Translations under genes and position numbers: made by a program
Shown: in pieces, positions 1 to 64,000 of the stretch
How the letters are laid out: every line of letters starts with the position of its first letter
How positions within the stretch are numbered: position 1 is the stretch's first letter
Notes under the pieces: generated by a model
The model's input: only the letters and a program-made list of their open reading frames with translations
Told to the model about the DNA's origin: nothing
Database searches by the model: none
Source of the DNA: a virus
Lineage: Duplodnaviria > Caudoviricetes
Reading direction: 5' to 3' (one strand)
Length of the DNA stretch: 64,000 bases
Virus record (IMG/VR): IMGVR_UViG_3300022602_000025

Positions 1-114
1 TTGAGCGCCAATTTACCTTTAAGCCACATTAGCTGTACTACGCAAAAACAGGGAAAGTTCGTAGTTAGGGGTCCTTGGATGCCCTGTTAACCACTCAACA
101 AACTATTTAACATT

Positions 115-669
115 ATGTATAACTTTATAAGACAAATAACTGAAGGTAGATTAGGAAAGACACTAGAGCGTGTTAAGCTAGAGTATCCTTTAGATGGGCT
201 GGGCCGAAGCCTGAGCAAGCAAACTATGAACTATCATTACGGCAAGTTATATAAAACCTACTGTGATCGATATAATGCAGGAGAAGGTGACTTAGATTTC
301 AATGAAGCAGGCGCATACTTACACGGAGTATACTTTAGCCAATTTAGATCACCAAAAGGTTCAAACAAACCAGATGGTGCTATATTAGAGCTTATTGAAC
401 AGCATTTTAAATCGTGGGATAAGTTTCAAAAAGAATTTGAAAAGACTGCGATGGCTATACAGGGTAGTGGTTGGGTATATCTGTCAAATGACGGTGAACT
501 TAAAACAATCAAAAATCACGAAATCAAAAAAGATATCTTACTATTAGTTGATTGGTGGGAACATGCGTGGGCATTAGATTATCAAGCAGACAAAGCAGGC
601 TACTTGAATAACTTATGGAAGATCATAGATTGGTCTGTGATCAATAACAGACTAGTAATAAAAACTTGA
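115..669 (+). CDS. sod: Fe/Mn superoxide dismutase
   Basis: Metal-ligand motifs YHYGK, AYLH, GSGW and DWWEHAW. Short N-terminal extension MYNFIRQITE. Confidence 0.93.
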   Translation: MYNFIRQITEGRLGKTLERVKLEYPLDGLGRSLSKQTMNYHYGKLYKTYCDRYNAGEGDLDFNEAGAYLHGVYFSQFRSPKGSNKPDGAILELIEQHFKSWDKFQKEFEKTAMAIQGSGWVYLSNDGELKTIKNHEIKKDILLLVDWWEHAWALDYQADKAGYLNNLWKIIDWSVINNRLVIKT

Positions 670-694
670 TTTAAACTATAAAATACAGTATACT
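666..694 (+). promoter_or_regulatory. sigma70-type early promoter upstream of sufC-like gene
   Basis: TTGATT-17nt-TATACT. Confidence 0.6.
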
Positions 695-700
695 TAATCT

Positions 701-1417
701 ATGCTTAAAATAAAAAAACTATCAGCAGCATCACAAAGCCAGTCAATGTTACAAGACATAAACTTAGAAGTTAAAGCAGGAGAAATCCACGCTGTCATGG
801 GACCTAAGTTTAGTGGAAAATCAGCACTACTACATTCAATACTAGGGCATCCAAATATACAACAAGTAGATGGATCCATTACATTTAACAAGAAAAAAAT
901 ACACGACTTAGAAACTGATGAGCGAGCAAAGCTAGGTATCTTTGTTGGTTGGCAATTTCCTCCAGAGTTTGATAACTTAACAAATTGGGAAATCGTTAGC
1001 AGGCTATACAGTGGAACAGAAAATTTAGATCTAGATTATACTACAGCATGTATGGTGCTAGACTTAGGGTTTGATCACGGAGCAAAACATCCTACCGGTT
1101 TTGAAATGAACATGGGCCAAGCCAAACGTGCTGAACTTGTACACATGTATCTATCAAAACCTTCGCTTGTGCTTATTGACGAAATTGATGTAAACGCAAG
1201 TGCAGAAGAAGTACAATTAATGGCTGCGTTTCTAAAAGATTATATCACACCAGAACGAGCAGGCATAATTACTACTAACAATCAAGAATTCCTAGATATT
1301 ATTCAACCAACACATGTTCATGTAATGAGTGAGGGAGAGATTAAATTATCAGGCGATGCAGAATTATATAAAAGGATCATTAAAGATGGGTATCCAGAGT
1401 TTTCTAAAAGCAACTAA
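701..1417 (+). CDS. sufC: SufC-like ABC ATPase, degenerate
   Basis: Collinear with SufC (GEIHAVMGP..SGKS, GIFVGWQFPPE, LIDEID, QPTHVHVM). Signature, D-loop and H-loop are altered. Confidence 0.8.
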   Translation: MLKIKKLSAASQSQSMLQDINLEVKAGEIHAVMGPKFSGKSALLHSILGHPNIQQVDGSITFNKKKIHDLETDERAKLGIFVGWQFPPEFDNLTNWEIVSRLYSGTENLDLDYTTACMVLDLGFDHGAKHPTGFEMNMGQAKRAELVHMYLSKPSLVLIDEIDVNASAEEVQLMAAFLKDYITPERAGIITTNNQEFLDIIQPTHVHVMSEGEIKLSGDAELYKRIIKDGYPEFSKSN

Positions 1418-2210
1418 AGGTGATCCGGATTGGGCGTTTACTCCAGAACAATATTTTGAGAAAGAATTTAAATTAATCGATGCTAACTTGATAGAATTAG
1501 GTCAAGATAAAACTGATAAGATTATTCTACGCCAAACACCTACAGAAAAAGAAATGCTGGCCAAGCACTTGCGTATTGATGTACGTGAGAACGCTAAACT
1601 AGACGTCACTATTATTAACGAAGCTAGCGATAAATTACAGCAAGTATTCCTTTACGACATCCGTGTACGTGAGGGCGGGCATATTAATCTTGGTGCATTT
1701 ATTAAGGGCGGAAAACTAAACAAACATATTTTCCAAGTAATCCTTGATGATGGTGCTAATTTTAATGCTTATGGATATGCTCATAATGATGTAGGTGGCG
1801 ACTCTGAATTTATTACTAAAATAGAGCATCAAGGTCCTTATAGTGTTAGCAATCAATATTTTGTATCAGAAGCTGGAAAGAATAGTCAAACAGTATTCCA
1901 ATCAATGATCAACATATTCCCTGACGCAAACTACTCGCAAGTTGGCATTGAAAACGAAAACTTAATCACAGGTGATGAAGGCCGTTGTCAAAGTGTCCCT
2001 GAAGTATACAATCATACATCAACATCAAATGTCAGCAACGCAACTGTTACTAACCCTTTGGAAGATGATAAAGTTTACTATCTACAGAGCCGCGGTATTT
2101 CAAAAGCAGATGCTAAAGCTCTACTAATTTCTGCCCACAGAAAAGCAGTGCTAAACATACTACAAAATTCAGAAATTAAAGAAGAAGTTGAGCAACTGTT
2201 AGTAGACTAA
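1386..2210 (+). CDS. SufD/SufB-like beta-helix protein, N-terminally shortened
   Basis: C-terminal YYLQSRGISKADAKALLI is typical of SufB/SufD, and the gene is adjacent to sufC. The ATG at 1386 is preferred over 1329. Confidence 0.75.
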   Translation: MGIQSFLKATKGDPDWAFTPEQYFEKEFKLIDANLIELGQDKTDKIILRQTPTEKEMLAKHLRIDVRENAKLDVTIINEASDKLQQVFLYDIRVREGGHINLGAFIKGGKLNKHIFQVILDDGANFNAYGYAHNDVGGDSEFITKIEHQGPYSVSNQYFVSEAGKNSQTVFQSMINIFPDANYSQVGIENENLITGDEGRCQSVPEVYNHTSTSNVSNATVTNPLEDDKVYYLQSRGISKADAKALLISAHRKAVLNILQNSEIKEEVEQLLVD

Positions 2211-2494
2211 AGTTTACTAATATCATCTGTACTACTTGCAGGTTTATCCCAGATAAATCTGCGCTCTACGCCCTTACGCTGGGCAAAACGCTTTGAATCG
2301 CACTTAGAGCAACAATGGAAATAGGCATTACTGCGCCTTTTAGTTTCCATCTTTGCTTGCGGTCTTTCAAACAGCTCATTACAGCTATCACAGCGAAATA
2401 CTACAATGGTCTTTACCCTTTTGTGGCTATGAACCTTACCTAGTTTGCTAGCTCGCTGATATTCAGTGGTTATTTTCTTTGTTGTGATGAACAT
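2207..2494 (-). CDS. small basic putative zinc-binding protein
   Basis: CDSC and CCSKC motifs. TAAATA lies 4 nt upstream of the ATG on the - strand. Confidence 0.65.
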   Translation of the reverse strand: MFITTKKITTEYQRASKLGKVHSHKRVKTIVVFRCDSCNELFERPQAKMETKRRSNAYFHCCSKCDSKRFAQRKGVERRFIWDKPASSTDDISKL

Positions 2495-2498
2495 TGAT

Positions 2499-2534
2499 TA
2501 TTTACATTGTGGTTACAAAAATCTTTGGTAAATA
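2499..2534. promoter_or_regulatory. back-to-back T4-type late promoters
   Basis: TAAATA on - at 2499-2504 and on + at 2529-2534, each just upstream of a gene start. Confidence 0.6.
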
Positions 2535-2563
2535 ACACAAAGTAACCCGCTCGGAGCGAATCA

Positions 2564-5500
2564 ATGGCAAATAAAGAATATATTAACGTAGGTAGTCAAT
2601 CAAACGACGGTACTGGTGACAGTATACGTGACGCATTTAGTAAAGTAAACACAAACTTCGATACCCTGTTTAACGTAGCAGGACTAGGAAATGGACTAAG
2701 AATCAAAGGTGGTTTTTCTGATGGTCCTACCGGATATAATACACAATCAGTCTTATTAACAGACGCATTAGGTACAACTGTAACCCAAGCTACAATCGTT
2801 GGTGGTACTGGAATTGGTATTAACTACGACTTTGCCGCTGGCACTATTACGTTAACTAACAATAGAAGTTCACTAAGTTCAGATCCAAATCCTACTTTAT
2901 CCGCAAATCTAAGCGGAAACTATACTTACAGAGCTGTAGATTTTGCCAATCCAGCTGCTGATCAAGACTTAGTTACAAGACGCTGGATATATGACAACTT
3001 CTTAAATCGCGATAGTAACTATGTTTACGAAAGCGGAATTCCTCCAACAACTAGCACAGTATTTGGCGGTAGCACACTTCGCCAAAATATTAGTTTATTA
3101 ACTACAGCAACAAGTTCAACACACTTAGTCAACAAAGCCTATGCTGATGGTAAAGTATCATTAGCTGGTATTAGTGCGATTGATCCTGCTACAGGATCTA
3201 CTAATACATCATTTGGACAAATGACTGGTGCATTACAATTATTTAGAAATCCAAATTCAGGTGACAGCTACTTAACAGCCGCTACCATGGGGTACGTTGA
3301 CAACAATACCTATTGGAGTGATAACAACATCTATGTTAACACTAAAGGTAGCGACTATCAGCCAACAGTACCAAGCGGACGACGTGGCCGTAATAGCCAA
3401 TATGCGTTTGCTACGATCAACAAAGCGGCACGTTATGCAGAAGCATTACAAAATGCAGCCAAAATTGAAGTTGGTGATTATGCACGTCTAATTACCTATG
3501 CCAACGGGCAGGCCGCTACTGTAAGTTCTACTGTAAACAACTACGGTGGAAGCAAACTAACACAATTAAATTTAAATGTAGGAACTGTTGGATCAGACCA
3601 ATTCGGTTCTGTGTCTCCAGGTAACTACACTATTTTCCCTGGACAATATATCCAAGGTGTCGAAAGCGGCGCTCTTGCACTTATTGAAAATATTGCTAAA
3701 TCATCATTTAGTGGCGCTCCAGAAGTATACACCATCCAATATGTTGATTACGCTATCGGCTTCAACACAGACATCATTGCCAGCAATCCACTAAACTCTG
3801 GTACTGTAGCATTTACATTCGTCAGTTTAGAAACTGCACCTATCCCTGATTTCTGGGTAGGCTATCAGTTCTATACTGATACAGGGGTTCCAAACGGTAC
3901 GATCGTAAGTGTACAATCAACAGCTGACTTCCAAGGTAACTATCACGATTCTTTTGTTGTAGAATTTACTTCAGGAGCACCTACTTCAGGAACTATTTCA
4001 AACGGCACATGGCACGTTTATTCAGGCGACCTACAGGCAAACGAACAAGTAGTTTATAATACCAACGTAAGTTCATATCAGATTAGTCTTATTTTAGAGT
4101 CAGGTGAATACTACGAACAGTATCCAATTAAACTTCCACCTAATACTTCTATCCGCGGTGATGAATTCCGCCGTTGTATTATTCGTCCTGCATACGGTGC
4201 ATCAGGAAGTAAGTGGGCTAACACATATTTCAAACGTGATACACAGATTGACGGACTACAGATTGCCGCACTTAACAGCGGAACTAACTATGCTAGCACA
4301 GGAAGCATAGCAAACGCATCAGTATCCTTAACTGGTAGTAATGGTAGCATCACTGTTGCTGTAAGTACAGGTACAGTATCATCTACACTAACAAACTTCA
4401 TGTTTGTTGGTAATGGCGGACAAGGTGTTATTACCGCTGTCAACGGAAGTAGTTTTTCTGTTACTGTTGATAACAACGGATTGACTAGTGCTAGTTCTAT
4501 TCCAGCAGGTAGCTGGGCAATTTACAAACCATATAACTTTGGTTATCACTATCTACGTGATCCAAGCCGTCCAATTAACGTTGGTAACACACAAACCAAC
4601 TACGGCGGATACGCAAGTGCGGCTGCATTGTTAACAGAAAATAGACAGTTTATTCAAGCACAGACTGTTGCGTATGTTAATGCGATTACTTCTGGAACTA
4701 ACTTCCAATACAATCAAGTGTTATGCTATCGTGACGCAGGATTAATTGTTGATAGTTTAGTATACGACTTAACCTACGGTGGTTATGGACAAAGTACAGT
4801 CGCAGGTGATTCATATGCTAACGTAACCGCTGTACAGTCTGGAGAGTTGACTACAACTACCGCTGCCATTGCGTTCATTGGCACACTTTCACAACAGATC
4901 ATACAGAATCAAAGCGTAACCTTATATCAGAATACAGTAACACAAACTATTGATACAACATACACAGCAGAGTCTGGCTCTGGTGTAGTGCTTGCTGATA
5001 TGGTTAATGTTATTAACAAGATCCTAAACAAGGAAGCAGATCTAAACTTACCAAAACTAAACAGCGAAATGGATGTGTTCTTAATGAACGATGCAACCAT
5101 GGTTCGTTATGTTAGCTGTCAAAACCATGGCGGCTTCATGGAAGTTCTCGATCCTGTTGGCCAGATTAAAAATAAATCACCTTACACACAGACCTGTTCG
5201 TCATTTAGTCAAAGTAATGCTAAACAACGTTTTGCAGGTGGTATGTACTGTGACGGCTTTGCTGGTAACGTACTAGCAACTCCAACAACTTCAACACTGA
5301 CAACTCCTATACTGTTCCCAGTTAACGGACTATTACGTAGACCACAGGTTCCAACATTCTTTAATGTAAATGGTATACGCTATGAAGTTGACTTCTTTAG
5401 CAACTATACTCCAGATGTTATTTTACCAACAGGTGAACAAACATACAAAGCTACATTAAATCTAAGTCCAATTAAACTTGGAGGTTTGACTTTAGGCGCA

Positions 5501-8500
5501 ACTGTTGTAACTGATTTGATCGGCGGCTTCCAACCTAACCAAACATACATACCTGTTACATTTAGTTCTCCAACTGCTGTAGGTGGATCAAAAGCCCAGG
5601 GTTATGTTCAAACAAATAGTGCTGGTAAGGTTTATAACTTTGTTATAACTTTCCCAGGTGTTGGATATTCAACCGCTCCAACAGTAACTATCGGTGGTGC
5701 GGTTATTAACAACCTTGTGATCAGCACAGGTGGTGCTATTACATCATTTAATATTGCATCAGGCGGACAAGGTTATTCAACAGGCACAACGATTACAATT
5801 AATCCTATCGGAACTACTACTGTTAATACAGCGACAGCTCAAGTAACAGCGGTTAATACAGTAACTGGTGCTATCACATCAGCTACAATTATTTCAGGTG
5901 GTACTAACTGGGCTAGCAATATCAGTTACAATGTAGTATATGGTAACGTTTCATTACCAGTACCAACTCCAGTTCCAGGCTTCTTAGATAATGTACCTGC
6001 ACAGATTGAATTACAAACAGCTGGTAACCGTAGTATGTTGGCCAATGACTTTACACAGGTCAACGATTTAGGTTATGGTATCTTTATTAATAACGGTGGC
6101 TTCGCTGAAAACGTTTCAATGTTTACATACTACAACCATGTATCGTATTACTCATTGAATGGTTCACAAATTCGTTCTACTACAGGTTCAAGCTGTTACG
6201 GTGACTACGGTCTACGTGCTGAAGGTTCAGATCCTAATGAAGTTCCGACAGCAGCTAACTTATCATATGCGTTGACACAAGCTGTTGGTGCTTATGTAAG
6301 TTCTCCATCATACACAGCACTTCTTGGTGCAACTACAATTTATGTCCTTGTTGATTTAGTAAACGGAGGCTTCCCTCCATACAGCAGTGGACAGATGGAA
6401 ATCAACCATCACGGTGTTATCCAGAACTACACAATTAATGCCGCAAGCCAAATATTAGATGGCAGTGGAAATCCATTAACATCAGGCGGTAAGTATGTTT
6501 ACCAAATAACATTCGGTCCAGTTGGGTTGATTGATAACGTTGATAGCACAACTCCAATCGTACTACGTGCCACTGACGTATTCAAGTTGAATGGATTTAA
6601 TCCAGCGGCATTTAGTCGTCCTGCAACTGTACTAACATTCAATGATGATCCTACAACAATCTATCACGTAACTGATTACAGTTCAGTACAAACTGACAAC
6701 GCTGTATTCTCATACACTAGCGAAAATTATAATTACATCACATTTAGTACACAGAATCAAGGTGTAAATTATATTCCAATCGCTAACTCAGGTACACTCT
6801 ATACTACCGCTACTGTAACAATTAGTACAACAACATTATCACAAAACGTTACTAAGACAGTTAACGGTACACAAGGTAGTGCATTGTCAGGTGTTCAATA
6901 CCTAGCATTGACTACTTCATCTGGTACTCCAGTTGTTGGACAAGTTGTTAGCGGAACTGGTATTACAACAGGAACTGTTGTAACATTCTTTAATACAACT
7001 ACTCAGATCGTTGGTCTAAGTGTATCAACCGCAGCTTCTGTTGCCGGTGGTACAACTTTAACATTTACAAGTGTAAGACCTTCTGCAAGCGTAAAAATTA
7101 ATGGTGCAGGTAATATTGCAGGCATTACAGTAACTCCTGGCGCCGGTTGGGTTGGTACCACTACTACTGTTGCACTAACAGGAACTACTACAGGCGTTGG
7201 TGCTATTATTCCAACTAACATCAATATCGCAGGTAATGTCGGATCTAAGACGCTCCAAATCAGTAACTTAGATGCCAAGAGTGCCGCAAGAATTGCAAAC
7301 GGTTTAGCCGCAAGCACTCCTTACTATTATGAGTTTGGTGTTAACGGACAAAAATTTAAGATCCTTGCATATCGTAGCACAAGCGTAACTGGCCAGACAT
7401 GGGCAGAAATTGATGTCGACCAAGCGATCGCTGTTGCTATCAAACCAGGAATGACTTTACAAGCTGGCTTACCTAGCAACGGTTCTGCGGCAATCACAGT
7501 TATTATTTCTCTATGCCGTGTAACAGGACATGACTTCGTTGACGTAGGTACAGGTGGTTATGCAACTACTCGTATTCCAAACGACTTATACGGACCTCCA
7601 ATTATTAGTCCTGATCAAACTAAGGAAGTAATTGAAGTAGGCAAAGGTCGTGTATTCTATGTGTCTACTGACCAAGACGGTAACTTCCGTGTTGGTAGTG
7701 CTTTCCGTGTTGATCAATCACAAGGTACAGTTACTATTAGTGCTCCGTTAGATTTGACAAACTTAACTAGTTTGAGTTTGAAGAAAGATCTTGGACCAGC
7801 TATTACACAATTTACTATTGATGATACATTAGACGGATCAAGTCCAACTAACCAATTTGTTCCAACTGAACTAGCTGTTGTTAACTATATCAGCAGACGT
7901 TTAGGTATTGACCAAAACGGTAACGTTTATGCTGGATCTCCATTAGGACCACAGTTCTTAGCACGTAGTGGTGTGTTGCCAATGACTGGCTCAATTGACA
8001 TGGGTACACATAATATTGTTAACCTTGCTGCGCCGCGCCTAAGTTATGGTACTGACGCTGTTAACAAGAACTATGCAGATACTAAGATTAGTAACGCAGG
8101 TACTGCCGCTCTTGATGTTGATGGTTCTACACACGTTCCTAACTGGGGTGTAATGACTGGATCACTACAATTATCTAATGATCCATTTGTAGTTACAACT
8201 AGTGCAACTACTCAAGCTGTTAGCGGATTGTTCACAATCACTTTAGCAACTGTAACTGGTGTTACATTAGAAAATCAAGTTAACGCACCTGGTATAACTC
8301 CAGGTAGCTATATCACTCAGATTGATTATGTAAACAAAGTTATCACGTTGAATCAAGCGATTGCAACAACTATCACTCCATCAACAACTATTACGATTGA
8401 TCCTGTAGTGCAGGCCGCAACAAAACGTTACGTTGATAAACAAAGTCAATTCAATCAGCTACGTGATGTTTCAGTAAGCACAGCGACTGATACTGATTTA

Positions 8501-9937
8501 GTAATGTTTGCAGGTCCTATCGCTGTTAGTACAACAACTAACCCTGCTGTATATAATACTGCAACTAGAGTTGTTAATGTAACAAACAATACAGCTGCTA
8601 TCACAAACACATCATCTGCAAATGGTGGCGGTAGTGATGTAACATTAGCACGTACTGGCAATCAAGTAACTATTAAACTAGTCGGTGGTCAAGGTAGTGC
8701 TAACCCAATTACAGACTACCATGTAAACAATAATGCGGCTATCCAACAAAGTAAGTTGGCTATGAATGCCGCAACTACTCGTGCTAGTTCATCAGGAATT
8801 ACACAAGCTAACTTAGGTCTATCAAGTTTTGATAGTTCATTGTTTGCCGCAACTAACGGATGGGTAACATTAAACCTAGCAAACAATCTTTCACCGACAA
8901 CTGATATTGCTTATAACTTAGGTTCGTCAGGATTCCGTTGGGGTAACTTATTTGTTAACACAGCAACTATCAGCAGTAATTTAAATGTTGCAGGTGGATT
9001 AGTAACTACTAATACTTCATTCAACTTGTTAAATGCTACAGCAACTACAATTAACTTTGGTGGTGCTGGTACAGCGATCCGCATTGGTGCAAATACAGGT
9101 TGGACAAATATCAACAACCTTACAACAATCACTAATACAGCTAATGCTACTACTGTAACTAATGGTGCATTAAATGTTGTCGGTGGTTTAGGTGTACAAA
9201 AAGATGCGTACTTTGGCGGCCAGTTATATGTAGGAGGTAGTCCAGTACTAACTTATGCTAACTATACTCCAGGTGGTGTACAACAATTACTTGCAGGTCC
9301 TAATATTGCATTGAACCCAACAAGCGGTACAGGAACTGTAACTATAAGTGTAACAGGACAGTTAGGTGTTCCAACTGTAATTGGCTCGGCTAATCAGATT
9401 TTAGTAAATGGTTCAAGCGGGTCAACTTCAACTACAGCAACATTTACACTATCGCCAACACTTGATATTACTGTACAAAACTTACGTTCAGTTAGTGGCG
9501 GTGCTACTGTATATGGTACATGGACGTTAGCTAGCGGTGCTACTTTCCAAGCAACATACGCTGACTTGGCAGAGTGGTACACATCAGATGATTTCTACGA
9601 ACCAGGTACTGTGTTAATATTTGGTGGTGTTGCTGAAGTAACTGTAACAGCAGTAAGTAACGATTCAAGAGTTGCAGGTGTTGTAACAACTGATCCAGCT
9701 TATGTAATGAACGCAGGTATATCTACAGGTACAGCAGCTTGTATAGCATTACAAGGTCGTGTACCAGTTAAGGTTATCGGTGTTGTACGTAAAGGAGATT
9801 TACTAACAACTTCACTTACACCAGGATATGCAACTAAGGCAATGAACCCAACAGTAGGTACTATCATTGGTAAGGCATTAGCAGATAAAACAGACCCAGG
9901 AATGGGAATTATTGAAGTAGCTATAGGAAGAATGTAA
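2564..9937 (+). CDS. giant tail fibre / baseplate protein (2457 aa)
   Basis: T4 gp9/gp10-like N-terminus INVGSQSNDGTGDSIRDAF. Pectin-lyase-like entry motif SGEYYEQYPIKLPPNTSIRGDEFRR. Thr/Gly/Ser-rich body. C-terminal YADLAE...GRVPVKV intramolecular-chaperone-like domain. Confidence 0.8.
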   Translation: MANKEYINVGSQSNDGTGDSIRDAFSKVNTNFDTLFNVAGLGNGLRIKGGFSDGPTGYNTQSVLLTDALGTTVTQATIVGGTGIGINYDFAAGTITLTNNRSSLSSDPNPTLSANLSGNYTYRAVDFANPAADQDLVTRRWIYDNFLNRDSNYVYESGIPPTTSTVFGGSTLRQNISLLTTATSSTHLVNKAYADGKVSLAGISAIDPATGSTNTSFGQMTGALQLFRNPNSGDSYLTAATMGYVDNNTYWSDNNIYVNTKGSDYQPTVPSGRRGRNSQYAFATINKAARYAEALQNAAKIEVGDYARLITYANGQAATVSSTVNNYGGSKLTQLNLNVGTVGSDQFGSVSPGNYTIFPGQYIQGVESGALALIENIAKSSFSGAPEVYTIQYVDYAIGFNTDIIASNPLNSGTVAFTFVSLETAPIPDFWVGYQFYTDTGVPNGTIVSVQSTADFQGNYHDSFVVEFTSGAPTSGTISNGTWHVYSGDLQANEQVVYNTNVSSYQISLILESGEYYEQYPIKLPPNTSIRGDEFRRCIIRPAYGASGSKWANTYFKRDTQIDGLQIAALNSGTNYASTGSIANASVSLTGSNGSITVAVSTGTVSSTLTNFMFVGNGGQGVITAVNGSSFSVTVDNNGLTSASSIPAGSWAIYKPYNFGYHYLRDPSRPINVGNTQTNYGGYASAAALLTENRQFIQAQTVAYVNAITSGTNFQYNQVLCYRDAGLIVDSLVYDLTYGGYGQSTVAGDSYANVTAVQSGELTTTTAAIAFIGTLSQQIIQNQSVTLYQNTVTQTIDTTYTAESGSGVVLADMVNVINKILNKEADLNLPKLNSEMDVFLMNDATMVRYVSCQNHGGFMEVLDPVGQIKNKSPYTQTCSSFSQSNAKQRFAGGMYCDGFAGNVLATPTTSTLTTPILFPVNGLLRRPQVPTFFNVNGIRYEVDFFSNYTPDVILPTGEQTYKATLNLSPIKLGGLTLGATVVTDLIGGFQPNQTYIPVTFSSPTAVGGSKAQGYVQTNSAGKVYNFVITFPGVGYSTAPTVTIGGAVINNLVISTGGAITSFNIASGGQGYSTGTTITINPIGTTTVNTATAQVTAVNTVTGAITSATIISGGTNWASNISYNVVYGNVSLPVPTPVPGFLDNVPAQIELQTAGNRSMLANDFTQVNDLGYGIFINNGGFAENVSMFTYYNHVSYYSLNGSQIRSTTGSSCYGDYGLRAEGSDPNEVPTAANLSYALTQAVGAYVSSPSYTALLGATTIYVLVDLVNGGFPPYSSGQMEINHHGVIQNYTINAASQILDGSGNPLTSGGKYVYQITFGPVGLIDNVDSTTPIVLRATDVFKLNGFNPAAFSRPATVLTFNDDPTTIYHVTDYSSVQTDNAVFSYTSENYNYITFSTQNQGVNYIPIANSGTLYTTATVTISTTTLSQNVTKTVNGTQGSALSGVQYLALTTSSGTPVVGQVVSGTGITTGTVVTFFNTTTQIVGLSVSTAASVAGGTTLTFTSVRPSASVKINGAGNIAGITVTPGAGWVGTTTTVALTGTTTGVGAIIPTNINIAGNVGSKTLQISNLDAKSAARIANGLAASTPYYYEFGVNGQKFKILAYRSTSVTGQTWAEIDVDQAIAVAIKPGMTLQAGLPSNGSAAITVIISLCRVTGHDFVDVGTGGYATTRIPNDLYGPPIISPDQTKEVIEVGKGRVFYVSTDQDGNFRVGSAFRVDQSQGTVTISAPLDLTNLTSLSLKKDLGPAITQFTIDDTLDGSSPTNQFVPTELAVVNYISRRLGIDQNGNVYAGSPLGPQFLARSGVLPMTGSIDMGTHNIVNLAAPRLSYGTDAVNKNYADTKISNAGTAALDVDGSTHVPNWGVMTGSLQLSNDPFVVTTSATTQAVSGLFTITLATVTGVTLENQVNAPGITPGSYITQIDYVNKVITLNQAIATTITPSTTITIDPVVQAATKRYVDKQSQFNQLRDVSVSTATDTDLVMFAGPIAVSTTTNPAVYNTATRVVNVTNNTAAITNTSSANGGGSDVTLARTGNQVTIKLVGGQGSANPITDYHVNNNAAIQQSKLAMNAATTRASSSGITQANLGLSSFDSSLFAATNGWVTLNLANNLSPTTDIAYNLGSSGFRWGNLFVNTATISSNLNVAGGLVTTNTSFNLLNATATTINFGGAGTAIRIGANTGWTNINNLTTITNTANATTVTNGALNVVGGLGVQKDAYFGGQLYVGGSPVLTYANYTPGGVQQLLAGPNIALNPTSGTGTVTISVTGQLGVPTVIGSANQILVNGSSGSTSTTATFTLSPTLDITVQNLRSVSGGATVYGTWTLASGATFQATYADLAEWYTSDDFYEPGTVLIFGGVAEVTVTAVSNDSRVAGVVTTDPAYVMNAGISTGTAACIALQGRVPVKVIGVVRKGDLLTTSLTPGYATKAMNPTVGTIIGKALADKTDPGMGIIEVAIGRM

Positions 9938-12432
9938 TGACAGCATTAACCTGGCGTTTTGCTCCAGGGTTTTTAGGAACCCTCACAGAAAGACAATTCT
10001 CATCGGTATCTGTTGAGGCACAGCCAGCTGGAAACATTACCTACTCTTTATTGAGTGGTAGTCTTCCTCCAGGGATGAATCTTAACTCATCAACTGGTAT
10101 TATTAATGGAACTCCTCTATCAGTTCCGGATGATGTTGATTCAACATTTGTTATTCGTGCTGTTAACACATCATCTGGAATAATAGACGGAACATTTAGT
10201 ATTGAAGTACAAGGACCAACACAGCCAATCTGGGCGACTTCATCTGGTTCACTTCCCGCAGGATTAAATGGCGAGTATTATACGTTTAATAAAGAATTCG
10301 TTGACTATACCGTTAGAGCGCAGACAGATGTATTAACAAACGGAAACACATTAAAGTATTTCATTGGTGATAATGATGGTAGTTTGCCTCCTGGTTTAAC
10401 ATTAACACAGTCGGGTCGCATCTATGGATTCGTAAATGACCTCCTAACATTAGATTACGGCGCAAGTAATACAGGCGGGTATGACAGCGAAAACTATGAC
10501 GGCTATCCATACGATCATGCGATCTACAATAGCCAAGGTGTTCTTCAGCAGGTTAAACCAACGTCCATTGATAAAATTTATCAATTTTATATTACAGTCA
10601 CAGATGGTATTGCGACCAGCAAGAGATTATTCAGTATCAAAGTTATTGACCCTAATAGTTTGCGTGTTGATAATACGTTTATCAAATCTGACGAAACAGA
10701 TTTTGACACCAGCGTAGGCTATCTATTAAGTCCACTATGGCAAGATAATCTTGGAAATAAATTAGCGGGTGTTTCAAATTTAGGATCTATAAGAGCAGGT
10801 AAAGAACAAGTGTTTTCTTTATATGAGTACGATCCTTATCCTTTAACTGGTCCAGTTACTTACAGTTGGGACATAGCAGTTAACCCAGAAATATCGTTAG
10901 TAACAGATAATAGAATTAATAATGCAGGTATTGATGCAGAAAACATTCCTGGAAAGACAGCAATATATTTTAAAAATGCAACTGTATTTCCTATAGCAGG
11001 AATGAAAGTTAGATTTAGTGATTACATCGGAACTGCAGGAACTACGGTATATACTATCACTGGAGTAGTTAAACTAGGGTCTACTCAAGGTTACCTAAAC
11101 ATTGATCAACCGTTAGCTGATCATTTGCCTGACTCAACTGTATTTTATGTTGGAACTCCAAGTGTCCATCCGCCAGGCTTGACTCTTGATGGAAGTACAG
11201 GAAAATTATACGGAAGAATACAATACCAACCTGCGTTTAGTAAGACATATAGATTTACGATCAAGACAATAAAGACAGACATCAACACAGGCGGTGTTGC
11301 AACTAACAGTCAAATCTTTAGCATGACTGTTCTTGGGGATATACAAAGTAGCATACAATTCATAACCACAGGTAGCCTTGGTACTTTAATACCTGGAGAA
11401 ATTAGCGAGTTAGCTGCTGTGGCGACTAATACCAATAGTACGTTTCCTTTAGAGTATTCTTTAGTAAGCGGACAGTTACCAGATGGATTAACTTTAAATA
11501 GCGATGGATCTATCCAAGGACAAATCGCATTTGATAGTCAGACACATATTGATCTATTACCTGGCGATGGCACTCCTTATGGCTATGGTGCGTTTACCTT
11601 AGACGGTGGTACAACTACTATTGACGAGAATTGGTATTTTACTGTACAAGCTAATGACGTTTATAAATTAGATGCTGTAACTCAACAGGTATATATCAAA
11701 GTCCTAGAAGACAATTTAAATCTATATACAAGAATATATATTAAACCGTTCTTAAGTATTGACAAGAGAACTGCTTACAAAAATTTCACTACAGACAAAA
11801 CAGTTTTTGATCCAGCATTACTATACAGACCTAATGATCCAAACTTTGGAGTTCAGAGTTCAATCAAATTAGTAATTGAATCAGGAATCCAGCAAGCTAC
11901 CGTAGATCAATATTTTGGTGCCCTACAAAACTTCCTAAGTAAAAAACGTTTTTACTTTGGTGATGTAGGATATATCACAGCAACTGATATCTATGGAAAA
12001 TCTTATTACGATATTGTGTATGTGAGTATTGTCGACTCTCAAATGTCTGGATCAGTAAGTGTAAGTCCTACAACATATTCCTACAACGGGCAATCATATA
12101 CTACCTATCCAGAATCAATTGGATATCTACAGACACAATTAGAATCTATTGATGTTGTTAGTGGCACAACAATCTTAGTAGATGATAGATTACAGCCAAA
12201 ATATCAAACAACATTAGATCAATCCACGGGTGTTCCTATTGGATTTATTAAAGCGGTGCCGCTGTGCTATACCTTACCTGGACAGTCAGCTAAGATCGTA
12301 TCACGAATTAATAACCTAATTACTACAGGACAGTTTAGTTTCCAACAGTTTGATTTTGATACTGATAGAATTGTAGTAGAAACTTTAGGGACTGGAACAA
12401 ATTGGGTAAATTTTCCACTAATAAATACATAA
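9937..12432 (+). CDS. baseplate/structural protein with putative Ig-like repeats
   Basis: Repeated YSL.SG.LP.GL.L...G.I.G units, within the late structural operon. Confidence 0.7.
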   Translation: MTALTWRFAPGFLGTLTERQFSSVSVEAQPAGNITYSLLSGSLPPGMNLNSSTGIINGTPLSVPDDVDSTFVIRAVNTSSGIIDGTFSIEVQGPTQPIWATSSGSLPAGLNGEYYTFNKEFVDYTVRAQTDVLTNGNTLKYFIGDNDGSLPPGLTLTQSGRIYGFVNDLLTLDYGASNTGGYDSENYDGYPYDHAIYNSQGVLQQVKPTSIDKIYQFYITVTDGIATSKRLFSIKVIDPNSLRVDNTFIKSDETDFDTSVGYLLSPLWQDNLGNKLAGVSNLGSIRAGKEQVFSLYEYDPYPLTGPVTYSWDIAVNPEISLVTDNRINNAGIDAENIPGKTAIYFKNATVFPIAGMKVRFSDYIGTAGTTVYTITGVVKLGSTQGYLNIDQPLADHLPDSTVFYVGTPSVHPPGLTLDGSTGKLYGRIQYQPAFSKTYRFTIKTIKTDINTGGVATNSQIFSMTVLGDIQSSIQFITTGSLGTLIPGEISELAAVATNTNSTFPLEYSLVSGQLPDGLTLNSDGSIQGQIAFDSQTHIDLLPGDGTPYGYGAFTLDGGTTTIDENWYFTVQANDVYKLDAVTQQVYIKVLEDNLNLYTRIYIKPFLSIDKRTAYKNFTTDKTVFDPALLYRPNDPNFGVQSSIKLVIESGIQQATVDQYFGALQNFLSKKRFYFGDVGYITATDIYGKSYYDIVYVSIVDSQMSGSVSVSPTTYSYNGQSYTTYPESIGYLQTQLESIDVVSGTTILVDDRLQPKYQTTLDQSTGVPIGFIKAVPLCYTLPGQSAKIVSRINNLITTGQFSFQQFDFDTDRIVVETLGTGTNWVNFPLINT

Positions 12433-12451
12433 TCAAAGGGCAACTGTAAAA

Positions 12452-13594
12452 ATGACAACACTAAGAAATCAGATTGTAAATTTAACGTCAAATATCGACG
12501 CTAACTTTCCTGTACAAGGACAGGACAATCCCAGCGCAGGTTTTAGAAATAACTTTGGTGCAATCCAAACAGTTTTTTATGAAGTTTCTAATGCGTTTAA
12601 TGACATTTACAATAACCCTTTACAAGCACCCTTAGCAACTACATCTAGTACGGGCGTAGTAATTATATCAACTGGATTACATGTTAGCACCACTACAGGT
12701 GCTGTTAGTGTTGTTTCTGCAACTACATCATCAATTGGCGGAGTGATTGTAGGATCTGGAATCAATGTAGACAATTCCGGAACTATTTCAGTTACACCGT
12801 ATAGCTTGGTAACAGCAACTAATTCTGTATTAGGTTGTGTGATCGTAGGATCCGGCATTGATGTTAACAATGGAATTATCAGTGTAACTCCATATACACT
12901 TAATACAGCAACTGCGCTGGCTCTAGGCGGAGTTAAAATTGGATCAAATATCAATGTTGCAGGTGATGGAACTATTAGTGTTACATTCCCGCAAGCATAT
13001 ACCTTAGCCACAGCAACCAATTCTGTATTGGGCGGAGTTAAGATCGGTGCAAACGTAACCATCGCAGGTGATGGAACTATTAGTGTTGCTACCCCATACT
13101 CATTGCCTGCCGCAACTAACGCTACATTAGGTGGTGTCATTGCAGGATCAAATGTAAACATCGCAGGTGATGGTACTATCAGTGTTGCAGCTCCTTACTC
13201 TTTAACAACCGCAACAGCAAGCTCGTTAGGTGGAATTAAACTTGGTTCTAACTTAACTGCAACTGCAGACGGAACAGTAAGTTCTAATTGGAATGGTGGC
13301 ACTATTGCTAACCCAACATCAATTACTAATACTACACAAAGCACAAGTACAAATACAGGTGCGTTGACTGTAACAGGCGGACTTGGAGTAGGTGGCAATG
13401 CCCACGTAGGCGGTACTATGACATTAGGTGCTCCACTGGTATTACCAATTTATTCAACATCAACATTAAAAACAATAGTTTCAACAGCTACAGCGGCAAT
13501 AGTTTATGTTACTGATGCTCCTTTTGGTGCTCAACCCTGTTACTATAATGGTAACACTTGGTATACTCTAAACGCTCAGGTGCGTGTAGTTTAA
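12452..13594 (+). CDS. tail fibre-like protein with ~33-aa tandem repeats
   Basis: Repeats of AT...LGGVKIG.N..IAGDGTISV. TAAATA at 12422-12427. N-terminus is paralogous to the next ORF. Confidence 0.7.
   Translation: MTTLRNQIVNLTSNIDANFPVQGQDNPSAGFRNNFGAIQTVFYEVSNAFNDIYNNPLQAPLATTSSTGVVIISTGLHVSTTTGAVSVVSATTSSIGGVIVGSGINVDNSGTISVTPYSLVTATNSVLGCVIVGSGIDVNNGIISVTPYTLNTATALALGGVKIGSNINVAGDGTISVTFPQAYTLATATNSVLGGVKIGANVTIAGDGTISVATPYSLPAATNATLGGVIAGSNVNIAGDGTISVAAPYSLTTATASSLGGIKLGSNLTATADGTVSSNWNGGTIANPTSITNTTQSTSTNTGALTVTGGLGVGGNAHVGGTMTLGAPLVLPIYSTSTLKTIVSTATAAIVYVTDAPFGAQPCYYNGNTWYTLNAQVRVV
12700..13290 (+). repeat. coding tandem repeats (~96-105 bp period)
   Basis: gcaggtgatggaactattagtgtt occurs identically at 12959 and 13064, with a variant at 13163. 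About six protein repeats in total. Confidence 0.8.
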
Positions 13595-13628
13595 CTATTA
13601 AATATAAACCTATAACGGATAAGAACAG

Positions 13629-15104
13629 ATGGCATCAAATATAAACCCAAACTCAATAGACGCAACATTTCCTGTCCCAGGGCAGGATAACGACACACAA
13701 GGATTTAGAGATAACTTCAGTGCTATCGTTACCGCCTTAACTACAGCAAATTTTGAAATCAGCCAGCTACAGATGAATGGTGCTAGTCTAGTTCAAAATA
13801 ACGATTTTAACACTAACGAAATCCGTAATGCTATTTTACATGATGTAGGTTGGCTAGTTGCAGACTATACAGGCCAAGCTGTTACAGGGTTTAACACAAT
13901 TAATTACCAAGCTGGTAACTATCAAAAGTTCTTAGTAGATCCAACAACTACAACTAACTTTACTGTTATCAATTGGCCAGCAAATAACATTAATGGCGCA
14001 CTACAAGTACAGGTACAATCTACTAATACACAAGGTATGGTTTACTTCCAAGCTGTAACAACAGGAACTACACTATATGTTGACAGCAGAATTAAAAATC
14101 CATACACAGTAAATTCACAAACAGCCGTTATATTTGAGATTTCTAGTCCCGACCAAGGCAAAACACAATTCCTAACAGCATATTCTGTTGGTACATCAAC
14201 AACTACAGGTGCTATCACATTTAGTGATATTACGGTTACTGACACAGCTAACAGCACATCAACTACTACAGGTGCGTTGATAGTCAATGGCGGTGTTGGT
14301 GTTGCTGCTGATGTTGTCGTTGGCGGCACTATTACGGCCAACAGCGGAAGTTATACTACATTTAATGTTGGCGGCTACGGTGTATCTACATCAACTGTGG
14401 TTAATACTGTTCTTAACAGTTCAACTTATATCGTAGGTGACGGTAGCTGGAATCAAAATATCACTTTCCCAGTTGATTATGGCTTAGGATCATACCAACG
14501 TTATACAGTAAACAATACTCAAACAAGCGTTGGGTTCTACTTTACTAACTGGCCACAAGACGGCGGTGTACATAAAGGTACTCTTGAAATCCAATACACT
14601 AAGAGAACACGAGTAGCGTTCCAACAAACAGGTATCTATATCAGTACTTGTACAACTAACGGTATGAGTGTTGATGTTTATTTGGGTTCAGGTACAGCAT
14701 TAAATCAATTTAAGATTGGTAGCGGTTGGTATGCTTGGACTGATACAACTCCGTCAAGCAGTTTAGGTCTATGGGATCCAACTAATCCTGCTACCTACAC
14801 AACTTTAACTACAGTTCAATCAGTTATTGGTTCACAGATTATTACAGTAAATCCTCCAATTAACTTGTCAACAGCAACAACCTTATACTTTGCACCAGGA
14901 CCAGGAGCGGCAGGTAGAGTTGGTTATGTGTCTAACGGAGCAACACTTGTAGTTAATAGACAGTATCCAAGTAACTACGCTGTAGGCAATACTGGAACTA
15001 CTATCGTATTAGAAGTTACAACTCCAGACGGTGGCAATACCATATTCGTAGATAGAGTAGATGCTTACGATGCTGGCTTTGCAGATATTAACTCAGCTAA
15101 CTAA
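13629..15104 (+). CDS. virion structural / tail protein
   Basis: N-terminus IDATFPVPGQDNDTQGFRDNF is paralogous to ORF 12452. Thr-rich. TAAATA at 13599-13604. Confidence 0.65.
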   Translation: MASNINPNSIDATFPVPGQDNDTQGFRDNFSAIVTALTTANFEISQLQMNGASLVQNNDFNTNEIRNAILHDVGWLVADYTGQAVTGFNTINYQAGNYQKFLVDPTTTTNFTVINWPANNINGALQVQVQSTNTQGMVYFQAVTTGTTLYVDSRIKNPYTVNSQTAVIFEISSPDQGKTQFLTAYSVGTSTTTGAITFSDITVTDTANSTSTTTGALIVNGGVGVAADVVVGGTITANSGSYTTFNVGGYGVSTSTVVNTVLNSSTYIVGDGSWNQNITFPVDYGLGSYQRYTVNNTQTSVGFYFTNWPQDGGVHKGTLEIQYTKRTRVAFQQTGIYISTCTTNGMSVDVYLGSGTALNQFKIGSGWYAWTDTTPSSSLGLWDPTNPATYTTLTTVQSVIGSQIITVNPPINLSTATTLYFAPGPGAAGRVGYVSNGATLVVNRQYPSNYAVGNTGTTIVLEVTTPDGGNTIFVDRVDAYDAGFADINSAN

Positions 15105-15346
15105 TGTTTAATCCATTACTAGACGACCTTACTCAATTAAAAGATCAGGACTTGGAAGCCAAGATGACTGATCTTAATAAAAAGTATACCATAGCACTTA
15201 GAACTGGTAACGGTTCTTTGGCTATGCAGGTCGCTATGATAATTGAAGCCGTGCGTGACGAAACACTAAGACGCCAATCAGAAGCTACCAAAAAAATGTT
15301 AGCAAAACAAAACAAAGACCTAGATGGTTTAATCAATATTGGTTGA
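15104..15346 (+). CDS. hypothetical helical protein
   Basis: ORF coupled to the upstream stop (taATG). Confidence 0.6.
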   Translation: MFNPLLDDLTQLKDQDLEAKMTDLNKKYTIALRTGNGSLAMQVAMIIEAVRDETLRRQSEATKKMLAKQNKDLDGLINIG

Positions 15347-15371
15347 CCTGCAACTGCAGATGTGTTATAAT
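15343..15371 (+). promoter_or_regulatory. sigma70-type early promoter
   Basis: TTGACC-17nt-TATAAT. Confidence 0.75.
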
Positions 15372-15377
15372 TAGCAC

Positions 15378-15899
15378 ATGAAAGTCACAGATTTTAGAGA
15401 AGTAATTTTAGATGAACAGGATATATTCCAAGGACTATATTCTGGCAAAATTACCAAACTAGATCAAGTCAACATTGACAATCAAACGCTTATTGAGCGA
15501 TTCAATACAGCTCGTAATCAAAACGCAGATCCATTTCCTGTATTACACAAATTTGAACAAACCGTTGATAGCATTAAAGATTTTGATGCTAAAAATCAAG
15601 ATCAATGGTTTATGCCAGAAGAATACAGATTATATGACATCGTAGACTGGTTATATTGCGAATGCCGTACTGAAGAAGAAAAGACCAGGGTAACTGAAGA
15701 ATTAAAGCTGTTCGCCCAACATAACATGATCACCCTCTTAAAATACCTTAAATACTTAGTCGACACTATGCGTACTAACAAGATTGTTTGGGGTGTAGGA
15801 CGTGGATCAAGCGTAGCAAGTTATTGTTTATTCTTAATAGGTGTCCATAAAGTTGACAGTATCAAGTATGATTTAGACATACATGAGTTTTTAAAATAG
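15378..15899 (+). CDS. DNA polymerase III alpha (DnaE)-like fragment lacking catalytic aspartates
   Basis: WGVGRGSSVASYCLFLIGVHKVDSIKYDLDIHEFLK matches DnaE [34 protein letters not shown]. The ORF stops before the PDxDxD motif. Confidence 0.8.
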   Translation: MKVTDFREVILDEQDIFQGLYSGKITKLDQVNIDNQTLIERFNTARNQNADPFPVLHKFEQTVDSIKDFDAKNQDQWFMPEEYRLYDIVDWLYCECRTEEEKTRVTEELKLFAQHNMITLLKYLKYLVDTMRTNKIVWGVGRGSSVASYCLFLIGVHKVDSIKYDLDIHEFLK

Positions 15900-15909
15900 G
15901 AGAGTCATT

Positions 15910-16110
15910 ATGACCCGTAAAGTATATAAGAGTATGCAGGGAAAAACTGTAGACATGGAATCATTAGCAGCTCGTAACGAAACAATGCCAGCCGTTGGAA
16001 ATGTTCGTATGAATGCTCGTGGTGATCAATTAGGCCCAGGCGGTCAAGTTGTTAAGAAACGTGAAGATATCGTTAACGATCACTACAAAAATCAATCACC
16101 AAAACAATAA
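15910..16110 (+). CDS. hypothetical protein
   Basis: GGAG RBS, clean ORF between the dnaE fragment and groES. Confidence 0.65.
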   Translation: MTRKVYKSMQGKTVDMESLAARNETMPAVGNVRMNARGDQLGPGGQVVKKREDIVNDHYKNQSPKQ

Positions 16111-16122
16111 TAAGGAGGCCCA

Positions 16123-16503
16123 ATGGCTGTTAAAGGAAACTTTATTCCATTAAAAGACAATGTACTTTTACACAATATGAACTTTGATGAAGAAGTTCTC
16201 GAATCAGGTATTATACTTCAAAGTGATAATGGTAAAGGTGAAGGTGTTCATCCTAGATGGGCGCAGGTTTGGGCTATTGGTCCAGAACAGACAGAAGTAA
16301 AAGTGGGCGAGTGGGTCCTTATGGAACACGGACGTTGGAGCCGTGCAATCAAGTATGAGTATGATGATGGTACAGAAATTGATATACATCTAGCAGATAA
16401 TAACGCTATAATGTTGTCATCAGATGAAAAGCCTTCTAATACAGGGTACCGTGCTGTTGCGGCAGGCGTTGGTGGTAATTTTAATTTTAACATTCCGGGA
16501 TAA
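16123..16503 (+). CDS. groES: GroES / gp31-like co-chaperonin
   Basis: FIPLKDNVLL, SGIIL, AIGP and VKVGEWVL pattern. AGGAGG RBS. Confidence 0.85.
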   Translation: MAVKGNFIPLKDNVLLHNMNFDEEVLESGIILQSDNGKGEGVHPRWAQVWAIGPEQTEVKVGEWVLMEHGRWSRAIKYEYDDGTEIDIHLADNNAIMLSSDEKPSNTGYRAVAAGVGGNFNFNIPG

Positions 16504-16537
16504 TTATGACGAATCCATTTCGGTGATAAATAGTTGT

Positions 16538-17140
16538 ATGATATACTTGTACATTAAAACTCACCGGAAAACAGGATTAAAATATTTAGGAAAAACTTCT
16601 TCTACAGATCCGCATTTATACCCTGGATCAGGAACAAGATGGCGGGCACATTTAGACAAGTACGGATACGACTTTGATACTGAAATATTGTTAGAAAGTA
16701 ATGATCCTGTTAAGATAAAAGAAGCAGGGTTGCATTATAGTAACATGTGGAATGTTGTAGAAGATATAACATGGGCAAATCTTAAACCAGAATCCGGAGA
16801 CGGAGGAACGTTTACTCACACTGAAGAAGCTAAGGAAAAGATAGGCAACGCATCAAGAGGAAGGCCGAGTCCGTATAAAGGTATGACATACGAAGAGATT
16901 CAGAAAGATCCAATAAAAGCGTTAGAAAGAAAACAGCAACATCAGCAGTGGATGGAAGAAAATAACCCGTATCGAGGAAAAACTCACTCTGATGAGAGCA
17001 GAGAAAAAATGAAAAGTTCTGCATCGAAAAGAGCATTACTAACAGAAGAAGAACGAAAACAAAGCTGGGGTCATCTGAAAGGAAAGCCCTGGTCAGAAGC
17101 AAGAAAATTAGCACAACAAAATAGAAAGAAGACAAAATGA
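16538..17140 (+). mobile_element. free-standing GIY-YIG (Seg-like) homing endonuclease
   Basis: IYLYIKTHRKTGLKYLGKT...YPGSG motif and NUMOD3-like HTEEAKEKIG / HSDESREKMK repeats. True start is 16538, just after TAAATA at 16527-16532. Confidence 0.88.
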
Positions 17141-17505
17141 ATCTATTTAGAGACCAAGAAAAATTTATGAAGGCTTGCGACCAAACGGTCGACGAGTTTA
17201 ACCAATCACAGTATAATCTATATATAGGGTTGATCGCAGAAGAGACCGCAGAATTAAACGGTGCTATAGCACAAGGTGATCGTGTTGAACAGTTAGACGC
17301 ACTAATAGATATCCTAGTTGTTACCATTGGTGCGATCCATTCAGCGGGTGCTGACGGTGAAGGAGCCTGGAAAGAAGTTATGCGTACCAACTTCGCTAAG
17401 ATTGATAAAGAAACAGGCAAGGTACGTAAACGTGAAGATGGAAAAGTGTTGAAGCCGCTAGGTTGGGAGCCACCTAACTTAAAAACATTTGTCCAAAAGG
17501 AGTAA
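17137..17505 (+). CDS. MazG-like nucleotide pyrophosphohydrolase
   Basis: LIAEETAEL...LDALIDILVV and EVMRTNFAK...REDGKVLKP. Confidence 0.8.
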   Translation: MNLFRDQEKFMKACDQTVDEFNQSQYNLYIGLIAEETAELNGAIAQGDRVEQLDALIDILVVTIGAIHSAGADGEGAWKEVMRTNFAKIDKETGKVRKREDGKVLKPLGWEPPNLKTFVQKE

Positions 17506-17507
17506 GT

Positions 17508-17825
17508 ATGAAAAAGCTATTGGCAATTTTTACATTATGTGCAGGGTTAGGTACATGTGCAACATCATATGCTGAACCGTGGCACCATGGTGGTGGGCAT
17601 TATGTTTACCGTCCAGGATTTGGTTGGGTAGTACCAGCTGTGGTTGGCGGGGTTATTGGATACGAGATCGCTCGTCCATATCAGCCAAACGTTGTTGTAG
17701 TTCAACCACAACCAGTATATCCTCCTCCAGCCGCTCCAGTATATCCTCAACCAGCAGGATATCATTGGGAAGCTATCCTAGATGCTAACTGTAATTGTTA
17801 TAAAACAGTTTTAGTTCCAAATTAA
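17508..17825 (+). CDS. exported Pro/Val-rich small protein
   Basis: Signal-peptide-like N-terminus and PQPVYPPPAAPVYP repeats. Confidence 0.65.
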   Translation: MKKLLAIFTLCAGLGTCATSYAEPWHHGGGHYVYRPGFGWVVPAVVGGVIGYEIARPYQPNVVVVQPQPVYPPPAAPVYPQPAGYHWEAILDANCNCYKTVLVPN

Positions 17826-17840
17826 TAAATCCAATAGGGC

Positions 17841-17870
17841 TTGACACGGCCCTGTTCTTCCCTGTATAAT
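17841..17870 (+). promoter_or_regulatory. sigma70-type early promoter
   Basis: TTGACA-18nt-TATAAT. Confidence 0.7.
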
Positions 17871-17876
17871 AAACAC

Positions 17877-18365
17877 ATGATATTCAACCGCGTAAAAGAA
17901 TTAAAAGAACAAGGACTAAGGATTGGTATAACCTTTAGTCAATTTGATATGCTCCATGCAGGACATATCGCTATGTTAAGCGAAGCAAAGAATCATTGCG
18001 ATTACTTAATTGCTGGATTACAAAACAATGCACAATGGGATCGTCCAGAAAAGAACGAACCTATCCAAAGTATTGTAGAAAGACAAATCCAATTGGCCGC
18101 TACTCGTTATGTAGACGAAATCGTAGTTTACAACACAGAACGAGACCTAGTTGACCTATTGCTTATTCTTCCAGTAGATGTTAGAATACTAGGTGTAGAA
18201 TACGAACATAAAGATTTCACAGGACGTAATGAGTGCATGGCCCGTGGTATTGAAATTATATACAACGGACGTGATCATTCATTTAGTTCTAGTAGTTTAC
18301 GTAAACGTGTAGTACAAGCAGAATCAAATAAAATTTTAAAGGGCGAACATGAAAGATCTAACTAG
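17877..18365 (+). CDS. TagD-like (glycerol-3-phosphate) cytidylyltransferase
   Basis: FDMLHAGH HxGH motif and RDHSFSSSSLRKR. ATG start at 17877. Confidence 0.85.
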   Translation: MIFNRVKELKEQGLRIGITFSQFDMLHAGHIAMLSEAKNHCDYLIAGLQNNAQWDRPEKNEPIQSIVERQIQLAATRYVDEIVVYNTERDLVDLLLILPVDVRILGVEYEHKDFTGRNECMARGIEIIYNGRDHSFSSSSLRKRVVQAESNKILKGEHERSN

Positions 18366-18540
18366 GATTCCTGATCCAAAAAAACATCAATATATTAGTT
18401 TTATCAAAAGCGGATTTAGAATCCTTGCAGGAATCGCATTAGCCGTTGCTGGATTAGACGGTGGCAATTATCTTATAGAAGTTACAGGATTACTTTTAGT
18501 GTTCGCTGAAGTGTTAGGAATAGCTGAGGAATTAGTATGA
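18349..18540 (+). CDS. small membrane protein
   Basis: Two hydrophobic segments; overlaps both neighbours. Confidence 0.6.
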   Translation: MKDLTRIPDPKKHQYISFIKSGFRILAGIALAVAGLDGGNYLIEVTGLLLVFAEVLGIAEELV

Positions 18541-19454
18541 AAGAACTATGGGTAGAAAAGTATCGTCCAAACCACATCACTGATTATGTGTTTAGAGACG
18601 GGCATCAACGTAAGCAAGTTGAAAATTGGATCAAAGAAGGTTCAATTCCGCACTTGCTGTTTAGTGGTGCGGCAGGTATTGGTAAGACTACCCTTGCTAA
18701 AGTTCTGTTCAACGAATTGTGTCTAGAAGAATACGACATCTTAGAAATCAATGCGTCACGTGAAAATAACGTTGACACAGTCCGCGATAAGATTATCAAC
18801 TTTGTACAGATGATGCCTTTTGGCCCATTTAAGGCGGTACTACTTGACGAGGCTGATTACTTGACTCCAAACGCACAGGCTATCTTGCGTGGTGTTATGG
18901 AAACTTATTCAAGCACTAGTAGATTTATTTTAACCTGTAACTATCCTAATCGTATCATTCCAGCACTACACAGTCGCTGTCAAGGATTCCACGTTGAGAA
19001 AACTGATCAAACAGAATTTACAGCTCGTGTTGCTACTATCCTAGTAACTGAAGAAGTTGACTTTGATCTAGATACTCTAGACACTTATGTAAAAGTCACT
19101 TATCCAGATATGCGTAAGTGTATTAATATGGTACAGCAAAATGTAGTAGATGGCAAGTTAGCAGGTGTTGATTCTAGCGACACAGGTCAAGCAGACTACA
19201 AAGTTGAAATGGTACAACTGTTTAAAGCTGGCAAGATTAAAGAAGCACGTAAACTTGTATGTGCATCAGCTCGCCCAGAAGAGATGGAAGATATCTATCG
19301 TTGGATGTATGACAACTTAGATTTGTTTGGAAAAGACGAAGAAACTAAAGATAGTGCGTTGTTGATTATTAAACAAGGCCTAGTTGATCATACCTTGATT
19401 GCAGATGCTGAAATTAACTTAGCCGCAACATTAACTAAACTAGCAAGACTCTAA
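18537..19454 (+). CDS. clamp loader AAA+ subunit (gp44 / RFC-like)
   Basis: LWVEKYRP, GAAGIGKT, LDEADYL and SRC motifs. Confidence 0.95.
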   Translation: MKELWVEKYRPNHITDYVFRDGHQRKQVENWIKEGSIPHLLFSGAAGIGKTTLAKVLFNELCLEEYDILEINASRENNVDTVRDKIINFVQMMPFGPFKAVLLDEADYLTPNAQAILRGVMETYSSTSRFILTCNYPNRIIPALHSRCQGFHVEKTDQTEFTARVATILVTEEVDFDLDTLDTYVKVTYPDMRKCINMVQQNVVDGKLAGVDSSDTGQADYKVEMVQLFKAGKIKEARKLVCASARPEEMEDIYRWMYDNLDLFGKDEETKDSALLIIKQGLVDHTLIADAEINLAATLTKLARL

Positions 19455-19458
19455 AAAG

Positions 19459-19503
19459 AAAACCACATAGTCTAACGTGCAGGTCGGGTTACTATGTGGT
19501 TTT
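19459..19503. terminator. putative bidirectional terminator
   Basis: 13-bp inverted repeat aaaaccacatagt/actatgtggtttt between convergent genes. Confidence 0.65.
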
Positions 19504-19525
19504 TGCTGAATAAAATTAGTGGTTC

Positions 19526-20275
19526 TTATTCGATATTATTTTCCTTATAGATTTTCAAAATTTCTTTTACAACAGGGTGTCTTTCAACATCTTTTGTCTC
19601 AAACGTAGCCATAGCAATCATACGATAGTCACCTCCTTCGCCGTATAGACTGCAAAATTCTAGTAGACCATTCTCCTTTGGACGGTCTGCTTGATTCAAA
19701 TCCCCTGTTACTACCATTCTTGAGTTTTCGCCCAATCTGGTTAATAACATTTTCATCTGACTTGGTGTTGCGTTTTGCATTTCGTCAGCGATCACAAACG
19801 CATTTTTAAATGTGCGTCCACGCATATACGCTAACGGTGATATTTCAATCACGCCATCCTCAAGCATTTCTGCAATTTCTTTTGGATGATAGTACTCCTC
19901 AAACACGTCAAATATTGGTCGGGTCCATGGTTCCATTTTCTGGTTTAATGTTCCAGGTAGGAATCCGTGATCCTCATCTACGCTAACAGCTGGCCTAGTA
20001 ACCACTATTTTACTAATCTCCCCCTCTTTGAATAGTTTGATAGCCATCTGCACCGCCAACATGGTTTTGCCCGTGCCCGCAGGCCCGATTGCAAAAACTA
20101 TGTATTTTCGTGGGTTTTTAAGCAGTTCCAAGTATGTTTCTTGTGCCACGTTACGTGGAACAATATTAACTTGATGCTTTTTACGCAGATATTGATTCAT
20201 TTGAATCAAATTTGAAGTGTCGTTGCTGTGAGTAGGATTAGTATTAACCCTTTCTCTTCGTTTTGCTCTAGACAA
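19526..20275 (-). CDS. phoH: PhoH family ATPase
   Basis: GPAGTGKT, GFLPG, AYMRGRTF, DEMQN and TGDLNQ.D motifs. TTG start with AGGAGG RBS. Confidence 0.95.
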   Translation of the reverse strand: MSRAKRRERVNTNPTHSNDTSNLIQMNQYLRKKHQVNIVPRNVAQETYLELLKNPRKYIVFAIGPAGTGKTMLAVQMAIKLFKEGEISKIVVTRPAVSVDEDHGFLPGTLNQKMEPWTRPIFDVFEEYYHPKEIAEMLEDGVIEISPLAYMRGRTFKNAFVIADEMQNATPSQMKMLLTRLGENSRMVVTGDLNQADRPKENGLLEFCSLYGEGGDYRMIAMATFETKDVERHPVVKEILKIYKENNIE

Positions 20276-20307
20276 ATTATGCCTCCTATAAGAGCGACCT
20301 GCATAGA

Positions 20308-20366
20308 TATTTACATCAAATCTCTAAAATCCATATCAAATGCTATTATTTTTTACAGCATAAATA
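20308..20366. promoter_or_regulatory. divergent late promoters
   Basis: TAAATA on - at 20308-20313 (phoH) and on + at 20361-20366. Confidence 0.55.
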
Positions 20367-20387
20367 TTATGTCAAAAGAGAGCTCTT

Positions 20388-20921
20388 ATGCACGATATTG
20401 TAGATATTATAAAAAACATAGAATCACTAACAACAAACGACTCAGCGTTTAAGATCCTTAAGGATTTTGAAAGAGTTCTAGACGACCTAGATTTGTACGT
20501 TTTTGAAAACTGGGAAGACGGCGAACTAGTTGAAGGTCCGGATATTCACAGACACGTTGTTAGCTGTAAATTTATGTGGCCATACAAAAATATGCCAGAC
20601 CCAGTTGGTGCCACTAGATTATTAGATTACGGATGCCAAGTTAAGTATCAAAAACATAACTTGCTAGTTCCACGTAAAGTATACAAGCCTAGCGATTTCC
20701 GCCCAGGTACAAAGAAAGGCAAAATTGATGCTCACCCAATTTGGGTAGTAGAAATCACAATGCCTAAGAAATTAATGCAAGATATCTATCAAGGCCAGAA
20801 ACGCCAAACAAGCGAATATGTTCGCGATCATATAGATATCAACCCTAACCAAGCTATGACCCCAGACGCAGCAGCAACAGAGGCGATGCCAGATGAACAA
20901 GCACCAATCCAAGGACAGTAA
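20388..20921 (+). CDS. hypothetical phage protein
   Basis: Long ORF with typical codon usage after a late promoter. Confidence 0.7.
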   Translation: MHDIVDIIKNIESLTTNDSAFKILKDFERVLDDLDLYVFENWEDGELVEGPDIHRHVVSCKFMWPYKNMPDPVGATRLLDYGCQVKYQKHNLLVPRKVYKPSDFRPGTKKGKIDAHPIWVVEITMPKKLMQDIYQGQKRQTSEYVRDHIDINPNQAMTPDAAATEAMPDEQAPIQGQ

Positions 20922-21654
20922 TCTAACTGAAGGTCTTCGTCATGCTGATTTAAAAAGCATGATCAATAACCTTTTTACGATAGATCAGTATAGTAGCAAA
21001 ATGGGCAATGACAAAGATATTATTGTCCTACGCTTCCGTGCCGCTGATAAAGAACCAGCAATAGATTTAATGGAATTTATTGAAAGAGGTTATCCTTTCG
21101 TACTAGATGCTGATATCAGTTCAGGCGAAGAAAAAGATGGCAACTACAGCATCTTTGTAGAAATTGAACGTAGTAAAAAAGCTCCAGAACAGATCGCAGA
21201 TCTAATGAATGGTATTAGTCGTTTATGCGGTGAAGAAAATTGGCGTTTCCGTTGGTACAAAGATATCGGCGGTAATGATTTTAGCGAAGAAACATTTGCA
21301 ACAGTAGTACCGCTAACTTCTGTAGAATACGAAGAAAGAGTATCAGCAGAAGATAAAGGTGAAGTAACAGACTTCTTTGATCAAGGCGCAACAGATGTAG
21401 AAATGGATGAAAGTAAAAATTTAACTTTCAAGAAACCATATTCAGAAACATTACATGCAAAATTAGTTGCGATTGGTGATTACGCTGTTTTAAAAGAAGC
21501 ACTAAAAGGTGCTCTACAATTAGATGAAGCAAGTCGCGGTCAAGTTGTATACCTAAACAAATTTCTTGGTAATTATGATATTAACAAAATCGAAGGACAT
21601 TTTTTAGTTAGAAATGGTGATCGTGCTGTAATATTAGCCAAGGAGAAATGGTAA
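20893..21654 (+). CDS. hypothetical acidic phage protein
   Basis: Long ORF overlapping both neighbours. Confidence 0.7.
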   Translation: MNKHQSKDSNLTEGLRHADLKSMINNLFTIDQYSSKMGNDKDIIVLRFRAADKEPAIDLMEFIERGYPFVLDADISSGEEKDGNYSIFVEIERSKKAPEQIADLMNGISRLCGEENWRFRWYKDIGGNDFSEETFATVVPLTSVEYEERVSAEDKGEVTDFFDQGATDVEMDESKNLTFKKPYSETLHAKLVAIGDYAVLKEALKGALQLDEASRGQVVYLNKFLGNYDINKIEGHFLVRNGDRAVILAKEKW

Positions 21655-22103
21655 TGTTTAGTTGGGTTGTCCAATTAGTTCTAGGTAATATTCCGTTAAT
21701 TATATGGCCTGCACTAGCAGGCGGCGGCACCGCAGTATTTTTCTTATTTCATTTCCTAAGCGCATTACCACAAGTTAGGCCTTGGGCGTACTTGATTCGC
21801 CCAGTTAGTTTGTTAGTTACAGCGTTTGGTATATTCATGTATGGTGGTGCTGGAGTAACAGCAATATATCAAAAACAAATAGAAGAAATGCAGGCAAACG
21901 TAGAAGCTGCAGAAGCTAAAGCAGATCAAGCAAATCAAGATCTACATAATGCAGTTCAAGGTAAAGTAAAAGTAGTTAAAGAAGTACAAACTGTTTTTAA
22001 AGATAGAATTAAAGAAGTTCAAGTTCAAGTAGATAAAGACTGTAAAGTAGATGCATCAGCAATTGATGCTCTAAATGAAGTCGCTAAAGGTGGCAAACAA
22101 TGA
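21648..22103 (+). CDS. putative inner-membrane spanin (Rz-like)
   Basis: N-terminal TM helices and a C-terminal coiled coil, followed by a lipoprotein gene. Confidence 0.55.
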   Translation: MVMFSWVVQLVLGNIPLIIWPALAGGGTAVFFLFHFLSALPQVRPWAYLIRPVSLLVTAFGIFMYGGAGVTAIYQKQIEEMQANVEAAEAKADQANQDLHNAVQGKVKVVKEVQTVFKDRIKEVQVQVDKDCKVDASAIDALNEVAKGGKQ

Positions 22104-22375
22104 AAAGACTAGCATTACTAATTCCTGTAATACTATTAAGCGGGTGCCTTGCTACTACAAGACCAGTTACAAAATTAGATTTTCCGGCTATACCAGACGA
22201 TTTAAAACAAGCATGTCCTGATCTAGTACTTGCAGATCGCGACAGTCAAAAACTAAGTGACTTAATATCAACAGTTGGCGATAATTACACACAGTATAAT
22301 TTGTGTAAAATTAAAGTAGATGCGTGGATTGAATGGTATAATACTCAAAAACAAATAAGTGATTCTGTGAAATGA
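22100..22375 (+). CDS. putative outer-membrane spanin lipoprotein (Rz1-like)
   Basis: Lipobox LLSGC; Pro-containing mature part with two further Cys. Confidence 0.6.
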   Translation: MKRLALLIPVILLSGCLATTRPVTKLDFPAIPDDLKQACPDLVLADRDSQKLSDLISTVGDNYTQYNLCKIKVDAWIEWYNTQKQISDSVK

Positions 22376-22752
22376 AAAAATTATTATTAGCGGTAGCATT
22401 ACTTTTATCAGGGTGTGCAGCAATACAAGAACAAATTCCTAGTTTTTGGGACCCTAATCAAAGTAAAATTGTAACAGATATTCAACAAACAACTAGACAT
22501 ATCGATTGTACAGCAGATTTAAAACCTCAACTAGTAACGCTTTATAATCAAGTTGAGTGGTACGACTTATATGCTCAAACTAAACCAACTTACGACATGC
22601 AAAAACTAGACAAGTTAATGGTTACTACTATTAAAGAGTTTCAAGATAAAGTAAATGCAGGTCCAGTAAGCCCGTTATATTGCGATCTTAAGAAAAAGAT
22701 CCTAATACAACAGGGTGATATTATTGCCAAAACTGTACAAGGAAGATTCTAA
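22372..22752 (+). CDS. lipoprotein
   Basis: Lipobox LLSGC. Confidence 0.7.
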   Translation: MKKLLLAVALLLSGCAAIQEQIPSFWDPNQSKIVTDIQQTTRHIDCTADLKPQLVTLYNQVEWYDLYAQTKPTYDMQKLDKLMVTTIKEFQDKVNAGPVSPLYCDLKKKILIQQGDIIAKTVQGRF

Positions 22753-22988
22753 TGAGCGATACATTAAACCAAGTAGCAACTAGCGGTGACCAATGGGCGG
22801 CAGAACGTGCCCAATACGCACTACAAGTTCAACAAGCAGTAAGCGCAGGACAAATGAGTACGAGTGAAGCTAAAGAAGTATTGCAAGATCTTATCAATAC
22901 TCAACAGTTACAAGAACAGGCCAATGCAGATCATGTTAAGGCTGCATTATTTTTTGGAATAACACAATTAATCAGTTTCTACGCATAA
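22752..22988 (+). CDS. hypothetical Gln/Ala-rich protein
   Basis: Translationally coupled ORF. Confidence 0.6.
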   Translation: MSDTLNQVATSGDQWAAERAQYALQVQQAVSAGQMSTSEAKEVLQDLINTQQLQEQANADHVKAALFFGITQLISFYA

Positions 22989-23057
22989 TATAATCTAACT
23001 TTAATCAGATTTATTAAGTATGTAGATAAATAGTTGCATTAAAGGGGCAACTAGCAA

Positions 23058-24140
23058 ATGGCGTCAACAAAAGTTTTATTCATTCTCAAGAGACGAGAAG
23101 ATTTCAATCCTGTGAAACACAGTCCACAGGGATTAAGCACAGGTCTATTCAATTCCGCAAATTTCATGAACGAAATGCTTCAAGAAGCAGGCATCGATTC
23201 TGCGATTGAAGTTGCTATCGATAATAATTGCATTGATAGACTAGTAACCCTACATAAACCTACCCATGTTATTATTGAAGCCCTGTGGGTAGTTCCAACT
23301 AAATTTGCTGTGCTAACTCCCCTACACCCAGATGTTAAATGGATAGTACGCTTACATAGCGAGATGCCATTCATAGCAGGTGAAGGTATGGCGATGGACT
23401 GGATCGGCGAATATATCAAATTCCCTCAAATTAGTATTGGTGTAAACGCACCTCGTATGCTCAACGAAGCTAGAGTGTATTTGTCCACTACTACAAAATT
23501 AACAGAGCAAGAAATAGACAAGCGTGTATTTTACATGCCTAATTTTTACCCTCAAACATACAATACTAAAGTAGGAAAACCTACTCACAAATATCGCGGT
23601 GATCAATATTGGATTGATGTTGCATGTTTTGGTGCAATCCGCCCATTAAAGAATCACATGATACAAGCTGTAGCCGCCCTAAAATATGCCAATCAACACG
23701 GTAAACAATTACGGTTCCATATTAATGCAGGCCGTGTAGAAATGCAGGGTAGCCCTGTACTAAACAATCTAAAAAATATGTTCGAACATCTAGCAGATTA
23801 CGGACACAAACTAGTAATGCACGAATGGCGTCCAAGAGAAGAATTCCTAGAATTATGTGCAGAAATGGATGTCGGACTACAATGTAACTTCTCAGAAACA
23901 TTTAATATTGTAAGTTCTGATCTAATGAGCCAAGGTGTACCAATCGTAAGCTCACGAGAAATCCCATGGAGTGCTTCTTTCTTTAACGCTAACCCAACAG
24001 AAAGTGATGAGATTTTCCATGCTATGACCCGCGCCCTAGTTTTTAAACAAGCTAACGTGTGGTTACATCAGCGAAAATTAACTAAATACACTGACAAAAC
24101 AAGAAAGATTTGGGTTAACTACTTCAAATCTCAAGAATAA
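23058..24140 (+). CDS. GT-B fold glycosyltransferase (GT4-like)
   Basis: FGAIRPLKNH and NFSETFNIVSSD...GVPIVSS (E-x7-E/D-like). TAAATA at 23027-23032. Confidence 0.75.
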   Translation: MASTKVLFILKRREDFNPVKHSPQGLSTGLFNSANFMNEMLQEAGIDSAIEVAIDNNCIDRLVTLHKPTHVIIEALWVVPTKFAVLTPLHPDVKWIVRLHSEMPFIAGEGMAMDWIGEYIKFPQISIGVNAPRMLNEARVYLSTTTKLTEQEIDKRVFYMPNFYPQTYNTKVGKPTHKYRGDQYWIDVACFGAIRPLKNHMIQAVAALKYANQHGKQLRFHINAGRVEMQGSPVLNNLKNMFEHLADYGHKLVMHEWRPREEFLELCAEMDVGLQCNFSETFNIVSSDLMSQGVPIVSSREIPWSASFFNANPTESDEIFHAMTRALVFKQANVWLHQRKLTKYTDKTRKIWVNYFKSQE

Positions 24141-24403
24141 TGTTTAACTGGATTAGACAGTTAATAAAAAAGCAGAACACTACTGCAATTTTTAAGGAAA
24201 AAGAAATGTCAAAAAAACATCGTGTAAGATTACATAATTGGGTTGATGGTCTACTTTTGTGGACGGAGCAAGCATTTGAGTCAATTGAAGAAGCTGTAGA
24301 ATTTGCTAACAATTCCGGTGCAAGCAGCGCCAAAGTATTCAATGAAGATAACGTCATTGTTCATCATGTAAAAACTACAGAGACTGGTAGTACATACGCT
24401 TAA
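24140..24403 (+). CDS. hypothetical protein
   Basis: Coupled ORF; an alternative start at MSKKHRV (24206) is possible. Confidence 0.55.
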   Translation: MFNWIRQLIKKQNTTAIFKEKEMSKKHRVRLHNWVDGLLLWTEQAFESIEEAVEFANNSGASSAKVFNEDNVIVHHVKTTETGSTYA

Positions 24404-24419
24404 TTAGGAGAAACTGCAA

Positions 24420-25010
24420 ATGGCATTATTAGATTCAATGTTGAACCTAATTAATAAGCAACCAAAAGATCCAGACGCACCTAAACCACCAGTCGGCTCA
24501 CGTTCAGAACGTGAAGCTAAAATCAAAGATAAAGCAGGTATGGTTATTAATGTGTTTGCGTTGCTATTAGCAGTTAACGTGTGGTACGGTGGCAAGTTGT
24601 CTAGTACCATTATGAACAACACAATCAAAGCCAGCGACATATATAACTTTTATCAAGCAAAAAGTCTAAAACAAGGCCTAGCAGAACAAAATCTTTATGA
24701 AGCACAAAAGAGTGGTGATAAAGCTCGTGCTGCAGAAATGGCTGAAAAGATTGAAAAGTACGAAAGCGATCCTAAATCGGGAGAAGGCAAGAAAGAGCTA
24801 CTAGCAAAAGCAAATAAACTAGAAGCAGAACGTGACGAAGCTAAAGCACGTAGCCCGTGGATTGGATATGCGTCAACCGCTTACCAAATGGCAATCGTTA
24901 TTCTTTCAGCAAGTATCCTTGCTGTTAGTATGGGACTGTTCTGGAGTAGTTTTGTAGTAGCAGGTTTAGGTTTAATATTAAGCCTAAACGGTTTGTTTCT
25001 TTGGTTTTAA
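24420..25010 (+). CDS. membrane protein, DUF4337-like
   Basis: TM - coiled coil (ASDIYNFYQAKSLK) - two TM architecture; family name from memory. Confidence 0.6.
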   Translation: MALLDSMLNLINKQPKDPDAPKPPVGSRSEREAKIKDKAGMVINVFALLLAVNVWYGGKLSSTIMNNTIKASDIYNFYQAKSLKQGLAEQNLYEAQKSGDKARAAEMAEKIEKYESDPKSGEGKKELLAKANKLEAERDEAKARSPWIGYASTAYQMAIVILSASILAVSMGLFWSSFVVAGLGLILSLNGLFLWF

Positions 25011-25028
25011 ACTTTTAGGAGAAGTAAA

Positions 25029-25397
25029 ATGGGATTTTTTTCAAACACAGTTAGTAAGGCAAAAGATATTGAAGGTACTATCGTAAAAGATTTTCAAAAA
25101 TTTGAAAATTTAATTGTATCAGATGTTAAAAAAGATTTTGAATCTGCACGTGCCGATGCACTGGCAGCAAATGAGTTGGTTAACAAATTAAAAGCAGACT
25201 TACAGGCTGCGTTAACTAAAGCACGTGATTTACACCAAGTCGCTGTAGATGCCGCAACAGCAGCCGCTCAGGCCGCAGATGCTGATTCTGCAAAATTTAA
25301 AGCGTTAGCAGCTGCACACGCCGCTGACTTAGCTACACAAGCAAGCCAAATCATTGCACCTCCAGCGCCAGTAGTAGACACTCCCGCAGCACAATAA
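25029..25397 (+). CDS. Ala-rich coiled-coil protein
   Basis: AGGAG RBS and heptad-like Ala-rich ORF. Confidence 0.6.
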   Translation: MGFFSNTVSKAKDIEGTIVKDFQKFENLIVSDVKKDFESARADALAANELVNKLKADLQAALTKARDLHQVAVDAATAAAQAADADSAKFKALAAAHAADLATQASQIIAPPAPVVDTPAAQ

Positions 25398-25419
25398 CAC
25401 CAAACAGCAAGGAGCGACA

Positions 25420-26052
25420 ATGTCAAAGAAAAACGATAACTGGATGCAAACACTATGGCGTCCAATGATGGGTTGGATGTACATGTTAATATGTCTGTTA
25501 GACATGGCGGTATTCCCAGTCCTATGGGCATTATGGCAAGGTTATAATCATGTACCTATCACACAGTGGAATCCACTAACACTTCAAGGTGCTGGCTTAT
25601 TCCATATCGCCATGGGTGCTGTGTTAGGTATCTCAGCATTTGGTCGTACACAAGAAAAATTAGCAGGTACAGCGGCCAATCCAACTGCTACAAGCCAAAC
25701 TATTACTAATAATCAAAACATGTCAGGCAACGTAGCTGGCGGCTTTGGTAGCAACTCAGGTGGTATGGGTGGCGGAATGGGCGGCATGAACTCAGGAATG
25801 GGCGGTGGTATGGGCGGTGGCTTTGGTGGCTCAAGTATGGGTGGCGGCTTTAGTGCTCCTGCATCAAGCGGATTCGGTGGATCTAGTAGTTTTGGATCAC
25901 CGTCAACACCTGCACCAACAAGTAGTTTTGGTGCAGCGACAACTCCATCAAGTAGCCCAATTCCTCCAGCAAGTAACCCTACAATCAAACCGCCTCCAAT
26001 AACTAGCGGTCCTCCACCATCACCAGCAGGTGGATTTGGTAGCGGATTCTAA
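25420..26052 (+). CDS. holin-like (3TM/GTA-holin type) protein with Gly/Ser/Pro-rich tail
   Basis: WRPMMGW...LGISAFGRTQEK resembles the WRP..GW...LG....R..EK holin pattern. Confidence 0.6.
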   Translation: MSKKNDNWMQTLWRPMMGWMYMLICLLDMAVFPVLWALWQGYNHVPITQWNPLTLQGAGLFHIAMGAVLGISAFGRTQEKLAGTAANPTATSQTITNNQNMSGNVAGGFGSNSGGMGGGMGGMNSGMGGGMGGGFGGSSMGGGFSAPASSGFGGSSSFGSPSTPAPTSSFGAATTPSSSPIPPASNPTIKPPPITSGPPPSPAGGFGSGF

Positions 26053-26054
26053 TC

Positions 26055-26083
26055 TTGACATCGTTGAGCAAAGGTAGTATAAT
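26055..26083 (+). promoter_or_regulatory. sigma70-type early promoter of dnaJ-def-clpA
   Basis: TTGACA-17nt-TATAAT. An imperfect inverted repeat (agcaaaggtagtata/tatattacttttgct) spans the -10. Confidence 0.75.
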
Positions 26084-26109
26084 TACTATATTACTTTTGC
26101 TTAAACGAT

Positions 26110-26943
26110 ATGACTGACTTTTACCAAACACTCGGAGTTCCAAAAAACGCTAGCGAAGAGGACATTAAAAAGGCCTATAGATCGTTAGCTATGAAACATC
26201 ATCCTGACCGCGGGGGCGATCAGGCTAAATTCCAACAAATTCAAGAAGCCTACGCTACACTTAGCGATCCACAGGCTCGTGCTGAATACGATAATCCTCA
26301 ACCACAATTTGGCCCAGGCGGCCCAGGCGGATTCCAATTTCACTTTGGTCCAGGTGGTGGCGGATTTGAACAGTTCTTTGAACGTAGTCCGTTTGGAGAT
26401 ATATTTGGATTTAGACAACCAATGGGCAATCGCCCAATACAATTACAAACCTCTATTACATTAGAAGATGCTTTTTACGGTAAAGAAATAGTCGCACAGA
26501 TTACTTTACCTAGTGGACGTGATCGTACTATCAATATCAGTATACCAAAAGGTATACATGAAGGCACTACATTACGATTAGCAGGTATGGGGGACGACTC
26601 TATACAAACAGCACCAAAAGGTGATATTCTTCTTAATGTTCATATACAAGATCATCCTACATTTAAACGCCAGGGCGATGACCTTGTTCGTGATTTAGAA
26701 ATTAGTGCCATTGATGCATTGTTAGGTGCTAAAGTAGTTGTAAGTAGTTTAGATGGTAAACAACTTGAAACAGTTATTGATGCAGGTATCCAGCACGATG
26801 CTGTGTTGAGTTTAGGGGGTTATGGTATGCCAAACTTTAACGATCCAACAAGACGTGGACGGCTGTTGGTTAAGATTAAATTGCGTGTACCAAAACTAGA
26901 CGATAATCAAAAACAACAATTAAGAAACCTCAACCTTAAATGA
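26110..26943 (+). CDS. dnaJ: DnaJ/CbpA-type co-chaperone
   Basis: J domain with HPD, G/F-rich linker and DnaJ C-terminal domain; no Zn finger. Confidence 0.92.
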
Positions 26944-27431
26944 ATATTGTAAAATTTCCAGCAGAGATTTTGCGGACAAGGATGCCAGAGTTTGACTTTG
27001 ACAATCCTACTACAGATCCTGTACAATTAGAAAAAGACATGATTGAAGCCATGCTAACATATGATGGGATTGGGCTTGCTGCTAATCAAGTAGGCATCAA
27101 TGCTAGAATGTTTGTTATGGGTCATAGAGATAACCCAGAAAATGCAACAGCATTTTTTAATCCCGTAGTTGTTGCTAATACGGAAGATGTTAAAGATTTA
27201 GAAGAAGGCTGTTTAAGTTTTCCGGGTGTGTTTGTTAATGTTAAACGACCTACCGCTATTAAAGCACGTTGGCAAAACTCTAAAGGTGAAACACTAGAAG
27301 GAGAATTTAGTGGATATGAATGTAAGTGTTTTTTACATGAATTAGACCATTTAGAGGGTATTGTTTTTCAAGATAGAGTAAGTACATTAAAGTGGGCCAT
27401 GGCCGTTAAGAAATCAAAGAAAAGGAAATAA
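26940..27431 (+). CDS. def: peptide deformylase
   Basis: [13 protein letters not shown] and HELDH motifs. Confidence 0.95.
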
Positions 27432-27432
27432 G

Positions 27433-29712
27433 ATGTTAGAACCAAATAGCGATTTAGAAGCTGTATTTGATCGTGCTGTTAAAATTGCCGCAAAAAACAA
27501 ACACGAGTATATTACGTTAGAACACTTCTTATACAGTTTAATCATTGATTCAAAATTTGAACAGTTGCTGGGCGACTTTGGTGCAGATCTTGAATCTCTT
27601 AAAACTAACCTAGAAACATATATTGCAACAAAGCTAACTGAAATTGTTGTAGAAGATTTAAATCAGCGTCCTAAGAAAACACACTCAATGGAACGTATGT
27701 TAAATCGTGCGTTTACACAAGTGTTGTTTAGCGGTCGTTCAACTATCAGTCCTGTTGATTGCTTCATCAGTATGTTTGCTGAAAAGAAAAGTCATGCCGC
27801 ACATTTTATGCGTCAGGCAAAAATTGACAAAGATGCGTTCATTGACTATATTGGACAAGAAAAGACATCTTCAGAAAATCTTCCAGAAGATGTAAATTCT
27901 ACCCAACTTGAACGTATGTTGGTTCAATTCTGTACTAACCTTAATAACAAAGTTAAGCAGAAGAAAATTGATCCAGTTATTGGTCGTGAAAAAGAAATTG
28001 AAGAAATGCAATTGGTTCTTGCACGTAGAAACAAATGCAACGTCATGATGATTGGCGATCCTGGTGTAGGTAAGACAGCGATTGCTGAAGGTCTTGCACG
28101 TAACATCGTTGAAGGCAAGGTTCCTAAATTTATTGCTGACCATACCGTGTACGCATTAGATATCTCAGCTATGCTTGCTGGCAGTAAGTATCGCGGAGAT
28201 TTTGAAGAACGCTTGAAGATGGTTATCAACGCTCTTGAAAAGAAAAAGAATTGCATCTTGTTTATTGACGAAGCACACATGATTAACGGTGCAGGTGCTG
28301 TAAGCGGTAGTTCAAACGATATGGCTAATATGCTGAAACCTGCACTAGGCAAAGGCACTATTAAAGTTGTTGCGTCGACTACATGGGACGAATATCGTAA
28401 GCACTTTGAAAAGGATCGTGCATTGATGCGCCGTTTCCAACGTGTTGTGATTGACGAGCCAAGCGAAGCAACAGCTATTAAGATCCTTAAAGGTCTTAAG
28501 AAGTATTACGAAAAACATCATAATGTTAAGATCACTAATCAAGCGATCATTGATGCTGTCAAATATAGTATCAAGTATATGCCAGATAAGCACTTACCAG
28601 ACAAAGCTATTGATTTGATTGATTGTGCATCTGCTCGTTTTAAAGTACGTGACGAGGAAGGTGGCATTGTTGATCATGATGAAATCGTTTTTGAAGTATC
28701 TAAGATCGCAAATCTTCCAACAGAACAAGTTGCATCAAAAGAAAATAAAAACCTGCGTGACCTTGATAAGAACATGCGTGGTAAAGTGTTTGGCCAAGAA
28801 AAAGCGATTGATATTTTGTTAGACAAAATTTATATCGCACAAGCAGGATTAAAATCTATCAACAAGCCAGTTGGAAACTTCTTGTTCGTAGGTCCTACGG
28901 GCTGTGGTAAGACTGAGACAGCAAAAGTATTGGCAGAATCAATGGGAGTACAACTTGTACGATTTGATATGAGTGAGTTCCAAGAACAACACTCTGTTGC
29001 CAAGTTCATTGGTGCTCCTCCGGGCTATGTTGGCTTTGAGGATAATGCAGGTCAACTTGTTACTAAACTACAAGAACACCCAAACTGTATCTTGTTATTA
29101 GACGAAATTGAAAAAGCACATCCAAGTGTAAGCAACGTATTGTTAGGATTGATGGACAATGGCTTTGTAACAGGATCTAATGGTAAGAAAGCAGATGCTC
29201 GTAACGCTATCGTTATCCTAACTTCAAACTTAGGTGCAAGTGATGCTGAAAAGAACGGTATTGGATTTGGTAGCATTGATAAAGACGGCGAAATTAACAA
29301 TGCTGTTAATTCGTTCTTCAAACCAGAGTTCCGCAATCGTTTAGACGGTGTTATCCAGTTTGGTAAATTAGATCATGTTGTAATGATTAGGATCGTTAAG
29401 AAATTCGTTGACGAACTTAATGTGCAGATCAAAGATAAGAATGTGTTTGTTAAACCAGATACAGACGCTGTTGAATTGCTAATCAAGAAAGGCTTTAACA
29501 AGAAGATGGGTGCTCGTCCATTAGCTCGTGCTATTGATGAACATATCAAGAAACCGTTAAGTAAAGAAATTCTATTTGGAAGGTTAGTCAACGGCGGAGT
29601 TGTTGAAATCACTGCCGAGGACGATAAATTTAGTTTCAAGTTTGCTGACATATTGCCAGTTGAAAAAGCTAACATCGAAGAAGTTGAAGATGAAAGTTTA
29701 TCAAACGAATAA
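27433..29712 (+). CDS. clpA: ClpA-like Hsp100 ATPase
   Basis: HEYITLEH N-domain, two AAA modules (GDPGVGKT, GPTGCGKT) and an IGF ClpP-binding loop. Confidence 0.92.
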   Translation: MLEPNSDLEAVFDRAVKIAAKNKHEYITLEHFLYSLIIDSKFEQLLGDFGADLESLKTNLETYIATKLTEIVVEDLNQRPKKTHSMERMLNRAFTQVLFSGRSTISPVDCFISMFAEKKSHAAHFMRQAKIDKDAFIDYIGQEKTSSENLPEDVNSTQLERMLVQFCTNLNNKVKQKKIDPVIGREKEIEEMQLVLARRNKCNVMMIGDPGVGKTAIAEGLARNIVEGKVPKFIADHTVYALDISAMLAGSKYRGDFEERLKMVINALEKKKNCILFIDEAHMINGAGAVSGSSNDMANMLKPALGKGTIKVVASTTWDEYRKHFEKDRALMRRFQRVVIDEPSEATAIKILKGLKKYYEKHHNVKITNQAIIDAVKYSIKYMPDKHLPDKAIDLIDCASARFKVRDEEGGIVDHDEIVFEVSKIANLPTEQVASKENKNLRDLDKNMRGKVFGQEKAIDILLDKIYIAQAGLKSINKPVGNFLFVGPTGCGKTETAKVLAESMGVQLVRFDMSEFQEQHSVAKFIGAPPGYVGFEDNAGQLVTKLQEHPNCILLLDEIEKAHPSVSNVLLGLMDNGFVTGSNGKKADARNAIVILTSNLGASDAEKNGIGFGSIDKDGEINNAVNSFFKPEFRNRLDGVIQFGKLDHVVMIRIVKKFVDELNVQIKDKNVFVKPDTDAVELLIKKGFNKKMGARPLARAIDEHIKKPLSKEILFGRLVNGGVVEITAEDDKFSFKFADILPVEKANIEEVEDESLSNE

Positions 29713-30352
29713 ACTATTTTTTAAAAAATGGCCTTATAAAGTAGAAACTAATGCCCCAAAAGCTCATTTAATCAAAGAGTGGGGCATTAGCCGTACTATT
29801 GATATTTGCACGAATACATGGCAACCATTATGGGTCCGTAAGCAACTATCTGAAGATCAAAAATTAAAACTACACAAATATATCTATGATTCTACAGAAT
29901 TCTTAAATTCTGCAGGACAACTTAGATTTGAAGGCGATACTTGTAGTTTCTATACTGACGACTACGAGTTATACAAAAAAATGTGTACAGAAATGTCACC
30001 GTGGGTTGTAAGTATAACCGAACCTGCTAGCGAAGAAGATTTAAAGATACTTCAAGAAAAAAGTAGGTACCGTCTTTGTGATCGATTGCCTTATAACAAA
30101 TACAAGTACAAGGTATACCTCCGTGAACGTATGCCCCAAAATGTTAGATCTAACTTTGCTACATGGTTAGAACACTATTCTGAACAAGTTAAAATGGCTA
30201 AGAATACACATTTTTGGTTGGCTGGAAAAAGAAATTGGATACAAGACCCGTTCCTTTATGTGGTAGATGGCCCTAACCTAAGCATGATTACTATGTTTTT
30301 AGGTGAATATGTTAAAAAAACACAAGAATTTGTCCTAAGAGATATACAATAA
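29690..30352 (+). CDS. hypothetical protein
   Basis: ATG at 29690 overlaps the end of clpA. Confidence 0.65.
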   Translation: MKVYQTNKLFFKKWPYKVETNAPKAHLIKEWGISRTIDICTNTWQPLWVRKQLSEDQKLKLHKYIYDSTEFLNSAGQLRFEGDTCSFYTDDYELYKKMCTEMSPWVVSITEPASEEDLKILQEKSRYRLCDRLPYNKYKYKVYLRERMPQNVRSNFATWLEHYSEQVKMAKNTHFWLAGKRNWIQDPFLYVVDGPNLSMITMFLGEYVKKTQEFVLRDIQ

Positions 30353-30373
30353 ATAGTATATCTAGGACAAATT
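30327..30373 (+). promoter_or_regulatory. late promoter within an RBS-sequestering hairpin
   Basis: 11-bp plus 7-bp stems with TAAATA (30350-30355) in the loop and AGGA in the 3' arm. Confidence 0.7.
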
Positions 30374-30841
30374 ATGCCAGCAACTAGTACGACACTACAA
30401 TTTTACAATCCATACATAACTCGTAATCAGCACGTTTCACAGCCTAGCTTTACGATGCCACAAATGGTCAACGGACAACAAGTTCCGCCTGTGCTAACTG
30501 TGTACAGCGATCGCATAAATGCCGCTGGCTATTACAGTTTAGGCTCTGTACAACACACAATTAGCTATACTATAGAAGGTTCATTTAGAGGAACCATTAC
30601 AATACAATACTCTAATTTTCCTAATCCGCAAGATACTGACTGGACAGATATTCCAGAAACACAAAAATACTACTATGGCCTAGAAACTACGGGTAGTGCA
30701 GGCATTAGCGGCGGGTTTAGTGGTGCGATTAGCCACCCTACACAAACTGATCTCTTTAATTTTGTAGGCAATTACGCTTATCTCCGTGCAAGATTAGACA
30801 TTAGCCAAGGTACTGTAAACACAGTCAGGTACAATTTCTAA
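30374..30841 (+). CDS. late hypothetical (possibly structural) protein
   Basis: Beta-rich composition; late promoter. Confidence 0.65.
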   Translation: MPATSTTLQFYNPYITRNQHVSQPSFTMPQMVNGQQVPPVLTVYSDRINAAGYYSLGSVQHTISYTIEGSFRGTITIQYSNFPNPQDTDWTDIPETQKYYYGLETTGSAGISGGFSGAISHPTQTDLFNFVGNYAYLRARLDISQGTVNTVRYNF

Positions 30842-30892
30842 AAGCTAAAATGCACTAAATATAGCATATTACCTTAACCCTAGCAGACTATT

Positions 30893-31291
30893 ATGAAACT
30901 ATACGAATTTTTTGGCAAAATTGATCGAAGTGTTAATCCAGAGGATAAAGATAAAGATCCTTCTACATTAAATCAAGAAGAAGAACAGCATCTTGCAGAT
31001 GACCTTTTTTGGTTTATAATCGATCACGATGATCTACATAAACAGCACTTTATGCCTAAGGCTAAAGAGCTTAAGGCTGCACACAGCGCAGACAAATCCG
31101 ATAGTACTAAAGATTGGAAACACTGGCTACCAATGGTTAAGGAAGGCTGTATTAGGTACTTTGAACAACATCATGTACCTGGTGATCCTAAAGAAACATT
31201 TAATCAAGAATTTATGAAAACGTTATGCAGACGTTGTGCAGAACACTATCATAAAGATATCATTAAAGGCGAATATAAGTTAGGCCACTAA
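30893..31291 (+). CDS. hypothetical, putative internal head protein
   Basis: MKLYEFF leader; TAAATA at 30856-30861. Confidence 0.6.
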   Translation: MKLYEFFGKIDRSVNPEDKDKDPSTLNQEEEQHLADDLFWFIIDHDDLHKQHFMPKAKELKAAHSADKSDSTKDWKHWLPMVKEGCIRYFEQHHVPGDPKETFNQEFMKTLCRRCAEHYHKDIIKGEYKLGH

Positions 31292-31292
31292 T

Positions 31293-34200
31293 ATGCTTTT
31301 GAATAGTTTATTCCAACCTAAAGAACAAATTAATGAAGCCATCACTGTTGATGAATTCAAAGATATATTAAAGAAGTTCTTGCCCCTTGCTAAAAAGATA
31401 ATTGGTCTAGAAAAACTTCCCACTATCGTTCTTAAAAAAACACTAGCACACGGCGATCAACCAACTATGGGTCGTTTTTATAACGACACTTATACTTTAG
31501 AACTAGCAGTTGCTAATCGTCAACCTGTTGATGCACTGAGAACATTAGCTCACGAGCTAACACATGCCCTACAAGATAGCGAGCATATCGAAATCAGTCC
31601 AGAAACAGGTAGCCCAGAAGAAAACAAAGCGAATGAAATGGCTGGTATTGTTATGCGCCACTTCAATAAGCAATACCCAGAATACTTAAAATACCAATCC
31701 ATTATGGAAGGTGGTAATTTAGAAGTACCTGATGTTGATCAACCAGGTCAATCTCATCAAGCAGATACTATAGAATTAAAAGTACACAACCGTAGTTTCA
31801 TGGTCGGTGTATTAAACAAGTTACTACAAGACATCAATGCGTCTTTCCAAGCACAGTATAATCAACCATTATGGAGTCCTCAGCTGATAAAAGCTGGTAC
31901 ATTCCTAAGTGGTAGCTCATTACACTTCTTCAATGTTAAAGGCATTCCAGACGAACAGTTTGTTGCTAAGAAACCTAAAGTAGGTGACATTGATACACAA
32001 TGCGATAAAGAATTAGAACCACAAGTACAGCAATACTTAACATCTATTGTTGGCAAACAAGTAGGTACAGCCAAGTTCTTAGGATTCAAACCAGGTAATA
32101 ATCAGTTCTCTGGACTGTTCCAACTACAAGATCCACCTGTTAAAGTACAGATTGACTTTGAGTTTGGTCGTTATGATCCTAAGACTAATGCTCCAGACGA
32201 GTGGTATTCATACAGTCATAGTTCAGACTGGTCGGACGTTGAAGCAGGTGTTAAGGGTGTATTCCACAAATACATAGACCGTGCATTACCATACGCTAAG
32301 ACTAGTGAAAAATACGTTGCTCGTGTACTTAAGAAGAGTACAAAGATTAGCGATCAGCCTGTTGTAGATGCTGATTATAGTTTTGCTGTAGCAGGTGGTC
32401 AAGGTGGTGGTGTAAGTGCCAAGTATAAGCCTTATATCGATCCTACAACAGGTGAGCCAATGATGAAAGATGGCATTCCTGTTATGCAGGAGCTACCTCC
32501 TAACCAAAGAGATTACATACAAAATCTAGCACAACAGTTTGAGATCTACTTTGATCGTAAACCAAAAGGCAATGACCTTGAATTACTAAACAGTTTCCAA
32601 GGTACTATACAATTAGCAAACAAATATCTTGATGATCAACAACGTCAAGAAGTTGCTAATCGTTTCTTAGACATTTGTTTTGAGCCGGGCTCACAGATGA
32701 TTACTAAAAACGATCCTGCAAGTGATCGTGAAGCAAAGTTCGCAGCTATTGATCTTATGGTTGAAAGACTAAAGATGACTGATCCTCAAGGATTTAGAAA
32801 ACACGCTGTTGAAATGAGCAAAGCATATGAAGATGCTTTTAGAGTTAAAAAACAACCAATGGCAGAATCTATTTTAAACGAAGCAGATCCTGAACAACCA
32901 CAAGTTAAAGCACAACTACGTAAAGGCATGCCGCATTTACGTGATTTAAAGTCAGCAGACTTTTTAGATTTATTAGATGAACTACATCAAGGTAATGGTA
33001 AGTTTGAATTAAAGAATATTCCACTTAATGTTAAAGTAGACGGCTTTGGTGGACGCTTTGGTAAAAATGCAGAAGGCAAACCTTTCATGGGTACTAGCCG
33101 CACAGAGCCGCGCTATGAAGCAAGTTTTGTAAAATATCATCAACAAAAAGGAACCACTGATCCAGATATACTAGGTCGTGCTCAAATGTTTGATGACTTG
33201 TTTAATGAAATGATGGATGCTATTAAATTAGTAGATAGCAAACTAGGTAAAGATTTCTTAATCAACAAACAAGTAACTTGCGAAGTATTATATCTTCCAT
33301 TCGCTACAGAAACTCCAGAAGGCAAATTAAAGTTTGTTGGCATACACTATGACAAACTACCAGATGGTGTGCAACTAGCCCTAGTTCCTTTCCGTGTAGT
33401 AGAAGGCGACACAGGCGAAGATCTACCTGATTCAGATAAGTTTATTAAACAATTAACTAAAGTAGGTAAAGCAGGTAGTGTAATGTTTATTGACAACAGC
33501 CTAACACAGAATGAAGCGTTAGATGTTACAGCACTTGTACCTCCTATGGAAAACATAGCACAGTTTAAGGCTATGTTAGCAAGCAAGAAACGTGATCAAG
33601 CCGCAGAAGTTAAGGCCGCACTTGAGCCAGTTAAACTTGCTCTTGAAAAAGCAATCATTGAAGATCCAAATATTGTTGGTAAAGATTTATTAGGTAAGAA
33701 TTACGAAGGTATTGTTATTAACAGTCGCCTTGGTCCTATTAAAGTTACTAGTCAAGAACAACGTGATGTTATACAGGCTAAGAAAGATGCTATGGCTAAT
33801 GCTCGTACAGAACGTCCACGCGGTGAATCGAAGACCGCTGTAGTTGCTATTGGTAGTTTTGTTGGCCATAAAGGTCACGAAGAACTGTTTAACTATACAA
33901 TTAACAAAGCAAAACAATTAGGTGGTGATCCTTATTTGTTTATTGGTAATGCTGTAGGTAAAAATGATCCAATTCCTCCAGCTACTAAAGTAGAAACATG
34001 GCACAAGATGTATCCTGAATATGCCGATAACATCAGCACAGTTCAAGAAGGTGGTACACTACTACAAAAGATCAAACACGAATTAATCAATCCGTTACCA
34101 GGCAAACCTCCACGTTACGATAATATTGTTATTATGGTAGGTGAGGATCAAAAAGATATGCCTATCGCTGGCGCACTGATGAAAGCTGTTAACAAGTTCC

Positions 34201-35558
34201 CAGGATATGAACATGTTAATGTTAAATTAGAAGCGACACCGCGTGGCACCGGAATGAGCTTTACTAAGTTGCGTAATATTTTAAAAGATGTTAATGCGAC
34301 TCCAGAAGAACAATTAAAAGTTTGGGAACAAGGGTTCGATGTTAAAAAATTAGGTGCTGAATGGATTAAGCATCTAATGGATTTAACACGTAAAGGAATG
34401 GGCCTAGGTGAACCACACACTAGTCCAAGCGGAGTAAAAACAAATATGCCAAAGAATGACGATGACTATGCAATTAATTACGGTCCTAAAGGTCTTGCTA
34501 AACCAAAACCAGGTCGTGTTTTAAATGCACTAGTAGCACCTAAAGAACCGCAAGCAGAAAGCGTAGATGGTGGTACAGCAGAAATTAAAAAAGAGCCAGT
34601 AGGTGGCGGTAGTTATGTATCAATGAGTCACATGCCTTGGGAAGCGATTGGACCTAATCCACACGATCCTGATCCAATGAATCCGATGATCCATCATAAA
34701 TCAAATCCTGCTGCATTAAAAGATCGTATGTTAAGAGCAAGCGGACAGTTAAAAGATCTAGCGACTCGAGCACAAACAGCAAGTCCAATGGAATGGCAAA
34801 GCATCACTCGTCATTTTAAAGAACTACAAATGAACATTGACGAGATTGAACACGCACTAGCAGAGTTAGCCAAACAAAGACGTAGAGGCGGTGTTCGTAG
34901 TCGTGGCATTGATAAAAACATTGACGAAAAAATGTTGCCAGCTAGTGCATTTGCTGGTAGCAAGAAAAACAAGTTAGGTACAGCAGGTCAACTACGCAAT
35001 CAAAAGCGTGGCGCTCGTGCAGGTGACCTAGTCGGTGGCTCTGCAGAAAGTGTAGAAACAGAATGTGCAGGAGTCGGTACTGTTACAGCACAGAATACAA
35101 CTGTTGATGTTAAGCCAAATACATTAAACAAAGAATTGAAAGCATTTTTCCCTAAACAGAAAAAAGCAAAAACAGAAGCCGCCAATGCTGCACAACAGGC
35201 TGCTATCGCTATCGCTAAAAAGAAAGAAAAAGGTGTTGACGAAGATCAGCGACTAGATCCTAAATGTTGGAAAGGTTATCGCAAGCAAGGCACCAAAATG
35301 AAAGGTGGGACAAGAGTTAATAATTGTGTTAAAATAGGTGAAGCGTGGGAAGATGAGATTTCCAATGCTGTTAGCAAATTACTTGAAAACTTTGCAGATG
35401 GTAAAAATCCTGGACGTAAAGGTTTGGCAAAACGTAGTGGTGTTAATACCAAAGCAAGTGTTAGTGATTTAAGAAAGACAGCTAAACATAGCACAGGCGA
35501 AAAGGCTCGCATGGCACATTGGTTAGCTAATATGAAAGCAGGCAAGGCAAAGAAATGA
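31293..35558 (+). CDS. 1421-aa multidomain polyprotein: HExxH peptidase + Pol-beta-type nucleotidyltransferase + KxDG ligase-like domain + HxGH nucleotidyltransferase + basic peptide modules
   Basis: Motifs HELTH...ENKANEMAG; SGSS..GDID..VQID; VKVDG..EGIV..IKV; GHKGH..SFTKLR. Confidence 0.7.
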   Translation: MLLNSLFQPKEQINEAITVDEFKDILKKFLPLAKKIIGLEKLPTIVLKKTLAHGDQPTMGRFYNDTYTLELAVANRQPVDALRTLAHELTHALQDSEHIEISPETGSPEENKANEMAGIVMRHFNKQYPEYLKYQSIMEGGNLEVPDVDQPGQSHQADTIELKVHNRSFMVGVLNKLLQDINASFQAQYNQPLWSPQLIKAGTFLSGSSLHFFNVKGIPDEQFVAKKPKVGDIDTQCDKELEPQVQQYLTSIVGKQVGTAKFLGFKPGNNQFSGLFQLQDPPVKVQIDFEFGRYDPKTNAPDEWYSYSHSSDWSDVEAGVKGVFHKYIDRALPYAKTSEKYVARVLKKSTKISDQPVVDADYSFAVAGGQGGGVSAKYKPYIDPTTGEPMMKDGIPVMQELPPNQRDYIQNLAQQFEIYFDRKPKGNDLELLNSFQGTIQLANKYLDDQQRQEVANRFLDICFEPGSQMITKNDPASDREAKFAAIDLMVERLKMTDPQGFRKHAVEMSKAYEDAFRVKKQPMAESILNEADPEQPQVKAQLRKGMPHLRDLKSADFLDLLDELHQGNGKFELKNIPLNVKVDGFGGRFGKNAEGKPFMGTSRTEPRYEASFVKYHQQKGTTDPDILGRAQMFDDLFNEMMDAIKLVDSKLGKDFLINKQVTCEVLYLPFATETPEGKLKFVGIHYDKLPDGVQLALVPFRVVEGDTGEDLPDSDKFIKQLTKVGKAGSVMFIDNSLTQNEALDVTALVPPMENIAQFKAMLASKKRDQAAEVKAALEPVKLALEKAIIEDPNIVGKDLLGKNYEGIVINSRLGPIKVTSQEQRDVIQAKKDAMANARTERPRGESKTAVVAIGSFVGHKGHEELFNYTINKAKQLGGDPYLFIGNAVGKNDPIPPATKVETWHKMYPEYADNISTVQEGGTLLQKIKHELINPLPGKPPRYDNIVIMVGEDQKDMPIAGALMKAVNKFPGYEHVNVKLEATPRGTGMSFTKLRNILKDVNATPEEQLKVWEQGFDVKKLGAEWIKHLMDLTRKGMGLGEPHTSPSGVKTNMPKNDDDYAINYGPKGLAKPKPGRVLNALVAPKEPQAESVDGGTAEIKKEPVGGGSYVSMSHMPWEAIGPNPHDPDPMNPMIHHKSNPAALKDRMLRASGQLKDLATRAQTASPMEWQSITRHFKELQMNIDEIEHALAELAKQRRRGGVRSRGIDKNIDEKMLPASAFAGSKKNKLGTAGQLRNQKRGARAGDLVGGSAESVETECAGVGTVTAQNTTVDVKPNTLNKELKAFFPKQKKAKTEAANAAQQAAIAIAKKKEKGVDEDQRLDPKCWKGYRKQGTKMKGGTRVNNCVKIGEAWEDEISNAVSKLLENFADGKNPGRKGLAKRSGVNTKASVSDLRKTAKHSTGEKARMAHWLANMKAGKAKK

Positions 35559-35926
35559 GAGCGAGTGAATTTATAACTGAATCAGCTGCTTGGCAAAAAT
35601 CTAGCGGTAAGAATAAGAACGGCGGCTTAAACAAAAAAGGTGTCGCTAGTTATCGCAGAGAACATCCAGGTAGCCATTTACAAACAGCCGTAACTACTAA
35701 ACCTAGTAAGTTAAAGAAAGGTAGCAAGGCCAGCAAGCGCCGTAAGAGCTTTTGTGCTCGTATGAAAGGTATGAAGAAACACCGCACTGGAGCAAAAACT
35801 AAACGAGATCCAAATAGCCGTATTAATAAATCTCTGCGTAAATGGAACTGTGAAAGTATTGAACAAATGCAACAAATGATCATTGAAGGTGAACAAATGA
35901 TCAATAAGTTAAAACAAATTTTATGA
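35555..35926 (+). CDS. highly basic putative internal protein (DUF6321-like)
   Basis: MRASEFITE leader; K/R-rich with RRKSFCARM and SLRKWNC; family name from memory. Confidence 0.6.
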   Translation: MRASEFITESAAWQKSSGKNKNGGLNKKGVASYRREHPGSHLQTAVTTKPSKLKKGSKASKRRKSFCARMKGMKKHRTGAKTKRDPNSRINKSLRKWNCESIEQMQQMIIEGEQMINKLKQIL

Positions 35927-36243
35927 AACAATACTATATAACATCTGATCATCTTCCGCAGGATAGCGATAATGACGCATATCTTGCACCAGACGATCCT
36001 ATACACGAGCTAAAGGTAGTGCAATACCTAGCAGGGCTTGGTGGTGAAGCACGATTACAGGAATATCGCGCCAAAACCGCACAGCACAACAAGGAAATAA
36101 ATAAAGGTAGTAATGTTTCAACAACAGCGGCTGAAAAAGTTCAGCTGATGAAAGATAATAATATTAAACCAGGATCTCCTGAATATATTAAACTATGGTT
36201 TAGTAAACCATTTTTAACTGGCGAAAAGCCTGTGGGAAAGTAA
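35923..36243 (+). CDS. hypothetical protein
   Basis: Coupled ORF within the late cluster. Confidence 0.6.
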   Translation: MKQYYITSDHLPQDSDNDAYLAPDDPIHELKVVQYLAGLGGEARLQEYRAKTAQHNKEINKGSNVSTTAAEKVQLMKDNNIKPGSPEYIKLWFSKPFLTGEKPVGK

Positions 36244-36636
36244 ATGAGAGCTAGAGAATTCATAAGTGAAAAAGTAAACAAGATTCCTGCGAATCAGCAA
36301 TCTGCTACTCCTGGCATGCGTAGTCATCCAAATCTAGATAACTCTAGTCCATATCACCCATGGCGTTTTTCCGCACACTTTTTAGCTGGCGCAAATGGTG
36401 TCGACGATTATGAACACCAACCAGACCGTGATGGTCCTGCAGGTCAAGCGTTAGTTACAGTTGCATATTCAAAAGGCGATGCTGCTATTATTGATCAAGC
36501 TGAAAAAGCATTCGGCAAAGAAGCAAGGCATACAAAATTATCTCCTCCTGGTTCTAGTGAGGAAAGCGATGTAGGTACAACTAGTCCAGTAGCAAACTGG
36601 ATGAAACCAACGAAAGAAAAGAAAAGTAAAAAATGA
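36244..36636 (+). CDS. hypothetical, putative internal protein
   Basis: MRAREFISE leader. Confidence 0.6.
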   Translation: MRAREFISEKVNKIPANQQSATPGMRSHPNLDNSSPYHPWRFSAHFLAGANGVDDYEHQPDRDGPAGQALVTVAYSKGDAAIIDQAEKAFGKEARHTKLSPPGSSEESDVGTTSPVANWMKPTKEKKSKK

Positions 36637-37751
36637 GTAAACCAGAAGTATACTTAGACCTAGACGGAGTAGTAGCAGACTTTTTTACAGAGTATGCTAA
36701 ACTTGCCGGCGTTGAAAACGGCAACTACAGAGATATCCCCCCAGCAAAAACAGATCCTACACTAGACAAAATGGTAGGTACTGATTTCTTTAATCGTCTG
36801 CCTAAGTGTCCTAACGCTGATCAACTAGTACACATGATCGTAAAACTATACGGAAAATATCATGTGTGCTCAAGTCCCCTACGTGGCGATCATGAAAACT
36901 CAGAAAAATGGAAAAAGGTTTGGATTCAACGTGAATTGAAACCAGGTCCTGTTGATGTAATCATTACACCAAACAAAGCCAAATATGCAAAACAAGCAGA
37001 TGGTACACCTAACATCTTAATTGATGATAGAGGTAGTAATATCTCTGCTTGGGAAGCCGCAGGTGGTATTGGTATTAAGTATCAGGCAGATGAAGATAGT
37101 CTAAGTAAAGTAGTAGACGGATTTACTCGCGCTCGCAAGATTCTTAAAGGTGAAGAAGAACATAAACCACAACAATTAAAAAGCAAAGATCGTAGCTCAG
37201 GAAAACTAATTGCCAAGAGCGGCGACAGCGATGAAGAACCTAGTTCAGCAGCAGATGTACAAGAGAACGATGAGATAAATCCTCGTTTCCAATCTAGACC
37301 AATGATGGCTAAAGAAACTACAAGATATACTGGATCTGGAATACATCCAAAACTAGTCGATGTACTAAAACAAAGAGGTTATAAAGGACCATATCAGCTC
37401 GGTAAATTAAAAAAATGGTTTGTTCATCTTAAAGATGATGTCGGTGCAGAAGCCGATGATGAAATTATGGTTACAGGCAATGACGTCGAGTACGATGAAT
37501 GGGTTTTGAAACCAAAATACGGAATGTATGCGTTTGGTTCAGAAGGCGGATACATGGAAGGTGACGCTAATAAAGTTATCAAAAATACCGCACCATTAGG
37601 CGAGTCAGCAAGCAGTGGAGCTAGCGGAGTAAGCGGAGGAGCGTCTAATTCAGGAACTGGCCCTTACGGTAACGGTTTTGCATTTGGTGGTCCTGGGGCG
37701 GAATCAGTTAGTTCCAAAAAAAAGAAAAAGCCAAAACTTATTAAGAGATAA
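36633..37751 (+). CDS. HAD-family 5'(3')-nucleotidase-like phosphatase with C-terminal extensions
   Basis: YLDLDGVVADF, SSPL and ILIDD motifs; low-complexity and extra domain after aa ~170. Confidence 0.8.
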   Translation: MSKPEVYLDLDGVVADFFTEYAKLAGVENGNYRDIPPAKTDPTLDKMVGTDFFNRLPKCPNADQLVHMIVKLYGKYHVCSSPLRGDHENSEKWKKVWIQRELKPGPVDVIITPNKAKYAKQADGTPNILIDDRGSNISAWEAAGGIGIKYQADEDSLSKVVDGFTRARKILKGEEEHKPQQLKSKDRSSGKLIAKSGDSDEEPSSAADVQENDEINPRFQSRPMMAKETTRYTGSGIHPKLVDVLKQRGYKGPYQLGKLKKWFVHLKDDVGAEADDEIMVTGNDVEYDEWVLKPKYGMYAFGSEGGYMEGDANKVIKNTAPLGESASSGASGVSGGASNSGTGPYGNGFAFGGPGAESVSSKKKKKPKLIKR

Positions 37752-37753
37752 TC

Positions 37754-38398
37754 ATGAACGAAGCTAAAAAAGATCGTAAACGTCCAATATATACAATTAA
37801 ACCTCGTACAGGACACGCACCTACACAAACAGGTGCAGGTGCTCACAAGGATAAAAAGAAAGCTGATAAACAAGGCGATGTAAAGCATAAGAAAAAAGAC
37901 TATGCTGAAGGTCTTGAAGAATTATTATCTAAAATAGTTAAAGAAAATCGCGACATGAATGATCGCGAAGTCAATGGTAACATTATGCCTGCAGAAGGTA
38001 TGGACGAACCAGAAGGCGAAACTCTTAAAAATAGCCTACATACAATTATCCGTGTGGCAACACATCTAGACAAAAGGTTAGATGTTAATGACGATTTCCC
38101 AGAATGGGTAAGCGAAAAGATGGGTGCTATTAAAGGTATGATGGTTAGTGTTATGGATTACTTAATAAGTGATCAAGAAATGTCACAGGACCCAGATGCG
38201 ATGGAAGGTTACGGTTTCGGTGATACACCAAAGCCACAACAAAAGAATACTAAAAATACTTTTACTAAAAAAGTACCACACGGCGGACTACCTGAATCAA
38301 AAGGATGGACACACGATAGTCTAGCAGATAGACTATTTGAACATGAACGCACTTATGAAGAAAAGTTAGCGAACATGCTTAGAAAAATATCAAAGTAA
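37754..38398 (+). CDS. hypothetical modular protein
   Basis: Basic peptide, then acidic helical modules separated by Glu sites. Confidence 0.55.
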   Translation: MNEAKKDRKRPIYTIKPRTGHAPTQTGAGAHKDKKKADKQGDVKHKKKDYAEGLEELLSKIVKENRDMNDREVNGNIMPAEGMDEPEGETLKNSLHTIIRVATHLDKRLDVNDDFPEWVSEKMGAIKGMMVSVMDYLISDQEMSQDPDAMEGYGFGDTPKPQQKNTKNTFTKKVPHGGLPESKGWTHDSLADRLFEHERTYEEKLANMLRKISK

Positions 38399-38901
38399 TG
38401 CACATTTTTGAAGTTGTTTCCTCGGACTACGAAATCCGTAACTATCATAAGTTAGATCGTATCCTTACCAAACTATGTGAAATGGTTGTCGAAGGTAAGA
38501 AAAGCGATAAAGATTATGGTATGGTTGCTGCAGCCGTTTTAGATCCAGATAACAATATAGTAGCCGGACTTAACTATCCTGGTGAAGATGGTAAACGCAT
38601 ACATGCAGAACATGCTGCGATTGAAGCGTATCATAAAGAGTACGGCGACATTCCAGAAGGCAGTATCATCCTAACTACACTAAGTCCATGTAATACTCAT
38701 ATGGATGAGCGTGATGGACCACCATGCGCCGATCTTATTGAACAAGCAGGCGTACTCAAAGTTTATTGCGGTTACATGGACCCTTCTCAAAACCATGGCA
38801 GTAAGGATCACAGACATTTTAATTTGATGGAAACTGAAAATCTCCAAATTAGAGAACTGTGCCAATCTTTCGCTGATACATTCCTAAAAGATTCAAAATA
38901 A
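38398..38901 (+). CDS. zinc-dependent deaminase (RibD/CMP-dCMP deaminase fold)
   Basis: HAE...TTLSPC...PPCADLIEQAGV..VYCGYMDP. Confidence 0.85.
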   Translation: MHIFEVVSSDYEIRNYHKLDRILTKLCEMVVEGKKSDKDYGMVAAAVLDPDNNIVAGLNYPGEDGKRIHAEHAAIEAYHKEYGDIPEGSIILTTLSPCNTHMDERDGPPCADLIEQAGVLKVYCGYMDPSQNHGSKDHRHFNLMETENLQIRELCQSFADTFLKDSK

Positions 38902-38904
38902 TAG

Positions 38905-38933
38905 TTGACACTTGTAGTAAAGTGCTATATAAT
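38905..38933 (+). promoter_or_regulatory. sigma70-type early promoter
   Basis: TTGACA-17nt-TATAAT. Confidence 0.8.
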
Positions 38934-38953
38934 TAGCATACAGGAGAATAATT

Positions 38954-39259
38954 ATGAGCAAAGTATTTGGCGCACCAGAGCAAGCAAAAATCAAACAACT
39001 TATTTCTGAAGGCGTTACAGTCTTACAAGAAATTGAAGATTTGAATGAAGGTCTAAGCGACACTATCAAAGCTGTTGCAGAAGAACTAGAAGTAAAACCA
39101 AGCATTATCCGTAAGGCAATTAAAATTGCACAAAAGGGTGATTGGGATCGTGTATTCACAGAGTTTGATGATCTAGAAACTATTGTTGAAGTTAGCGGCC
39201 ACGCTATTCGTCAAAGTGACTATGACGCAGAAAATCCAAATCGTAGCAACAATGATTGA
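38954..39259 (+). CDS. small dsDNA-binding protein, DsbA/GapR (DUF2312)-like
   Basis: EIEDLNEGLSDTIKAVAEELEVKPSIIRKAIK helical pattern; position next to the polymerase. Confidence 0.5.
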   Translation: MSKVFGAPEQAKIKQLISEGVTVLQEIEDLNEGLSDTIKAVAEELEVKPSIIRKAIKIAQKGDWDRVFTEFDDLETIVEVSGHAIRQSDYDAENPNRSNND

Positions 39260-39551
39260 TGCTATATTTGGACCAACCTTAAAATGGATCAAAGATGATT
39301 TTAGAAGTCATCCTTTTCGCTTCTGTATCGAGCTTCTTGCTTGGGCTATTAGTGTTGGCTGTAGTATCACGATGGCCCTTACAGTCCCAAACCCACCTCT
39401 TCTGGTTCTTTACCCTATTTGGATCAGTGGGTGTGCTATGTACGCTTGGGCTAGTTATACTAGGAAATCATTTGGCATGTTGGCTAACTACATCTTGCTA
39501 GTAAGCATAGATTCTGTTGGTCTGATTAGGATGCTAACTAAATATTTGTGA
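39252..39551 (+). CDS. small membrane protein
   Basis: Three hydrophobic segments; ATG at 39252. Confidence 0.6.
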   Translation: MIDAIFGPTLKWIKDDFRSHPFRFCIELLAWAISVGCSITMALTVPNPPLLVLYPIWISGCAMYAWASYTRKSFGMLANYILLVSIDSVGLIRMLTKYL

Positions 39552-39617
39552 GAAAGGTCCAGCGAGCCATAAGTCGCAATATTGGTATTTGTCAGCCGCA
39601 AATGACATGGAGAAGAT

Positions 39618-42287
39618 ATGAGTTATGTAGATGCCATCTGGAACCGCGATGATGACGTGGTTCGTGTTGTAGAACGTGACCCTAAGAAAGGTCGCATATT
39701 CCAAGAATTCCCCGCACGTTATACTTTCTATTACCCAGACCAACGAGGTAAGTACACATCAATTTATGGTGAGCAACTTTCCAAAGTTACCTGCAAGAAT
39801 TGGAAAGAGTTTATCAAAGAACAAAAGATTCATAGCGGTCACAAGTTATATGAGTCGGACATCAATGCTGTTTTCCGTACACTAGAAGAAAACTATCTAA
39901 ACAAAGATGCTCCAAAACTAAACGTAGCCTTTTTCGATATTGAGGTGGACTTTGATCCAGAGCGTGGATATGCAAGTCCAGAAGATGCGTTCATGCCAAT
40001 TACAGCGATCGCTGTAAAACTACAATGGTTAGATACTATGGTATGTTTGGCACTTCCACCAAAGACTTTAACAATGGCACAGGCCACAGAACTTGTTAAA
40101 GATTTTCCTAATACACATTTGTTTGAAACTGAAGCAGAACTGTTAGAAACATTCTTACAGTTGATCGATGACGCAGATGTTATTAGTGGTTGGAACTCAG
40201 AGGGCTTTGATATCCCGTACACCGTTAATCGTGTAACTAAGGTTCTCTCTAAAGAAGATACTAGACGTTTTTGTTTATGGGATCAATTTCCTAAGAAACG
40301 TGAATACGAAAAGTTTGGTAAGAACGCTGTTACTTACGATTTAGTAGGTCGTGTACACTTAGATAGTCTTGAACTGTATCGCAAGTATACCTATGAAGAA
40401 AGACACAGTTATCGTTTGGATGCTATCGCAGAATATGAATTAGGTCAACGCAAGACACAATATGAAGGTACACTAGATCAGTTATACAACAATGACTTTA
40501 AAAAGTTTATTGAATATAACATCAATGACTGTCAACTTCTTGATGATCTAGATAAGAAATTAAAATTTATTGATCTAGCAAACACACTGGCTCATGAATG
40601 TACAGTATTGCTACAAACAACGATGGGTGCTGTTGCGGTAACTGAGCAGGCTATTATTAATGAAGCCCATAGTAAAGGCTTTATTGTTCCAAGTCGTCCA
40701 CGCAGAGATGACACCGCAGATAACCAAGCGGCTGGTGCGTATGTTGCGTCTCCTAAGAAAGGATTACATGACTGGATTGGTTCAATGGATATTAATTCAC
40801 TGTATCCATCAGCGATTCGTGCCCTTAACATGGGTCCAGAAACTATCGTTGGTCAGTTACGTCCAGATTATACCAAAGAAGAAATTGAAGCCAAGATGGC
40901 TAAAGGTGCCAGCTTCGCAGCTGCTTGGGAAGGTAAGTTCGGAACTAATGAATACGAATTTGTGATGAACAAAGACATTAGTCATGACATTATTGTTGAT
41001 TGGGAAGATGGATCAACTGATGTGTTAAGTGGTGCCCAGATCAATGATGTAATATTTGAAAGTAATCAACCTTGGATGTTATCGGCCAACGGTACAATTT
41101 TCACTTATGAAAAAGAAGGTATTATTCCTGGTTTACTAAAACGTTGGTATGCTGAACGTAAAGAAATGCAGGCCAAATTAAAAGAAGCAATTAAAGCGGA
41201 GAATAAAATTGAAGAAGAATATTGGGATAAGCGACAGCTTGTTAAGAAAATTAATCTTAACAGTCTATACGGTGCTATTCTTAACCCTGGTTGTAGGTTC
41301 TTTGATAAGCGTATTGGCCAATCCACAACTCTTACAGGGCGCAGAATTGCTCGCCATATGGCCGCAAAAGTAAATGAGTATGTAGCAGGTGAATACGACT
41401 ATATTGGTAAGAGCATTATCTATGGTGACACTGACTCTGTATATTTCAGTGCGTGGCCTGTACTAAAGAATGATATCCAAAAAGGACTCATTCCTTGGAA
41501 TAAAGATACTGTTATCCAACTGTATGATCAAATTAGCGATGAAGTAAATGCTACATTCCCTCAGTTCATGTTAGATAGTTTCCACTGTCCAAAGACACGT
41601 GGCGAAGTTATCAAAGCAGGTCGTGAGATTGTTGCTATCAAAGGCTTGTTCATTACTAAGAAACGTTATGCTGTTCTTTATTACGATAAAGAAGGCAAGC
41701 GCCAGGACGTAGAAGGTAAGCCAGGTAAGATCAAAGCTATGGGCTTAGATTTGAAACGTTCAGATACTCCAGAATTTATGCAGAACTTTTTAAGTGAAAT
41801 CTTAGAAAAGGTTTTGAACGGTAGCCAAGAAGAAGAAATTCTAGATCGTATTAGTGAGTTCCGCACTGAATTTAAATCTCGACCAGGTTGGGAAAAAGGT
41901 TCACCAAAACGTGCTAACAACATCACTGACTACGAAGCCAAAGAAAAGAAATTTGGCAAAGCTAACATGCCTGGACATGTTCGTGCAAGTATCAATTGGA
42001 ATACCTTGAAACGTATGCACGGCGACAAATACAGCCAACAGATTGTTGACGGTATGAAAGTTATCGTATGTAAGGTAAAAGACAATCCTTTAGGTTATAC
42101 CAGCGTTGCGTATCCAGTAGACGAAATGCGTTTACCTAAATGGTTCCAGGAATTACCATTTGATCATTCTGAAATGGAAACAACTATTATTAACAATAAG
42201 TTGGAAAACCTAATCGGAGTGCTTGAGTGGGATTTGGAATCAACTACACAAGAAAATACTTTTGGTAGTTTATTCAGTTTCGAGTAA
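39618..42287 (+). CDS. family B DNA polymerase (gp43-like)
   Basis: Exo DIEVD, DINSLYPS, KINLNSLYG, YGDTDS and KKRY motifs. Confidence 0.97.
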   Translation: MSYVDAIWNRDDDVVRVVERDPKKGRIFQEFPARYTFYYPDQRGKYTSIYGEQLSKVTCKNWKEFIKEQKIHSGHKLYESDINAVFRTLEENYLNKDAPKLNVAFFDIEVDFDPERGYASPEDAFMPITAIAVKLQWLDTMVCLALPPKTLTMAQATELVKDFPNTHLFETEAELLETFLQLIDDADVISGWNSEGFDIPYTVNRVTKVLSKEDTRRFCLWDQFPKKREYEKFGKNAVTYDLVGRVHLDSLELYRKYTYEERHSYRLDAIAEYELGQRKTQYEGTLDQLYNNDFKKFIEYNINDCQLLDDLDKKLKFIDLANTLAHECTVLLQTTMGAVAVTEQAIINEAHSKGFIVPSRPRRDDTADNQAAGAYVASPKKGLHDWIGSMDINSLYPSAIRALNMGPETIVGQLRPDYTKEEIEAKMAKGASFAAAWEGKFGTNEYEFVMNKDISHDIIVDWEDGSTDVLSGAQINDVIFESNQPWMLSANGTIFTYEKEGIIPGLLKRWYAERKEMQAKLKEAIKAENKIEEEYWDKRQLVKKINLNSLYGAILNPGCRFFDKRIGQSTTLTGRRIARHMAAKVNEYVAGEYDYIGKSIIYGDTDSVYFSAWPVLKNDIQKGLIPWNKDTVIQLYDQISDEVNATFPQFMLDSFHCPKTRGEVIKAGREIVAIKGLFITKKRYAVLYYDKEGKRQDVEGKPGKIKAMGLDLKRSDTPEFMQNFLSEILEKVLNGSQEEEILDRISEFRTEFKSRPGWEKGSPKRANNITDYEAKEKKFGKANMPGHVRASINWNTLKRMHGDKYSQQIVDGMKVIVCKVKDNPLGYTSVAYPVDEMRLPKWFQELPFDHSEMETTIINNKLENLIGVLEWDLESTTQENTFGSLFSFE

Positions 42288-42297
42288 AGAAATTTCA

Positions 42298-42326
42298 TTG
42301 ACTTTCTTTCATTTTCTAAATATAAT
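42298..42326 (+). promoter_or_regulatory. overlapping early and late promoter of the clamp gene
   Basis: TTGACT-17nt-TATAAT with TAAATA at 42317-42322. Confidence 0.7.
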
Positions 42327-42344
42327 AATACAAAGGAGATCTAA

Positions 42345-43079
42345 ATGCTAGACCTATTAAAAGACGTAGTAACACATACCCATAACTTGGGTTTCTTAAA
42401 CATTGTAAAAGTCACAGGCGACGAAACATCAACTAAACTTGACTCAATGGCTGATGACCGTTCAGTGATCCTATACGGTGAAGTAAGCGGACCAGTTCCA
42501 GAAATGATTGGTGTATTTGGTATGCCACAACTTAACAAGTTGAAAATTCATTTAGACTGTCCAGAGTATAAAGAGAATGCTTCAATTGATGTTGTTACAG
42601 CACAGCGTAACGGCGATACAATTCCAGTAGGCTTACACTTTGAGAATGCCGCAGGTGACTTCAAGAACGACTATCGTTTCATGAACACAGAAATCATCAA
42701 CGAAAAGTTAAAGACTGTTAAGTTCCGTGGAGTTAATTGGCAGGTTGAGGTTGATCCAACTGTTGCCGCAATCCAACGTTTTAACTATCAAGCACAAGCA
42801 AACGCAGAACACACAACATTTTTAACTAAAACTGAAAATGGTAATCTAAAGTTTGTATTTGGTGATCAAAGCACACACGGCGGCGAGTTCGTATTTGCTA
42901 CAGGTGTTGCTGGTACATTGAACAAAGCGTGGACATGGCCAGTTCAGCAAGTGTTGAGCATCTTGAAAATCGCAGATGCTAATAATTGCAAATTAAGTAT
43001 CAGTAATGACGGTGCCATGCAGATCGCTTTAGACAGCGGCTTGGCAACTTACAAATATATCATTCCAGCTCAGGCTTAA
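42345..43079 (+). CDS. sliding clamp (gp45-like)
   Basis: 244 aa, beta/alpha clamp pattern ending ISNDGAMQI...YKYIIPA, directly after the polymerase. Confidence 0.75.
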   Translation: MLDLLKDVVTHTHNLGFLNIVKVTGDETSTKLDSMADDRSVILYGEVSGPVPEMIGVFGMPQLNKLKIHLDCPEYKENASIDVVTAQRNGDTIPVGLHFENAAGDFKNDYRFMNTEIINEKLKTVKFRGVNWQVEVDPTVAAIQRFNYQAQANAEHTTFLTKTENGNLKFVFGDQSTHGGEFVFATGVAGTLNKAWTWPVQQVLSILKIADANNCKLSISNDGAMQIALDSGLATYKYIIPAQA

Positions 43080-43081
43080 TA

Positions 43082-43471
43082 ATGATTAAAGGTATTAACG
43101 CTCAAGGTAGTTTTATAACAGTATCAGGCGGAACAGTAAGTAGTACTTACATATCCCCTGGTTCTGCAGGTGCCGGCATGTTGAGATGGAATCCTAATAT
43201 GAACTGTATGGAAGTTAATGACGGTTCTGTTTGGAAAACCCTAGAATCAAGTTATGCAAGCGTTAGTTTGACTCCAGAAGCTGAATCTATTTTACTGTGG
43301 GCTAGACGTAAAATGGAAGAAGATAGGATGATCGAATCTTTACAAGACGACCATCCTGCTGTTAAAATAGCTAAAGAAAACCTAAATAAAGCCAAAGAAG
43401 CCGCATTACGAGCAGAACAACAACTAAAAGCTACAGTAACACTGAGCAAGGAACATGAACAACAAAATTAA
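43082..43471 (+). CDS. hypothetical protein
   Basis: Clean ORF. Confidence 0.6.
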   Translation: MIKGINAQGSFITVSGGTVSSTYISPGSAGAGMLRWNPNMNCMEVNDGSVWKTLESSYASVSLTPEAESILLWARRKMEEDRMIESLQDDHPAVKIAKENLNKAKEAALRAEQQLKATVTLSKEHEQQN

Positions 43472-43706
43472 AGAACTTGCTAAACAGGCCACAATCAGAA
43501 AATTTGACGGAACTGGAACCGATATAGGAAAACTAGTTCTTGATGAACAAAAGTTCGCCGAGTTGATTGTTCGGGAATGTATTGATACTGCCTTTCATAG
43601 AGGACATCCTGATTTAGAATTTTTGTTGAAACATTTCGGAGTTGAAGAATCCGGTATTAATCAACAACTGAGAAACCGTAGCACTTATTTTGGGAATAAT
43701 CCATGA
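43455..43706 (+). CDS. hypothetical protein
   Basis: FAELIVRECI motif, common in small phage ORFs. Confidence 0.6.
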   Translation: MNNKIKELAKQATIRKFDGTGTDIGKLVLDEQKFAELIVRECIDTAFHRGHPDLEFLLKHFGVEESGINQQLRNRSTYFGNNP

Positions 43707-43855
43707 ACGAACGAGATATGCCTTGGTGGATGGTCGTTATTGGTTTATTAGTTTTGCCAATTATTTTTGTATTTGTTGGCATTAGTAATATACTTAAAAG
43801 AAAAATGTCAGAGGCAAGAAAAAAATTATGGGAACAAAAACGAAATGAAAAGTAG
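43703..43855 (+). CDS. 50-aa single-TM protein (absent from ORF track)
   Basis: MNERDMPWWMVVIGLLVLPIIFVFVGISNILKRK...; fills the gap and overlaps both neighbours. Confidence 0.55.
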   Translation: MNERDMPWWMVVIGLLVLPIIFVFVGISNILKRKMSEARKKLWEQKRNEK

Positions 43856-45473
43856 ACCACCAGTAGATTTAAGTGTATTGAATAAGGATTATGCCTGCTA
43901 TTTGCCAGCTATCAGTAGTTTTTATAGCACATATATAGCAAAACAAAGATTAGAAGAGTTTGTGCCTAAGGATCGTATTCCAGCAGGATTTGATCGCGGT
44001 ATTGAAGGTATGAACTTTTTAAATCCAGAAGAAGGCTATTTTACCTACAAGTATGGTTTGTATTCAGCAGGTCACGCACAGTTAGATCTTAATAAGAGTC
44101 TAACACAAGAGTCTATGATCCAACAACGTGATCGTGCTAACACAATGATCTTAGGTGACTCAGGTGGTTATCAGATTGGTAAGGGTGTTCTAAAATTTGA
44201 TTGGTTAGACTTTGAAGGTAAGAGTGCTAACAAGACTCGTCAAAGCATCTTAGAGTGGCTTGAACTTACAGCAGATTGGTCAATGATGCTGGACGTTCCA
44301 ACATGGGCATGTGACCATGTACACTCTCCAAAGACTGGTTTAAAATCATTTGATGATTGTTTAGAAAAGACAGCATTCAATAACAAATACTTCTTAGAAA
44401 ATCGTTTAGGACAAACTAAGTTCTTAAATGTTCTGCAAGGTAGTGATTGGGATACCGCTGAGAAATGGTACGATAGAGTTAAAGAATTTAGCGACCCTGC
44501 TGTTTGGGGTGATAAAGCTGCAGAAGGTTGGGCATTTGGTGGCGCCAACATGTGTAAAATGGACATTACTCTTAAACGTCTAATGACTATGAGAGAAGAT
44601 GGAATGTTAGTAGGCAAGAATTGGATTCACTTCTTGGGTACAGCACAATTAGATTGGTCATGCTACTTAACACAAATTCAACGTCAGATAAGGAAACACA
44701 TCAATGAAGAAATTACCATCTCTTTTGACTGCGCCTCACCGTTCATCGCAACAGCACACGGCCTCGTCTACACCAACGCAGTCCACACGCCAAAACGGTG
44801 GAGTGTTATTATGGACAAAGCACCAGATAACAAAGCACTTTCAGGATCAGACATCCCGTTCCCCTTTGAATCAACAATCGGCCGCAGATTAACAATGGCA
44901 GATATTGCCTATTACAACTTAGGCAAACGCAAGACAGATGCTGAATTAAATGGTGAAAAATTTGATCACTTAAACCCAGATCACTATCACGAAGTACCAA
45001 GACTTAACAAGTTAGGTAAGATTCCTAACAAAACAAGTTGGGATAGTTTTGCTTATGCACTAATGATGGGTCATAACGTAGAATGTCATATTGTTGCTGT
45101 ACAACGTGCTCAACAATTAATGGATATTGAAATCGCTAAGACTAAAGATAAACTTCATTGGAGTCATTGGAAGAAAGTAAAATCTAACGACATGAGTGAT
45201 GAATATTCAGATTGGGTTCCACGTAATATTCTTTATTTTAATAGTTTTGTTGAAGATTTGTTTAATACAAAGACAAAAGCAGAAGCATTTGAAATGATTG
45301 AACAAGCTACTCCATTCTTGAAAACATTGGAAGGTGCTCGTTTACAAGGCGGACCTGCTGCAAATACATTTGGTTCATTGTTTACAATTGAAACTGTAAC
45401 TAGCCCAGATGAAATTGATCTAGCAAATCCAGACGATGATGAATTGCGAGCATTAGAGGAAAGCGTAGCATGA
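43845..45473 (+). CDS. dpdA: TGT-fold guanine transglycosylase (DpdA-like)
   Basis: GDSGGYQ, MLDVP, VLQG, WAFGG, HFLG and SFDCASP TGT motifs with both catalytic Asp; start at 43845. Confidence 0.8.
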   Translation: MKSRPPVDLSVLNKDYACYLPAISSFYSTYIAKQRLEEFVPKDRIPAGFDRGIEGMNFLNPEEGYFTYKYGLYSAGHAQLDLNKSLTQESMIQQRDRANTMILGDSGGYQIGKGVLKFDWLDFEGKSANKTRQSILEWLELTADWSMMLDVPTWACDHVHSPKTGLKSFDDCLEKTAFNNKYFLENRLGQTKFLNVLQGSDWDTAEKWYDRVKEFSDPAVWGDKAAEGWAFGGANMCKMDITLKRLMTMREDGMLVGKNWIHFLGTAQLDWSCYLTQIQRQIRKHINEEITISFDCASPFIATAHGLVYTNAVHTPKRWSVIMDKAPDNKALSGSDIPFPFESTIGRRLTMADIAYYNLGKRKTDAELNGEKFDHLNPDHYHEVPRLNKLGKIPNKTSWDSFAYALMMGHNVECHIVAVQRAQQLMDIEIAKTKDKLHWSHWKKVKSNDMSDEYSDWVPRNILYFNSFVEDLFNTKTKAEAFEMIEQATPFLKTLEGARLQGGPAANTFGSLFTIETVTSPDEIDLANPDDDELRALEESVA

Positions 45474-45997
45474 AGCGAGAATACGAAACAGGTACGGCAA
45501 GTGATGTAACGTTCTTTATTGGAACTGAGATCGAACGTACTCCTGCATTTGGTATGCGTACTCTTTTTGTAGTAGGTACTCATGACGAACAGGTTATTAC
45601 TAGTCTTGCTAAAAATAATGATTGCACACATATCTATTTTGGTGCTAATCAGAGTTTTCCAAGCCTTAGTGTAAACGATGCAGAAGGATGGCGTCCTTGG
45701 GAAGATATGATTGAAGGTTGTTTGAAGGAAGGCTTTTGGTGTACTTTAGATTTTGACGTAGCACAAGCTGAAGGCCTTTTGGAAAGTGCATTAGTTGAGC
45801 ATCGTAGATTTATTCCGCAGATCAGTGTAAAATTACCTTATCTGCAACAGCTAGGATATAATGCTACGATTAAAATTGACGACAAAGGTTTTGAAGCGTC
45901 TAATCCAGGTGTATGGTGTGTACCGATTGGGGCCATTACACAGCGTAAGTATTTCACCAATTGGGATGAGTATGGTAAAGATGAAATCATATCATGA
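45470..45997 (+). CDS. hypothetical protein coupled to dpdA
   Basis: ATGA overlap; HIYFGAN motif. Confidence 0.65.
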   Translation: MKREYETGTASDVTFFIGTEIERTPAFGMRTLFVVGTHDEQVITSLAKNNDCTHIYFGANQSFPSLSVNDAEGWRPWEDMIEGCLKEGFWCTLDFDVAQAEGLLESALVEHRRFIPQISVKLPYLQQLGYNATIKIDDKGFEASNPGVWCVPIGAITQRKYFTNWDEYGKDEIIS

Positions 45998-46644
45998 ATA
46001 CAGTAATAGCCAAGCCGATAAAATTTCCTAATCACGGAGTTTTAACAGCACAAATCCCAGACAATATTTTGTTAGAGATAAAAAAAGAAATTGATATTAT
46101 CTCAAAAAATCGTGCCGGGTCTAAACCATTCAATGACGAATTAGTAGGACAGATTGCAGACGAGTACGATCTATCTAACTGTAAGCAATTACTAAAAGAT
46201 TATGTAAATGAATTAGCAGCGGCATATAGCGAACAGTTTACACCACTGTATCTTAAAAGTAGAGCCAATGTTGTGCAAGGGTCTTATATACTTGAACTAG
46301 ATAAACTATGGGTCAACTTTCAAAAGAAACACGAATTTAATCCTCCCCATAATCATTCTGGAGCATTTAGTTTTGTAATATGGATCAAGATCCCGTATAA
46401 TTTAGCTAATGAGTTTAAATTAGCTAATTCTAAAAATTCCAATCAACCTTTGAATAGTGTATTCTTTATGCAGTATTCAGATGTGTTAGGAAAGATACAT
46501 AGCTTTCCATTGCCCATAGATAGTGAATACGAAGGTACAATATTATTTTTTCCATCCGAATTGCTTCACGGTGTAAATCCGTTTTATACTAGTGACGAAG
46601 AGAGGATTTCAGTAAGTGGTAATTTATTTGTGAGACAAATATGA
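45994..46644 (+). CDS. 2OG-Fe(II) oxygenase-like protein
   Basis: WVNFQ...FNPPHNHSG..SFVIW, FPSELLHGV and RISVSGN. Confidence 0.75.
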   Translation: MNTVIAKPIKFPNHGVLTAQIPDNILLEIKKEIDIISKNRAGSKPFNDELVGQIADEYDLSNCKQLLKDYVNELAAAYSEQFTPLYLKSRANVVQGSYILELDKLWVNFQKKHEFNPPHNHSGAFSFVIWIKIPYNLANEFKLANSKNSNQPLNSVFFMQYSDVLGKIHSFPLPIDSEYEGTILFFPSELLHGVNPFYTSDEERISVSGNLFVRQI

Positions 46645-47045
46645 CAGGTTCAACATTAAGACAAGATTTTCGCCCAAACAAAATGATCTGGGTCACGTTC
46701 CAGAAGGAAGGCATCCATTGCTATCCTGCGGCGGCTACAGATCCAGCACTAGCTACAGGAGATGAGTATGACGTATCGTTTTTGGCTAGTCCTCATCGCC
46801 ACATCTTTCATTTCAGGGTGTGGATCAATGTGCAACATAATGACAGGGACATCGAGTTCATCCAATTCAAACGATGGCTCGAGTCGCTGTATAATGGTCA
46901 AGGTTCCATTTTGAAACTTGACTATAAAAGTTGTGAAATGATGTCAGACGATTTGTTTGAAGTCATTAGCAAGAAGTATCCAGGCCGCGAGGTTTGGATT
47001 GAGGTCTCCGAAGATGGAGAAAACGGTTCATTTATCAAGTACTAA
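46641..47045 (+). CDS. QueD-like T-fold protein (DpdL-type motif)
   Basis: LASPHRHIF matches LxxxHRHxF; RDIEFIQFK; SCEM; VSEDGENG. Confidence 0.7.
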   Translation: MTGSTLRQDFRPNKMIWVTFQKEGIHCYPAAATDPALATGDEYDVSFLASPHRHIFHFRVWINVQHNDRDIEFIQFKRWLESLYNGQGSILKLDYKSCEMMSDDLFEVISKKYPGREVWIEVSEDGENGSFIKY

Positions 47046-47065
47046 CTAGAAATAAGGAAATAGAA

Positions 47066-47296
47066 ATGGCACAGCCAAAGTGGTTGAATAAGTATCTTAC
47101 TATGAAACCAGAAGTTACTAAGATCTTCAACGATCTTGACACATGGCACGATCACTGTCGTATTGAGTTGATCGATTTTAATCCAGCTGATTTATATAAG
47201 TCAAAATCTTATAAAGATTGGCAACGTACTCAAGAGTACTTACAACGTAAGGCTCGAAGAGAAGCTAAGGCTAAACATGACCGTTTTTCTAATTGA
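47066..47296 (+). CDS. hypothetical protein
   Basis: AGGA RBS, clean ORF. Confidence 0.6.
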   Translation: MAQPKWLNKYLTMKPEVTKIFNDLDTWHDHCRIELIDFNPADLYKSKSYKDWQRTQEYLQRKARREAKAKHDRFSN

Positions 47297-48377
47297 TTTA
47301 GAAGCAGTCGAAACCAGGTACACGGGTCAATGGAAGACTCATGTACCTGCGTTACTTAAAAAGGCAGGACACGATGTTCAAGTTATATCTGGGCCTACGG
47401 ATATTCCTACAGCCACTACTCCTGGTGCTTTTCTTAATTTTGGTGGTACCAATATATACAAGTCTAGTCAAGTTGAACAAATGGGCAGGCTATTTTGCTC
47501 CGGATCAGTTCAGCCTGGCGATCATTTCCTGTTTACCGATGCTTGGCATCCTGGCATCATAAACCTTAAATATATGAGTGAGCTGTTACAGATTCCTGTA
47601 ACAACACATGGCTTATGGCATGCTGGTAGTTATGATCCTCAAGACTTCTTAGGACGTCTTGTAGGTAAAAAGCCCTGGGTTAGAAATGCTGAGTTAAGTT
47701 TTTATAATGCGTTTGATCATAATTACTTTGCTACAGAATTTCATATCAAGCTATTTTTTGACGAGTTACTAATGGGCGGTTTGAAATCTGAAAACCCATG
47801 GTACGAAGATGATATAGCAGAAGTACTAGGCGGAGCAAATCCTAAAATTGTCCGCACTGGTTGGCCAATGGAGTATATGGATGGTACATTGACTATGTAT
47901 AAGAACATGGATAAACGTGATCTTATACTGTTCCCTCATCGCATAGCGCCAGAGAAACAAGTCGAAATCTTTAGAGATCTAAAAGAACACTTACCACAAT
48001 ATGAATTTATTGTGTGTCAGGATCAACAATTAACTAAGAATGAATATCATAACTTGTTAGGTGAGGCTAAACTTGTGTTTAGTGCTAACTTACAAGAAAC
48101 ACTAGGCATCAGTTGTTATGAAGGTGCTATTGTAGATGCTATTCCAATGGTTCCAGATAGACTAAGTTATACAGAAATGTATTACGACACATTTAAGTAT
48201 CCTAGTGAATGGACAGAATCATTTGAAGCATACACCGTCCATCGCCCAGAACTGTGTGGAAAGATAATCCAGTACATGGATAATTATGAAAAGTTCTTAC
48301 CCCAACTTAGAAAACAAACATTAGACCTAACTAATCAATTCTTCAGTGCTGATGTTTTACTAGATAGGATCAAGTAA
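47277..48377 (+). CDS. GT-B glycosyltransferase
   Basis: FPHRIAPEKQ and ANLQETLGISCYEG (E-x7-E). Confidence 0.8.
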   Translation: MTVFLIDLEAVETRYTGQWKTHVPALLKKAGHDVQVISGPTDIPTATTPGAFLNFGGTNIYKSSQVEQMGRLFCSGSVQPGDHFLFTDAWHPGIINLKYMSELLQIPVTTHGLWHAGSYDPQDFLGRLVGKKPWVRNAELSFYNAFDHNYFATEFHIKLFFDELLMGGLKSENPWYEDDIAEVLGGANPKIVRTGWPMEYMDGTLTMYKNMDKRDLILFPHRIAPEKQVEIFRDLKEHLPQYEFIVCQDQQLTKNEYHNLLGEAKLVFSANLQETLGISCYEGAIVDAIPMVPDRLSYTEMYYDTFKYPSEWTESFEAYTVHRPELCGKIIQYMDNYEKFLPQLRKQTLDLTNQFFSADVLLDRIK

Positions 48378-49180
48378 TGTATTTTAGCAGTATAGGTATC
48401 ATAGGAGTAGGTTTTGTAGGTAATGCAATTAGAGATTCTTTTTCAGGAAGTGGTGTAACACGCCTAGTATTGATAGATCAAGATCCTAATAAAACTACAG
48501 GAACTTATGACGACATTATGAACTGCGAGGGCGTATTTGTGTGCGTCCCCAGTCCTATGTCAGATGACGGAAGTTGCGATACTAGCATCTTAGAAAGCGT
48601 TTTAGAACGTTTAAAAGATTACGATGGTGTAATTATCAGTAAATGTACAGCACCACCAGATGTATATGAAAGATTGAACAAGCAGTATAAAAATCTTGTG
48701 CATGTTCCAGAGTTTTTAACAGCGGCCAATGCTGTACAAGATTATGCTAGACAACAATTCTCTATTATTGGCGGAAGTGTACAAGCATACAGATACGAAG
48801 CAGAACGTATTATTAAATCATCATTACCAGATTTACAAGGCGTACAACATTGTTCAATTGGTGAAGCCGCGATGGCCAAATATCTAATCAATACATTTTT
48901 GGCTACCAAGGTGATTTACATGAACGAATTTAAACAACTAGCAGATGCCGCAGGGTTGGACTATGATCGCATTGTTAGGATGACGTCATTTGATGAGCGA
49001 ATTGGACGTAGCCATATGAAAGTTCCAGGCCCAGATGGTGCATACGGATTTGGCGGTGCGTGTTTTCCAAAAGACACTGCGGCATTATTAAAATATGCAG
49101 AAAAACTTAGTGTACCAATGAATGTTTTGGACACAGCCGTCAAGAAAAATACTCTGTTAAGATTGACAGAGCCTAAATAA
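48377..49180 (+). CDS. UDP-glucose/GDP-mannose dehydrogenase family protein lacking the C-terminal domain
   Basis: GVGFVG, VCVPSP, PEFL and GFGGACFPKD. Confidence 0.85.
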   Translation: MYFSSIGIIGVGFVGNAIRDSFSGSGVTRLVLIDQDPNKTTGTYDDIMNCEGVFVCVPSPMSDDGSCDTSILESVLERLKDYDGVIISKCTAPPDVYERLNKQYKNLVHVPEFLTAANAVQDYARQQFSIIGGSVQAYRYEAERIIKSSLPDLQGVQHCSIGEAAMAKYLINTFLATKVIYMNEFKQLADAAGLDYDRIVRMTSFDERIGRSHMKVPGPDGAYGFGGACFPKDTAALLKYAEKLSVPMNVLDTAVKKNTLLRLTEPK

Positions 49181-49191
49181 TCAAGTAAAAT
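49163..49191 (+). promoter_or_regulatory. overlapping early and late promoter of folE
   Basis: TTGACA-17nt-TAAAAT with TAAATA at 49174-49179. Confidence 0.6.
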
Positions 49192-49231
49192 AACTTAAAG
49201 ACATCCACGTCATTAACTCGGAGAATAATAA

Positions 49232-49996
49232 TTGACAACATTTACAACAGAAGATCTACAGAACGTGATCAACGGCGCTGACAATATGAGCGATAAAGGC
49301 TACAAAGAATCGAATCTAGCAGATGTCATTCGTGCTAGAATGAAACGTGAAGGTAAGCGTTTTTGGGCAGGCGACAACATTAGCGATTATGTTTCAGAAG
49401 AAGACAAAACAATCCTAATCAAAGAAGCAACTGAAGCATTTGAAAAAGTATTAGATACTTTGCTTATTGATAGAAACACTGATCCTAATAGCCAAGGTAC
49501 CGCTAAACGTTTGGCTAAAATGTATTTTAACGAGATAATGGCAGGCAGATATGACCCAGCACCAGATGCAACAAGTTTCCCAAATGAAGTCGAAGATGGC
49601 TACAAAGGTATGCTCGTGGTTCGTAGTGAGTTGCGTAGCATGTGTAGTCATCATCATCAGCCCGTTGCTGGTGTTGCTTACATTGGTATCATTGCCGCTG
49701 ATAGGCTTATTGGCTTATCAAAATACACTAGAATCGCCCAGTGGTGTGCTAGAAGAGGAACTCTCCAGGAGGAACTTTGTAATGATATTGCTAGGGAGAT
49801 TTCCGCAGCAACAGGATCAAAAAACGTAGCCGTTTATATTCAAGCTGTTCATGGTTGCTGTGAGAACAGAGGTATTATGGCTAAGAGTTCATTAACTCAA
49901 ACTACCGTATTAACAGGTGCATTTAAAGATGACCCAGATACTAAGAAAGAGTTTTTTGACAACATCAAACTACAACAGGAGTTTGCTACAAAATGA
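49232..49996 (+). CDS. folE: GTP cyclohydrolase I
   Basis: SMCSHHHQP, GLSKYTRI, LQEEL and HGCCENRG; TTG start. Confidence 0.95.
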   Translation: MTTFTTEDLQNVINGADNMSDKGYKESNLADVIRARMKREGKRFWAGDNISDYVSEEDKTILIKEATEAFEKVLDTLLIDRNTDPNSQGTAKRLAKMYFNEIMAGRYDPAPDATSFPNEVEDGYKGMLVVRSELRSMCSHHHQPVAGVAYIGIIAADRLIGLSKYTRIAQWCARRGTLQEELCNDIAREISAATGSKNVAVYIQAVHGCCENRGIMAKSSLTQTTVLTGAFKDDPDTKKEFFDNIKLQQEFATK

Positions 49997-50220
49997 CAGG
50001 TGACGTAATTCTTTTATTTGTTGTGCTAGGACTCGGCATGCTGATTGGACACAATTGGCACTGGGAAAGTGAACGCAAATACAAAGCACGACTATTAAAA
50101 GAATTAGACAGCGAACTCAAAGATGAATTGCTCGTAGAAAAAAATCTAAACGAAAGTCTCAAACAAGATTTAGCAGATATAAAATCTCAACTACGTAAAT
50201 TACAGATAGGAAAAAAATAA
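49993..50220 (+). CDS. TM + coiled-coil small protein
   Basis: N-terminal TM and heptads. Confidence 0.55.
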   Translation: MTGDVILLFVVLGLGMLIGHNWHWESERKYKARLLKELDSELKDELLVEKNLNESLKQDLADIKSQLRKLQIGKK

Positions 50221-50582
50221 TGTCAAACGGTTATGCAGTGGCAGTAGATGAAAGCGCATACATGCCATCAAGAAAATCTAAAAAGAAATCAAACTTTGTA
50301 AAACGTTGGCTTTACAAATGGGTATCAGAGGAAGTTGATAATCAACGATTAGAGGAAAAAATGTCAGCAGGAAGTATATCAATTGGTCCGTCAAATCGCA
50401 TAGACAGCGATAAAGGAATCCGTTTCCAAGTATATAAAGCCACTGGCGGATTTGTTGTAGAAACATCACTTTATGATCGTCAACGTGATCGTCATCATAA
50501 TAGCTTACATATTATTACCGATGACCAAGACCTTGGTGCACAAATTGGCAAAATTATCACGATGGAAACATTAAAGGCATAA
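50220..50582 (+). CDS. hypothetical protein
   Basis: Coupled ORF. Confidence 0.6.
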   Translation: MSNGYAVAVDESAYMPSRKSKKKSNFVKRWLYKWVSEEVDNQRLEEKMSAGSISIGPSNRIDSDKGIRFQVYKATGGFVVETSLYDRQRDRHHNSLHIITDDQDLGAQIGKIITMETLKA

Positions 50583-50815
50583 TGGCTATTTTTGATCCAA
50601 GAGATACACATGTTATCCAGAACGGCGGTTCAGCGGTTACTTACATAACTTCAATAGATCAACAGAATGTTTGGCTTAATGAATTTAAAGTAGATCCAAT
50701 CCGTTTAGGACGCATGTGTGACAAATTTCCAGCTTTACAAAAGTCTTGGGAACAGTTTAAAATAACTTATGAACTTTGCAGGAGCCAAGATGACATTGAC
50801 AGACAAATTCCTTAA
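50582..50815 (+). CDS. hypothetical protein
   Basis: Coupled ORF. Confidence 0.55.
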   Translation: MAIFDPRDTHVIQNGGSAVTYITSIDQQNVWLNEFKVDPIRLGRMCDKFPALQKSWEQFKITYELCRSQDDIDRQIP

Positions 50816-51272
50816 TTGGTTAGATAGTATAGGACGCAAGCGTATCATTCTAGATCGACTATGCAACGAGCCTTATCTAGAACGCTACTATCTATTTTTA
50901 AAAGACCGTGAAAATTTTCCCTTTAACGTATTCCTACACAAATTCCTAAAAGGCGACCCAGACGATGTTCATGATCATCCTTGGGGCTATTGCACTTTTA
51001 TTTTGAAGGGCGGTTATTACGAATGGGTTCCTGTCTTTAACACGATAGGTGAAAAAATTAATGAAATACGATATTGGCGTGGTCCAGGTCACTTCCGTAT
51101 TTGTAAGCCTAATAGCTATCACCGTATTGAATTAAAGCCAGGTGTTACAGCATGGACTTTGTTTATGCCTTTGAAGAAAGTGCGTGAATGGGGATTTTTA
51201 GTCAGCAACAAATGGATTCATAACGAAAAATATTTAAAGGATCGCCGTGAACAAGCAAGTAATAGCATATAG
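50790..51272 (+). CDS. cupin-fold metal-binding protein
   Basis: DVHDHPW...GGYYE...YHRIE; GGAG RBS before ATG 50790. Confidence 0.65.
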   Translation: MTLTDKFLNWLDSIGRKRIILDRLCNEPYLERYYLFLKDRENFPFNVFLHKFLKGDPDDVHDHPWGYCTFILKGGYYEWVPVFNTIGEKINEIRYWRGPGHFRICKPNSYHRIELKPGVTAWTLFMPLKKVREWGFLVSNKWIHNEKYLKDRREQASNSI

Positions 51273-51744
51273 TGATTATGAAAATTTAATTAGCAATATT
51301 TGTAGAGAAATACATCATAGCGGATGGACTCCAGACTATGTTGTAGGACTTACTCGCGGTGGGTTAATTCCTGCCGTTTTCCTTAGCCATTGGCTAGATG
51401 TTAAAATGAACAGTTTAGACATCAGTTTGCGAGATGGCGGTGATTGCGTTAGTAATCTAGGTATGGCTAGTGATGCGTTTGATGGAGTTAATATCTTAGT
51501 AGTCGATGACATCAACGACACAGGTGCTACATTTAATTGGTTGATGAACGATTGGCAAAATAGTGCTCATCCGTCTAGTGAAGTATGGGAAAAGGTTTGG
51601 AACGGAAATGTTAAATTTGCAGTCGTTGTGGATAACTTATCAAGTAAGTCTAAGGTTAGTATGGACTTTGTTGGTATGGAAATTAACAAAGCAGACGAAG
51701 ATGTCTGGATTGAATTCCCTTACGAGAATTGGTGGAAGAAATGA
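51247..51744 (+). CDS. type I phosphoribosyltransferase (Gpt/Hpt-like)
   Basis: VVGLTRGG, LVVDDINDTGATF and WIEFPYE. Confidence 0.9.
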   Translation: MNKQVIAYSDYENLISNICREIHHSGWTPDYVVGLTRGGLIPAVFLSHWLDVKMNSLDISLRDGGDCVSNLGMASDAFDGVNILVVDDINDTGATFNWLMNDWQNSAHPSSEVWEKVWNGNVKFAVVVDNLSSKSKVSMDFVGMEINKADEDVWIEFPYENWWKK

Positions 51745-52103
51745 CAAGATTAGAAGGTTTTGTTCCTAAGGGGTGGGGCTCAGAATTTATCTGGGCTAGC
51801 ACTGATCAATACTGTGGCAAGTTAATGAACTTTAACAAAGGTGCAAAGTTTAGTATGCACTTCCATAAAGACAAAGATGAAACTTGGTATGTACAATCTG
51901 GCAGATTTATTGTCCGCTGGATCGATACCAAGACTGCCGAAACACATGATTGGGAAATAGGTGTTGGCACAGTGTGGCACATTCCGCCATGTATGCCACA
52001 TCAACTTATCTGTGTTGAAGCAGGAACAGTTATCGAAGTTAGTACCCCTGATAGTGTAGAAGACAATTATCGTGTAATTCCAGGCGATAGCCAGAAAGGG
52101 TAG
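51741..52103 (+). CDS. cupin (sugar-isomerase-like)
   Basis: KGWGSE, SMHFH.DKDETW, PHQL and EVSTPD. Confidence 0.75.
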   Translation: MTRLEGFVPKGWGSEFIWASTDQYCGKLMNFNKGAKFSMHFHKDKDETWYVQSGRFIVRWIDTKTAETHDWEIGVGTVWHIPPCMPHQLICVEAGTVIEVSTPDSVEDNYRVIPGDSQKG

Positions 52104-52104
52104 T

Positions 52105-52326
52105 ATGTATAAAACAATTTACACAGAAGTCGAAGTTGATGTTGACTTAGCAGATTTTGACACAGACGATCTAATTGAAGAATTAGAGTCACGTGGCTCG
52201 GGTGTTATGGACTATGGTGATGGCAAAGAAGTGCTAGAATCCATTTACCAAAAACGTAGACTGGGCAAAGATTACCAAGCTGAACTGGAAACCCTAATCT
52301 ATCTAGGACTTGGTCGCATCATATGA
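52105..52326 (+). CDS. hypothetical acidic protein
   Basis: Clean ORF. Confidence 0.6.
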   Translation: MYKTIYTEVEVDVDLADFDTDDLIEELESRGSGVMDYGDGKEVLESIYQKRRLGKDYQAELETLIYLGLGRII

Positions 52327-52724
52327 AGAAGATAATTGTCAACGGCACATTTGATATCCTACATCAAGGACATATCAGAATGCTAAACACAGCACGTAGC
52401 CTAGGAGACTATCTACTTGTGTGTATTGACACAGACCGTAGGGTTAAAGAACTTAAAGGCGAAAATCGTCCTATCGTAAATCAATACGATCGCAAATATC
52501 ATTTAGAACAGTTACGATCAGTAGATCAAGTTTTGATGTTTGATAGCCAAGAAGAACTTATAGAAATTATTCAAATCTTTAAACCAGACATTATGGTCAA
52601 AGGTAGCGACTACAAAGGTCGTAGTGTAATTGGTGAAACTTATGTACCAGAAGTAATTTATTATGAACGACTCGGTGAATACTCAACAACGAAAACACTT
52701 CAAACTATTATTGATCGGAGATGA
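52323..52724 (+). CDS. HldE/RfaE domain II-like nucleotidyltransferase
   Basis: NGTFDILHQGH, LKGENRPI, VKGSDY and YSTT. Confidence 0.88.
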   Translation: MKKIIVNGTFDILHQGHIRMLNTARSLGDYLLVCIDTDRRVKELKGENRPIVNQYDRKYHLEQLRSVDQVLMFDSQEELIEIIQIFKPDIMVKGSDYKGRSVIGETYVPEVIYYERLGEYSTTKTLQTIIDRR

Positions 52725-53445
52725 TTGTGTAGATGTTTATCGTTTTGGAACGGTAGACCGCATATCACCCGAAGCACCTGTACCTGTGTTTAAATTTTCA
52801 CATGATGAAGAAAAACCAGGAATGGCTGCTAATGTACAACTCAATTTAGAAGCGTTAGGCTGTGCTGTCGTTCCTATGCTAGGAAAAGAAAGCGTTAAGA
52901 CTCGTTATATTGACTTGCGATCAAAACAACATATTATGAGATCTGATGTTGACTCTACTTCTACTCCGTTACCATTTGATCATATTCCTTATGATTTAAA
53001 CAACGGTAATGTAGATGCTATTGTTATTAGCGATTATAACAAAGGATATGTTAGTTACGATCTAATAAAAAATCTTCGTAAGGCCTATCATGGTCCTATA
53101 TTTGTCGACACTAAAAAGCATGACCTAGCACAATTAGAAGGGTGCATTATTAAAATTAATATGCACGAATACAGCCAGCTTACTAGCCACCCTAGCGATT
53201 ACACTGACATGATTGTTACCTATGGCGATAAAGGAGTTGTATGGGGTGATTTTGCGTTTAATGCAAAAACTGTCGAAGTAGCTGATGTATGCGGAGCAGG
53301 CGATACATTTTTATCTGCATTGGTCTACGGCTACCTAACTACTAACAGTATGCAAGATGCTATTAATTTTGCGATTAATGCTAGTGCTGTCACAGTACAG
53401 CATTTAGGAAACTATGCACCAACGTTAGAGGAAATAAATGGATAA
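52663..53445 (+). CDS. HldE/RfaE domain I-like PfkB sugar kinase
   Basis: RISPEAPVPV, GMAANV, ISDYNKG and DVCGAGDTF. Confidence 0.88.
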   Translation: MNDSVNTQQRKHFKLLLIGDDCVDVYRFGTVDRISPEAPVPVFKFSHDEEKPGMAANVQLNLEALGCAVVPMLGKESVKTRYIDLRSKQHIMRSDVDSTSTPLPFDHIPYDLNNGNVDAIVISDYNKGYVSYDLIKNLRKAYHGPIFVDTKKHDLAQLEGCIIKINMHEYSQLTSHPSDYTDMIVTYGDKGVVWGDFAFNAKTVEVADVCGAGDTFLSALVYGYLTTNSMQDAINFAINASAVTVQHLGNYAPTLEEING

Positions 53446-53839
53446 TCATATTTTTAAAGGTATCCCAGATGATATCGATGATAGCGAAGCACCGTGGACT
53501 GAATTAGTAAACGAAGACTATCATGTAAAAGTTTTTGCGGACAAGTATCCTTGTACGCCAGGGCATTTATTGTATGTGCCTAAATATAACACCTTAGGAG
53601 TTTTAAGTGATGCGTTTGAAGATGCAGTTAGATATGGTAAAGGAATGGTGGAAGCCGGAGAATGGGACGGTTTCAATGTGGGACTTAACTATGGCAAAGC
53701 TGCAGGTCAAACTGTCAACTGGCCTCATATACATCTTATCCCACGCAGAACGGGCGATGTCGAAGATCCGGTTGGCGGTGTTAGGAACACAATGCCAGGC
53801 AAAGGCAACTATCGCTCGCCGAACTTTCGAGCAGATTAA
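53438..53839 (+). CDS. HIT family nucleotide hydrolase
   Basis: GQTVNWPHIHLIPR. Confidence 0.9.
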   Translation: MDNHIFKGIPDDIDDSEAPWTELVNEDYHVKVFADKYPCTPGHLLYVPKYNTLGVLSDAFEDAVRYGKGMVEAGEWDGFNVGLNYGKAAGQTVNWPHIHLIPRRTGDVEDPVGGVRNTMPGKGNYRSPNFRAD

Positions 53840-54257
53840 ACCAACGTTTTCTTTGCCTTTGCTAACAGTCGGTCAACCTGGGCAGGTATTGACAGCAGGA
53901 ACAGGACTGTACTCTACTGTACCACAATGGGCGTTTCCAAACAACTCTATCACATTTCACAATAAAGATAGTAAACCTACATTAATCATTACTAACGATG
54001 GTGATGTGGAATGGCACGGTAAACCTAGCGAAGCCGCTGATGCATTAGTGCGTACTTTCCAATTCAAAGTGGAAGATATGAAAGGTGTTACCAAAGCTGC
54101 TAGACGTAGATATTATTTGCGGGCCTGCCAAAATATTCTAAATAAAGCTGAAACTATGGAACATAATGAATTTCTTGACTTTCTACGCAAACATGTGTAT
54201 AATAAAGAAAGACGTGTCATTATGAGTGCATTAAAAGGAGAAGATGATGTTTCATGA
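53757..54257 (+). CDS. hypothetical protein (start uncertain)
   Basis: Open frame 53607-54257; no ATG near the HIT stop. Confidence 0.45.
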   Translation: MSKIRLAVLGTQCQAKATIARRTFEQIKPTFSLPLLTVGQPGQVLTAGTGLYSTVPQWAFPNNSITFHNKDSKPTLIITNDGDVEWHGKPSEAADALVRTFQFKVEDMKGVTKAARRRYYLRACQNILNKAETMEHNEFLDFLRKHVYNKERRVIMSALKGEDDVS

Positions 54258-54483
54258 ATCGATTAAAGTAAATGAATTTTTAGTTAAAGATAATCCTGGT
54301 TTCCGTATGCGTGTACAGGCTTGGGAAGTAGCCAGTCCAAAAGGATTATACAGTTTAGATTTTATCCAAGAATCTAAAGACTCAGATGGCGAAATTATAG
54401 GTACTCAAACTTATAATTTCTTCATGACAGCAGATGAAATTTCTAAATTATGTGAGGGTTTACAAAATGCAAGTAAGAGCTAA
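54244..54483 (+). CDS. hypothetical protein
   Basis: GGAG RBS. Confidence 0.6.
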   Translation: MMFHESIKVNEFLVKDNPGFRMRVQAWEVASPKGLYSLDFIQESKDSDGEIIGTQTYNFFMTADEISKLCEGLQNASKS

Positions 54484-54637
54484 TCCAAACGGTAAAATTG
54501 GTACCTGTGGGTGTGGTCGTAGTCCGACTGGTAATTGTTGCGGATGGCATGGCCTAAGTGAAGAACAGTATCAAGAAGCCCATGCCAAATGGTTGCAAGA
54601 AAACAGCGTTGAAAGCGAAGGCGGAGAAATTGAGTAA
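54467..54637 (+). CDS. CDGSH-like small Fe-S/Zn protein
   Basis: CGCGRSPTGNCCGWH resembles CxCxxSxxxPxCDGSH. Confidence 0.65.
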   Translation: MQVRANPNGKIGTCGCGRSPTGNCCGWHGLSEEQYQEAHAKWLQENSVESEGGEIE

Positions 54638-55490
54638 GATTAAAATCGCAGAGTTGTTTTACAGCATACAAGGTGAAGGCCGCTATATGGGCGTGCCAAG
54701 TGTCTTTTTACGTACATTTGGTTGTAACTTTAAATGTGCGGGTTTTGGCATGCCACGTGGTGAGCTGAGTACAGAAGCAGATGAAATTGCGGAAGTAAAA
54801 CAGCATTTTACAAAATACGAAGAACTACCGTTAGTATCAACTGGTTGTGATAGTTATGCATCATGGCATCCTGATTTTAAAGATCTAAGTCCCATGCTAA
54901 CAAGTGATGCAATCGCAGATCGCATTATGGAAATCCTTCCGCATAATGAATGGCTAGATGAACATTTAGTCATCACAGGTGGTGAACCCCTGTTAGGTTG
55001 GCAACGTGCTTATCCAGATTTACTTGACAATCCTAAAATGTCTGGATTGAAAGAAATTACTTTTGAAACAAATGGTACTCAGAAACTTACACAAGAGTTT
55101 AAAGAATATTTAAAAACCTGGAATCAACGACAATTTCCACATGGTGATTGTGGGGAGATTACATTTAGTGTAAGTGCTAAACTTCCTTGCAGTGGCGAAA
55201 AGTGGGAAGATGCTATCAAGCCAGAAGTCGTATGCGAATATGAAGAAGTTGGTACAGCATACTTGAAATTTGTCATTGCTACAGAACAAGACTTTGCTGA
55301 TGCAGAATGTGCTATTGGTGCATATCGCGCCGCTGGATTTAAAGGACATGTTTACTTAATGCCAGTTGGTGGCGTTGAAAGTGTATATGCTTTGAATAAT
55401 AAATCAGTGGCACTAATGGCTATGAAACATGGTTTACGCTATAGCGATCGTTTACAAGTTCCGCTATTTAAAAACGAGTGGGGTACTTAA
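54630..55490 (+). CDS. queE: 7-carboxy-7-deazaguanine synthase, radical SAM
   Basis: ELFYSIQGEG...VFLRTFGCNFKC, ITGGEP, FETNG and RYSDRLQ; TTG start at 54630 after GGAG. Confidence 0.9.
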   Translation: MSKIKIAELFYSIQGEGRYMGVPSVFLRTFGCNFKCAGFGMPRGELSTEADEIAEVKQHFTKYEELPLVSTGCDSYASWHPDFKDLSPMLTSDAIADRIMEILPHNEWLDEHLVITGGEPLLGWQRAYPDLLDNPKMSGLKEITFETNGTQKLTQEFKEYLKTWNQRQFPHGDCGEITFSVSAKLPCSGEKWEDAIKPEVVCEYEEVGTAYLKFVIATEQDFADAECAIGAYRAAGFKGHVYLMPVGGVESVYALNNKSVALMAMKHGLRYSDRLQVPLFKNEWGT

Positions 55491-55663
55491 TGGCCGAACT
55501 ACATAAAAGAACTGTAATCCGTGCGTTAACATATCGTATCATTGCTTTGCTTATTACAGCTCTGTGGACTGGGTTAAGCGATGCTGTTATTATTCATATC
55601 ATTTTAACAGCCGTGCATTATATACACGAACGCATTTGGCTAAAGATCAAGTGGGGTAACTAA
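55490..55663 (+). CDS. small membrane protein (DUF2061-like)
   Basis: RTVIRALTYR...HYIHERIW..IKWG. Confidence 0.6.
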   Translation: MAELHKRTVIRALTYRIIALLITALWTGLSDAVIIHIILTAVHYIHERIWLKIKWGN

Positions 55664-55908
55664 TGGAATCAATTGCCGCACCTAAAACTATAGAAGTGTT
55701 TGTACTAGTAAAACAAACAGGGCTAGCGTTCTGTACGATTGGAACAAATAGTGCGGCACTTGGTTCTGGATTCTTTTATACTCTTAAAGAAGCAGAACAT
55801 CAACGTACTATGGAAGTGCTTAGAGAAGAAAGCACACCTAGTTCGTCAAAATCATTATATCATATTTTTGAATTAACCGTACCTAATCCAGGATATAAGG
55901 AAGTATGA
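55663..55908 (+). CDS. hypothetical protein
   Basis: Coupled ORF. Confidence 0.55.
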   Translation: MESIAAPKTIEVFVLVKQTGLAFCTIGTNSAALGSGFFYTLKEAEHQRTMEVLREESTPSSSKSLYHIFELTVPNPGYKEV

Positions 55909-56192
55909 TGGGTCACGGATACTACGGAAAGAAAGCTATGGCAAATAGTCGTTGGGACGATAGTGAAGTACAAGCAAGTCCACCTTCTGAAGATTACGGA
56001 CTAGGTAGGGCACAATATTGGAAAGTTAAACTATGCTGGACTCCAAGAAAATGCTATATATCAGGTAAACCGTTATGGGGTAAACGTGCATATCATGGTG
56101 AGCGTTGGATCACTGGTCCAGGCGAGCCTATAGTAGAACATTATTGGATTGATAAGTACGAATTCATTAAGTGGCAATTAACAAGGACATAA
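55905..56192 (+). CDS. hypothetical protein
   Basis: Coupled ORF. Confidence 0.55.
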   Translation: MMGHGYYGKKAMANSRWDDSEVQASPPSEDYGLGRAQYWKVKLCWTPRKCYISGKPLWGKRAYHGERWITGPGEPIVEHYWIDKYEFIKWQLTRT

Positions 56193-56193
56193 T

Positions 56194-56571
56194 ATGTTTG
56201 ATAAAATTAAAAAGTTTTTTGATGAAAGAAAAGTCAAAAAGGAAGCGAAGAAATACTTAGTTAAAAATGAGCCCGCAGATGCAAAAACAGCGGCTACTCT
56301 TAAAAAAGAACCCTGGGTATCTGTATTAGATACTCACGTCAATCCAGAGAATCCACGTAATGGATTTTTTGAACTTGACTGGAACGAGTACTTTGTGTTA
56401 ATGTTAACTAAGAACGGTTACAGAGGTACTACTGAAGAAGAAATTGTAGACCAATGGTTCCAAGACCTGTGCCGTGAAATTGGTGCAGAAGATGATATTA
56501 ATATGGAACGTAGAGGTAGCGGATTTGTTACTCGTGCGTTACGTGAAGATGGAAAGGTTGAGATAAGTTAA
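56194..56571 (+). CDS. hypothetical protein
   Basis: Clean ORF directly before the RNase H gene. Confidence 0.65.
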   Translation: MFDKIKKFFDERKVKKEAKKYLVKNEPADAKTAATLKKEPWVSVLDTHVNPENPRNGFFELDWNEYFVLMLTKNGYRGTTEEEIVDQWFQDLCREIGAEDDINMERRGSGFVTRALREDGKVEIS

Positions 56572-57557
56572 TGACATATATTTTGGTAGACACGGCAAAT
56601 ACATTTTTCCGTGCAAGACATGTAGTACGTGGAGACATTTCTGAAAAAGTAGGAATGAGCTTGCACGTCATTTTAAACTCTGTGCGTAAAGCGTGGAAAG
56701 ACTTTGATGGGAAACATGTCATATTCTGCCTAGAAGGTCGTAGCTGGCGTAAGGACCACTATGCGCCGTACAAGCGTAATAGACAAGAAACACGTGATGC
56801 GATGAGTCCAAAAGATGCAGAAGAAGATAAAGTATTCTGGGAAACTTTTGATGACTTCAAAACATTTGTTACTGAAAAAACTAACTGTACTGTATTACAG
56901 CATCCTCAGTTAGAAGCAGATGATTTGATCGCAGGTTGGATTGCCGCACATCCAAATGACAATCATGTTATTATTTCAACAGACGGCGACTTCGCACAAC
57001 TTATTGCTCCCAACGTAAAACAGTATAACGGTGTTACGCAGGTTACAATAACACACGAAGGATACTTTGACGAAAAAGGTAAACCTGTTAAAGATAAGAA
57101 AACTGGAGAAGTAAAACCTGCTCCAGATCCAGAATGGTTGCTGTTTGAAAAATGTATGCGTGGCGACACTAGCGATAACGTGTTTAGTGCATATCCAGGT
57201 GTGCGTACTAAAGGCACTAAAAACAAAGTTGGTCTTTTAGAAGCATTTGGTGATCGTAACTCAAAAGGTTATAGTTGGAACAATCTCATGCTGCAGCGTT
57301 GGACTGATCACGAAGGTGTAGAACATCGTGTGCTAGATGATTACAACCGTAATGTCACTTTGTGTGACCTAACAGCACAGCCTGATAATATTAAACAACT
57401 TATCAGCCAAACAATTAATGAAGCTGTCGAAGCAGATAAAAATATTCCGCAAGTTGGAATTAGACTTATGAAGTTTTGCGGAGCATACGATTTAGCAAAA
57501 GTGGGCGAGCAGATTACAAGTTATGTAGATCCGTTTAACATGAGGTATAATCAATGA
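56571..57557 (+). CDS. rnh: RNase H / 5'-3' exonuclease (T4 rnh-like)
   Basis: LVDTAN, YKRNR, EADD, ISTDGDF and GDTSDNV. Confidence 0.92.
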   Translation: MTYILVDTANTFFRARHVVRGDISEKVGMSLHVILNSVRKAWKDFDGKHVIFCLEGRSWRKDHYAPYKRNRQETRDAMSPKDAEEDKVFWETFDDFKTFVTEKTNCTVLQHPQLEADDLIAGWIAAHPNDNHVIISTDGDFAQLIAPNVKQYNGVTQVTITHEGYFDEKGKPVKDKKTGEVKPAPDPEWLLFEKCMRGDTSDNVFSAYPGVRTKGTKNKVGLLEAFGDRNSKGYSWNNLMLQRWTDHEGVEHRVLDDYNRNVTLCDLTAQPDNIKQLISQTINEAVEADKNIPQVGIRLMKFCGAYDLAKVGEQITSYVDPFNMRYNQ

Positions 57558-58030
57558 TCACAGTCGCAAAAGTTTTAGTACCAAATAAGTTTTGGATTTT
57601 AGAAGCAGATGGTGAGAAAGTCGCTACCTTAACTAAAGAGAAGAAAGGATATTCTGTTCTTTGCAAAGGGCAGAAAATGGAATTTCACGACCTTGCTGAA
57701 ATTAAAGAACGATTTGGAATTACACTAGATGCTGCCATAATCAAAAAAGAAAAGACAGCAGAAAAGCCGGATGAAATTTATGGATATCCAGTTAATGGTC
57801 GTGCGTTTGGTCCACTGTGGAATGTCCAAAAGAAACTGCCTATCTATGCTAAAAGCAATAAAAGTAAAAGTCTGTATTGTGCAGGCTACTATGTGATCCG
57901 TTTCCGCAAAGGTTGGGTTAAAAGTTTCTGTCCAAAACTAATTACTTTAGAACGTTATCCGTTTAAGGGTCCTTTTAAAACTGAATTAGAAATGCGTACA
58001 ATTTTAAATACAGTATCCAAGGACACATAA
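57554..58030 (+). CDS. hypothetical protein
   Basis: Coupled ORF. Confidence 0.65.
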   Translation: MITVAKVLVPNKFWILEADGEKVATLTKEKKGYSVLCKGQKMEFHDLAEIKERFGITLDAAIIKKEKTAEKPDEIYGYPVNGRAFGPLWNVQKKLPIYAKSNKSKSLYCAGYYVIRFRKGWVKSFCPKLITLERYPFKGPFKTELEMRTILNTVSKDT

Positions 58031-58254
58031 TGAAAGCACTCAACACAATACCTATTGAAAACTTCTTAGAACGTGCTAGAATCGCACGAAAAAGCGGTCA
58101 AAAGACTGTGAATTTGCCTATAGATGATGCTGATATGTTAGCTGATAGTCTAGCCACTGTTATGACACGTTTAGCAGGTGAATTAGACGCTATTGCTATG
58201 AATTCACAGCAATCTGCAGCTATTACAGTACAAATGGACGGTGGAAGTTTGTAA
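58030..58254 (+). CDS. hypothetical protein
   Basis: Coupled ORF. Confidence 0.6.
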   Translation: MKALNTIPIENFLERARIARKSGQKTVNLPIDDADMLADSLATVMTRLAGELDAIAMNSQQSAAITVQMDGGSL

Positions 58255-58263
58255 TATATCAAC

Positions 58264-58298
58264 TAAATATGCGTATATATTTGTAGGATATACGCATA
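58264..58298 (+). promoter_or_regulatory. late promoter overlapping an 11-bp RBS hairpin
   Basis: TAAATA at 58264-58269; tatgcgtatat/atatacgcata stem ends at the ATG. Confidence 0.65.
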
Positions 58299-58583
58299 AT
58301 GAGTCGACCAAAGCCAAACGTACTGTTAGAATTAACAAATAAAAAGACCTATAAAACTGAACAAGTTTTAGAAGCCGAAGCCATCTGGGCGGTGTTTTAT
58401 AAAGACAAGCCCGTGAACCTAAAAACTACCAGTATAATTGCCCAACAGCTAGGACCAAAATATAAAAAAGTTAGTTTTTCTAATAGCGGTCATGCCATTA
58501 ATTTAGCAGAAAAATTAAACAAATTGTTCAATAGCACCGACTTTTCAGTATATAAACTTACAACAGGCGAACGCTTAGAGTAA
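58299..58583 (+). CDS. hypothetical protein
   Basis: AGGA RBS. Confidence 0.7.
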   Translation: MSRPKPNVLLELTNKKTYKTEQVLEAEAIWAVFYKDKPVNLKTTSIIAQQLGPKYKKVSFSNSGHAINLAEKLNKLFNSTDFSVYKLTTGERLE

Positions 58584-58993
58584 TGGATGTTAAGCGACAT
58601 TTAACCAAAATTATCAGTAATCATCTAGGTTGGCCTACAGACGCTACTACCCTAGAAAAAAATCATGTACTGATATGGCAAAACCCAAGGAAGAAAGAAA
58701 TAGGTGGTAATCGTTTGACTGACGAAGGGCTGTCCATATTCACAGAAAAAATGGATATGAAAAGTTATGAGATTGACTTTCCAAAAGAAATGACCCTTAC
58801 AAATAAAGTTACAATTTGGTTAGATCGCTTTATAGATGGTCCATATTATATAACCAAAACGTCCATAATTGTTTTTAAAGAAAAAACGGCCGTACAACTA
58901 GTACTGTTTAGCGGCGATGTCCAAAAATTTGGCCTTGCAAAGGTCATGTCTCAAGAAGCCCAAAAAGAAGATTCTGGGCAAACCAGTGCTTGA
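58583..58993 (+). CDS. hypothetical protein
   Basis: Coupled ORF. Confidence 0.65.
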   Translation: MDVKRHLTKIISNHLGWPTDATTLEKNHVLIWQNPRKKEIGGNRLTDEGLSIFTEKMDMKSYEIDFPKEMTLTNKVTIWLDRFIDGPYYITKTSIIVFKEKTAVQLVLFSGDVQKFGLAKVMSQEAQKEDSGQTSA

Positions 58994-59018
58994 CCTTTTA
59001 GATTAATGACGCTATAAT
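58990..59018 (+). promoter_or_regulatory. sigma70-type early promoter
   Basis: TTGACC-17nt-TATAAT. Confidence 0.75.
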
Positions 59019-59072
59019 ATATACATAGAGCGTTACAAACCCACCATAGTTTTACATAGAAAGGTAAGTTAA

Positions 59073-60155
59073 ATGGCAAAAGACATTAGTGTCAATCGTG
59101 TACAGACACCCAACGAGGCCAAAGCAGCTATTCGTAAGTGTATGAAAGTTGGACGTCCTGTATTCATGTGGGGTCCTCCAGGTATTGGTAAATCAGATAT
59201 CGTCAAACAACTTGGCGATGAGCAAGGACGTGAAGTTATCGACGTTCGTTTGAGTTTGTGGGAACCTACTGACATTAAGGGTATTCCATATTACAACTCA
59301 GATTCAAAGACAATGACTTGGGCACCTCCAGCAGAGTTGCCTACAGATCCAAACAGTACTGCAGTTCTATTCCTAGACGAACTTAATTCAGCAGCTCCTG
59401 CTACACAAGCAGCGGCCTTCCAATTGGTGTTGAATCGTCGTGTAGGTACATACACTTTGCCCAAAGGTGTTAGCATTGTAGCCGCTGGTAACCGTGAAGG
59501 TGATAAAGGTGTTACATATCGTATGCCTGCTCCGTTGGCTAACCGCTTCTTGCACTTGGAATTGCATCACGATCATGCAGATTGGCAAGAATGGGCTGTT
59601 GCTAACAAGATCCATGAACAGGTTGTAGGCTATTTGGGTTTTGCTAAACAAGACTTGTATGACTTTGATCCAAAGAGCTCAAGCCGTGCATTTGCTACTC
59701 CACGTAGCTGGTCATTTGTTTCTGACTTGTTGGGCGATGACGACTTGCCAGAATCTACATTGACTGATTTGGTTGCAGGTGCTATCGGTGACGGGTTGGC
59801 TGTTAAGTTTATGGCACACCGCAAGGTTGCTAAACAGATGCCTAAGCCAGAATCAATCCTCAAAGGCGAAATTAAGAAATTGGAAATTAAAGAAATTTCC
59901 GCTATGTATTCTTTGACAATCAGTATGTGCTACGAACTTCAAACAGCGCATGAGAAGAAAGTTAAAGAATGGAACGAAATGGCAGATTGTTTCTTCCGCT
60001 TTATGATGGATAATTTCCCAACTGAGTTGGTAGTTATGGGTGCTAAGGTTGCTCTTACACAGTATCAATTACCGTTTGACGCTAGCAAGCTCAAGAGCTT
60101 TGATGAGTTCCATGAGAAGTTTGGCAAGTACATTATCTCAGCAATGGAGAGTTAA
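59073..60155 (+). CDS. MoxR-like AAA+ ATPase
   Basis: GPPGIGKS, LFLDELN, AAGNR, LANRF and TPRSW. Confidence 0.9.
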   Translation: MAKDISVNRVQTPNEAKAAIRKCMKVGRPVFMWGPPGIGKSDIVKQLGDEQGREVIDVRLSLWEPTDIKGIPYYNSDSKTMTWAPPAELPTDPNSTAVLFLDELNSAAPATQAAAFQLVLNRRVGTYTLPKGVSIVAAGNREGDKGVTYRMPAPLANRFLHLELHHDHADWQEWAVANKIHEQVVGYLGFAKQDLYDFDPKSSSRAFATPRSWSFVSDLLGDDDLPESTLTDLVAGAIGDGLAVKFMAHRKVAKQMPKPESILKGEIKKLEIKEISAMYSLTISMCYELQTAHEKKVKEWNEMADCFFRFMMDNFPTELVVMGAKVALTQYQLPFDASKLKSFDEFHEKFGKYIISAMES

Positions 60156-60156
60156 G

Positions 60157-60178
60157 AAAAGGGCCTTAGGGCCCTTTT
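60157..60178 (+). terminator. Rho-independent terminator
   Basis: aaaagggcc-ttag-ggccctttt. Confidence 0.75.
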
Positions 60179-60202
60179 CCAATTTTAAAAAAGGAAAAAG
60201 AA

Positions 60203-60370
60203 ATGGCTGTAAAATCTTGGTATTTGAGCATTATCGATTCGTCGACACACAAACCCGTATTACATAAAATGTTTTTTACAGCACCAGTAATGAATGCGTT
60301 TATTAAAGAACAAGAAATTTTAGAGAAATATCCAAAACCCCAATACTATATTGTCAAAGAAAATTATTAG
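60203..60370 (+). CDS. 55-aa hypothetical protein (absent from ORF track)
   Basis: MAVKSWYLSII...KENY; AAGGA RBS; abuts the next ATG. Confidence 0.55.
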   Translation: MAVKSWYLSIIDSSTHKPVLHKMFFTAPVMNAFIKEQEILEKYPKPQYYIVKENY

Positions 60371-60664
60371 ATGAGTAGATTTACCATAACCAAATTAGAC
60401 CGTAGACACGCTGGCTATAAGCAATTCAGCCATTATATTACTCCACGTTATAAAACCAAATTAGAAGATAAATTGGATTTTTTAAAATGGCGTAAGTGGT
60501 GTTGGGAAACTTTTGGGCCCGGAATGGAAAGAGATTACGCTATAGAATTGGGTAGCGATCACTATCATATGGGCAGATGGGCATGGCATACTCCGCTAGA
60601 AACCAAACGATTATACTTTGCCAGCGAGAAAGATTTGAGTCAATTTTGTCTATTTTGGAGTTGA
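60371..60664 (+). CDS. hypothetical protein
   Basis: WRKWCWETFGP aromatic-rich small phage ORF. Confidence 0.6.
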   Translation: MSRFTITKLDRRHAGYKQFSHYITPRYKTKLEDKLDFLKWRKWCWETFGPGMERDYAIELGSDHYHMGRWAWHTPLETKRLYFASEKDLSQFCLFWS

Positions 60665-60689
60665 CAAACTGGTAAAAATGTTATATAAT
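60661..60689 (+). promoter_or_regulatory. sigma70-type early promoter
   Basis: TTGACA-17nt-TATAAT. Confidence 0.8.
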
Positions 60690-60719
60690 ATATACATACA
60701 CTGAAACAAAGGAATTCAA

Positions 60720-61985
60720 ATGGCATCTACCGTAATGAAACAAGAGCGTACTAAAAAGTCTAAAGAACGTGTTTTTACCAATGACGAAAAAAACAAAGTT
60801 GTTGAGAAACTAATTACAGCTCGTGTTGGACTTTTATTGCGTCATCCGTTCTTTGGTAATTTGGCTACCCGAATGAAATTAGTAGATGCATCAGATTGGT
60901 GTGCCACACTTGCTACAGACGGACGTACATTTTATTACAATGTAGGATTCGTATATGAGCTCACTCCAAAAGAATGTGAGTTCGGATTCGCTCACGAAGT
61001 ATTGCATAATGTATTTGATCACATGGGACGCCGTGAAGGTCGTGATCCTCAGCTTTCAAATATTGCTGCAGACTATGCCGTTAATCAAATCTTAAAAGAT
61101 GAACGCATTGGCGAAGTGCCAAGCATGATTAAGATTTTCCAAGATAACAAATATCGCGGCTGGTCATATGAACAAATTTACGCAGACGTTGAAGAGCGGG
61201 CAATTAAGATTGACCTAAATCAACTTGGCGAATTGCTCGACGATCACTTAGATGACGGAGATGACGAAGGTCAAGGCGGCGGTGGCGATCAAGAAGGCCC
61301 AGAAGGCAAAGGCAAAGGTCGTCCAAAACTTACTGCTGAAGAAAAGAAAAAAATCCGCGATGAGATCAAAGAAGCCATGGTCAGTGCCGCACAGGCTGCA
61401 GGAGCAGGTCGTGTACCAGCAGGAGTTGCACGTCTTATCAAAGATTATACTGAGCCAAAAATGGACTGGCGTCAGTTGTTACGCATGAACATCCAAAGTA
61501 TTGTTAAGTCTAACTTTAGTTTTAGCCGTCCAAATCGTAAGTCACAACACAGCGGTGCTGTATTACCAGGACTTATGAACGAAGAAACTATTGATATCTG
61601 TGCTAGTATTGACATGTCAGGTAGTATTAGTGATGCTATGGCCAAAGACTTCATTAGCGAAGTCAAAGGAATCATGGAAGAATACACTGATTTCAAAATT
61701 AGACTATGGTGCTTTGATACTGAGGTTTATAATCTCGCAGAATACACAGCTGATAACGGTGATGAACTGTTGGACTATGAAGTCAAAGGTGGTGGTGGAA
61801 CAGACTTTGAGGCCAACTATAACTTTATGAAAAATGAAGATATTGTGCCTAAAAAGTTTATCATGTTTACAGACGGTTACCCATGTGGTAGCTGGGGTGA
61901 CGAGGACTACTGTGATACCTTGTTTATTATCCACGGAACTGAATCCATAATTCCTCCATTCGGCCAAGTCGCATATTATAAATAA
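60720..61985 (+). CDS. HExxH metallopeptidase-like + VWA domain protein (DUF2201-like), MoxR partner
   Basis: TLATDG, AHEVLH, IDMSGS MIDAS, GGGTDF and FTDG. Confidence 0.85.
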   Translation: MASTVMKQERTKKSKERVFTNDEKNKVVEKLITARVGLLLRHPFFGNLATRMKLVDASDWCATLATDGRTFYYNVGFVYELTPKECEFGFAHEVLHNVFDHMGRREGRDPQLSNIAADYAVNQILKDERIGEVPSMIKIFQDNKYRGWSYEQIYADVEERAIKIDLNQLGELLDDHLDDGDDEGQGGGGDQEGPEGKGKGRPKLTAEEKKKIRDEIKEAMVSAAQAAGAGRVPAGVARLIKDYTEPKMDWRQLLRMNIQSIVKSNFSFSRPNRKSQHSGAVLPGLMNEETIDICASIDMSGSISDAMAKDFISEVKGIMEEYTDFKIRLWCFDTEVYNLAEYTADNGDELLDYEVKGGGGTDFEANYNFMKNEDIVPKKFIMFTDGYPCGSWGDEDYCDTLFIIHGTESIIPPFGQVAYYK

Positions 61986-61997
61986 AGTAGGTACATT

Positions 61998-62282
61998 ATG
62001 GCTTTGATAAAAGGTACGATAAATGCACTCAATATTTTGGGTGCTAGAAAATTATCATATATTCCTAAACACTTTGCTGTAATGCGAATCGGTCAAACTT
62101 ATAAGATGTCTGATATAGACAATTGGATTTACCATAATTTAGATAGCAGATATGCTATCGCCAAAAGTCTAAAATTAGATAATAACAATAAGATGATTGA
62201 GATCCAAGAGATAGGGGTCGAGGACGCAAAAGAGCTAACTATGTTAAGCCTTTCGTGTCCTTTCTTAGACAGAAACATATAA
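61998..62282 (+). CDS. hypothetical protein
   Basis: TATAAATA at 61977-61984 upstream. Confidence 0.6.
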   Translation: MALIKGTINALNILGARKLSYIPKHFAVMRIGQTYKMSDIDNWIYHNLDSRYAIAKSLKLDNNNKMIEIQEIGVEDAKELTMLSLSCPFLDRNI

Positions 62283-62296
62283 TATAGGAGATATAA

Positions 62297-62578
62297 ATGT
62301 CTGAACAATTAGATCAAGGTCAAGCAACAACTACTGAACCAGTAGGCGGTGCAGATCAACAACCAGCAGCTCAACCTGCTCCAGAATTAACAGTACAAGA
62401 TTTGAGCAATCTACGTGCTATCATCGATGTATCAGCTCAGCGTGGTGCATTCCGTGCATCAGAAATGGAAGCTGTAGGTGCCGCTTTTAACAAGTTATCT
62501 AAGTTTTTAGATGCTGTAGCACCACAACAAGCACCAGCAGATCAACAACAGGCACCAGCTGATCAACCAGCAGCCTAA
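62297..62578 (+). CDS. hypothetical protein with QQPA low-complexity ends
   Basis: GGAG RBS; core LTVQDL...RGAFRASE. Confidence 0.65.
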   Translation: MSEQLDQGQATTTEPVGGADQQPAAQPAPELTVQDLSNLRAIIDVSAQRGAFRASEMEAVGAAFNKLSKFLDAVAPQQAPADQQQAPADQPAA

Positions 62579-62590
62579 TAGGAGACTAAA

Positions 62591-63178
62591 ATGAAACACG
62601 TTGGTAAAATGAAAAACAACGGAGCGAGAATTGTAATTGCTTACCGCACTATTCCAGGAGATCCGCATTCTGCATTAGTAATCGGAACCCAGGCACTTAT
62701 GGATTCATATCATGACTCACTTATGAGTCTTGTGGATTCAGAAGCAGGTCAGCAAGCAGATGAATTAGCCGATATCATGGCTGTTCGTAGATTCCCGGAC
62801 GGTTCAAATATGCTACATTGGGTTCATACCAACGGTCATTTGAAGAAAGTCCCTACAAGTGGTGTTCTTGTTACTCCAGATAATAAAACATCAGTTGCGT
62901 TGGATGAGCTAAACAACATCATCGCTCAACAAAAAGGTATTAAGTTAGAACAACTTGCACTAAAGGATGGCTCTAATGCAACCATTCCAACTATTGCAGA
63001 TAAGTCTACACAAACTGAATCCGTTGATACAAGCATTGATGATACATCAAAACTTGAGTTAACTCCTGCAGAAATGCGTTCACGTGCAGATGCTTTATAT
63101 AAAGAAGCTGCTAGATTGCGTAAAGAAGCAGATACAATGGATCCACCAAAAAAGAAAGCCGTTAAAGAGACAGCTTAA
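62591..63178 (+). CDS. hypothetical protein
   Basis: GGAG RBS, long ORF. Confidence 0.7.
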   Translation: MKHVGKMKNNGARIVIAYRTIPGDPHSALVIGTQALMDSYHDSLMSLVDSEAGQQADELADIMAVRRFPDGSNMLHWVHTNGHLKKVPTSGVLVTPDNKTSVALDELNNIIAQQKGIKLEQLALKDGSNATIPTIADKSTQTESVDTSIDDTSKLELTPAEMRSRADALYKEAARLRKEADTMDPPKKKAVKETA

Positions 63179-63192
63179 TTTAAATCTCCAAT

Positions 63193-63219
63193 AAAAAGCC
63201 CGCTTAAAGCGGGCTTTTT
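63193..63219. terminator. bidirectional Rho-independent terminator
   Basis: aaaaagcccgct-taa-agcgggcttttt between convergent genes. Confidence 0.85.
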
Positions 63220-63236
63220 GTTTATGTAGTATATTG

Positions 63237-64000
63237 TTATATAACTATTACTTCAATTATTCCAGACTCGCCTGTAAAATCTTGTAAGGCTTTAGCAAAA
63301 GCTGCGTTTGGACTATCAGTAGGTTGCATAGATTCCCCAAATCCTGATGTAGCACTTGTAACTAGCAAGTCACCTTTCTTAACAGGACCAATTACTTTGC
63401 AAGGCACACGTCCTTTCAATGCAATATATGGATGTGTATCATCTGTTCCTGCTGCAGAATTCAATTTAAATGCAGGCGCACTAGATACAATTCCTGCCAC
63501 TGAAACATCTGCACGATTAGTTGTAAATGTAACTTCTTGACTTCCGCCAACTATTAATACTGTACCTGCTGGATATACTTCATCAGATGCGTATCTTTCT
63601 GCGATATCAGCGTATGTTGCTTGGAAACTTGCACCATTTGCTAGTTGCCATGTGCCATAAACAGTACTTACTGACGAAGTTGTAGTTGTTTTTAGTACGT
63701 CAATAGATAAACTTTGGAATTTAACGTTAGCACGTAAGTCGATATTCTGTGGTAAACTTAATACTGCATCGCCTGTAGGTTGGCTTGTAGCGATCTGATT
63801 TACTGTTCCTGCAATACTTGTTATACCGCCGTTGTTAATTGTAACAGAGCCGCCCAATGCTACACTAGGAACACTTACTGAAATTCCTGTACCGCCTGTA
63901 ATAGCAACTGTATCTGTAGTTAAACTACCAACTGGAATAGTACGAGATGTAATTCCTGCACCTGAGCCGTTTAATAGTGTAGCTGATAAGGTATTAACAA
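63237..64000 (-). CDS. 3' part of a tail fibre with intramolecular-chaperone-like C-terminal domain (runs off the window)
   Basis: The frame stays open to the window edge; YADIAE...LKGRVPCKV domain like that of ORF 2564. Confidence 0.8.
   Translation of the reverse strand, partial: VNTLSATLLNGSGAGITSRTIPVGSLTTDTVAITGGTGISVSVPSVALGGSVTINNGGITSIAGTVNQIATSQPTGDAVLSLPQNIDLRANVKFQSLSIDVLKTTTTSSVSTVYGTWQLANGASFQATYADIAERYASDEVYPAGTVLIVGGSQEVTFTTNRADVSVAGIVSSAPAFKLNSAAGTDDTHPYIALKGRVPCKVIGPVKKGDLLVTSATSGFGESMQPTDSPNAAFAKALQDFTGESGIIEVIVI

What the first reader, a model, noticed from the sequence alone, without database searches (positions are those of the whole stretch)
701..2210. SufC and SufD-like pair with catalytic residues systematically lost: pseudo-enzyme mimic of the host SUF scaffold
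Seen versus E. coli SufC/SufD from memory: Walker A GPNGSGKST becomes GPKFSGKSA, signature FSGGEKKR becomes MNMGQAKR, D-loop SGLD becomes VNAS, and H-loop VTH becomes TTN. In the partner, SufD KCSHG aligns to NVSNA, losing the Cys and His. The ORFs are intact, overlapping and have an early promoter. No sufB or sufS is in the window. Inference: not a working auxiliary metabolic pair but a decoy or adaptor that binds host SufB/SufBCD to redirect or block Fe-S assembly, possibly feeding phage QueE or disabling Fe-S-dependent defences.
Basis: partly seen in the sequence, partly recalled or inferred. Interest (0 to 1): 0.72.

Follow-up and report, generated by a model that had tools for sequence, protein, structure and literature searches.

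The report
Non-catalytic SufC-SufD relic in jumbo phage
A freshwater giant phage keeps only two genes of an iron-sulfur-cluster assembly operon that its relatives still carry whole; both have lost key catalytic residues yet remain under strong selection, so they probably do a new, non-catalytic job.

Summary
Window 701-1417 encodes a SufC-like ABC ATPase and 1386-2210 a short (274 aa) SufD-like protein; they overlap by 32 nt and follow an intact Fe/Mn superoxide dismutase gene. The signature motif, D-loop and H-loop His of SufC and the essential His360 of SufD are lost. Walker A, the Q-loop and Walker B Asp-Glu are kept, so "Walker A lost" is wrong.

The main new finding is a reduction series. 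Phages of the same family (DNA polymerase 75% identical, same flanking fibre gene) carry a complete, canonical sod-sufB-sufC-sufD-sufS-sufE/T-sufA operon at this position. Others carry sufC-sufD-desulfurase-iscU-iscA. A large derived clade, including this window, keeps only sufC'-sufD'. Motif decay coincides with loss of the other suf genes.

The pair is nevertheless under purifying selection (omega 0.02-0.10 in close pairs). It has a new invariant Cys and an inverted conservation profile.

It is therefore not a working scaffold and not simple decay. The decoy idea is neither shown nor excluded. The variable dimer edge argues mildly against a conserved host SufB target.

The scan noted the same module on other DNA (e1-5364903).

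The parts
115..669 (+). Fe/Mn superoxide dismutase gene (184 aa), apparently intact
   Evidence: Sod_Fe_C E 7e-24. PDB SODs match at E 6e-30. The four metal ligands (His41, His70, Asp146, His150) are conserved in 29 of 29 phage copies. The gene lies directly upstream of sufC' in many relatives.
701..1417 (+). sufC' : SufC-like ABC ATPase, 238 aa, predicted to bind nucleotide but to be impaired in hydrolysis
800..826 (+). Walker A GPKFSGKSA (kept: GxxxxGKS)
   Evidence: Lys and Ser/Thr are kept in 44 of 44 relatives.
944..967 (+). Q-loop VGWQFPPE (Gln kept)
1106..1129 (+). Degenerate ABC signature MNMGQAKR (canonical FSGGEKKR)
   Evidence: The motif is lost in all 39 members of the derived clade.
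1166..1201 (+). Walker B LVLIDE (Asp-Glu kept) followed by degenerate D-loop VNAS (canonical SGLD)
1265..1285 (+). H-loop IITTNNQ: catalytic His replaced by Asn
   Evidence: His is kept in 24 of 45 distinct relatives; the others have K, N, R, Q or S.
1386..2210 (+). sufD' : short SufD-like protein, 274 aa, made of a beta-helix and C-terminal helices. It overlaps sufC' by 32 nt.
   Evidence: The AF2 model has pLDDT 93.5. Foldseek top hits are SufB/SufD of 5awf, 5awg and 1vh4.
1419..1433 (+). Invariant N-terminal GDPDW motif, a variant of the SufD 'E-x-W-K-Y-T' motif. It lies in the most conserved segment of the protein.
1980..1994 (+). GRCQS with clade-invariant Cys201 (E. coli SufD Val343 / SufB Ala416)
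   Evidence: It lies in the predicted dimer interface.
2028..2048 (+). NVSNATV: equivalent of E. coli SufD K-C358-S-H360-G. Both Cys and His are lost (Val216, Asn218).
   Evidence: The position is variable in the clade.
2076..2096 (+). YYLQSRG: conserved C-terminal motif (E. coli SufD Y374, L375, G379) in the domain that docks SufC
   Evidence: Docking itself is inferred from 2zu0/5awf as described in PMC5571166.

Best explanation
The two genes are the conserved, non-catalytic remnant of a complete phage-borne SUF operon. The ancestral locus was sod-sufB-sufC-sufD-sufS-sufE/T-sufA. This lineage deleted sufB and everything downstream of sufD, leaving sod-sufC'-sufD'.

Shown:
- the reduction series among related phages;
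- motif decay that coincides with loss of the partner genes;
- continued strong purifying selection;
- a new invariant Cys201;
- a shift of conservation to the N-terminal cap and first rungs of SufD'.

Inferred mechanism:
- SufD' dimerises through the usual end of its beta-helix. Each protomer carries one SufC' on its C-terminal helices, giving a SufC'2D'2-type complex.
- SufC' still binds ATP-Mg, because Walker A Lys/Ser, Walker B Asp and the Q-loop Gln are conserved.
- SufC' cannot form a productive ATP sandwich or hydrolyse efficiently, because the signature, D-loop and H-loop His are gone. It would therefore act as a nucleotide-latched switch rather than a motor.
- The complex no longer assembles clusters, having no SufB partner in the phage and no His360.
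- I think it most likely works as a stand-alone binding module. Its conserved N-terminal end is the side where SufB receives sulfur from SufE. It would engage a partner in iron, sulfur or Fe-S handling during infection.

My odds:
- relic plus pseudo-enzyme under selection: about 0.85;
- stand-alone neofunctionalised complex in Fe/S homeostasis: about 0.35-0.4.
For: Same phage family:
- The DNA polymerase is 75% identical and the giant fibre gene flanks the locus in the same way.

Reduction series:
- L050, L052, L061 and L063 carry sufB with all 10 E. coli key residues, canonical sufC, short sufD with the His, sufS, sufE(/T) and sufA.
- All 39 derived loci and the window carry only sufC'-sufD'.
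- The 99%-complete relative G001 has one SUFBD gene, one SufC-like ABC gene, and no SufS, IscU or SufA.

Decay mapped on the tree:
- Phage SufCs are monophyletic. A basal canonical group is followed by a derived clade (support 99) in which the signature was lost once.
- The H-loop His and Walker B Glu were then lost repeatedly and independently.

Selection:
- Omega is 0.038-0.096 for sufC' and 0.020-0.041 for sufD' in unsaturated pairs.

Rate inversion:
- In the derived clade SufC' is less conserved than SufD' in 778 of 820 pairs (mean identity 44.5% against 52.1%).
- In the basal group SufC is the more conserved in 6 of 6 pairs. E. coli against a cyanobacterial-type operon gives 61% for SufC and 33% for SufD.

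New constraints:
- Cys201 is invariant in the 121 derived-clade proteins (>=48% identity) compared.
- N-terminal residues 1-26 show 0.6 bits of entropy, against about 2.0 bits for the canonical cluster site and dimer strands.

Fold and pairing:
- The AF2 model has pLDDT 93.5 and its top Foldseek hits are SufB/SufD.
- Two copies of SufD' score 0.54, best of 3 controls 0.01. That mark was reached by 20 of 30 proteins solved as pairs of one chain and by 1 of 23 solved as single chains. The three runs agree in at least 93% of contacts, and partner pLDDT is at least 86. The interface is residues 194, 196-204 and 206-224. SufD homodimers are already solved (1vh4, 2zu0), so this pass may reflect likeness only.

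Phage-specific family:
- No such SufD' was found in 185,579 species genomes.
- E-values drop from 1e-58 within the phage clade to 1e-17 for cellular SufD/B.
Against: - No biochemical datum exists. ATP binding, stoichiometry and any metal content are all inferred.
- The homodimer prediction uses the same edge that SufD uses to bind SufB, so it does not exclude a hybrid with host SufB.
- The window's copy keeps the Walker B Glu and the Q-loop, so residual ATPase activity cannot be excluded.
- Cys201 may be purely structural.
- The mapping of the conserved N-terminal rungs onto SufB 'region A' (C254 to Gln50) rests on a low-identity alignment.
- The link to Fe/S homeostasis rests only on ancestry and on SOD synteny. 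SOD is missing in G001 and distant in G010.
Confidence: 0.4

Rival explanations
1. Decoy or poison subunit. SufD', with SufC', takes the place of host SufD-SufC on host SufB-SufC. The resulting hybrid scaffold cannot ligate or release clusters, which blocks or redirects host SUF.
For: - In E. coli, SufD H360A still forms the complex but is inactive, and no other residue can replace the His (PMC5571166). SufC ATPase activity is required in vivo (Saini 2010, cited in PMC13228346).
- The phage pair has exactly these defects.
- It keeps the canonical pairing edge in the model.
- The phage has no SufB of its own.
Against: - The pairing strands and former cluster site are the least conserved part of SufD', at about 2 bits against 0.6-1.3 elsewhere. 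The SufB face they would target is strongly conserved in cells. The N-terminal conservation is left unexplained.
- Sister phages carry a full working SUF set at the same locus, and an intact SOD is usually linked. Both point to support of Fe-S metabolism.
- Some relatives encode about 10 radical SAM enzymes that need clusters.
- The host is unknown and no binding test was possible.
Confidence: 0.25
2. Ordinary auxiliary metabolic genes. The pair is a working SufC-SufD half-scaffold that tops up host SufB to boost Fe-S assembly under oxidative or iron stress.
For: - The ancestry is a functional SUF operon.
- SOD is linked.
- Walker A, the Q-loop and Walker B Asp-Glu are intact in the window.
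- Viral Fe-S assembly genes are a recognised class (PMC8940887).
Against: - The His360 equivalent is Asn here and varies across the clade, although it is essential and strictly conserved in SufD (PMC5571166; bioRxiv 10.1101/2022.03.29.486248).
- The signature motif is lost in the whole clade. The H-loop His is lost here. The Walker B Glu is lost in about 30% of relatives.
- Constraint on these residues disappeared exactly when sufB, sufS and sufE were lost.
- Scores fall below both curated NCBIfam cut-offs.
Confidence: 0.07
3. The pair has been co-opted for a role outside iron-sulfur metabolism, for example an ATP-binding assembly factor or structural helper for the adjacent giant fibre.
For: - The giant fibre gene lies immediately downstream in all relatives examined.
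- Beta-helix proteins are common in phage fibres.
- Retention of the pair does not track SOD or radical-SAM content.
Against: - The fibre adjacency is also present in phages with the full SUF operon, so it is inherited synteny.
- No virion or assembly signal was found.
- Foldseek hits to fibre and pectate-lyase folds are insignificant (E above 0.08).
Confidence: 0.15
4. The pair is a slowly decaying leftover with no function.
For: Neighbouring suf genes have been lost, catalytic residues are mosaically eroded, and SufC' evolves faster.
Against: - Both ORFs are intact in all 54 loci.
- The translational overlap is maintained.
- Omega is 0.02-0.10 in close pairs.
- Many columns are invariant across proteins only 36-50% identical.
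Confidence: 0.03

Closest known systems
E. coli SufBC2D scaffold and the SufC2D2 sub-complex (PDB 5awf, 2zu0, 1vh4)
   Same: - SufC has the same ABC fold and SufD the same beta-helix plus C-terminal helices.
- The sufC/sufD genes overlap in both: 26 nt in E. coli and 23-32 nt here.
- The YL-x-SRG docking motif and the N-terminal Trp motif are kept.
- Pairing is predicted through the same beta-helix end.
   Different: - There is no SufB partner in the phage.
- SufD' lacks about 135 residues of the N-terminal half of the helix.
- His360 and Cys358 are lost.
- The SufC' signature, D-loop and H-loop are degenerate.
- Cys201 is a new invariant residue.
- The conservation profile is inverted.
Complete SUF operons in sister jumbo phages (IMG/VR contigs behind L050, L052, L061, L063)
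   Same: They belong to the same phage family and sit at the same genomic position. They have the same short 274-aa SufD architecture with the xDPDW and NKHI motifs.
   Different: These phages keep sufB, sufS, sufE/T and sufA (plus a glutaredoxin in L052), canonical SufC motifs and the SufD His. The window has lost all of these.
Two-gene minimal SMS system SmsC2B2 of archaea (PMC12192291; PDB 9h78)
   Same: It has a two-gene ATPase plus SufB/D-like architecture and forms a heterotetramer. SmsC (MJ0035) matches at E 7e-18 and SmsB is a Foldseek hit.
   Different: - SMS binds its cluster on C-terminal Cys residues of SmsC and has an active ATPase. SufC' has no conserved Cys.
- The SmsB model scores 13 bits against a cut-off of 650.
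- The phage pair derives from a bacterial-type SufCD, not from SMS.
Degenerate nucleotide-binding sites of heterodimeric ABC proteins (CFTR, TAP1/2, TM287/288; from general knowledge)
   Same: Walker A is retained with a non-canonical signature, H-loop or Walker B Glu. Such sites bind ATP without efficient hydrolysis.
   Different: In those proteins the degenerate half pairs with a consensus half inside one transporter. Here no consensus partner is encoded by the phage, and there is no membrane domain.
Viral Fe-S cluster assembly auxiliary genes (sufE, nifU/iscU, sufA/iscA in viromes; PMC8940887)
   Same: These are phage-borne genes of Fe-S biogenesis, interpreted as support under oxidative stress.
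   Different: Those genes are presumed to be functional single components. This is a SufC-SufD pair with lost catalytic residues. I found no paper describing it.

Membership tests
SufC (TIGR01978, Fe-S cluster assembly ATPase) | Score above the curated equivalog cut-off | tested here: not met
   157.8 bits against a cut-off of 212.8; NF007134 scores 120.7 against 400.
SufC (TIGR01978, Fe-S cluster assembly ATPase) | Walker A GxxxxGK[ST], Q-loop Gln, Walker B Asp plus catalytic Glu | tested here: met
   GPKFSGKSA, WQFP and LIDE are present.
SufC (TIGR01978, Fe-S cluster assembly ATPase) | ABC signature (F)SGGE, D-loop SGLD, H-loop His | tested here: not met
   The window has MNMGQ, VNAS and TTN. 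Of the 39 cellular SufCs compared, all 39 have SGGE and SGLD and 39 of 39 have the H-loop His.
SufC (TIGR01978, Fe-S cluster assembly ATPase) | ATPase activity | not testable with these tools
   This needs the purified protein.
SufD (TIGR01981) | SUFBD core fold (beta-helix plus C-terminal helical domain) | tested here: met
   PF01458 E 9e-33. The AF2 model has pLDDT 93.5. Foldseek matches 5awg, 5awf and 1vh4 at E 1e-9, probability 1.00.
SufD (TIGR01981) | Score above the curated cut-off and full-length architecture (about 420 aa) | tested here: not met
   108 bits against a cut-off of 222. The protein is 274 aa and lacks roughly E. coli residues 50-185.
SufD (TIGR01981) | Essential, strictly conserved His360 at the SufB-SufD interface | tested here: not met
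   The equivalent is Asn218 here. Across the clade the position reads H10, Y10, I6, T4, S4, Q4 and others. Essentiality is from PMC5571166.
SufD (TIGR01981) | Genomic partnership with sufB and sufS in the same replicon | tested here: not met
   None is present in the window or in the 99%-complete relative G001. Both are present in basal sister phages.
SMS minimal system (SmsC/SmsB) | SmsB family score; C-terminal Cys cluster site on the ATPase | tested here: not met
   NF052511 scores 13.2 bits against a cut-off of 650. No Cys column in SufC' exceeds 59% conservation.
Fe/Mn superoxide dismutase (neighbour gene 115-669) | Two SOD domains and the His-His-Asp-His metal ligands | tested here: met

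The most novel reading that the evidence does not exclude
The derived SufC'-SufD' pair is a virus-evolved pseudo-enzyme that plugs into the host's SUF machinery. It would act either as a poison SufD-SufC half on host SufB, or as a trap for the SufE/SufS sulfur relay at its conserved N-terminal end. The phage would thereby gate host iron-sulfur cluster production during infection. This would be a first case of a viral pseudo-scaffold controlling Fe-S biogenesis.
Probability: 0.25. Interest if true: 0.8.

Novelty: new variant of a known kind. Interest (0 to 1): 0.6.

Why it matters
The function of SufD and the role of the SufC ATPase are still debated in Fe-S biology. This phage family offers a natural experiment with dozens of lineages. 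In it, SufC-SufD is retained for a long time without SufB, without the essential His and without the ATPase signature, while sister phages keep a complete SUF pathway.

That pattern argues that SufC-SufD has, or can acquire, a function separable from cluster assembly. It also supplies ready-made comparison sets (canonical, intermediate, degenerate) for biochemistry.

In addition, it documents complete SUF operons in jumbo phages and shows how an auxiliary metabolic operon is dismantled.

Tried and rejected
- GenBank phage DNA search: no match. The protein hits there are host-like contigs, or the host-like sufBCDS-iscU at the end of the Microcystis phage MaAM05 record. These are not relatives.
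- No whole genome is held for the window. Relatives were used instead.
- The SufD tree against cellular SufD/B puts the phage clade on a long branch with no supported sister (SH-aLRT 43). The donor is therefore unknown.
- The closest cellular SufCs of the canonical phage SufC (45-50% identity) come from mixed phyla. They give no hint of donor or host.
- A genome-contig scan found no phage-type SufD'. Its patterns were built from the derived clade and could miss basal-type copies.
- Sigma-70 promoter and T4 late-promoter scans give nothing above chance.
- CX3CX2C radical-SAM motif search: none in the window's ORFs.
- Sequencing runs: no RNA holder is listed, so expression timing could not be addressed.
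- 'SOD metallochaperone' idea: weakened, because G001 lacks SOD and G010/G011 have it about 125 kb away.
- 'Feeds the phage's radical SAM enzymes' idea: not general, because G010 (92% complete) has at most one weak hit.
- Many long-distance dN/dS values are saturated (dS infinite or above 1.5). I rely only on the close pairs.
Full report
**What is there.** The window is a fragment of an uncultured freshwater T4-like jumbo phage.
- It encodes a T4-type DNA polymerase and a ClpA-like protease, with dense same-strand genes.
- Relatives are 330-358 kb long.
- The DNA recurs in lake and freshwater metagenomes.
- At its left end lie three co-oriented genes, followed by a small minus-strand zinc-ribbon gene and a 2457-aa fibre gene:
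  - an Fe/Mn superoxide dismutase at 115-669;
  - a SufC-like ABC ATPase at 701-1417;
  - a SufD-like protein.
- The SufD' start is ATG 1386, not GTG 1329. The whole family is 274 aa long with a conserved MGIQSFLK N-terminus, and AAGGA lies upstream. The overlap with sufC' is therefore 32 nt. It is 23-32 nt in relatives and 26 nt in E. coli sufC/sufD.

**Checking the observation.** Family assignment is secure, but both proteins fall below the curated equivalog cut-offs: SufC 157.8 against 212.8 bits, SufD 108 against 222. Alignment with E. coli SufC and SufD confirms the quoted substitutions.
- The signature FSGGEKKR becomes MNMGQAKR.
- The D-loop SGLD becomes VNAS.
- The H-loop TH becomes TN.
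- SufD K-C358-S-H360-G becomes N-V-S-N-A.
- Walker A GPKFSGKSA still satisfies GxxxxGK[ST], and the Q-loop Gln and the Walker B Asp-Glu are intact. The loss is therefore selective.
- SufD His360 is essential and cannot be replaced by any residue in E. coli (PMC5571166). It is described as strictly conserved (bioRxiv 10.1101/2022.03.29.486248).
- The 'early promoter' is not supported.
- No other suf gene is in the window.

**The family.** Metagenomes hold a large phage-only family of both proteins.
- An exhaustive search shows a gap from E 1e-58 within the phage clade to 1e-17 for cellular SufD/B.
- A pattern scan of 185,579 species genomes found no phage-type SufD'.
- In 54 viral loci, sufC' lies directly upstream of and overlaps sufD'. 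The one exception is a locus cut at its edge. SOD lies within 3 kb in about 31 of the 54.
- The 99%-complete relative G001 has exactly one SUFBD gene and one SufC-like ABC gene. It has no SufS, IscU, SufA or SOD.

**The key result: a reduction series.** Motif tables, a SufC tree and gene content agree.
- Phage SufCs are monophyletic.
- A basal group (L050, L052, L061, L063) carries, at the same genomic position, sod-sufB-(grx)-sufC-sufD-sufS-sufE(/sufT)-sufA. All ten functionally mapped SufB residues are conserved. The SufC motifs are canonical (GPNGAGKS, SGGE, ILDE, SGLD, ITH). The short SufD still has the His plus a nearby Cys.
- These contigs belong to the same phage family. Their DNA polymerase is 75% identical, and the same giant fibre gene follows the locus.
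- A second type (L053-L060, L062) has sufC-sufD-cysteine desulfurase-iscU-iscA and no sufB. Erosion has begun there (SAGE; Walker B Asp-Asp).
- The derived clade (39 distinct loci, support 99, including the window) keeps only sufC'-sufD'. All members lack the signature motif.
- After that single loss, further residues were lost independently in different sub-lineages:

| Position (45 distinct loci) | Residues found |
|---|---|
| H-loop His | H 24, K 6, N 5, R 4, Q 4, S 2 |
| Walker B Glu | E 32, D 10, N 2, T 1 |
| SufD His360 equivalent | variable |
| Walker A Lys and Ser/Thr | kept 44 of 44 |

**Not decay.** Both genes remain under purifying selection.
- In pairs close enough for dS to be unsaturated, omega is 0.038-0.096 for sufC' and 0.020-0.041 for sufD'.
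- The usual rate order is inverted. In cells SufC is far more conserved than SufD (61% against 33%). In the basal phages SufC is also the more conserved. In the derived clade SufC' is the less conserved in 778 of 820 pairs.
- SufD' has new constraints. Cys201 (E. coli SufD Val343) is invariant.
- The most conserved parts are the N-terminal cap with GDPDW, a variant of the SufD E-x-W-K-Y-T motif, and the first rungs, at 0.6-1.3 bits.
- The former cluster site and pairing strands are the most variable, at about 2 bits.
- The linked SOD keeps all four metal ligands in 29 of 29 copies.

**Structure.** The AF2 model of SufD' (pLDDT 93.5) is a shortened beta-helix with three C-terminal helices.
- Foldseek finds only SufB, SufD and SmsB at significant scores.
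- Two copies are predicted to pair. The score is 0.54, best of 3 controls 0.01. That mark was reached by 20 of 30 proteins solved as pairs of one chain and by 1 of 23 solved as single chains. The runs agree in at least 93% of contacts, and partner pLDDT is at least 86.
- Pairing goes through residues 194, 196-204 and 206-224. This is the same beta-helix end used in SufD2 and SufB-SufD. SufD dimers are already solved, so the pass may reflect likeness. It does not discriminate a homodimer from a hybrid with host SufB.

**Interpretation.** Constraint on the ATPase and ligand residues vanished when the phage's own sufB, sufS and sufE were lost. The remnant is therefore unlikely to run the canonical cycle with a host SufB. 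A working-half model would have kept His360 and the signature motif.

Two readings remain.
- (i) A neofunctionalised stand-alone SufC'2D'2 that binds ATP but is a poor hydrolase, and that works through its conserved N-terminal end.

I favour (i) slightly, for four reasons.
- The edge that would have to recognise the very conserved SufB face is the fastest-evolving part of SufD'.
- N-terminal conservation is unexplained by a decoy.
- Sister phages invest in a full SUF pathway.
- SOD is usually linked.

None of these is decisive. Client-supply ideas are not general. Radical-SAM load varies from about 10 genes (G001) to at most 1 (G010) among phages that all keep the pair.

**Novelty.** Viral Fe-S assembly genes are known as a class (PMC8940887). 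I found no paper on phage SufC/SufD pairs, on complete SUF operons in jumbo phages or on their degeneration. Absence from the searched library is not proof. An earlier first-stage note of this scan (e1-5364903) saw the same sod-sufC-sufD module with lost residues on another genome. Its motif strings match my L031/L036 lineage.

Noticed in passing
L050:263-6034 (also L052, L061, L063): Sister jumbo phages carry a complete SUF pathway: sod-sufB-sufC-sufD-sufS-sufE-sufT-sufA. In L050, SufE and SufT(DUF59) are fused in one 231-aa protein. In L052, a glutaredoxin gene lies between sufB and sufC.
   Followed up: yes
L056:2256-5642 (also L053-L060, L062): A hybrid SUF/ISC set occurs in other relatives: sufC-sufD-cysteine desulfurase-IscU-IscA without sufB. 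The Walker B Glu is already replaced by Asp.
   Followed up: partly
window:2207-2494 (-): A 95-aa protein with two CxxC pairs (zinc-ribbon-like) has no family match. It is conserved downstream of sufD' in L001 (9522-9809). A similar 92-94-aa minus-strand gene precedes sod in L001 and L002.
   Followed up: no
window:2564-9937 (+): A giant 2457-aa fibre-like protein lies directly after the suf remnant. Homologues of 2107-3431 aa sit in the same position in all relatives examined, with mosaic conservation.
   Followed up: partly
window, whole: The T4 late-promoter motif TATAAATA occurs once, against 7.1 expected by chance. This T4-like phage probably uses a different late promoter.
   Followed up: no
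G001:C1:11000-23500 (IMGVR_UViG_3300020045_006153): A cluster of about nine radical SAM genes within 12 kb in a 99%-complete relative. The cluster is absent or much smaller in other relatives (G010).
   Followed up: partly
L066 (MW495066.1 264309-273876): The end of the Microcystis phage MaAM05 record carries panC and a full-length host-type sufB-sufC-sufD-sufS-iscU block. This is either host-derived or an assembly join. It is unrelated to the phage-type family.
   Followed up: no
L001:2605-6956, L002:2164-6268: Upstream of the sod-sufC'-sufD' module, relatives share ClpP-like protease, PTPS/QueD-like and UvdE (UV damage endonuclease) genes. Together these form a stress and repair neighbourhood.
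   Followed up: no

Follow-up and report, generated by a model that had tools for sequence, protein, structure and literature searches.

At least three products of a block of adjacent genes, positions 30893-38901 of the 64,000-nt phage sequence analysed here (the window; IMG/VR record IMGVR_UViG_3300022602_000025), are best explained, as judged from their sequences, as carrying an N-terminal propeptide like those of the T4 internal proteins: a 1421-aa enzyme, a DUF6321 protein and a 130-aa protein. Given the close match of this N-terminal peptide to the T4 head-loading tag, several adjacent genes of the block probably encode proteins that are packed into the head and injected with the DNA, including a large enzyme of nucleic-acid repair type. 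The block itself is best explained as a single transcription unit, its genes tightly packed, in an uncultured T4-related jumbo phage (about 340-525 kb class).

Organization of the block

The eight ORFs of the block all lie on the + strand in the window ORF list, where all were found with the coordinates and quoted N-termini given in an earlier sequence-only reading of this DNA. Two of them, 35923 (MKQYYITS) and 36633 (MSKPEVY), had been passed over in that reading. The TAAATA reported at 30856 is present (30856-30861, + strand), 37 nt upstream of the first ORF, and is a candidate late-type promoter element by its intergenic density and its spacing to starts: within the window its density in intergenic DNA is 7.6 times that in coding DNA, and it lies 24-37 nt upstream of starts, that of the tail-fibre gene included (TAAATA at 2529, start at 2564). 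The 'late' label given to the cluster has this upstream TAAATA motif as its basis, not the canonical T4 TATAAATA, which occurs only once in the whole window. At the opposite end, a perfect sigma-70 consensus, TTGACA-17-TATAAT (38905-38933, + strand; 12/12 positions match), ranks best among 27 promoter-like sites in 29000-40000 and marks the 3' border of the block, where the next unit, of early type, starts, such that the block is flanked by the TAAATA element on its 5' side and by this promoter on its 3' side.

A T4-type leader at the N-terminus

The strict leader M-R-A-x-E-F-I-x-E opens two of the eight block ORFs, 35555 (MRASEFITE) and 36244 (MRAREFISE), and a looser form opens two more, 30893 and 38398. 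A check for enrichment, run on the 79 N-termini of the window, placed both forms above expectation: the strict form occurs twice against 0.008 expected (P about 3e-5), and is therefore not attributable to chance, and the relaxed form M-x-[ALIVF]-x-[EDQ]-[FLIV]-[FILV] opens 4 of the 79 ORFs, every one within the block, against 0.36 expected (P about 5e-4). The leader M-x-x-x-EF-(I)-x-E that had been proposed as common to the block is complete only in 35555 and 36244 and partial in 30893 (MKLYEFF), and the 'MNE/A' of ORF 37754 (here and below a slash marks the cut position) is too short to have meaning as a leader. The many internal [ILVM]xE junctions that had been remarked upon are at chance level by count, the block having 1.01 [LI]xE per 100 aa and the remainder of the window 0.91, but three module boundaries of the 1421-aa protein fall exactly on such sites.

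The T4 ipII and ipIII products (NC_000866) begin MKTYQEFIAE/A, and comparison with MRASEFITE/S and MRAREFISE/K of the window shows an identical E-F-I-x-E core. The capsid targeting sequence (CTS) of T4 IPI, IPII and IPIII (Mullaney & Black 1996, reviewed in PMC9026906 and PMC3012670) has this same core and an [L/I]-x-Glu end; in T4, packaging needs only the first 10 residues, and processing is controlled by Ile8 and Glu10 (PMC9026906). The propeptide described here likewise consists of a short targeting segment (M-R-A-x-E-F-I in its strict form) ending in [L/I/V]-x-Glu, but the strict leader has 9 residues, one fewer than the T4 MKTYQEFIAE, and T4's Tyr4 is missing.

The leader in other phages

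A scan of IMG/VR with the back-translated leader matched at least 120 loci. At least 143 ORFs of 40 aa or more, from at least 146 matches, are opened by the same 9-mer and, once the leader is stripped, fall into at least 34 unrelated protein clusters, the leader thus being portable. Synonymous codons vary at each fixed leader position among these matches, indicating selection on the peptide. Many leader genes stand as tandem pairs, and complete genomes hold 3-6 of them, compared with 0 for reversed-pattern controls; portability between unrelated proteins and few tagged genes per genome are also properties of the T4 CTS.

Among the leader-bearing contigs, which belong to other phages, every one with a completeness of 43% or more encodes Peptidase_S77, the T4 gp21-type prohead protease, as does one at 29% (8 contigs together), and only fragments 17-35% complete lack it. 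Given that the T4 gp23 site L63-T-E65/A aligns with L-A-E/S and L-K-E/N in the capsid proteins of two leader-bearing genomes, the specificity of the protease is plausibly conserved between T4 and these genomes.

In other T4-like phages, DUF6321, CWxGY and cytidylyltransferase modules sit behind a T4-type 10-mer leader. Smaller T4-like contigs carry homologues of ORFs 36244 and 35923 in the structural module, just upstream of the large terminase, and in cyanophages the DUF6321 module is located between terminase genes. The 9-mer was not found in the closest isolates by polymerase (Phosso, Atu_ph07 and Vibrio 2.275.O). A leader-like start is also present on T4 gp61.1, not known as a head protein, and the motif alone is therefore insufficient proof of packaging.

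The 1421-aa modular protein

Profile searches, a structure model and homologue alignments divide the 1421-aa protein, or 'polyprotein' (31293-35558, + strand), into a propeptide, an HExxH module, a Pol-beta/Pol-X-like nucleotidyltransferase, an ATP-dependent ligase-like domain, a cytidylyltransferase-like domain, a linker and two small basic C-terminal modules, all on the + strand. Homologue N-termini define the propeptide MLLNSLFQPKEQINE (31293-31337), with an I-N-E/A site after residue 15; 120 homologues begin M-[LFINK]-L-x-[EQD]-[LIF]-[FI] and six begin MRANEFLNE, and its targeting segment M-L-L-x-E-L-F is related to the strict leader. Residues 16-136 (31338-31700) form a putative metallopeptidase-like module with HELTH at residues 87-91, matched by sub-threshold Pfam metallopeptidase families only. 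This module is missing in most homologues and elsewhere stands alone as an ORF beginning MRARHFLCE, MKIRDLLFE or MKVQEILTE. It is followed by a predicted prohead-protease site, I137-M138-E139/G140 (31701-31709), located by homologue alignment: the conserved core 'GGN...' comes immediately after [L/I/V]-x-E, the middle residue being free, in 70/70 non-redundant homologues, and one homologue on a relative contig (L024) begins MFLNEIFKRKLTE/GGN at this very boundary.

The first enzymatic domain (31725-32600) is of the Pol-beta superfamily, similar to family X polymerases and terminal nucleotidyltransferases. Its AlphaFold2 model (pLDDT 86.5) matches Pol mu (Z 7.8), TUT7 (Z 7.8), TdT (Z 7.4) and Pol beta (Z 7.4) by VIA-align and the AFDB cluster 'Polymerase nucleotidyl transferase domain' with probability 1.00, and its motifs GS (207-208), DID (232-234) and DFE (288-290) are invariant in alignment A3. 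The second (32871-33797), recognized by fold matches, resembles ATP-dependent RNA/DNA ligases: VIA-align gives Naegleria RNA ligase at Z 10.1 and T4 Rnl2 at Z 8.6, Foldseek gives PDB and AFDB ligase matches with probability up to 1.00, and K, D and G of motif I (K581-V-D-G584) are invariant across 46 sequences. The third (33795-34472) is a cytidylyltransferase/NMNAT-like domain (HxGH: H859-K-G-H862; phrog_3041, E 3.6e-13) with tblastn matches to cyanophage 'cytidyltransferase' genes. One homologue of the polyprotein contains PF00383.

Homologue comparison places a V-D-E/D junction and then a small Cys-containing 'CWKGY' basic module at 35235-35327; such modules are elsewhere found directly behind leaders, as in MKIYEILTE/G..CWPGY (L029) and, on a contig with the 10-mer leader, MKTYQEFISE/AKKCWPGY. 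A further predicted internal cleavage site, L1363-L-E1365/NFADGK..., precedes the C-terminal basic module (35379-35555). Stand-alone homologues of the latter begin MRINELFE/NFADGK, MKVSEILE/NFADGR or MRAAEFVTE/NFADGK, and the last Glu of their leader aligns with the internal L-L-E of the 1421-aa protein. Stand-alone modules show leader-E/module exactly where fusion proteins show internal [L/I]-x-E/module.

The other ORFs of the block

The strict leader MRASEFITE/S (35555-35581) opens a 123-aa basic protein (35555-35926, + strand) that matches DUF6321 (Pfam PF19846) at 65.5 bits, the cut-off being 28.5. DUF6321 fusion proteins have ..LDE/SAAW and ..INE/DWQK in the column of this leader junction, and ORF179 of cyanophage S-CREM1 begins MKTYNDFITE/V. 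The second strict leader, MRAREFISE/K (36244-36270), belongs to a 130-aa protein (36244-36636, + strand) of the largest leader-bearing family, whose 110 metagenomic homologues, none of them named, gave no Pfam match; the AlphaFold2 model of ORF 36244 (pLDDT 66.5) gave no fold match. Its homologues begin M-[RK]-[AI]-x-[ED]-[FI]-[IV]-x-E in 90 of 94 cases, this start having two co-varying forms (MRAxEF.. and MKIx[ED]I..). All 94 retain E9 despite a mean identity of 43%. Between the two lies a 106-aa ORF (35923-36243, + strand; MKQYYITS...) with a conserved, non-leader N-terminus; its homologues begin MKQYRIT, MRQYRVT or MKEYRIT and always adjoin those of ORF 36244.

Four ORFs, all on the + strand, have a weak leader or none. 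The 132-aa ORF 30893-31291, with neither a Pfam nor a PHROG match, begins MKLYEFFGK, a relaxed leader without Glu at position 9; its homologues begin MKLYEFFGH (L024), MKLFEFFSQ (L114) and MRINELCES (L007). The 372-aa product of 36633-37751 combines an HAD 5'-(deoxy)nucleotidase-like N-terminal domain (phrog_2643, E 3.9e-20; Pfam NT5C sub-threshold) with a low-complexity basic tail, and its relatives begin MRLRELEQR.. or MKIIELIES... The 214-aa ORF 37754-38398 (MNEAKK...) has no credible leader, and relatives of its modules begin MKAKEFIPAS or MRAKEFEPKP. A 167-aa protein of cytidine/dCMP-deaminase fold (38398-38901; PF00383, 44.2 bits, cut-off 25) has the weak leader-like start MHIFEVV; its homologues begin MRLSEF.. 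and carry a fusion to DUF6321 (L100) or to the NFADGK module (L016).

DISCUSSION

Capsid targeting and protease trimming are well supported by comparison for ORFs 31293, 35555 and 36244, given the identity of the leader core to that of T4 IPII/IPIII, the portability of the leader, its co-occurrence with the protease, the conserved cut sites and the detection of a leader-bearing enzyme in cyanophage virions. The support is weaker for the remaining ORFs, and the proposal of a leader cut at Glu throughout an 8-kb cargo locus therefore stands only in part: ORFs 36633 and 37754 have no recognizable leader in this phage, although their relatives do, the deaminase start is weak and the N-terminus of ORF 35923 is different. 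The whole T4-type explanation for 30893-38901, comprising propeptides, prohead docking, gp21-type trimming and ejection, is considered reasonably probable.

The virion evidence comes from the S-SZBM1_140 cytidylyltransferase, the sole enzyme detected in CsCl-purified virions of its phage (PMC9146016). It begins MRFRQFIIE/A, a 9-residue leader of the same kind, and, together with S-SCSM1 ORF91 and S-CREM2 (PMC9602691, PMC10665884), shares the HxGH family with residues 835-1060 of the window protein, from which it differs in being single-domain and distant (22% identity over 110 residues). Virion proteomes of cyanomyoviruses repeatedly contain NMNAT/cytidylyltransferase-like proteins (PMC9602691, PMC10665884), and a targeting leader is not mentioned in any of these three papers.

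It is possible that the block enzymes (the Pol-X-like/ligase/cytidylyltransferase protein, the nucleotidase and the deaminase) are ordinary cytoplasmic metabolism or repair genes, and that at most the two small strict-leader proteins are head-bound. The block here neighbours DNA polymerase, clamp and chaperone genes, replication surroundings and not a head module; the nucleotidase lacks a leader in this phage and begins directly at its catalytic DxDG motif; deaminases, nucleotidases and ligases are frequent as cytoplasmic phage enzymes; and cytidylyltransferase in virions might be carry-over, the proteome authors themselves cautioning that abundant enzymes may co-purify (PMC9602691, PMC10665884). 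However, this is unlikely, given that the large protein has a conserved propeptide and an invariant [L/I/V]-x-E/GGN site in all 70 homologues, that relatives of the deaminase and the nucleotidase bear leaders or fusions to the same basic cargo modules, and that the block is one operon downstream of a TAAATA element.

That the leader is a functional peptide with another job, such as recognition by the ClpA-like, DnaJ or deformylase proteins, stability control or oligomerization, its likeness to T4 being convergent, is more improbable still. DnaJ, peptide deformylase and ClpA-like ATPase genes do lie directly upstream of the block, an arrangement retained in a relative contig (L007), but the core and cut-site geometry are those of T4, the terminal Glu and internal L-x-E junctions can replace one another, leader and S77 protease occur together, homologues are located in structural modules and a leader-bearing enzyme was detected in virions. 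A relic of gene-cassette shuffling (a recombination joint or common 5'-end ancestry, the peptide having no role) is scarcely credible, as is plain chance: despite the tandem pairs and the conserved flanks thought to favour ip gene exchange in T-even phages (Repoila et al. 1994, cited in PMC9026906), leader amino acids are fixed where third codon positions are free, E9 is invariant among diverged homologues, the unrelated clusters are many, and expectation and reversed-pattern controls are at or near zero.

Under the T4-type explanation, which takes T4 IPI-III and Alt as its models, the propeptide would dock each protein on the scaffolding core during prohead assembly, and a gp21-type (Peptidase_S77) protease would cut after its Glu. 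The large protein would also be cut at internal L-x-E junctions, releasing small basic modules, and the mature proteins would stay alongside the DNA inside the head and then be ejected into the host. As with the T4 IPs, the leader-bearing genomes encode a gp21-type protease and part of the putative cargo is small and basic (DUF6321, CWKGY and NFADGK modules, probably DNA-associated), whereas very large multi-enzyme proteins, module chains split by internal L-x-E, are also included here; the mature parts have no sequence similarity to IPI-III, and packaging and ejection are here predictions from sequence. The 9-mer tag is sharply defined here, in a lineage other than that of SPN3US and the phiKZ-like phages, whose ejection proteins are not known to have a common short T4-type N-terminal tag. 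These giants do load many ejection or inner-body proteins into the head, which a prohead protease related to that of T4 cleaves after Glu, some of them at several internal sites (PMC5694885, PMC7411985). In phage P1, the large enzyme DarB is sent into the capsid by N-terminal residues that form a portable signal (PMC9024508), as proposed for the window leaders, but the two signals do not resemble each other in sequence, P1 lacks a scaffold/protease system of the T4 type and the Dar proteins have no common consensus. T4 Alt is a packaged ADP-ribosyltransferase trimmed at both ends by gp21 (PMC9026906), and the proposed cargo would, like Alt, include an injected enzyme, albeit one about twice as large, with Pol-X-like, ligase-like and cytidylyltransferase-like chemistry and a different propeptide. 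In summary, the T4-type internal-protein mechanism is already known, and the 9-mer tag and the large modular enzyme cargo differ from T4; immediately upon injection, such an enzyme might act on the ends of nucleic acids or on cofactors of the NAD type.

The leader peptide in the window and in T4

Between 30893 and 38901 the window holds eight plus-strand ORFs that lie almost without gaps, their starts and stops overlapping or abutting: ORF 30893 (132 aa, starting MKLYEFF), ORF 31293 (1421 aa, MLLNSLFQPKEQINE↓A, the arrow marking the predicted cut after Glu), ORF 35555 (123 aa, MRASEFITE↓S), ORF 35923 (106 aa, MKQYYITS), ORF 36244 (130 aa, MRAREFISE↓K), ORF 36633 (372 aa, MSKPEVY), ORF 37754 (214 aa, MNEAKK) and ORF 38398 (167 aa, MHIFEVV). 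The sequence-only reading proposed that this block shares a leader. Such a leader is real and above chance, with the strict form M-[RK]-[AI]-x-[ED]-[FI]-[IVL]-x-E opening 2 of the 79 called N-termini of the window against 0.008 expected from the internal frequency of the pattern (P about 3e-5), but it is limited in this form to ORFs 35555 and 36244; a relaxed seven-residue form opens four of the 79, all within the block, against 0.36 expected. The many internal [ILVM]xE junctions described for the block are no special feature of it: [LI]xE occurs 1.01 times per 100 aa in the block and 0.91 times elsewhere in the window and, given this lack of enrichment, only junctions at module borders count.

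In T4 (NC_000866), ipII and ipIII start MKTYQEFIAE↓A and ipI starts MKTFKEF...ITE↓A. ORFs 35555 and 36244 both start M-R-A-x-E-F-I-x-E, which compared with IPII and IPIII is the same peptide with one residue fewer ahead of the E-F-I-x-E core, and the protein of ORF 31293 (hereafter the large protein) has a related form of 15 (or 139) residues. The predicted ends, I-T-E↓S, I-S-E↓K, I-N-E↓A and I-M-E↓G, are all of the [L/I]-x-Glu type cut by the T4 protease gp21. The T4 internal proteins have propeptides of 10-19 residues; in IPIII the first 10 are enough for packaging, and within the tag residues 4 and 7 serve targeting and residues 8 and 10 gp21 cleavage (PMC9026906). The window leader retains the equivalents of Phe7, Ile8 and Glu10. 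In T4, a protein with the change E10D is packed but stays uncut. By sequence, ORFs 35555 and 36244 carry a T4-type capsid-targeting propeptide and the large protein carries one in a related form.

The same kind of start is found on T4 gene 61.1 (NC_000866 18966-19130; 667-831 of the T4 locus L280, minus strand), a 54-aa hypothetical ORF adjoining the primase gene, which begins MKTFKEFIKE, a full match to the IPII/IPIII-type targeting pattern. The gp61.1 protein is not known as a head protein. It may be a small head protein that has been overlooked, or else it is a warning on calls made from the motif. Given this case, the motif alone is no proof of packaging.

Prohead protease and head module of leader-bearing relatives

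Peptidase_S77, the Pfam family of T4 gp21, was found in every leader-bearing contig with a completeness of 43% or more and in one of 29%, giving eight positive relatives that include all four near-complete genomes (340-525 kb); it was missing only from leader-bearing fragments estimated to be 17-35% complete. Two of these genomes, G001 (module at L150:2674-8652) and G003, have head modules in T4 order, with portal, small ORF, acidic protein, protease, scaffold and capsid protein. The established maturation site of T4 gp23, L63-T-E65↓A, aligns with L-A-E↓S and L-K-E↓N in the capsid proteins of these two genomes, and this fits an L-x-E protease specificity that would be conserved between T4 and them.

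The small ORF between portal and protease occupies the position of T4 gene 67 (L150:4494-4718, the head locus of G001; L151:4310-4531, that of G003). Its start is MKLFEMFDE↓A in one of the two jumbo genomes and MILNELYQK in the other; both starts are leader-like and resemble the MKLYEFF of ORF 30893. Downstream of the capsid gene of G001 (L150:9816-13736) lie four tandem paralogues of about 310 aa each, built from a repeat of ~45 residues (..TNLVSNTGVVATDTTGVGTAR..AAAGYGTDKAIFGYG..).

A portable peptide tag

A scan of IMG/VR with the back-translated 9-mer M-R-A-x-E-F-I-x-E, all synonymous codons being permitted, returned at least 120 loci, and 143 of the 146 listed matches stand at the start of an ORF that is 40 aa or longer; an in-frame stop lies a few codons ahead of almost all of these. 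Among the matches listed, removal of the leader left at least 34 unrelated clusters, of which the family of ORF 36244 is the biggest (78 members among these matches); others comprise DUF6321 proteins, Lys/Arg-rich Gly-Tyr proteins and several proteins of 400-480 aa. All four Ala codons, both Glu, both Phe and all three Ile codons are used, and positions 4, 8 and 10 onward, which flank the fixed ones, vary freely; selection is therefore on the peptide and not on a DNA or RNA signal. Many of the loci carry tagged genes in tandem, two or three at a time. A looser pattern applied to five contigs found one to six tagged genes in each against none with a reversed control, and every match had the form M-R-[AI]-x-E-F-[IVL]-x-E. 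The 9-mer was absent from the closest isolates by polymerase, namely Phosso, Atu_ph07 and Vibrio 2.275.O.

The corresponding scan with the T4-like 10-mer M-K-T-[YF]-x-[EQ]-F-[ILMF]-x-E placed 131 of 134 listed matches at the start of an ORF, in at least 75 clusters that include DUF6321, CWxGY and cytidylyltransferase-type proteins. Three jumbo genomes that use the 9-mer each have one gene of the 10-mer type (G002:159262-159291, MKTFAQYLTE; G003:231338-231367, MKHFREYLLE; G007:260443-260472, MKTFAQYLIE), so a single phage can have leaders of both lengths. In the window itself, an Fe/Mn superoxide dismutase at 115-669 (PF02777, PF00081) has the N-terminus MYNFIRQITE↓G, which falls outside both patterns.

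The constraint on the leader is most visible in the ORF 36244 family, for which 110 metagenomic homologues were found, none of them named. Ninety of the 94 aligned members have the leader, in one of two co-varying versions, MRAxEF[IV]xE (n=44) and MKIx[ED]I[IV]xE (n=46), and E9 is invariant across the 94 homologues at a mean identity of only 43%. Neither ORF 36244 nor a second member of the family (from locus L088) gave a tblastn match among cultured phages, which indicates that no cultured phage carries the family. Its AlphaFold2 model (pLDDT 66.5) had no Foldseek match in the PDB (best E 2.1), and searches of Pfam and PHROGs gave no match for ORFs 30893, 35923, 36244 and 37754. In smaller T4-like contigs, homologues of ORFs 36244 and 35923 sit between the head-closure gene and the large terminase gene, just ahead of the latter. 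The ORF 35923 family (window 35923-36243; in related loci, for example, L011:10405-10797 and L020:10405-10800) has its own conserved start, MKQY[RK]IT, distinct from the leader, and its genes almost always stand directly beside those of the ORF 36244 family, whether the contig is a jumbo or a smaller T4-like one.

The large protein and its module borders

The core of the large protein, residues about 140-835, has 693 homologues at 57-74% identity in proteins of 823-1742 aa, and in 70 of 70 non-redundant homologues it begins 'GGN...' directly after [L/I/V]-x-E. The middle residue ahead of the core is free (LFE, IME, LSE, ISE, LYE, IVE, LNE and others). The distance from this site to the N-terminus is 12-18 residues in most homologues, the N-terminus having the form M-[LFINK]-L-x-[EQD]-[LIF]-[FI], and six homologues start MRANEFLNE; the window copy has an extra HExxH module between its N-terminus and I137-M138-E139↓G140. 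When stand-alone and fused modules are compared, the last Glu of the leader aligns with an internal L-x-E. Thus MRINELFE↓NFADGK, MKVSEILE↓NFADGR and MRAAEFVTE↓NFADGK align with ..SKLLE↓NFADGK of the window, and MRASEFITE↓SAAWQ aligns with ..LDE↓SAAWH of a deaminase-DUF6321 fusion and with ..INE↓DWQK of another fusion. Sites at module borders, with P3 and P1 fixed, P2 free and a sequence interchangeable with the end of a leader, have the look expected of gp21-type sites and are the strongest internal evidence.

The large protein was modelled from 46 homologues (pLDDT 86.5). Residues about 145-436 are predicted to adopt a Pol-beta/family-X or terminal-nucleotidyltransferase fold (AFDB cluster probability 1.00), and the G-[GS], D-x-D and third carboxylate of the Pol-beta superfamily are present on the palm fold as GS 207-208, DID 232-234 and DFE 288-290, all invariant; the structural matches (Pol mu and TUT7, Z 7.8; TdT and Pol beta, Z 7.4) fall in the 'middling' range of 7.4-7.8 in which VIA-align warns of common arrangements. 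Residues about 527-835 form an ATP-dependent RNA/DNA ligase fold in the model (Naegleria RNA ligase, Z 10.1; T4 Rnl2, Z 8.6) with motif I, KxDG, and its catalytic Lys at K581-V-D-G584, K-x-D-G being invariant, and by this fold and motif I the domain belongs to the covalent nucleotidyltransferase superfamily. Sequence searches gave no Pfam or PDB match for it, and querying the PDB with the large protein yielded nothing of use. The region of residues 835-1060 resembles cytidylyltransferases and has H-K-G-H, and the tail consists of two small basic modules. This combination of predicted domains suggests end-healing, sealing or nucleotide-cofactor chemistry, with RNA, DNA and NAD-type cofactors as candidate substrates. 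A 1023-aa 'DNA polymerase beta' (AFDB cluster A0A6C0B6B1) aligns to model residues 39-685, with both the Pol-X-like and the ligase-like domain in the same order, which indicates that the polymerase-ligase pairing also exists outside this phage clade.

Other candidates and their counterparts in cyanophages

ORF 35555 encodes a basic DUF6321 protein (PF19846, 65.5 bits against a cut-off of 28.5, over the full profile 1-72) and ORF 38398 a protein of deaminase fold (PF00383 cytidine/deoxycytidylate deaminase, 44.2 bits against a cut-off of 25). ORF 36633 has a HAD nucleotidase-like domain by phrog_2643 (3.9e-20), with a DxDG motif at residues 9-12 and a Pfam NT5C score of 14.7 bits that is below the cut-off of 24.8. 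In relatives, deaminase and nucleotidase families occur with leaders or fused to the same basic modules; the nucleotidase of the window is without a leader.

In cyanomyoviruses the DUF6321 module forms the C-terminus of a protein encoded between the two terminase genes or is a separate ORF there. The stand-alone DUF6321 protein ORF179 of S-CREM1 starts MKTYNDFITE↓V, and MKSYKQFLSE↓S opens the neighbouring ORF177. Among cyanophage cytidylyltransferases the starts are (V)KSFGQFLTE↓A in S-SSM7, MKKFSAFLTE↓A in Syn33 and S-RIM8, and MRFRQFIIE↓A in S-SZBM1 (ORF140, S-SZBM1_140); the cytidylyltransferase-like domain of the window is distant from the last of these, at 22% identity over 110 residues. 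S-SZBM1_140 was the sole enzyme detected by LC-MS in CsCl-purified virions (PMC9146016, Table 1), and the authors of cyanophage proteomes could not exclude co-purification with virions (PMC9602691, PMC10665884). The literature searched, to which subscription journals contributed little so that an earlier description is possible, held no link between capsid targeting sequences and cyanophages or T4-like jumbo phages and no mention of DUF6321.

The block as a probable transcription unit

The phage is T4-related: the genes of the window include those for a gp43-type DNA polymerase, a clamp loader and a tail fibre. Its polymerase is closest (44-51% identity) to those of jumbo phages in the range of 350-490 kb, among them Phosso, Atu_ph07 and the 121Q group; a megablast search of the block against cultured phages gave no DNA-level match. 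TAAATA is found 37 nt upstream of ORF 30893, and its density in the window is 7.6 times higher between genes than within them. It lies 24-37 nt ahead of gene starts (the 2457-aa tail fibre gene is one case), and intergenic copies ahead of genes stand at 2529, 13599, 20361, 23027, 30350, 30856, 42317, 53581 and 58264. The hexamer probably represents a shortened T4 late promoter in this phage, and it also precedes a gene of the replication region (42345). The canonical T4 late promoter TATAAATA occurs once where seven occurrences would be expected and was rejected as the late signal for this reason, TAAATA being kept as the weaker candidate. A perfect sigma-70 consensus, TTGACA-17-TATAAT, follows directly after the block (38905-38933) and precedes the small conserved ORF 38954 and the DNA polymerase unit. 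With TAAATA upstream and the perfect consensus downstream the block looks like a separate unit, possibly a late one.

Just upstream of the block, 26110-29712 encodes DnaJ (PF00226 and PF01556), a peptide deformylase (PF01327) and a ClpA-like double AAA+ ATPase (phrog_4871), an order that recurs in the related contig L007.

Interpretation

The proposal that a T4-type leader cut at Glu marks the cargo of the block is well supported for the three ORFs with a T4-like start and a conserved [L/I/V]-x-E (31293, 35555 and 36244) and less so for the others; the nucleotidase ORF has no leader. Judged from these features, it is rather likely that the three proteins are packed into the prohead and processed by the S77 protease; for the block as a whole, a role as cargo is distinctly less probable.

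It is tentatively suggested, as a wider reading held with somewhat less than even confidence, that the T4 targeting sequence is a superfamily-wide and sharply defined 'address label' existing in clade-specific versions, and that it here loads a 1421-aa machine that is cut and delivered with the genome. The versions would be the 10-mer M-K-T-[YF]-x-[EQ]-F-[IL]-x-E, the 9-mer M-R-A-x-E-F-[IVL]-x-E and M-K-I-x-[ED]-I-I-x-E, each co-evolving with its scaffold core, and the label would then be no peculiarity of the T-even phages. It would bring the Pol-X-like, ligase and cytidylyltransferase machine into the head, where the prohead protease would cut it at its L-x-E joints into the enzyme and small DNA-binding peptides, and the delivered machine would act on nucleic-acid ends, repairing or modifying them as soon as infection begins.

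Of all phage factors, the proteins carried in the head are the earliest to act in the host; IPI* of T4, for one, disarms a restriction enzyme. To our knowledge, head-carried proteins beyond those of a few model phages have been found only through virion proteomics of cultured isolates. The underlying mechanism is known, and the value of the finding lies in the breadth of the tag and in what it is attached to. If packaged, the Pol-X-like/ligase/cytidylyltransferase enzyme would represent a new kind of head cargo, and the leader would provide new portable tags with which foreign proteins could be loaded into large capsids. The tag would also account for the recurrence of cytidylyltransferase/NMNAT-like enzymes in cyanophage virion proteomes, where contamination had remained possible. 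With so stringent and conserved a tag, any T4-like metagenomic contig would yield a list of candidate injected proteins, a rich source in which to look for anti-defence factors, and if the wider reading is true the injected proteomes of uncultured T4-like phages, cyanophages included, would become readable from sequence and would comprise well over 100 cargo families.

Follow-up and report, generated by a model that had tools for sequence, protein, structure and literature searches.

The locus raises the question of why a single phage gene should encode several nucleotide-transferring enzymes in a row, and where those enzymes act. The window, which is the whole stretch of 64,000 nucleotides analysed (IMG/VR virus record IMGVR_UViG_3300022602_000025), contains an ORF that is a modular polyprotein of a T4-related (Rak2-like) jumbo phage of ~330-350 kb. 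The conserved core of its 1421-residue product is three predicted nucleotide-transferring domains, referred to here as b, c and d. We propose, with a probability of about 0.5, that the polyprotein is processed inside the phage head and then injected, serving as a putative nucleic-acid repair kit, RNA being the most likely substrate. The features involved are as follows, with arrows marking putative cleavage positions.

31293..35558, + strand: whole ORF, 1421 aa plus stop, open throughout and translationally coupled to both neighbours (upstream ORF stop at 31291, downstream ORF start at 35555).
31293..31337, + strand: N-terminal leader, aa 1-15, MLLNSLF...INE↓A, similar to the capsid-targeting sequence (CTS) of T4.
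31338..31709, + strand: domain a, aa 16-139, small HExxH zincin-like module with H87, E88, H91 and GSP-EENK-NE-AG, ending at conserved IME139↓G.
31710..32882, + strand: domain b, aa 140-530, predicted Pol-beta-superfamily nucleotidyltransferase (NTase), PolX/TUTase-like, with invariant G140, G141, R167, G207, S208, D232, D234, Q286, D288 and E290, ending at conserved LNE530↓A.
32883..33797, + strand: domain c, aa 531-835, predicted covalent nucleotidyltransferase of the ATP-dependent RNA-ligase type without OB domain, with K581xDG (I), E664 (III), E805-G806 (IV) and K817xT (V).
33798..34427, + strand: domain d, aa 836-1045, predicted HxGH (HIGH-type) nucleotidylyltransferase, fused to c, with G858, H859, x, G861, H862 and T991..R994.
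34428..35555, + strand: variable basic tail, aa 1046-1421, of small modules each following [LIV]xE (68 K/R against 42 D/E).
30893..31291, + strand: 132-aa upstream ORF with leader MKLYEFF, a homologue of which is fused N-terminally to the b-c-d protein in other phages (P0126, P0150).
35555..35926, + strand: 123-aa downstream ORF; its leader is MRASEFITE and its DUF6321 domain is the module that also closes the polyprotein tail.
36244..36636, + strand: 130-aa ORF with leader MRAREFISE; in P0177, a stand-alone domain-b protein, GGN follows a near-identical leader, MRAREFITE.
38398..38901, + strand: 167-aa cytidine/dCMP-type deaminase with leader-like start MHIFEVV; a deaminase module also occurs in the tail of one b-c-d homologue (P0092).

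The motif sets that the initial annotation had named were all found at their places, with catalytic residues invariant in divergent homologues, and the four modules do follow one another in the order proposed. The AlphaFold models of b and c give enzyme folds (Pol-beta superfamily and RNA ligase, respectively), and the identity of d comes from invariant motifs and profile matches. Domain b carries the motifs SGSS (206-209), GDID (231-234) and VQIDFE (285-290), in which G207, S208, D232, D234, D288 and E290 are invariant across an alignment of 90 sequences. Its model (pLDDT 95.9) gave VIA Z scores of 7.0-7.8 to TUT7, Pol mu, Pol beta, TdT, Pol lambda, Trf4 and ASFV PolX. Domain b also matched the AFDB cluster 'polymerase nucleotidyl transferase domain' (E 1.5e-7) and, by atlas shape, minimal viral PolX (TM 0.66 by target) and giant-virus PolX-ligase fusions. 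These matches point to a Pol-beta-superfamily fold that is PolX/TUTase-like, but the structural ones are modest (Z < 8), which counts against our main reading.

Domain c contains VKVDG (580-584), TCEV (662-665), EGIV (805-808) and IKVTS (816-820), with K581, D583, G584, E664, E805, G806 and K817 invariant in 36 aligned sequences. Foldseek matched it to archaeal Rnl3, REL1, Rnl5 and T4 Rnl1 (E 1e-5), and its model (pLDDT 95.1) gave VIA Z scores of 10.7 for Rnl5, 9.8 for REL1 and 9.4 for T4 Rnl2. The predicted fold is that of an ATP-dependent RNA ligase lacking the OB domain. Motif V reads K817-x-T819, not K-x-K, and this too counts against the main reading. Domain d, with GHKGH (858-862) and SFTKLR (989-994), is probably an HxGH nucleotidyltransferase, since G858, H859, G861, H862 and R994 are invariant among 38 sequences. 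It matches phrog_3041 'cytidyltransferase' (3.6e-13), its profile matches RibF FAD synthetase at 3e-4, weak FAD_syn matches came from 36 of the 38 members, and its atlas features point to viral CTP_transf_like clusters. We know of no repair pathway that gives a d-type enzyme a role, which counts against a function in repair. Domain a, with HELTH (87-91) and ENKANEMAG (110-118), is optional, being found in ~1/4 of close homologues, and ≥97% of 38 aligned sequences retain its H87, E88 and H91.

The case for virion delivery begins at the N-terminus. In T4, gp21 cleaves at L/I-x-E, and the CTS is 10 aa long with key residues at positions 4, 7, 8 and 10 (PMC9026906). A CTS-like leader is present in all fused homologues, with the family consensus M-[LNIFK]-L-x-[EDQ]-[LFI]-[FI] and an ending of [L/I/V]-x-E. 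The 15-aa leader of the 1421-aa protein has Ser at position 5 and is a looser match than that of many homologues, which is a further point against the main reading. Among 138 unique leaders preceding E↓GGN, the P3 residue is L in 87, I in 45 and V in 6 (L/I/V in 100%). Twenty-three proteins begin instead with MGGN (verified in one, Va1), the start Met taking the place of Glu, which indicates that Glu is needed only with a peptide in front.

The three sites that had been placed at domain borders, INE↓A (E15), IME↓G (E139) and LNE↓A (E530), are present, and the border Glu is conserved with the T4 gp21 signature. E139 and E530 are 98% conserved although the linkers around them vary (conservation of neighbouring positions 0.41 and 0.30); P3 is L/I/V(M) in 96-100% of homologues, and P1' is G or A. 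The sites are retained in ~95 close homologues that lack domain a, and the protease therefore appears to act in trans. At the c-d junction, homologue alignments revealed no conserved Glu site, so the likely products are a, b, c-d and tail pieces. Release of separate enzymes, as first envisaged, would thus apply to the predicted a-b and b-c cuts and not to c-d, and a is itself optional. Tail sites comprise IDE1212↓K, VDE1317↓D before a PKCWKGY...NCV module, IGE1350↓A (95% conserved) and LLE1365↓NFADGK before a DUF6321-like module (1366-1421). The protein has 17 [LIV]xE motifs, no more than shuffled sequence (18 +/- 3.8), and the cleavage signal seems to reside in where particular sites lie and how well they are conserved, rather than in how many motifs there are. 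A T4-style leader and conserved protease sites at the domain borders lend packaging real, if indirect, support, and the polyprotein is therefore probably cut in the head and injected.

The same enzymes could instead work in the cytoplasm during infection and not as virion cargo, with the leader and Glu sites acting in linker structure, as signals for assembly or degradation, or in processing by another protease; we consider this unlikely. It would agree with the position of the gene beside those for DnaJ, peptide deformylase, a ClpA-like ATPase and DNA polymerase, not head genes, a synteny retained in the relative G006 and evidence against head cargo. It would also agree with the absence of the T4-type late promoter signal, the consensus of which shows no enrichment across the window (1 occurrence, 7.1 expected), and with the existence of leaderless versions in cultured phages and of stand-alone c-d proteins without leader. 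However, the T4 internal-protein genes and alt are likewise located outside the head gene cluster. A gp21-family prohead protease is encoded in four of five long related contigs (E about 1e-27), and in relatives the head module, in T4 order, has an 80-aa leader-bearing ORF between portal and protease. Leader-motif ORFs number 13 in a 93%-complete relative against 3.75 expected (P = 1.5e-4). The cytoplasmic alternative is further opposed by the invariably aliphatic P3, by the dispensability of Glu exactly where GGN has nothing before it, and by a leader that fits the T4 CTS at functionally mapped positions (PMC9026906) and is portable between unrelated proteins of the same gene cluster.

Among uncultured jumbo phages, >2000 protein clusters contain the b-c-d core. 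In the 259 proteins with at least one domain assigned, the architectures were bcd (128), abcd (28), bc (8), cd (12) and b alone (54). The domains are fused in uncultured jumbo phages and form an operon of separate genes, b - x - c - CTP_transf_like, in the cultured Xanthomonas phage X1 and Stenotrophomonas phage YB07. A HIGH NTase is also independently fused with b (P0237 and an atlas shape match of b). Since the same three activities recur as a separate-gene operon in distant cultured phages, they therefore likely belong to one pathway. The cultured-phage homologues (X1, YB07, Va1) start directly at MGGN, which indicates that virion delivery is not intrinsic and that the enzyme system can work without it. 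The leaderless operon partners carry a GRFQPxHxGH motif, which we take to be typical of NMN adenylyltransferase-like enzymes.

The earlier statement that no characterised system has this architecture needs qualifying, as both the pairing of a Pol-beta NTase with an RNA ligase (RlaP) and polyvalent proteins have already been described. The former, in which RNA 3' ends are restored and sealed, is the nearest characterised analogue. Joint action of a Pol-beta NTase and an RNA ligase is an RNA-repair theme, common in jumbo phages (PMC7824862, bioRxiv 10.64898/2025.12.29.696909), and RlaP adds 1-2 NMP to RNA 3'-OH alongside RNA ligases (the bioRxiv source). RlaP (PF10127) modules, as PMC7824862 cites them from Burroughs and Aravind 2016, genetically couple a Pol-beta-superfamily NTase to a 5'-phosphate RNA ligase-type enzyme; lost 3' nucleotides are restored before sealing, as is predicted for the polyprotein. 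In contrast, domain b lies outside PF10127 (0 of 90 members) and in no Pfam NTase family, and the polyprotein fuses both activities and adds a third, HxGH enzyme, a capsid-targeting-like leader and protease sites. T4 Rnl1/Pnkp tRNA repair also employs a phage ligase-fold enzyme that could undo anticodon-nuclease damage, but the T4 enzymes are not packaged, domain c is assigned to no named Rnl Pfam family, and no kinase/phosphatase healing partner was found in the polyprotein. Neither polynucleotide kinase nor cyclic phosphodiesterase was found in the gene cluster, which has only a HAD phosphatase-like gene without Pfam hit, so that ends left by metal-independent RNases would not be healable by this set alone. 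A relative encodes a separate canonical ATP-dependent DNA ligase, and searches of that relative found no canonical RNA ligase or RlaP; both results are in line with the RNA-repair reading.

For delivery, the nearest concept is the virion 'polyvalent protein'. The available text of Iyer et al. 2017 (PMC5512222) describes multidomain virion-embedded effectors of phages and conjugative elements, in which effector domains of unrelated enzymes, at times including a zincin-like metallopeptidase, are combined in one large polypeptide that is predicted to be virion-embedded, processed and early-acting. The polyprotein differs in lacking a MuF/portal fusion and in its processing, for which the prohead protease appears to be responsible, given that the sites stay conserved in homologues without the HExxH domain; the trio of ligase-fold, HxGH and PolX-like domains is not described in that text. 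The T4 internal proteins and Alt share with it a short N-terminal leader with hydrophobic/aromatic residues and an L/I-x-E motif, and Alt is a precedent for a packaged enzyme (PMC9026906, PMC3012670). Further likenesses to the internal proteins are basic components and a leader shared by unrelated proteins of a variable cluster. The polyprotein, however, is a ~160 kDa multi-enzyme precursor with internal sites, known from sequence; leaders of its family are mostly 13-16 aa against 10 in T4, and the Rak2-like clade is only distantly T4-related.

DNA polymerases are among the best shape matches of b, which makes DNA a possible substrate too. The set could then be a DNA-end or gap repair kit for the phage genome, used on entry or together with 7-deazaguanine DNA-modification genes, in which c would seal nicks and b would work as a terminal transferase or a minimal polymerase of the family X type. 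Family X polymerases and ligases of large DNA viruses (ASFV PolX plus ligase; giant-virus PolX-ligase fusions, themselves among the shape matches) likewise combine a minimal Pol-beta-fold domain with a lysine-nucleotidylating ligase. Alignments of domain b with Pol beta, lambda, mu, TdT and almost all of ASFV PolX span 164-184 residues, and in phage X1 the genes for DpdA and QueE are found within a few kb of the operon. This explanation is nevertheless doubtful, as the ligases of those viruses have OB domains and act on DNA, whereas c has none and best matches RNA ligases, and a relative already has its canonical DNA ligase. Domain b resembles PolX in fold only (Z about 7, identity about 10%), with Z scores no better than for RNA-specific TUTases, and neither a helix-hairpin-helix nor an 8-kDa domain was seen.

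That the NTases serve no repair at all, and instead AMPylate/UMPylate host proteins or supply, by synthesis or salvage, a signal or cofactor of nucleotide type (NAD, FAD or similar) for host takeover or to counter NAD-depleting or nucleotide-signalling defences, is improbable: Pol-beta NTases of polyvalent proteins are predicted to modify proteins (PMC5512222), FAD synthetases are the nearest profile matches of d, the operon partners have GRFQPxHxGH and phages are known to synthesise NAD with HIGH adenylyltransferases (PMC9503650), but the obligate partnership with a ligase-fold enzyme bearing all nucleotidyl-lysine motifs would be left unexplained, and the closest structures of b all act on polynucleotide 3' ends.

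Under the preferred reading of a head-processed, injected repair kit, the leader would take the precursor into the prohead core, where the prohead protease would cut after E15, E139, E530 and the tail sites, releasing domain a, a domain b that starts with Gly-Gly-Asn, a c-d enzyme and small basic peptides. The products would exit the head along with the DNA. In the cell, b would extend damaged 3'-OH ends, most likely of RNA by analogy with RlaP, by one or a few nucleotides, and c would seal the break after this restoration, while d may make or handle a nucleotide-linked cofactor or intermediate needed by the b-c chemistry. The net effect would be that breaks made by host defence nucleases in tRNA or other nucleic acids are repaired as soon as infection begins.

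The ORF at 31293-35558 (+) runs for 1421 codons without interruption, and every motif quoted for it in the initial annotation was found at its reported position. Its ATG lies 1 base after the stop codon of the upstream ORF and its own stop is overlapped by the next ORF, placing the polyprotein gene within a tightly coupled string of same-strand genes. The window is phage DNA, encoding tail-fibre-like giants, a clamp loader, DnaJ, peptide deformylase, a ClpA-like ATPase and a family-B DNA polymerase whose nearest relatives (43-51% identity) are found in Sinorhizobium phage Phosso, Agrobacterium phage Atu_ph07 and Rak2-like E. coli jumbo phages. No tRNA genes were found in the 64-kb window, and the T4 late-promoter octamer TATAAATA is under-represented, at 1 occurrence against 7.1 expected.

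Features of the window around the polyprotein gene
2564-9937: 2457-aa ORF with a tail-fibre PHROG match (2.8e-39), followed by three more fibre-like ORFs
26110-29712: DnaJ-like protein, peptide deformylase (phrog_2890, 1.4e-41) and 759-aa ClpA/ClpB-like double-AAA+ protein (phrog_4871, 1e-244) in a row, just upstream of the putative cargo cluster
31293-35558, + strand: polyprotein
36633-37751: 372-aa protein, the first ~177 residues matching a HAD 5'(3')-deoxyribonucleotidase PHROG (4e-20), the C-terminal half without a match
38398-38901: 167-aa cytidine/dCMP-type deaminase (PF00383, E 1.8e-11) with a leader-like start

The neighbourhood of the gene is syntenic in G006, a 93%-complete relative genome of 331.6 kb, in which the order of the DnaJ-like, deformylase and ClpA-like genes is kept and the 372-aa HAD-like protein also adjoins the polyprotein.

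Homologues are numerous: a word-index search returned more than 865, the best 120 of which share 54-80% identity over the aligned region with one near-copy at 98%, and an exhaustive search of 50%-identity representatives returned 2098 clusters. Coverage mapping placed a core of residues ~137-1040 in all of the best 120 matches, the N-terminal 136 residues in only about a quarter of them, and a variable tail at the C-terminus. The core comprises a Pol-beta-type nucleotidyltransferase (domain b, residues 140-530), a ligase-type enzyme (domain c, 531-835) and an HxGH enzyme (domain d, 836-1045), preceded in the window by a 15-residue leader and an HExxH module (domain a, 16-139). Home-made domain HMMs assigned at least one domain in 259 of the 270 proteins fetched.

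Domain architectures among homologues, some of the short ones being fragments at contig ends
bcd: 128 proteins
b alone: 54 proteins
abcd: 28 proteins
d: 17 proteins
cd: 12 proteins
a: 9 proteins
bc: 8 proteins

Pfam searches of the whole polyprotein and of each piece gave nothing above threshold, and PDB-sequence searches by sequence and profile gave no match for b or c and matched d only to the HxGH stretch of RibF. Among PHROGs, b, c and the tail fall in unknown families and d in the 'cytidyltransferase' family phrog_3041 (3.6e-13). None of domains b, c and d belongs to a curated family, and no published description of the b-c-d family was found in the literature searched. The assignment of the enzymes at superfamily level very probably holds, and the core is one of the commoner uncharacterised enzyme systems in large phages, occurring at 58-74% identity in hundreds of environmental jumbo-phage contigs.

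Fold comparison agreed with the initial annotation in placing b among Pol-beta-fold nucleotidyltransferases and c in the ligase fold, and the catalytic residues of b, c and d are invariant in alignments of divergent members. In domain b these are G207-S208 (hG[GS]), D232-x-D234 and D288 (with E290), conserved in 90 sequences. The AlphaFold2 model, built with these alignments (pLDDT 95.9), has a minimal nucleotidyltransferase alpha/beta fold, and its top matches in VIA, Foldseek and AFDB are all Pol-beta-fold nucleotidyltransferases. Foldseek matches in the PDB are weak and to Pol beta/lambda, and the exhaustive VIA comparison returned TUT7, Pol mu, Pol beta, TdT, Trf4, Pol lambda, GLD-2, ASFV PolX, OAS and poly(A) polymerase within Z 6.6-7.8, the family-X polymerases (Pol beta, mu, lambda and ASFV PolX) aligning over 164-184 residues at Z 6.8-7.7. 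The AFDB match is a cluster of a 'polymerase nucleotidyl transferase domain' protein (E 1.5e-7), and the ESM Atlas shapes are a minimal viral PolX (TM 0.66 by target), giant-virus PolX-ligase fusions and a viral cluster in which CTP_transf_like and DNA_pol_B_palm occur together. Domain b has no Pfam DNA_pol_B_palm, thumb or HHH match, and the profile of RlaP (PF10127) matched none of the 90 sequences at E <= 0.1 and nothing in five related contigs. On the VIA, AFDB and ESM Atlas matches of the model, domain b is assigned to a new Pol-beta nucleotidyltransferase family, the nearest shapes all acting on polynucleotide 3' ends.

Domain c carries an invariant KxDG motif I (K581, the nucleophilic lysine, D583 and G584), followed in order by motifs III (E664), IV (E805-G806) and V (K817), all invariant in 36 sequences, with the second lysine of motif V replaced by an invariant T819. 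Its model (pLDDT 95.1) matched archaeal Rnl3 in Foldseek (E 1e-5, probability 1.0), then REL1, Rnl5, T4 Rnl1 and DNA ligases. In VIA the highest scores were to Naegleria Rnl5 (Z 10.7), REL1 (9.8) and T4 Rnl2 (9.4), with 19 ligases at Z 10.7-8.0, clearly above unrelated rows, and capping enzymes at Z 6-7. There is no C-terminal OB domain, because the HxGH domain comes at once, within ~20 residues of motif V (817). This arrangement is RNA-ligase-like, and the Pfam RNA ligase families scarcely recognise the domain, PF09414 (RNA_ligase) matching 1 of 36 members (E 0.075) and PF09511 (RNA_lig_T4_1) none at E <= 0.1. A separate viral family, DUF6267 (PF19782, ~536 aa), gave matches to a single c-domain sequence (2e-4) and, in shape, to the b model (TM 0.50), and may be another nucleotidyltransferase-ligase fusion family.

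In domain d, G858, H859, G861, H862 (the HxGH pattern being G-H-x-G-H) and R994 are invariant and T991 nearly so. FAD_syn matches 36 of 38 members weakly, below its cut-off (best 2.3e-5), the domain profile finds RibF (3e-4), and the language-model neighbours are viral CTP_transf_like clusters; with the PHROG match, these features place d in the HIGH nucleotidylyltransferase superfamily, as judged from its motifs and profiles. Domain a conserves H87, E88 and H91 of its HExxH motif and has sub-threshold matches to several zincin families, the best being M78/IrrE-like (PF06114, 16.3 bits against a cut-off of 22); its Atlas features lie at 0.94 to viral clusters, 14-19% of which carry PF06114.

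Domain b is fused to or adjoins the ligase-fold c in most genomes, and in two cultured T4-like lineages b-, c- and HIGH-type parts occur as adjacent genes.

Split operons in cultured phages
Xanthomonas phage X1: b (336 aa), an unrelated 334-aa gene, c (286 aa) and CTP_transf_like (162 aa, Pfam-significant)
Stenotrophomonas phage YB07 (Menderavirus): gp053 (b-like, 2.7e-13), gp054, gp055 (c-like, 2e-13) and gp056 (CTP_transf_like, 1.4e-10)

In both phages a baseplate-hub gene lies a few genes downstream. The HIGH enzyme of X1 aligned weakly with d in hhalign (E 0.043), which suggests that the X1 and YB07 enzymes belong to the superfamily of d but to another subfamily, and the homologue P0237 is an independent fusion of this type of HIGH enzyme to b. 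That these three activities are repeatedly found fused or side by side argues for a single pathway. The 334-aa middle gene of X1 (locus L016:6948-7952) is not c-like by profile and has no Pfam match; a KVDGER motif in its sequence may point to another enzyme of ligase type.

Every fused homologue begins with a leader of the form M-[LNIFK]-L-x-[EDQ]-[LFI]-[FI], which extends over 5-22 residues in total, mostly 13-16, to an [L/I/V]-x-E and is followed by the invariant Gly-Gly-Asn that opens b. Among 138 unique leaders the P3 residue is L in 87, I in 45 and V in 6, L/I/V thus accounting for 100%. The capsid-targeting sequence of T4 IPIII has 10 residues, of which 4 and 7 serve targeting and 8 and 10 processing, and gp21 cuts after L/I-x-E (PMC9026906); the leaders of the b-c-d family match these functional positions, the shortest being 9-11 residues long (for example with F4, F7, L8 and E10). 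Stand-alone b proteins often have leaders of 9-12 residues, such as M-K-Q-F-K-N-F-L-N-E. In proteins with a further module before the core (a, DUF6321 or a homologue of the upstream ORF), the leader stays at the extreme N-terminus and the core is again preceded by [L/I/V]-x-E and GGN. Leader and Glu are absent from 23 proteins, which begin M-G-G-N instead. Of these, the protein of Vibrio phage Va1 has a certain start: a stop codon lies five codons before it, and its ribosome-binding site is good. From these N-termini, the Glu before GGN would be needed only where a peptide precedes it, and a Gly-Gly-Asn N-terminus is apparently required on b.

A scan for conserved Glu within poorly conserved surroundings picked three positions. 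E139, between a and b, is 98% conserved against a neighbour conservation of 0.41, with Gly at P1' in 100%; E530, between b and c, is 98% conserved against 0.30, with L/I/V at P3 in 96% and Ala at P1' in 95%; and E1350, in the tail, is 95% conserved. No conserved Glu site was found at the border of c and d in the same scan. An [LIV]xE motif almost always stands before DUF6321 modules, and in 25 of 40 it is LLE. The raw count of [LIV]xE in the polyprotein is no higher than expected by chance, so that only positional conservation counts, and motif density was dropped as an argument. The earlier suggestion that the domain borders are cut after Glu by a gp21-type prohead protease is strengthened by E139 and E530, with their L/I/V-x-E context, and by the universal leader of fused homologues. 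Domain a as a general processing protease was rejected, cleavage-type sites being conserved in homologues that do not have it.

No head genes lie within the window. A Peptidase_S77 (T4 gp21) protease is encoded in four of five long IMG/VR contigs carrying the gene (E ~1e-27, above the Pfam cut-off); none was found in the first five IMG/VR fragments, which were too short, and longer contigs were then used. In G006 the head module has the T4 order of portal, 80-aa ORF, 311-aa ORF, protease, scaffold-position ORF and major head protein. The 80-aa ORF (L107:12608-12850, equal to G006 132608-132850) lies between the portal and the gp21-like protease, starts with the same type of leader (MLLNEFI...) and is in the position of the T4 prohead core proteins gp67/gp68. 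Across G006, the leader motif opens 13 of 363 ORFs, where the frequency at internal methionines predicts 3.75 (P = 1.5e-4). The capsid protein of the clade belongs to the Gp23 family but has only ~392 aa (L107:15745-16926; homologues P0271-P0390), begins MSQLLNE... and carries LLE/G (slash, putative cut) at residues 16-18, which suggests a propeptide very short compared with that of T4 gp23. Its homologues are at least 90% identical, too similar for use as a positive control in the cleavage-site analysis.

Leader-like starts are also found in the genes coupled to the polyprotein.

Leader-bearing coupled genes, window 30893-38901
132-aa ORF: MKLYEFF
polyprotein: MLLNSLF
DUF6321 protein: MRASEFITE
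130-aa ORF: MRAREFISE
cytidine-deaminase-type protein: MHIFEVV (looser)

In other phages, b-c-d proteins carry modules of these small genes at their N- or C-terminus, and a deaminase domain is present in the tail of the homologue P0092; the deaminase of the window is possibly packaged. The region resembles a hyperplastic cargo locus of the kind formed by the internal-protein genes of T4. On this indirect evidence, the polyprotein is probably processed and packaged.

RlaP is a Pol-beta nucleotidyltransferase encoded with RNA ligases, which adds 1-2 NMPs to damaged RNA 3' ends and has been proposed to counter nucleotide-excising ribotoxins such as RloC (bioRxiv 10.64898/2025.12.29.696909; PMC7824862). 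Like RlaP, domain b is tied genetically to an RNA-ligase-type enzyme; it differs in having no PF10127 profile match. Profile searches of G006 for an NAD-dependent ligase, a Pfam RNA ligase and RlaP were all negative, and b and c may therefore be the phage's only RNA-repair-like pair; the PF09511 (Rnl1) search of G006 also gave no match, but its controls gave none either, making it uninformative on absence. Since RlaP is the nearest characterised analogue, the favoured scheme is one in which b would restore 3' ends and c would seal the break, RNA being the likelier substrate. A repair function of b-c-d is proposed tentatively, by analogy and at somewhat below even odds. No kinase or cyclic phosphodiesterase was found near the polyprotein, and the adjoining 372-aa HAD-like protein could, from its PHROG match, be an end-healing phosphatase. 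DNA is kept in play as a substrate by the PolX-like shape matches of the b model. Domain c as the phage's replicative DNA ligase was rejected, because G006 encodes a separate ATP-dependent DNA ligase (PF01068) and c has no OB domain.

The b-c-d protein could represent a new class of virion cargo, a three-enzyme end-repair machine loaded by capsid-targeting leaders into T4-type proheads, cut by the protease and injected with the DNA; this reading is given a probability of about 0.3. Under it, the cut by the prohead protease would create the Gly-Gly-Asn N-terminus required on the nucleotidyltransferase, a PolX-like 3'-end extender would work with an RNA-ligase-like sealer and an HxGH enzyme in a new supporting role, and damage by host anticodon nucleases or nickases would be undone before phage gene expression begins.

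PMC5512222 already sets out the concept of 'polyvalent proteins', large multi-enzyme polypeptides that are embedded in the virion and cleaved by zincin peptidases, and the present protein resembles them in joining unrelated effector-type domains (a, b, c, d and tail modules) in one phage polypeptide. The view that no characterised system has this architecture thus stands for the combination, which appears new, but not for its elements, since polyvalent proteins, the T4 targeting sequence with gp21 and the pairing of RlaP with ligases were already known. Also apparently new are the uncurated families of b, c and d, the HxGH enzyme as a constant third partner, the seeming need for a Gly-Gly-Asn N-terminus and, on the pattern of conserved sites, the putative polyprotein-style use of prohead-protease sites between enzymes.

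If the virion-cargo reading is true, nucleic-acid repair would join protein modification, as by T4 Alt, among the activities of injected phage enzymes, and capsid targeting of the T4 type, combined with polyprotein processing, would be at work in Rak2-like jumbo phages. It would also add new enzymes, namely a minimal PolX-like terminal transferase, an OB-less ligase and an ever-accompanying HxGH transferase, and the rule of leader and cleavage site could predict the whole ejected proteome of uncultured phages.
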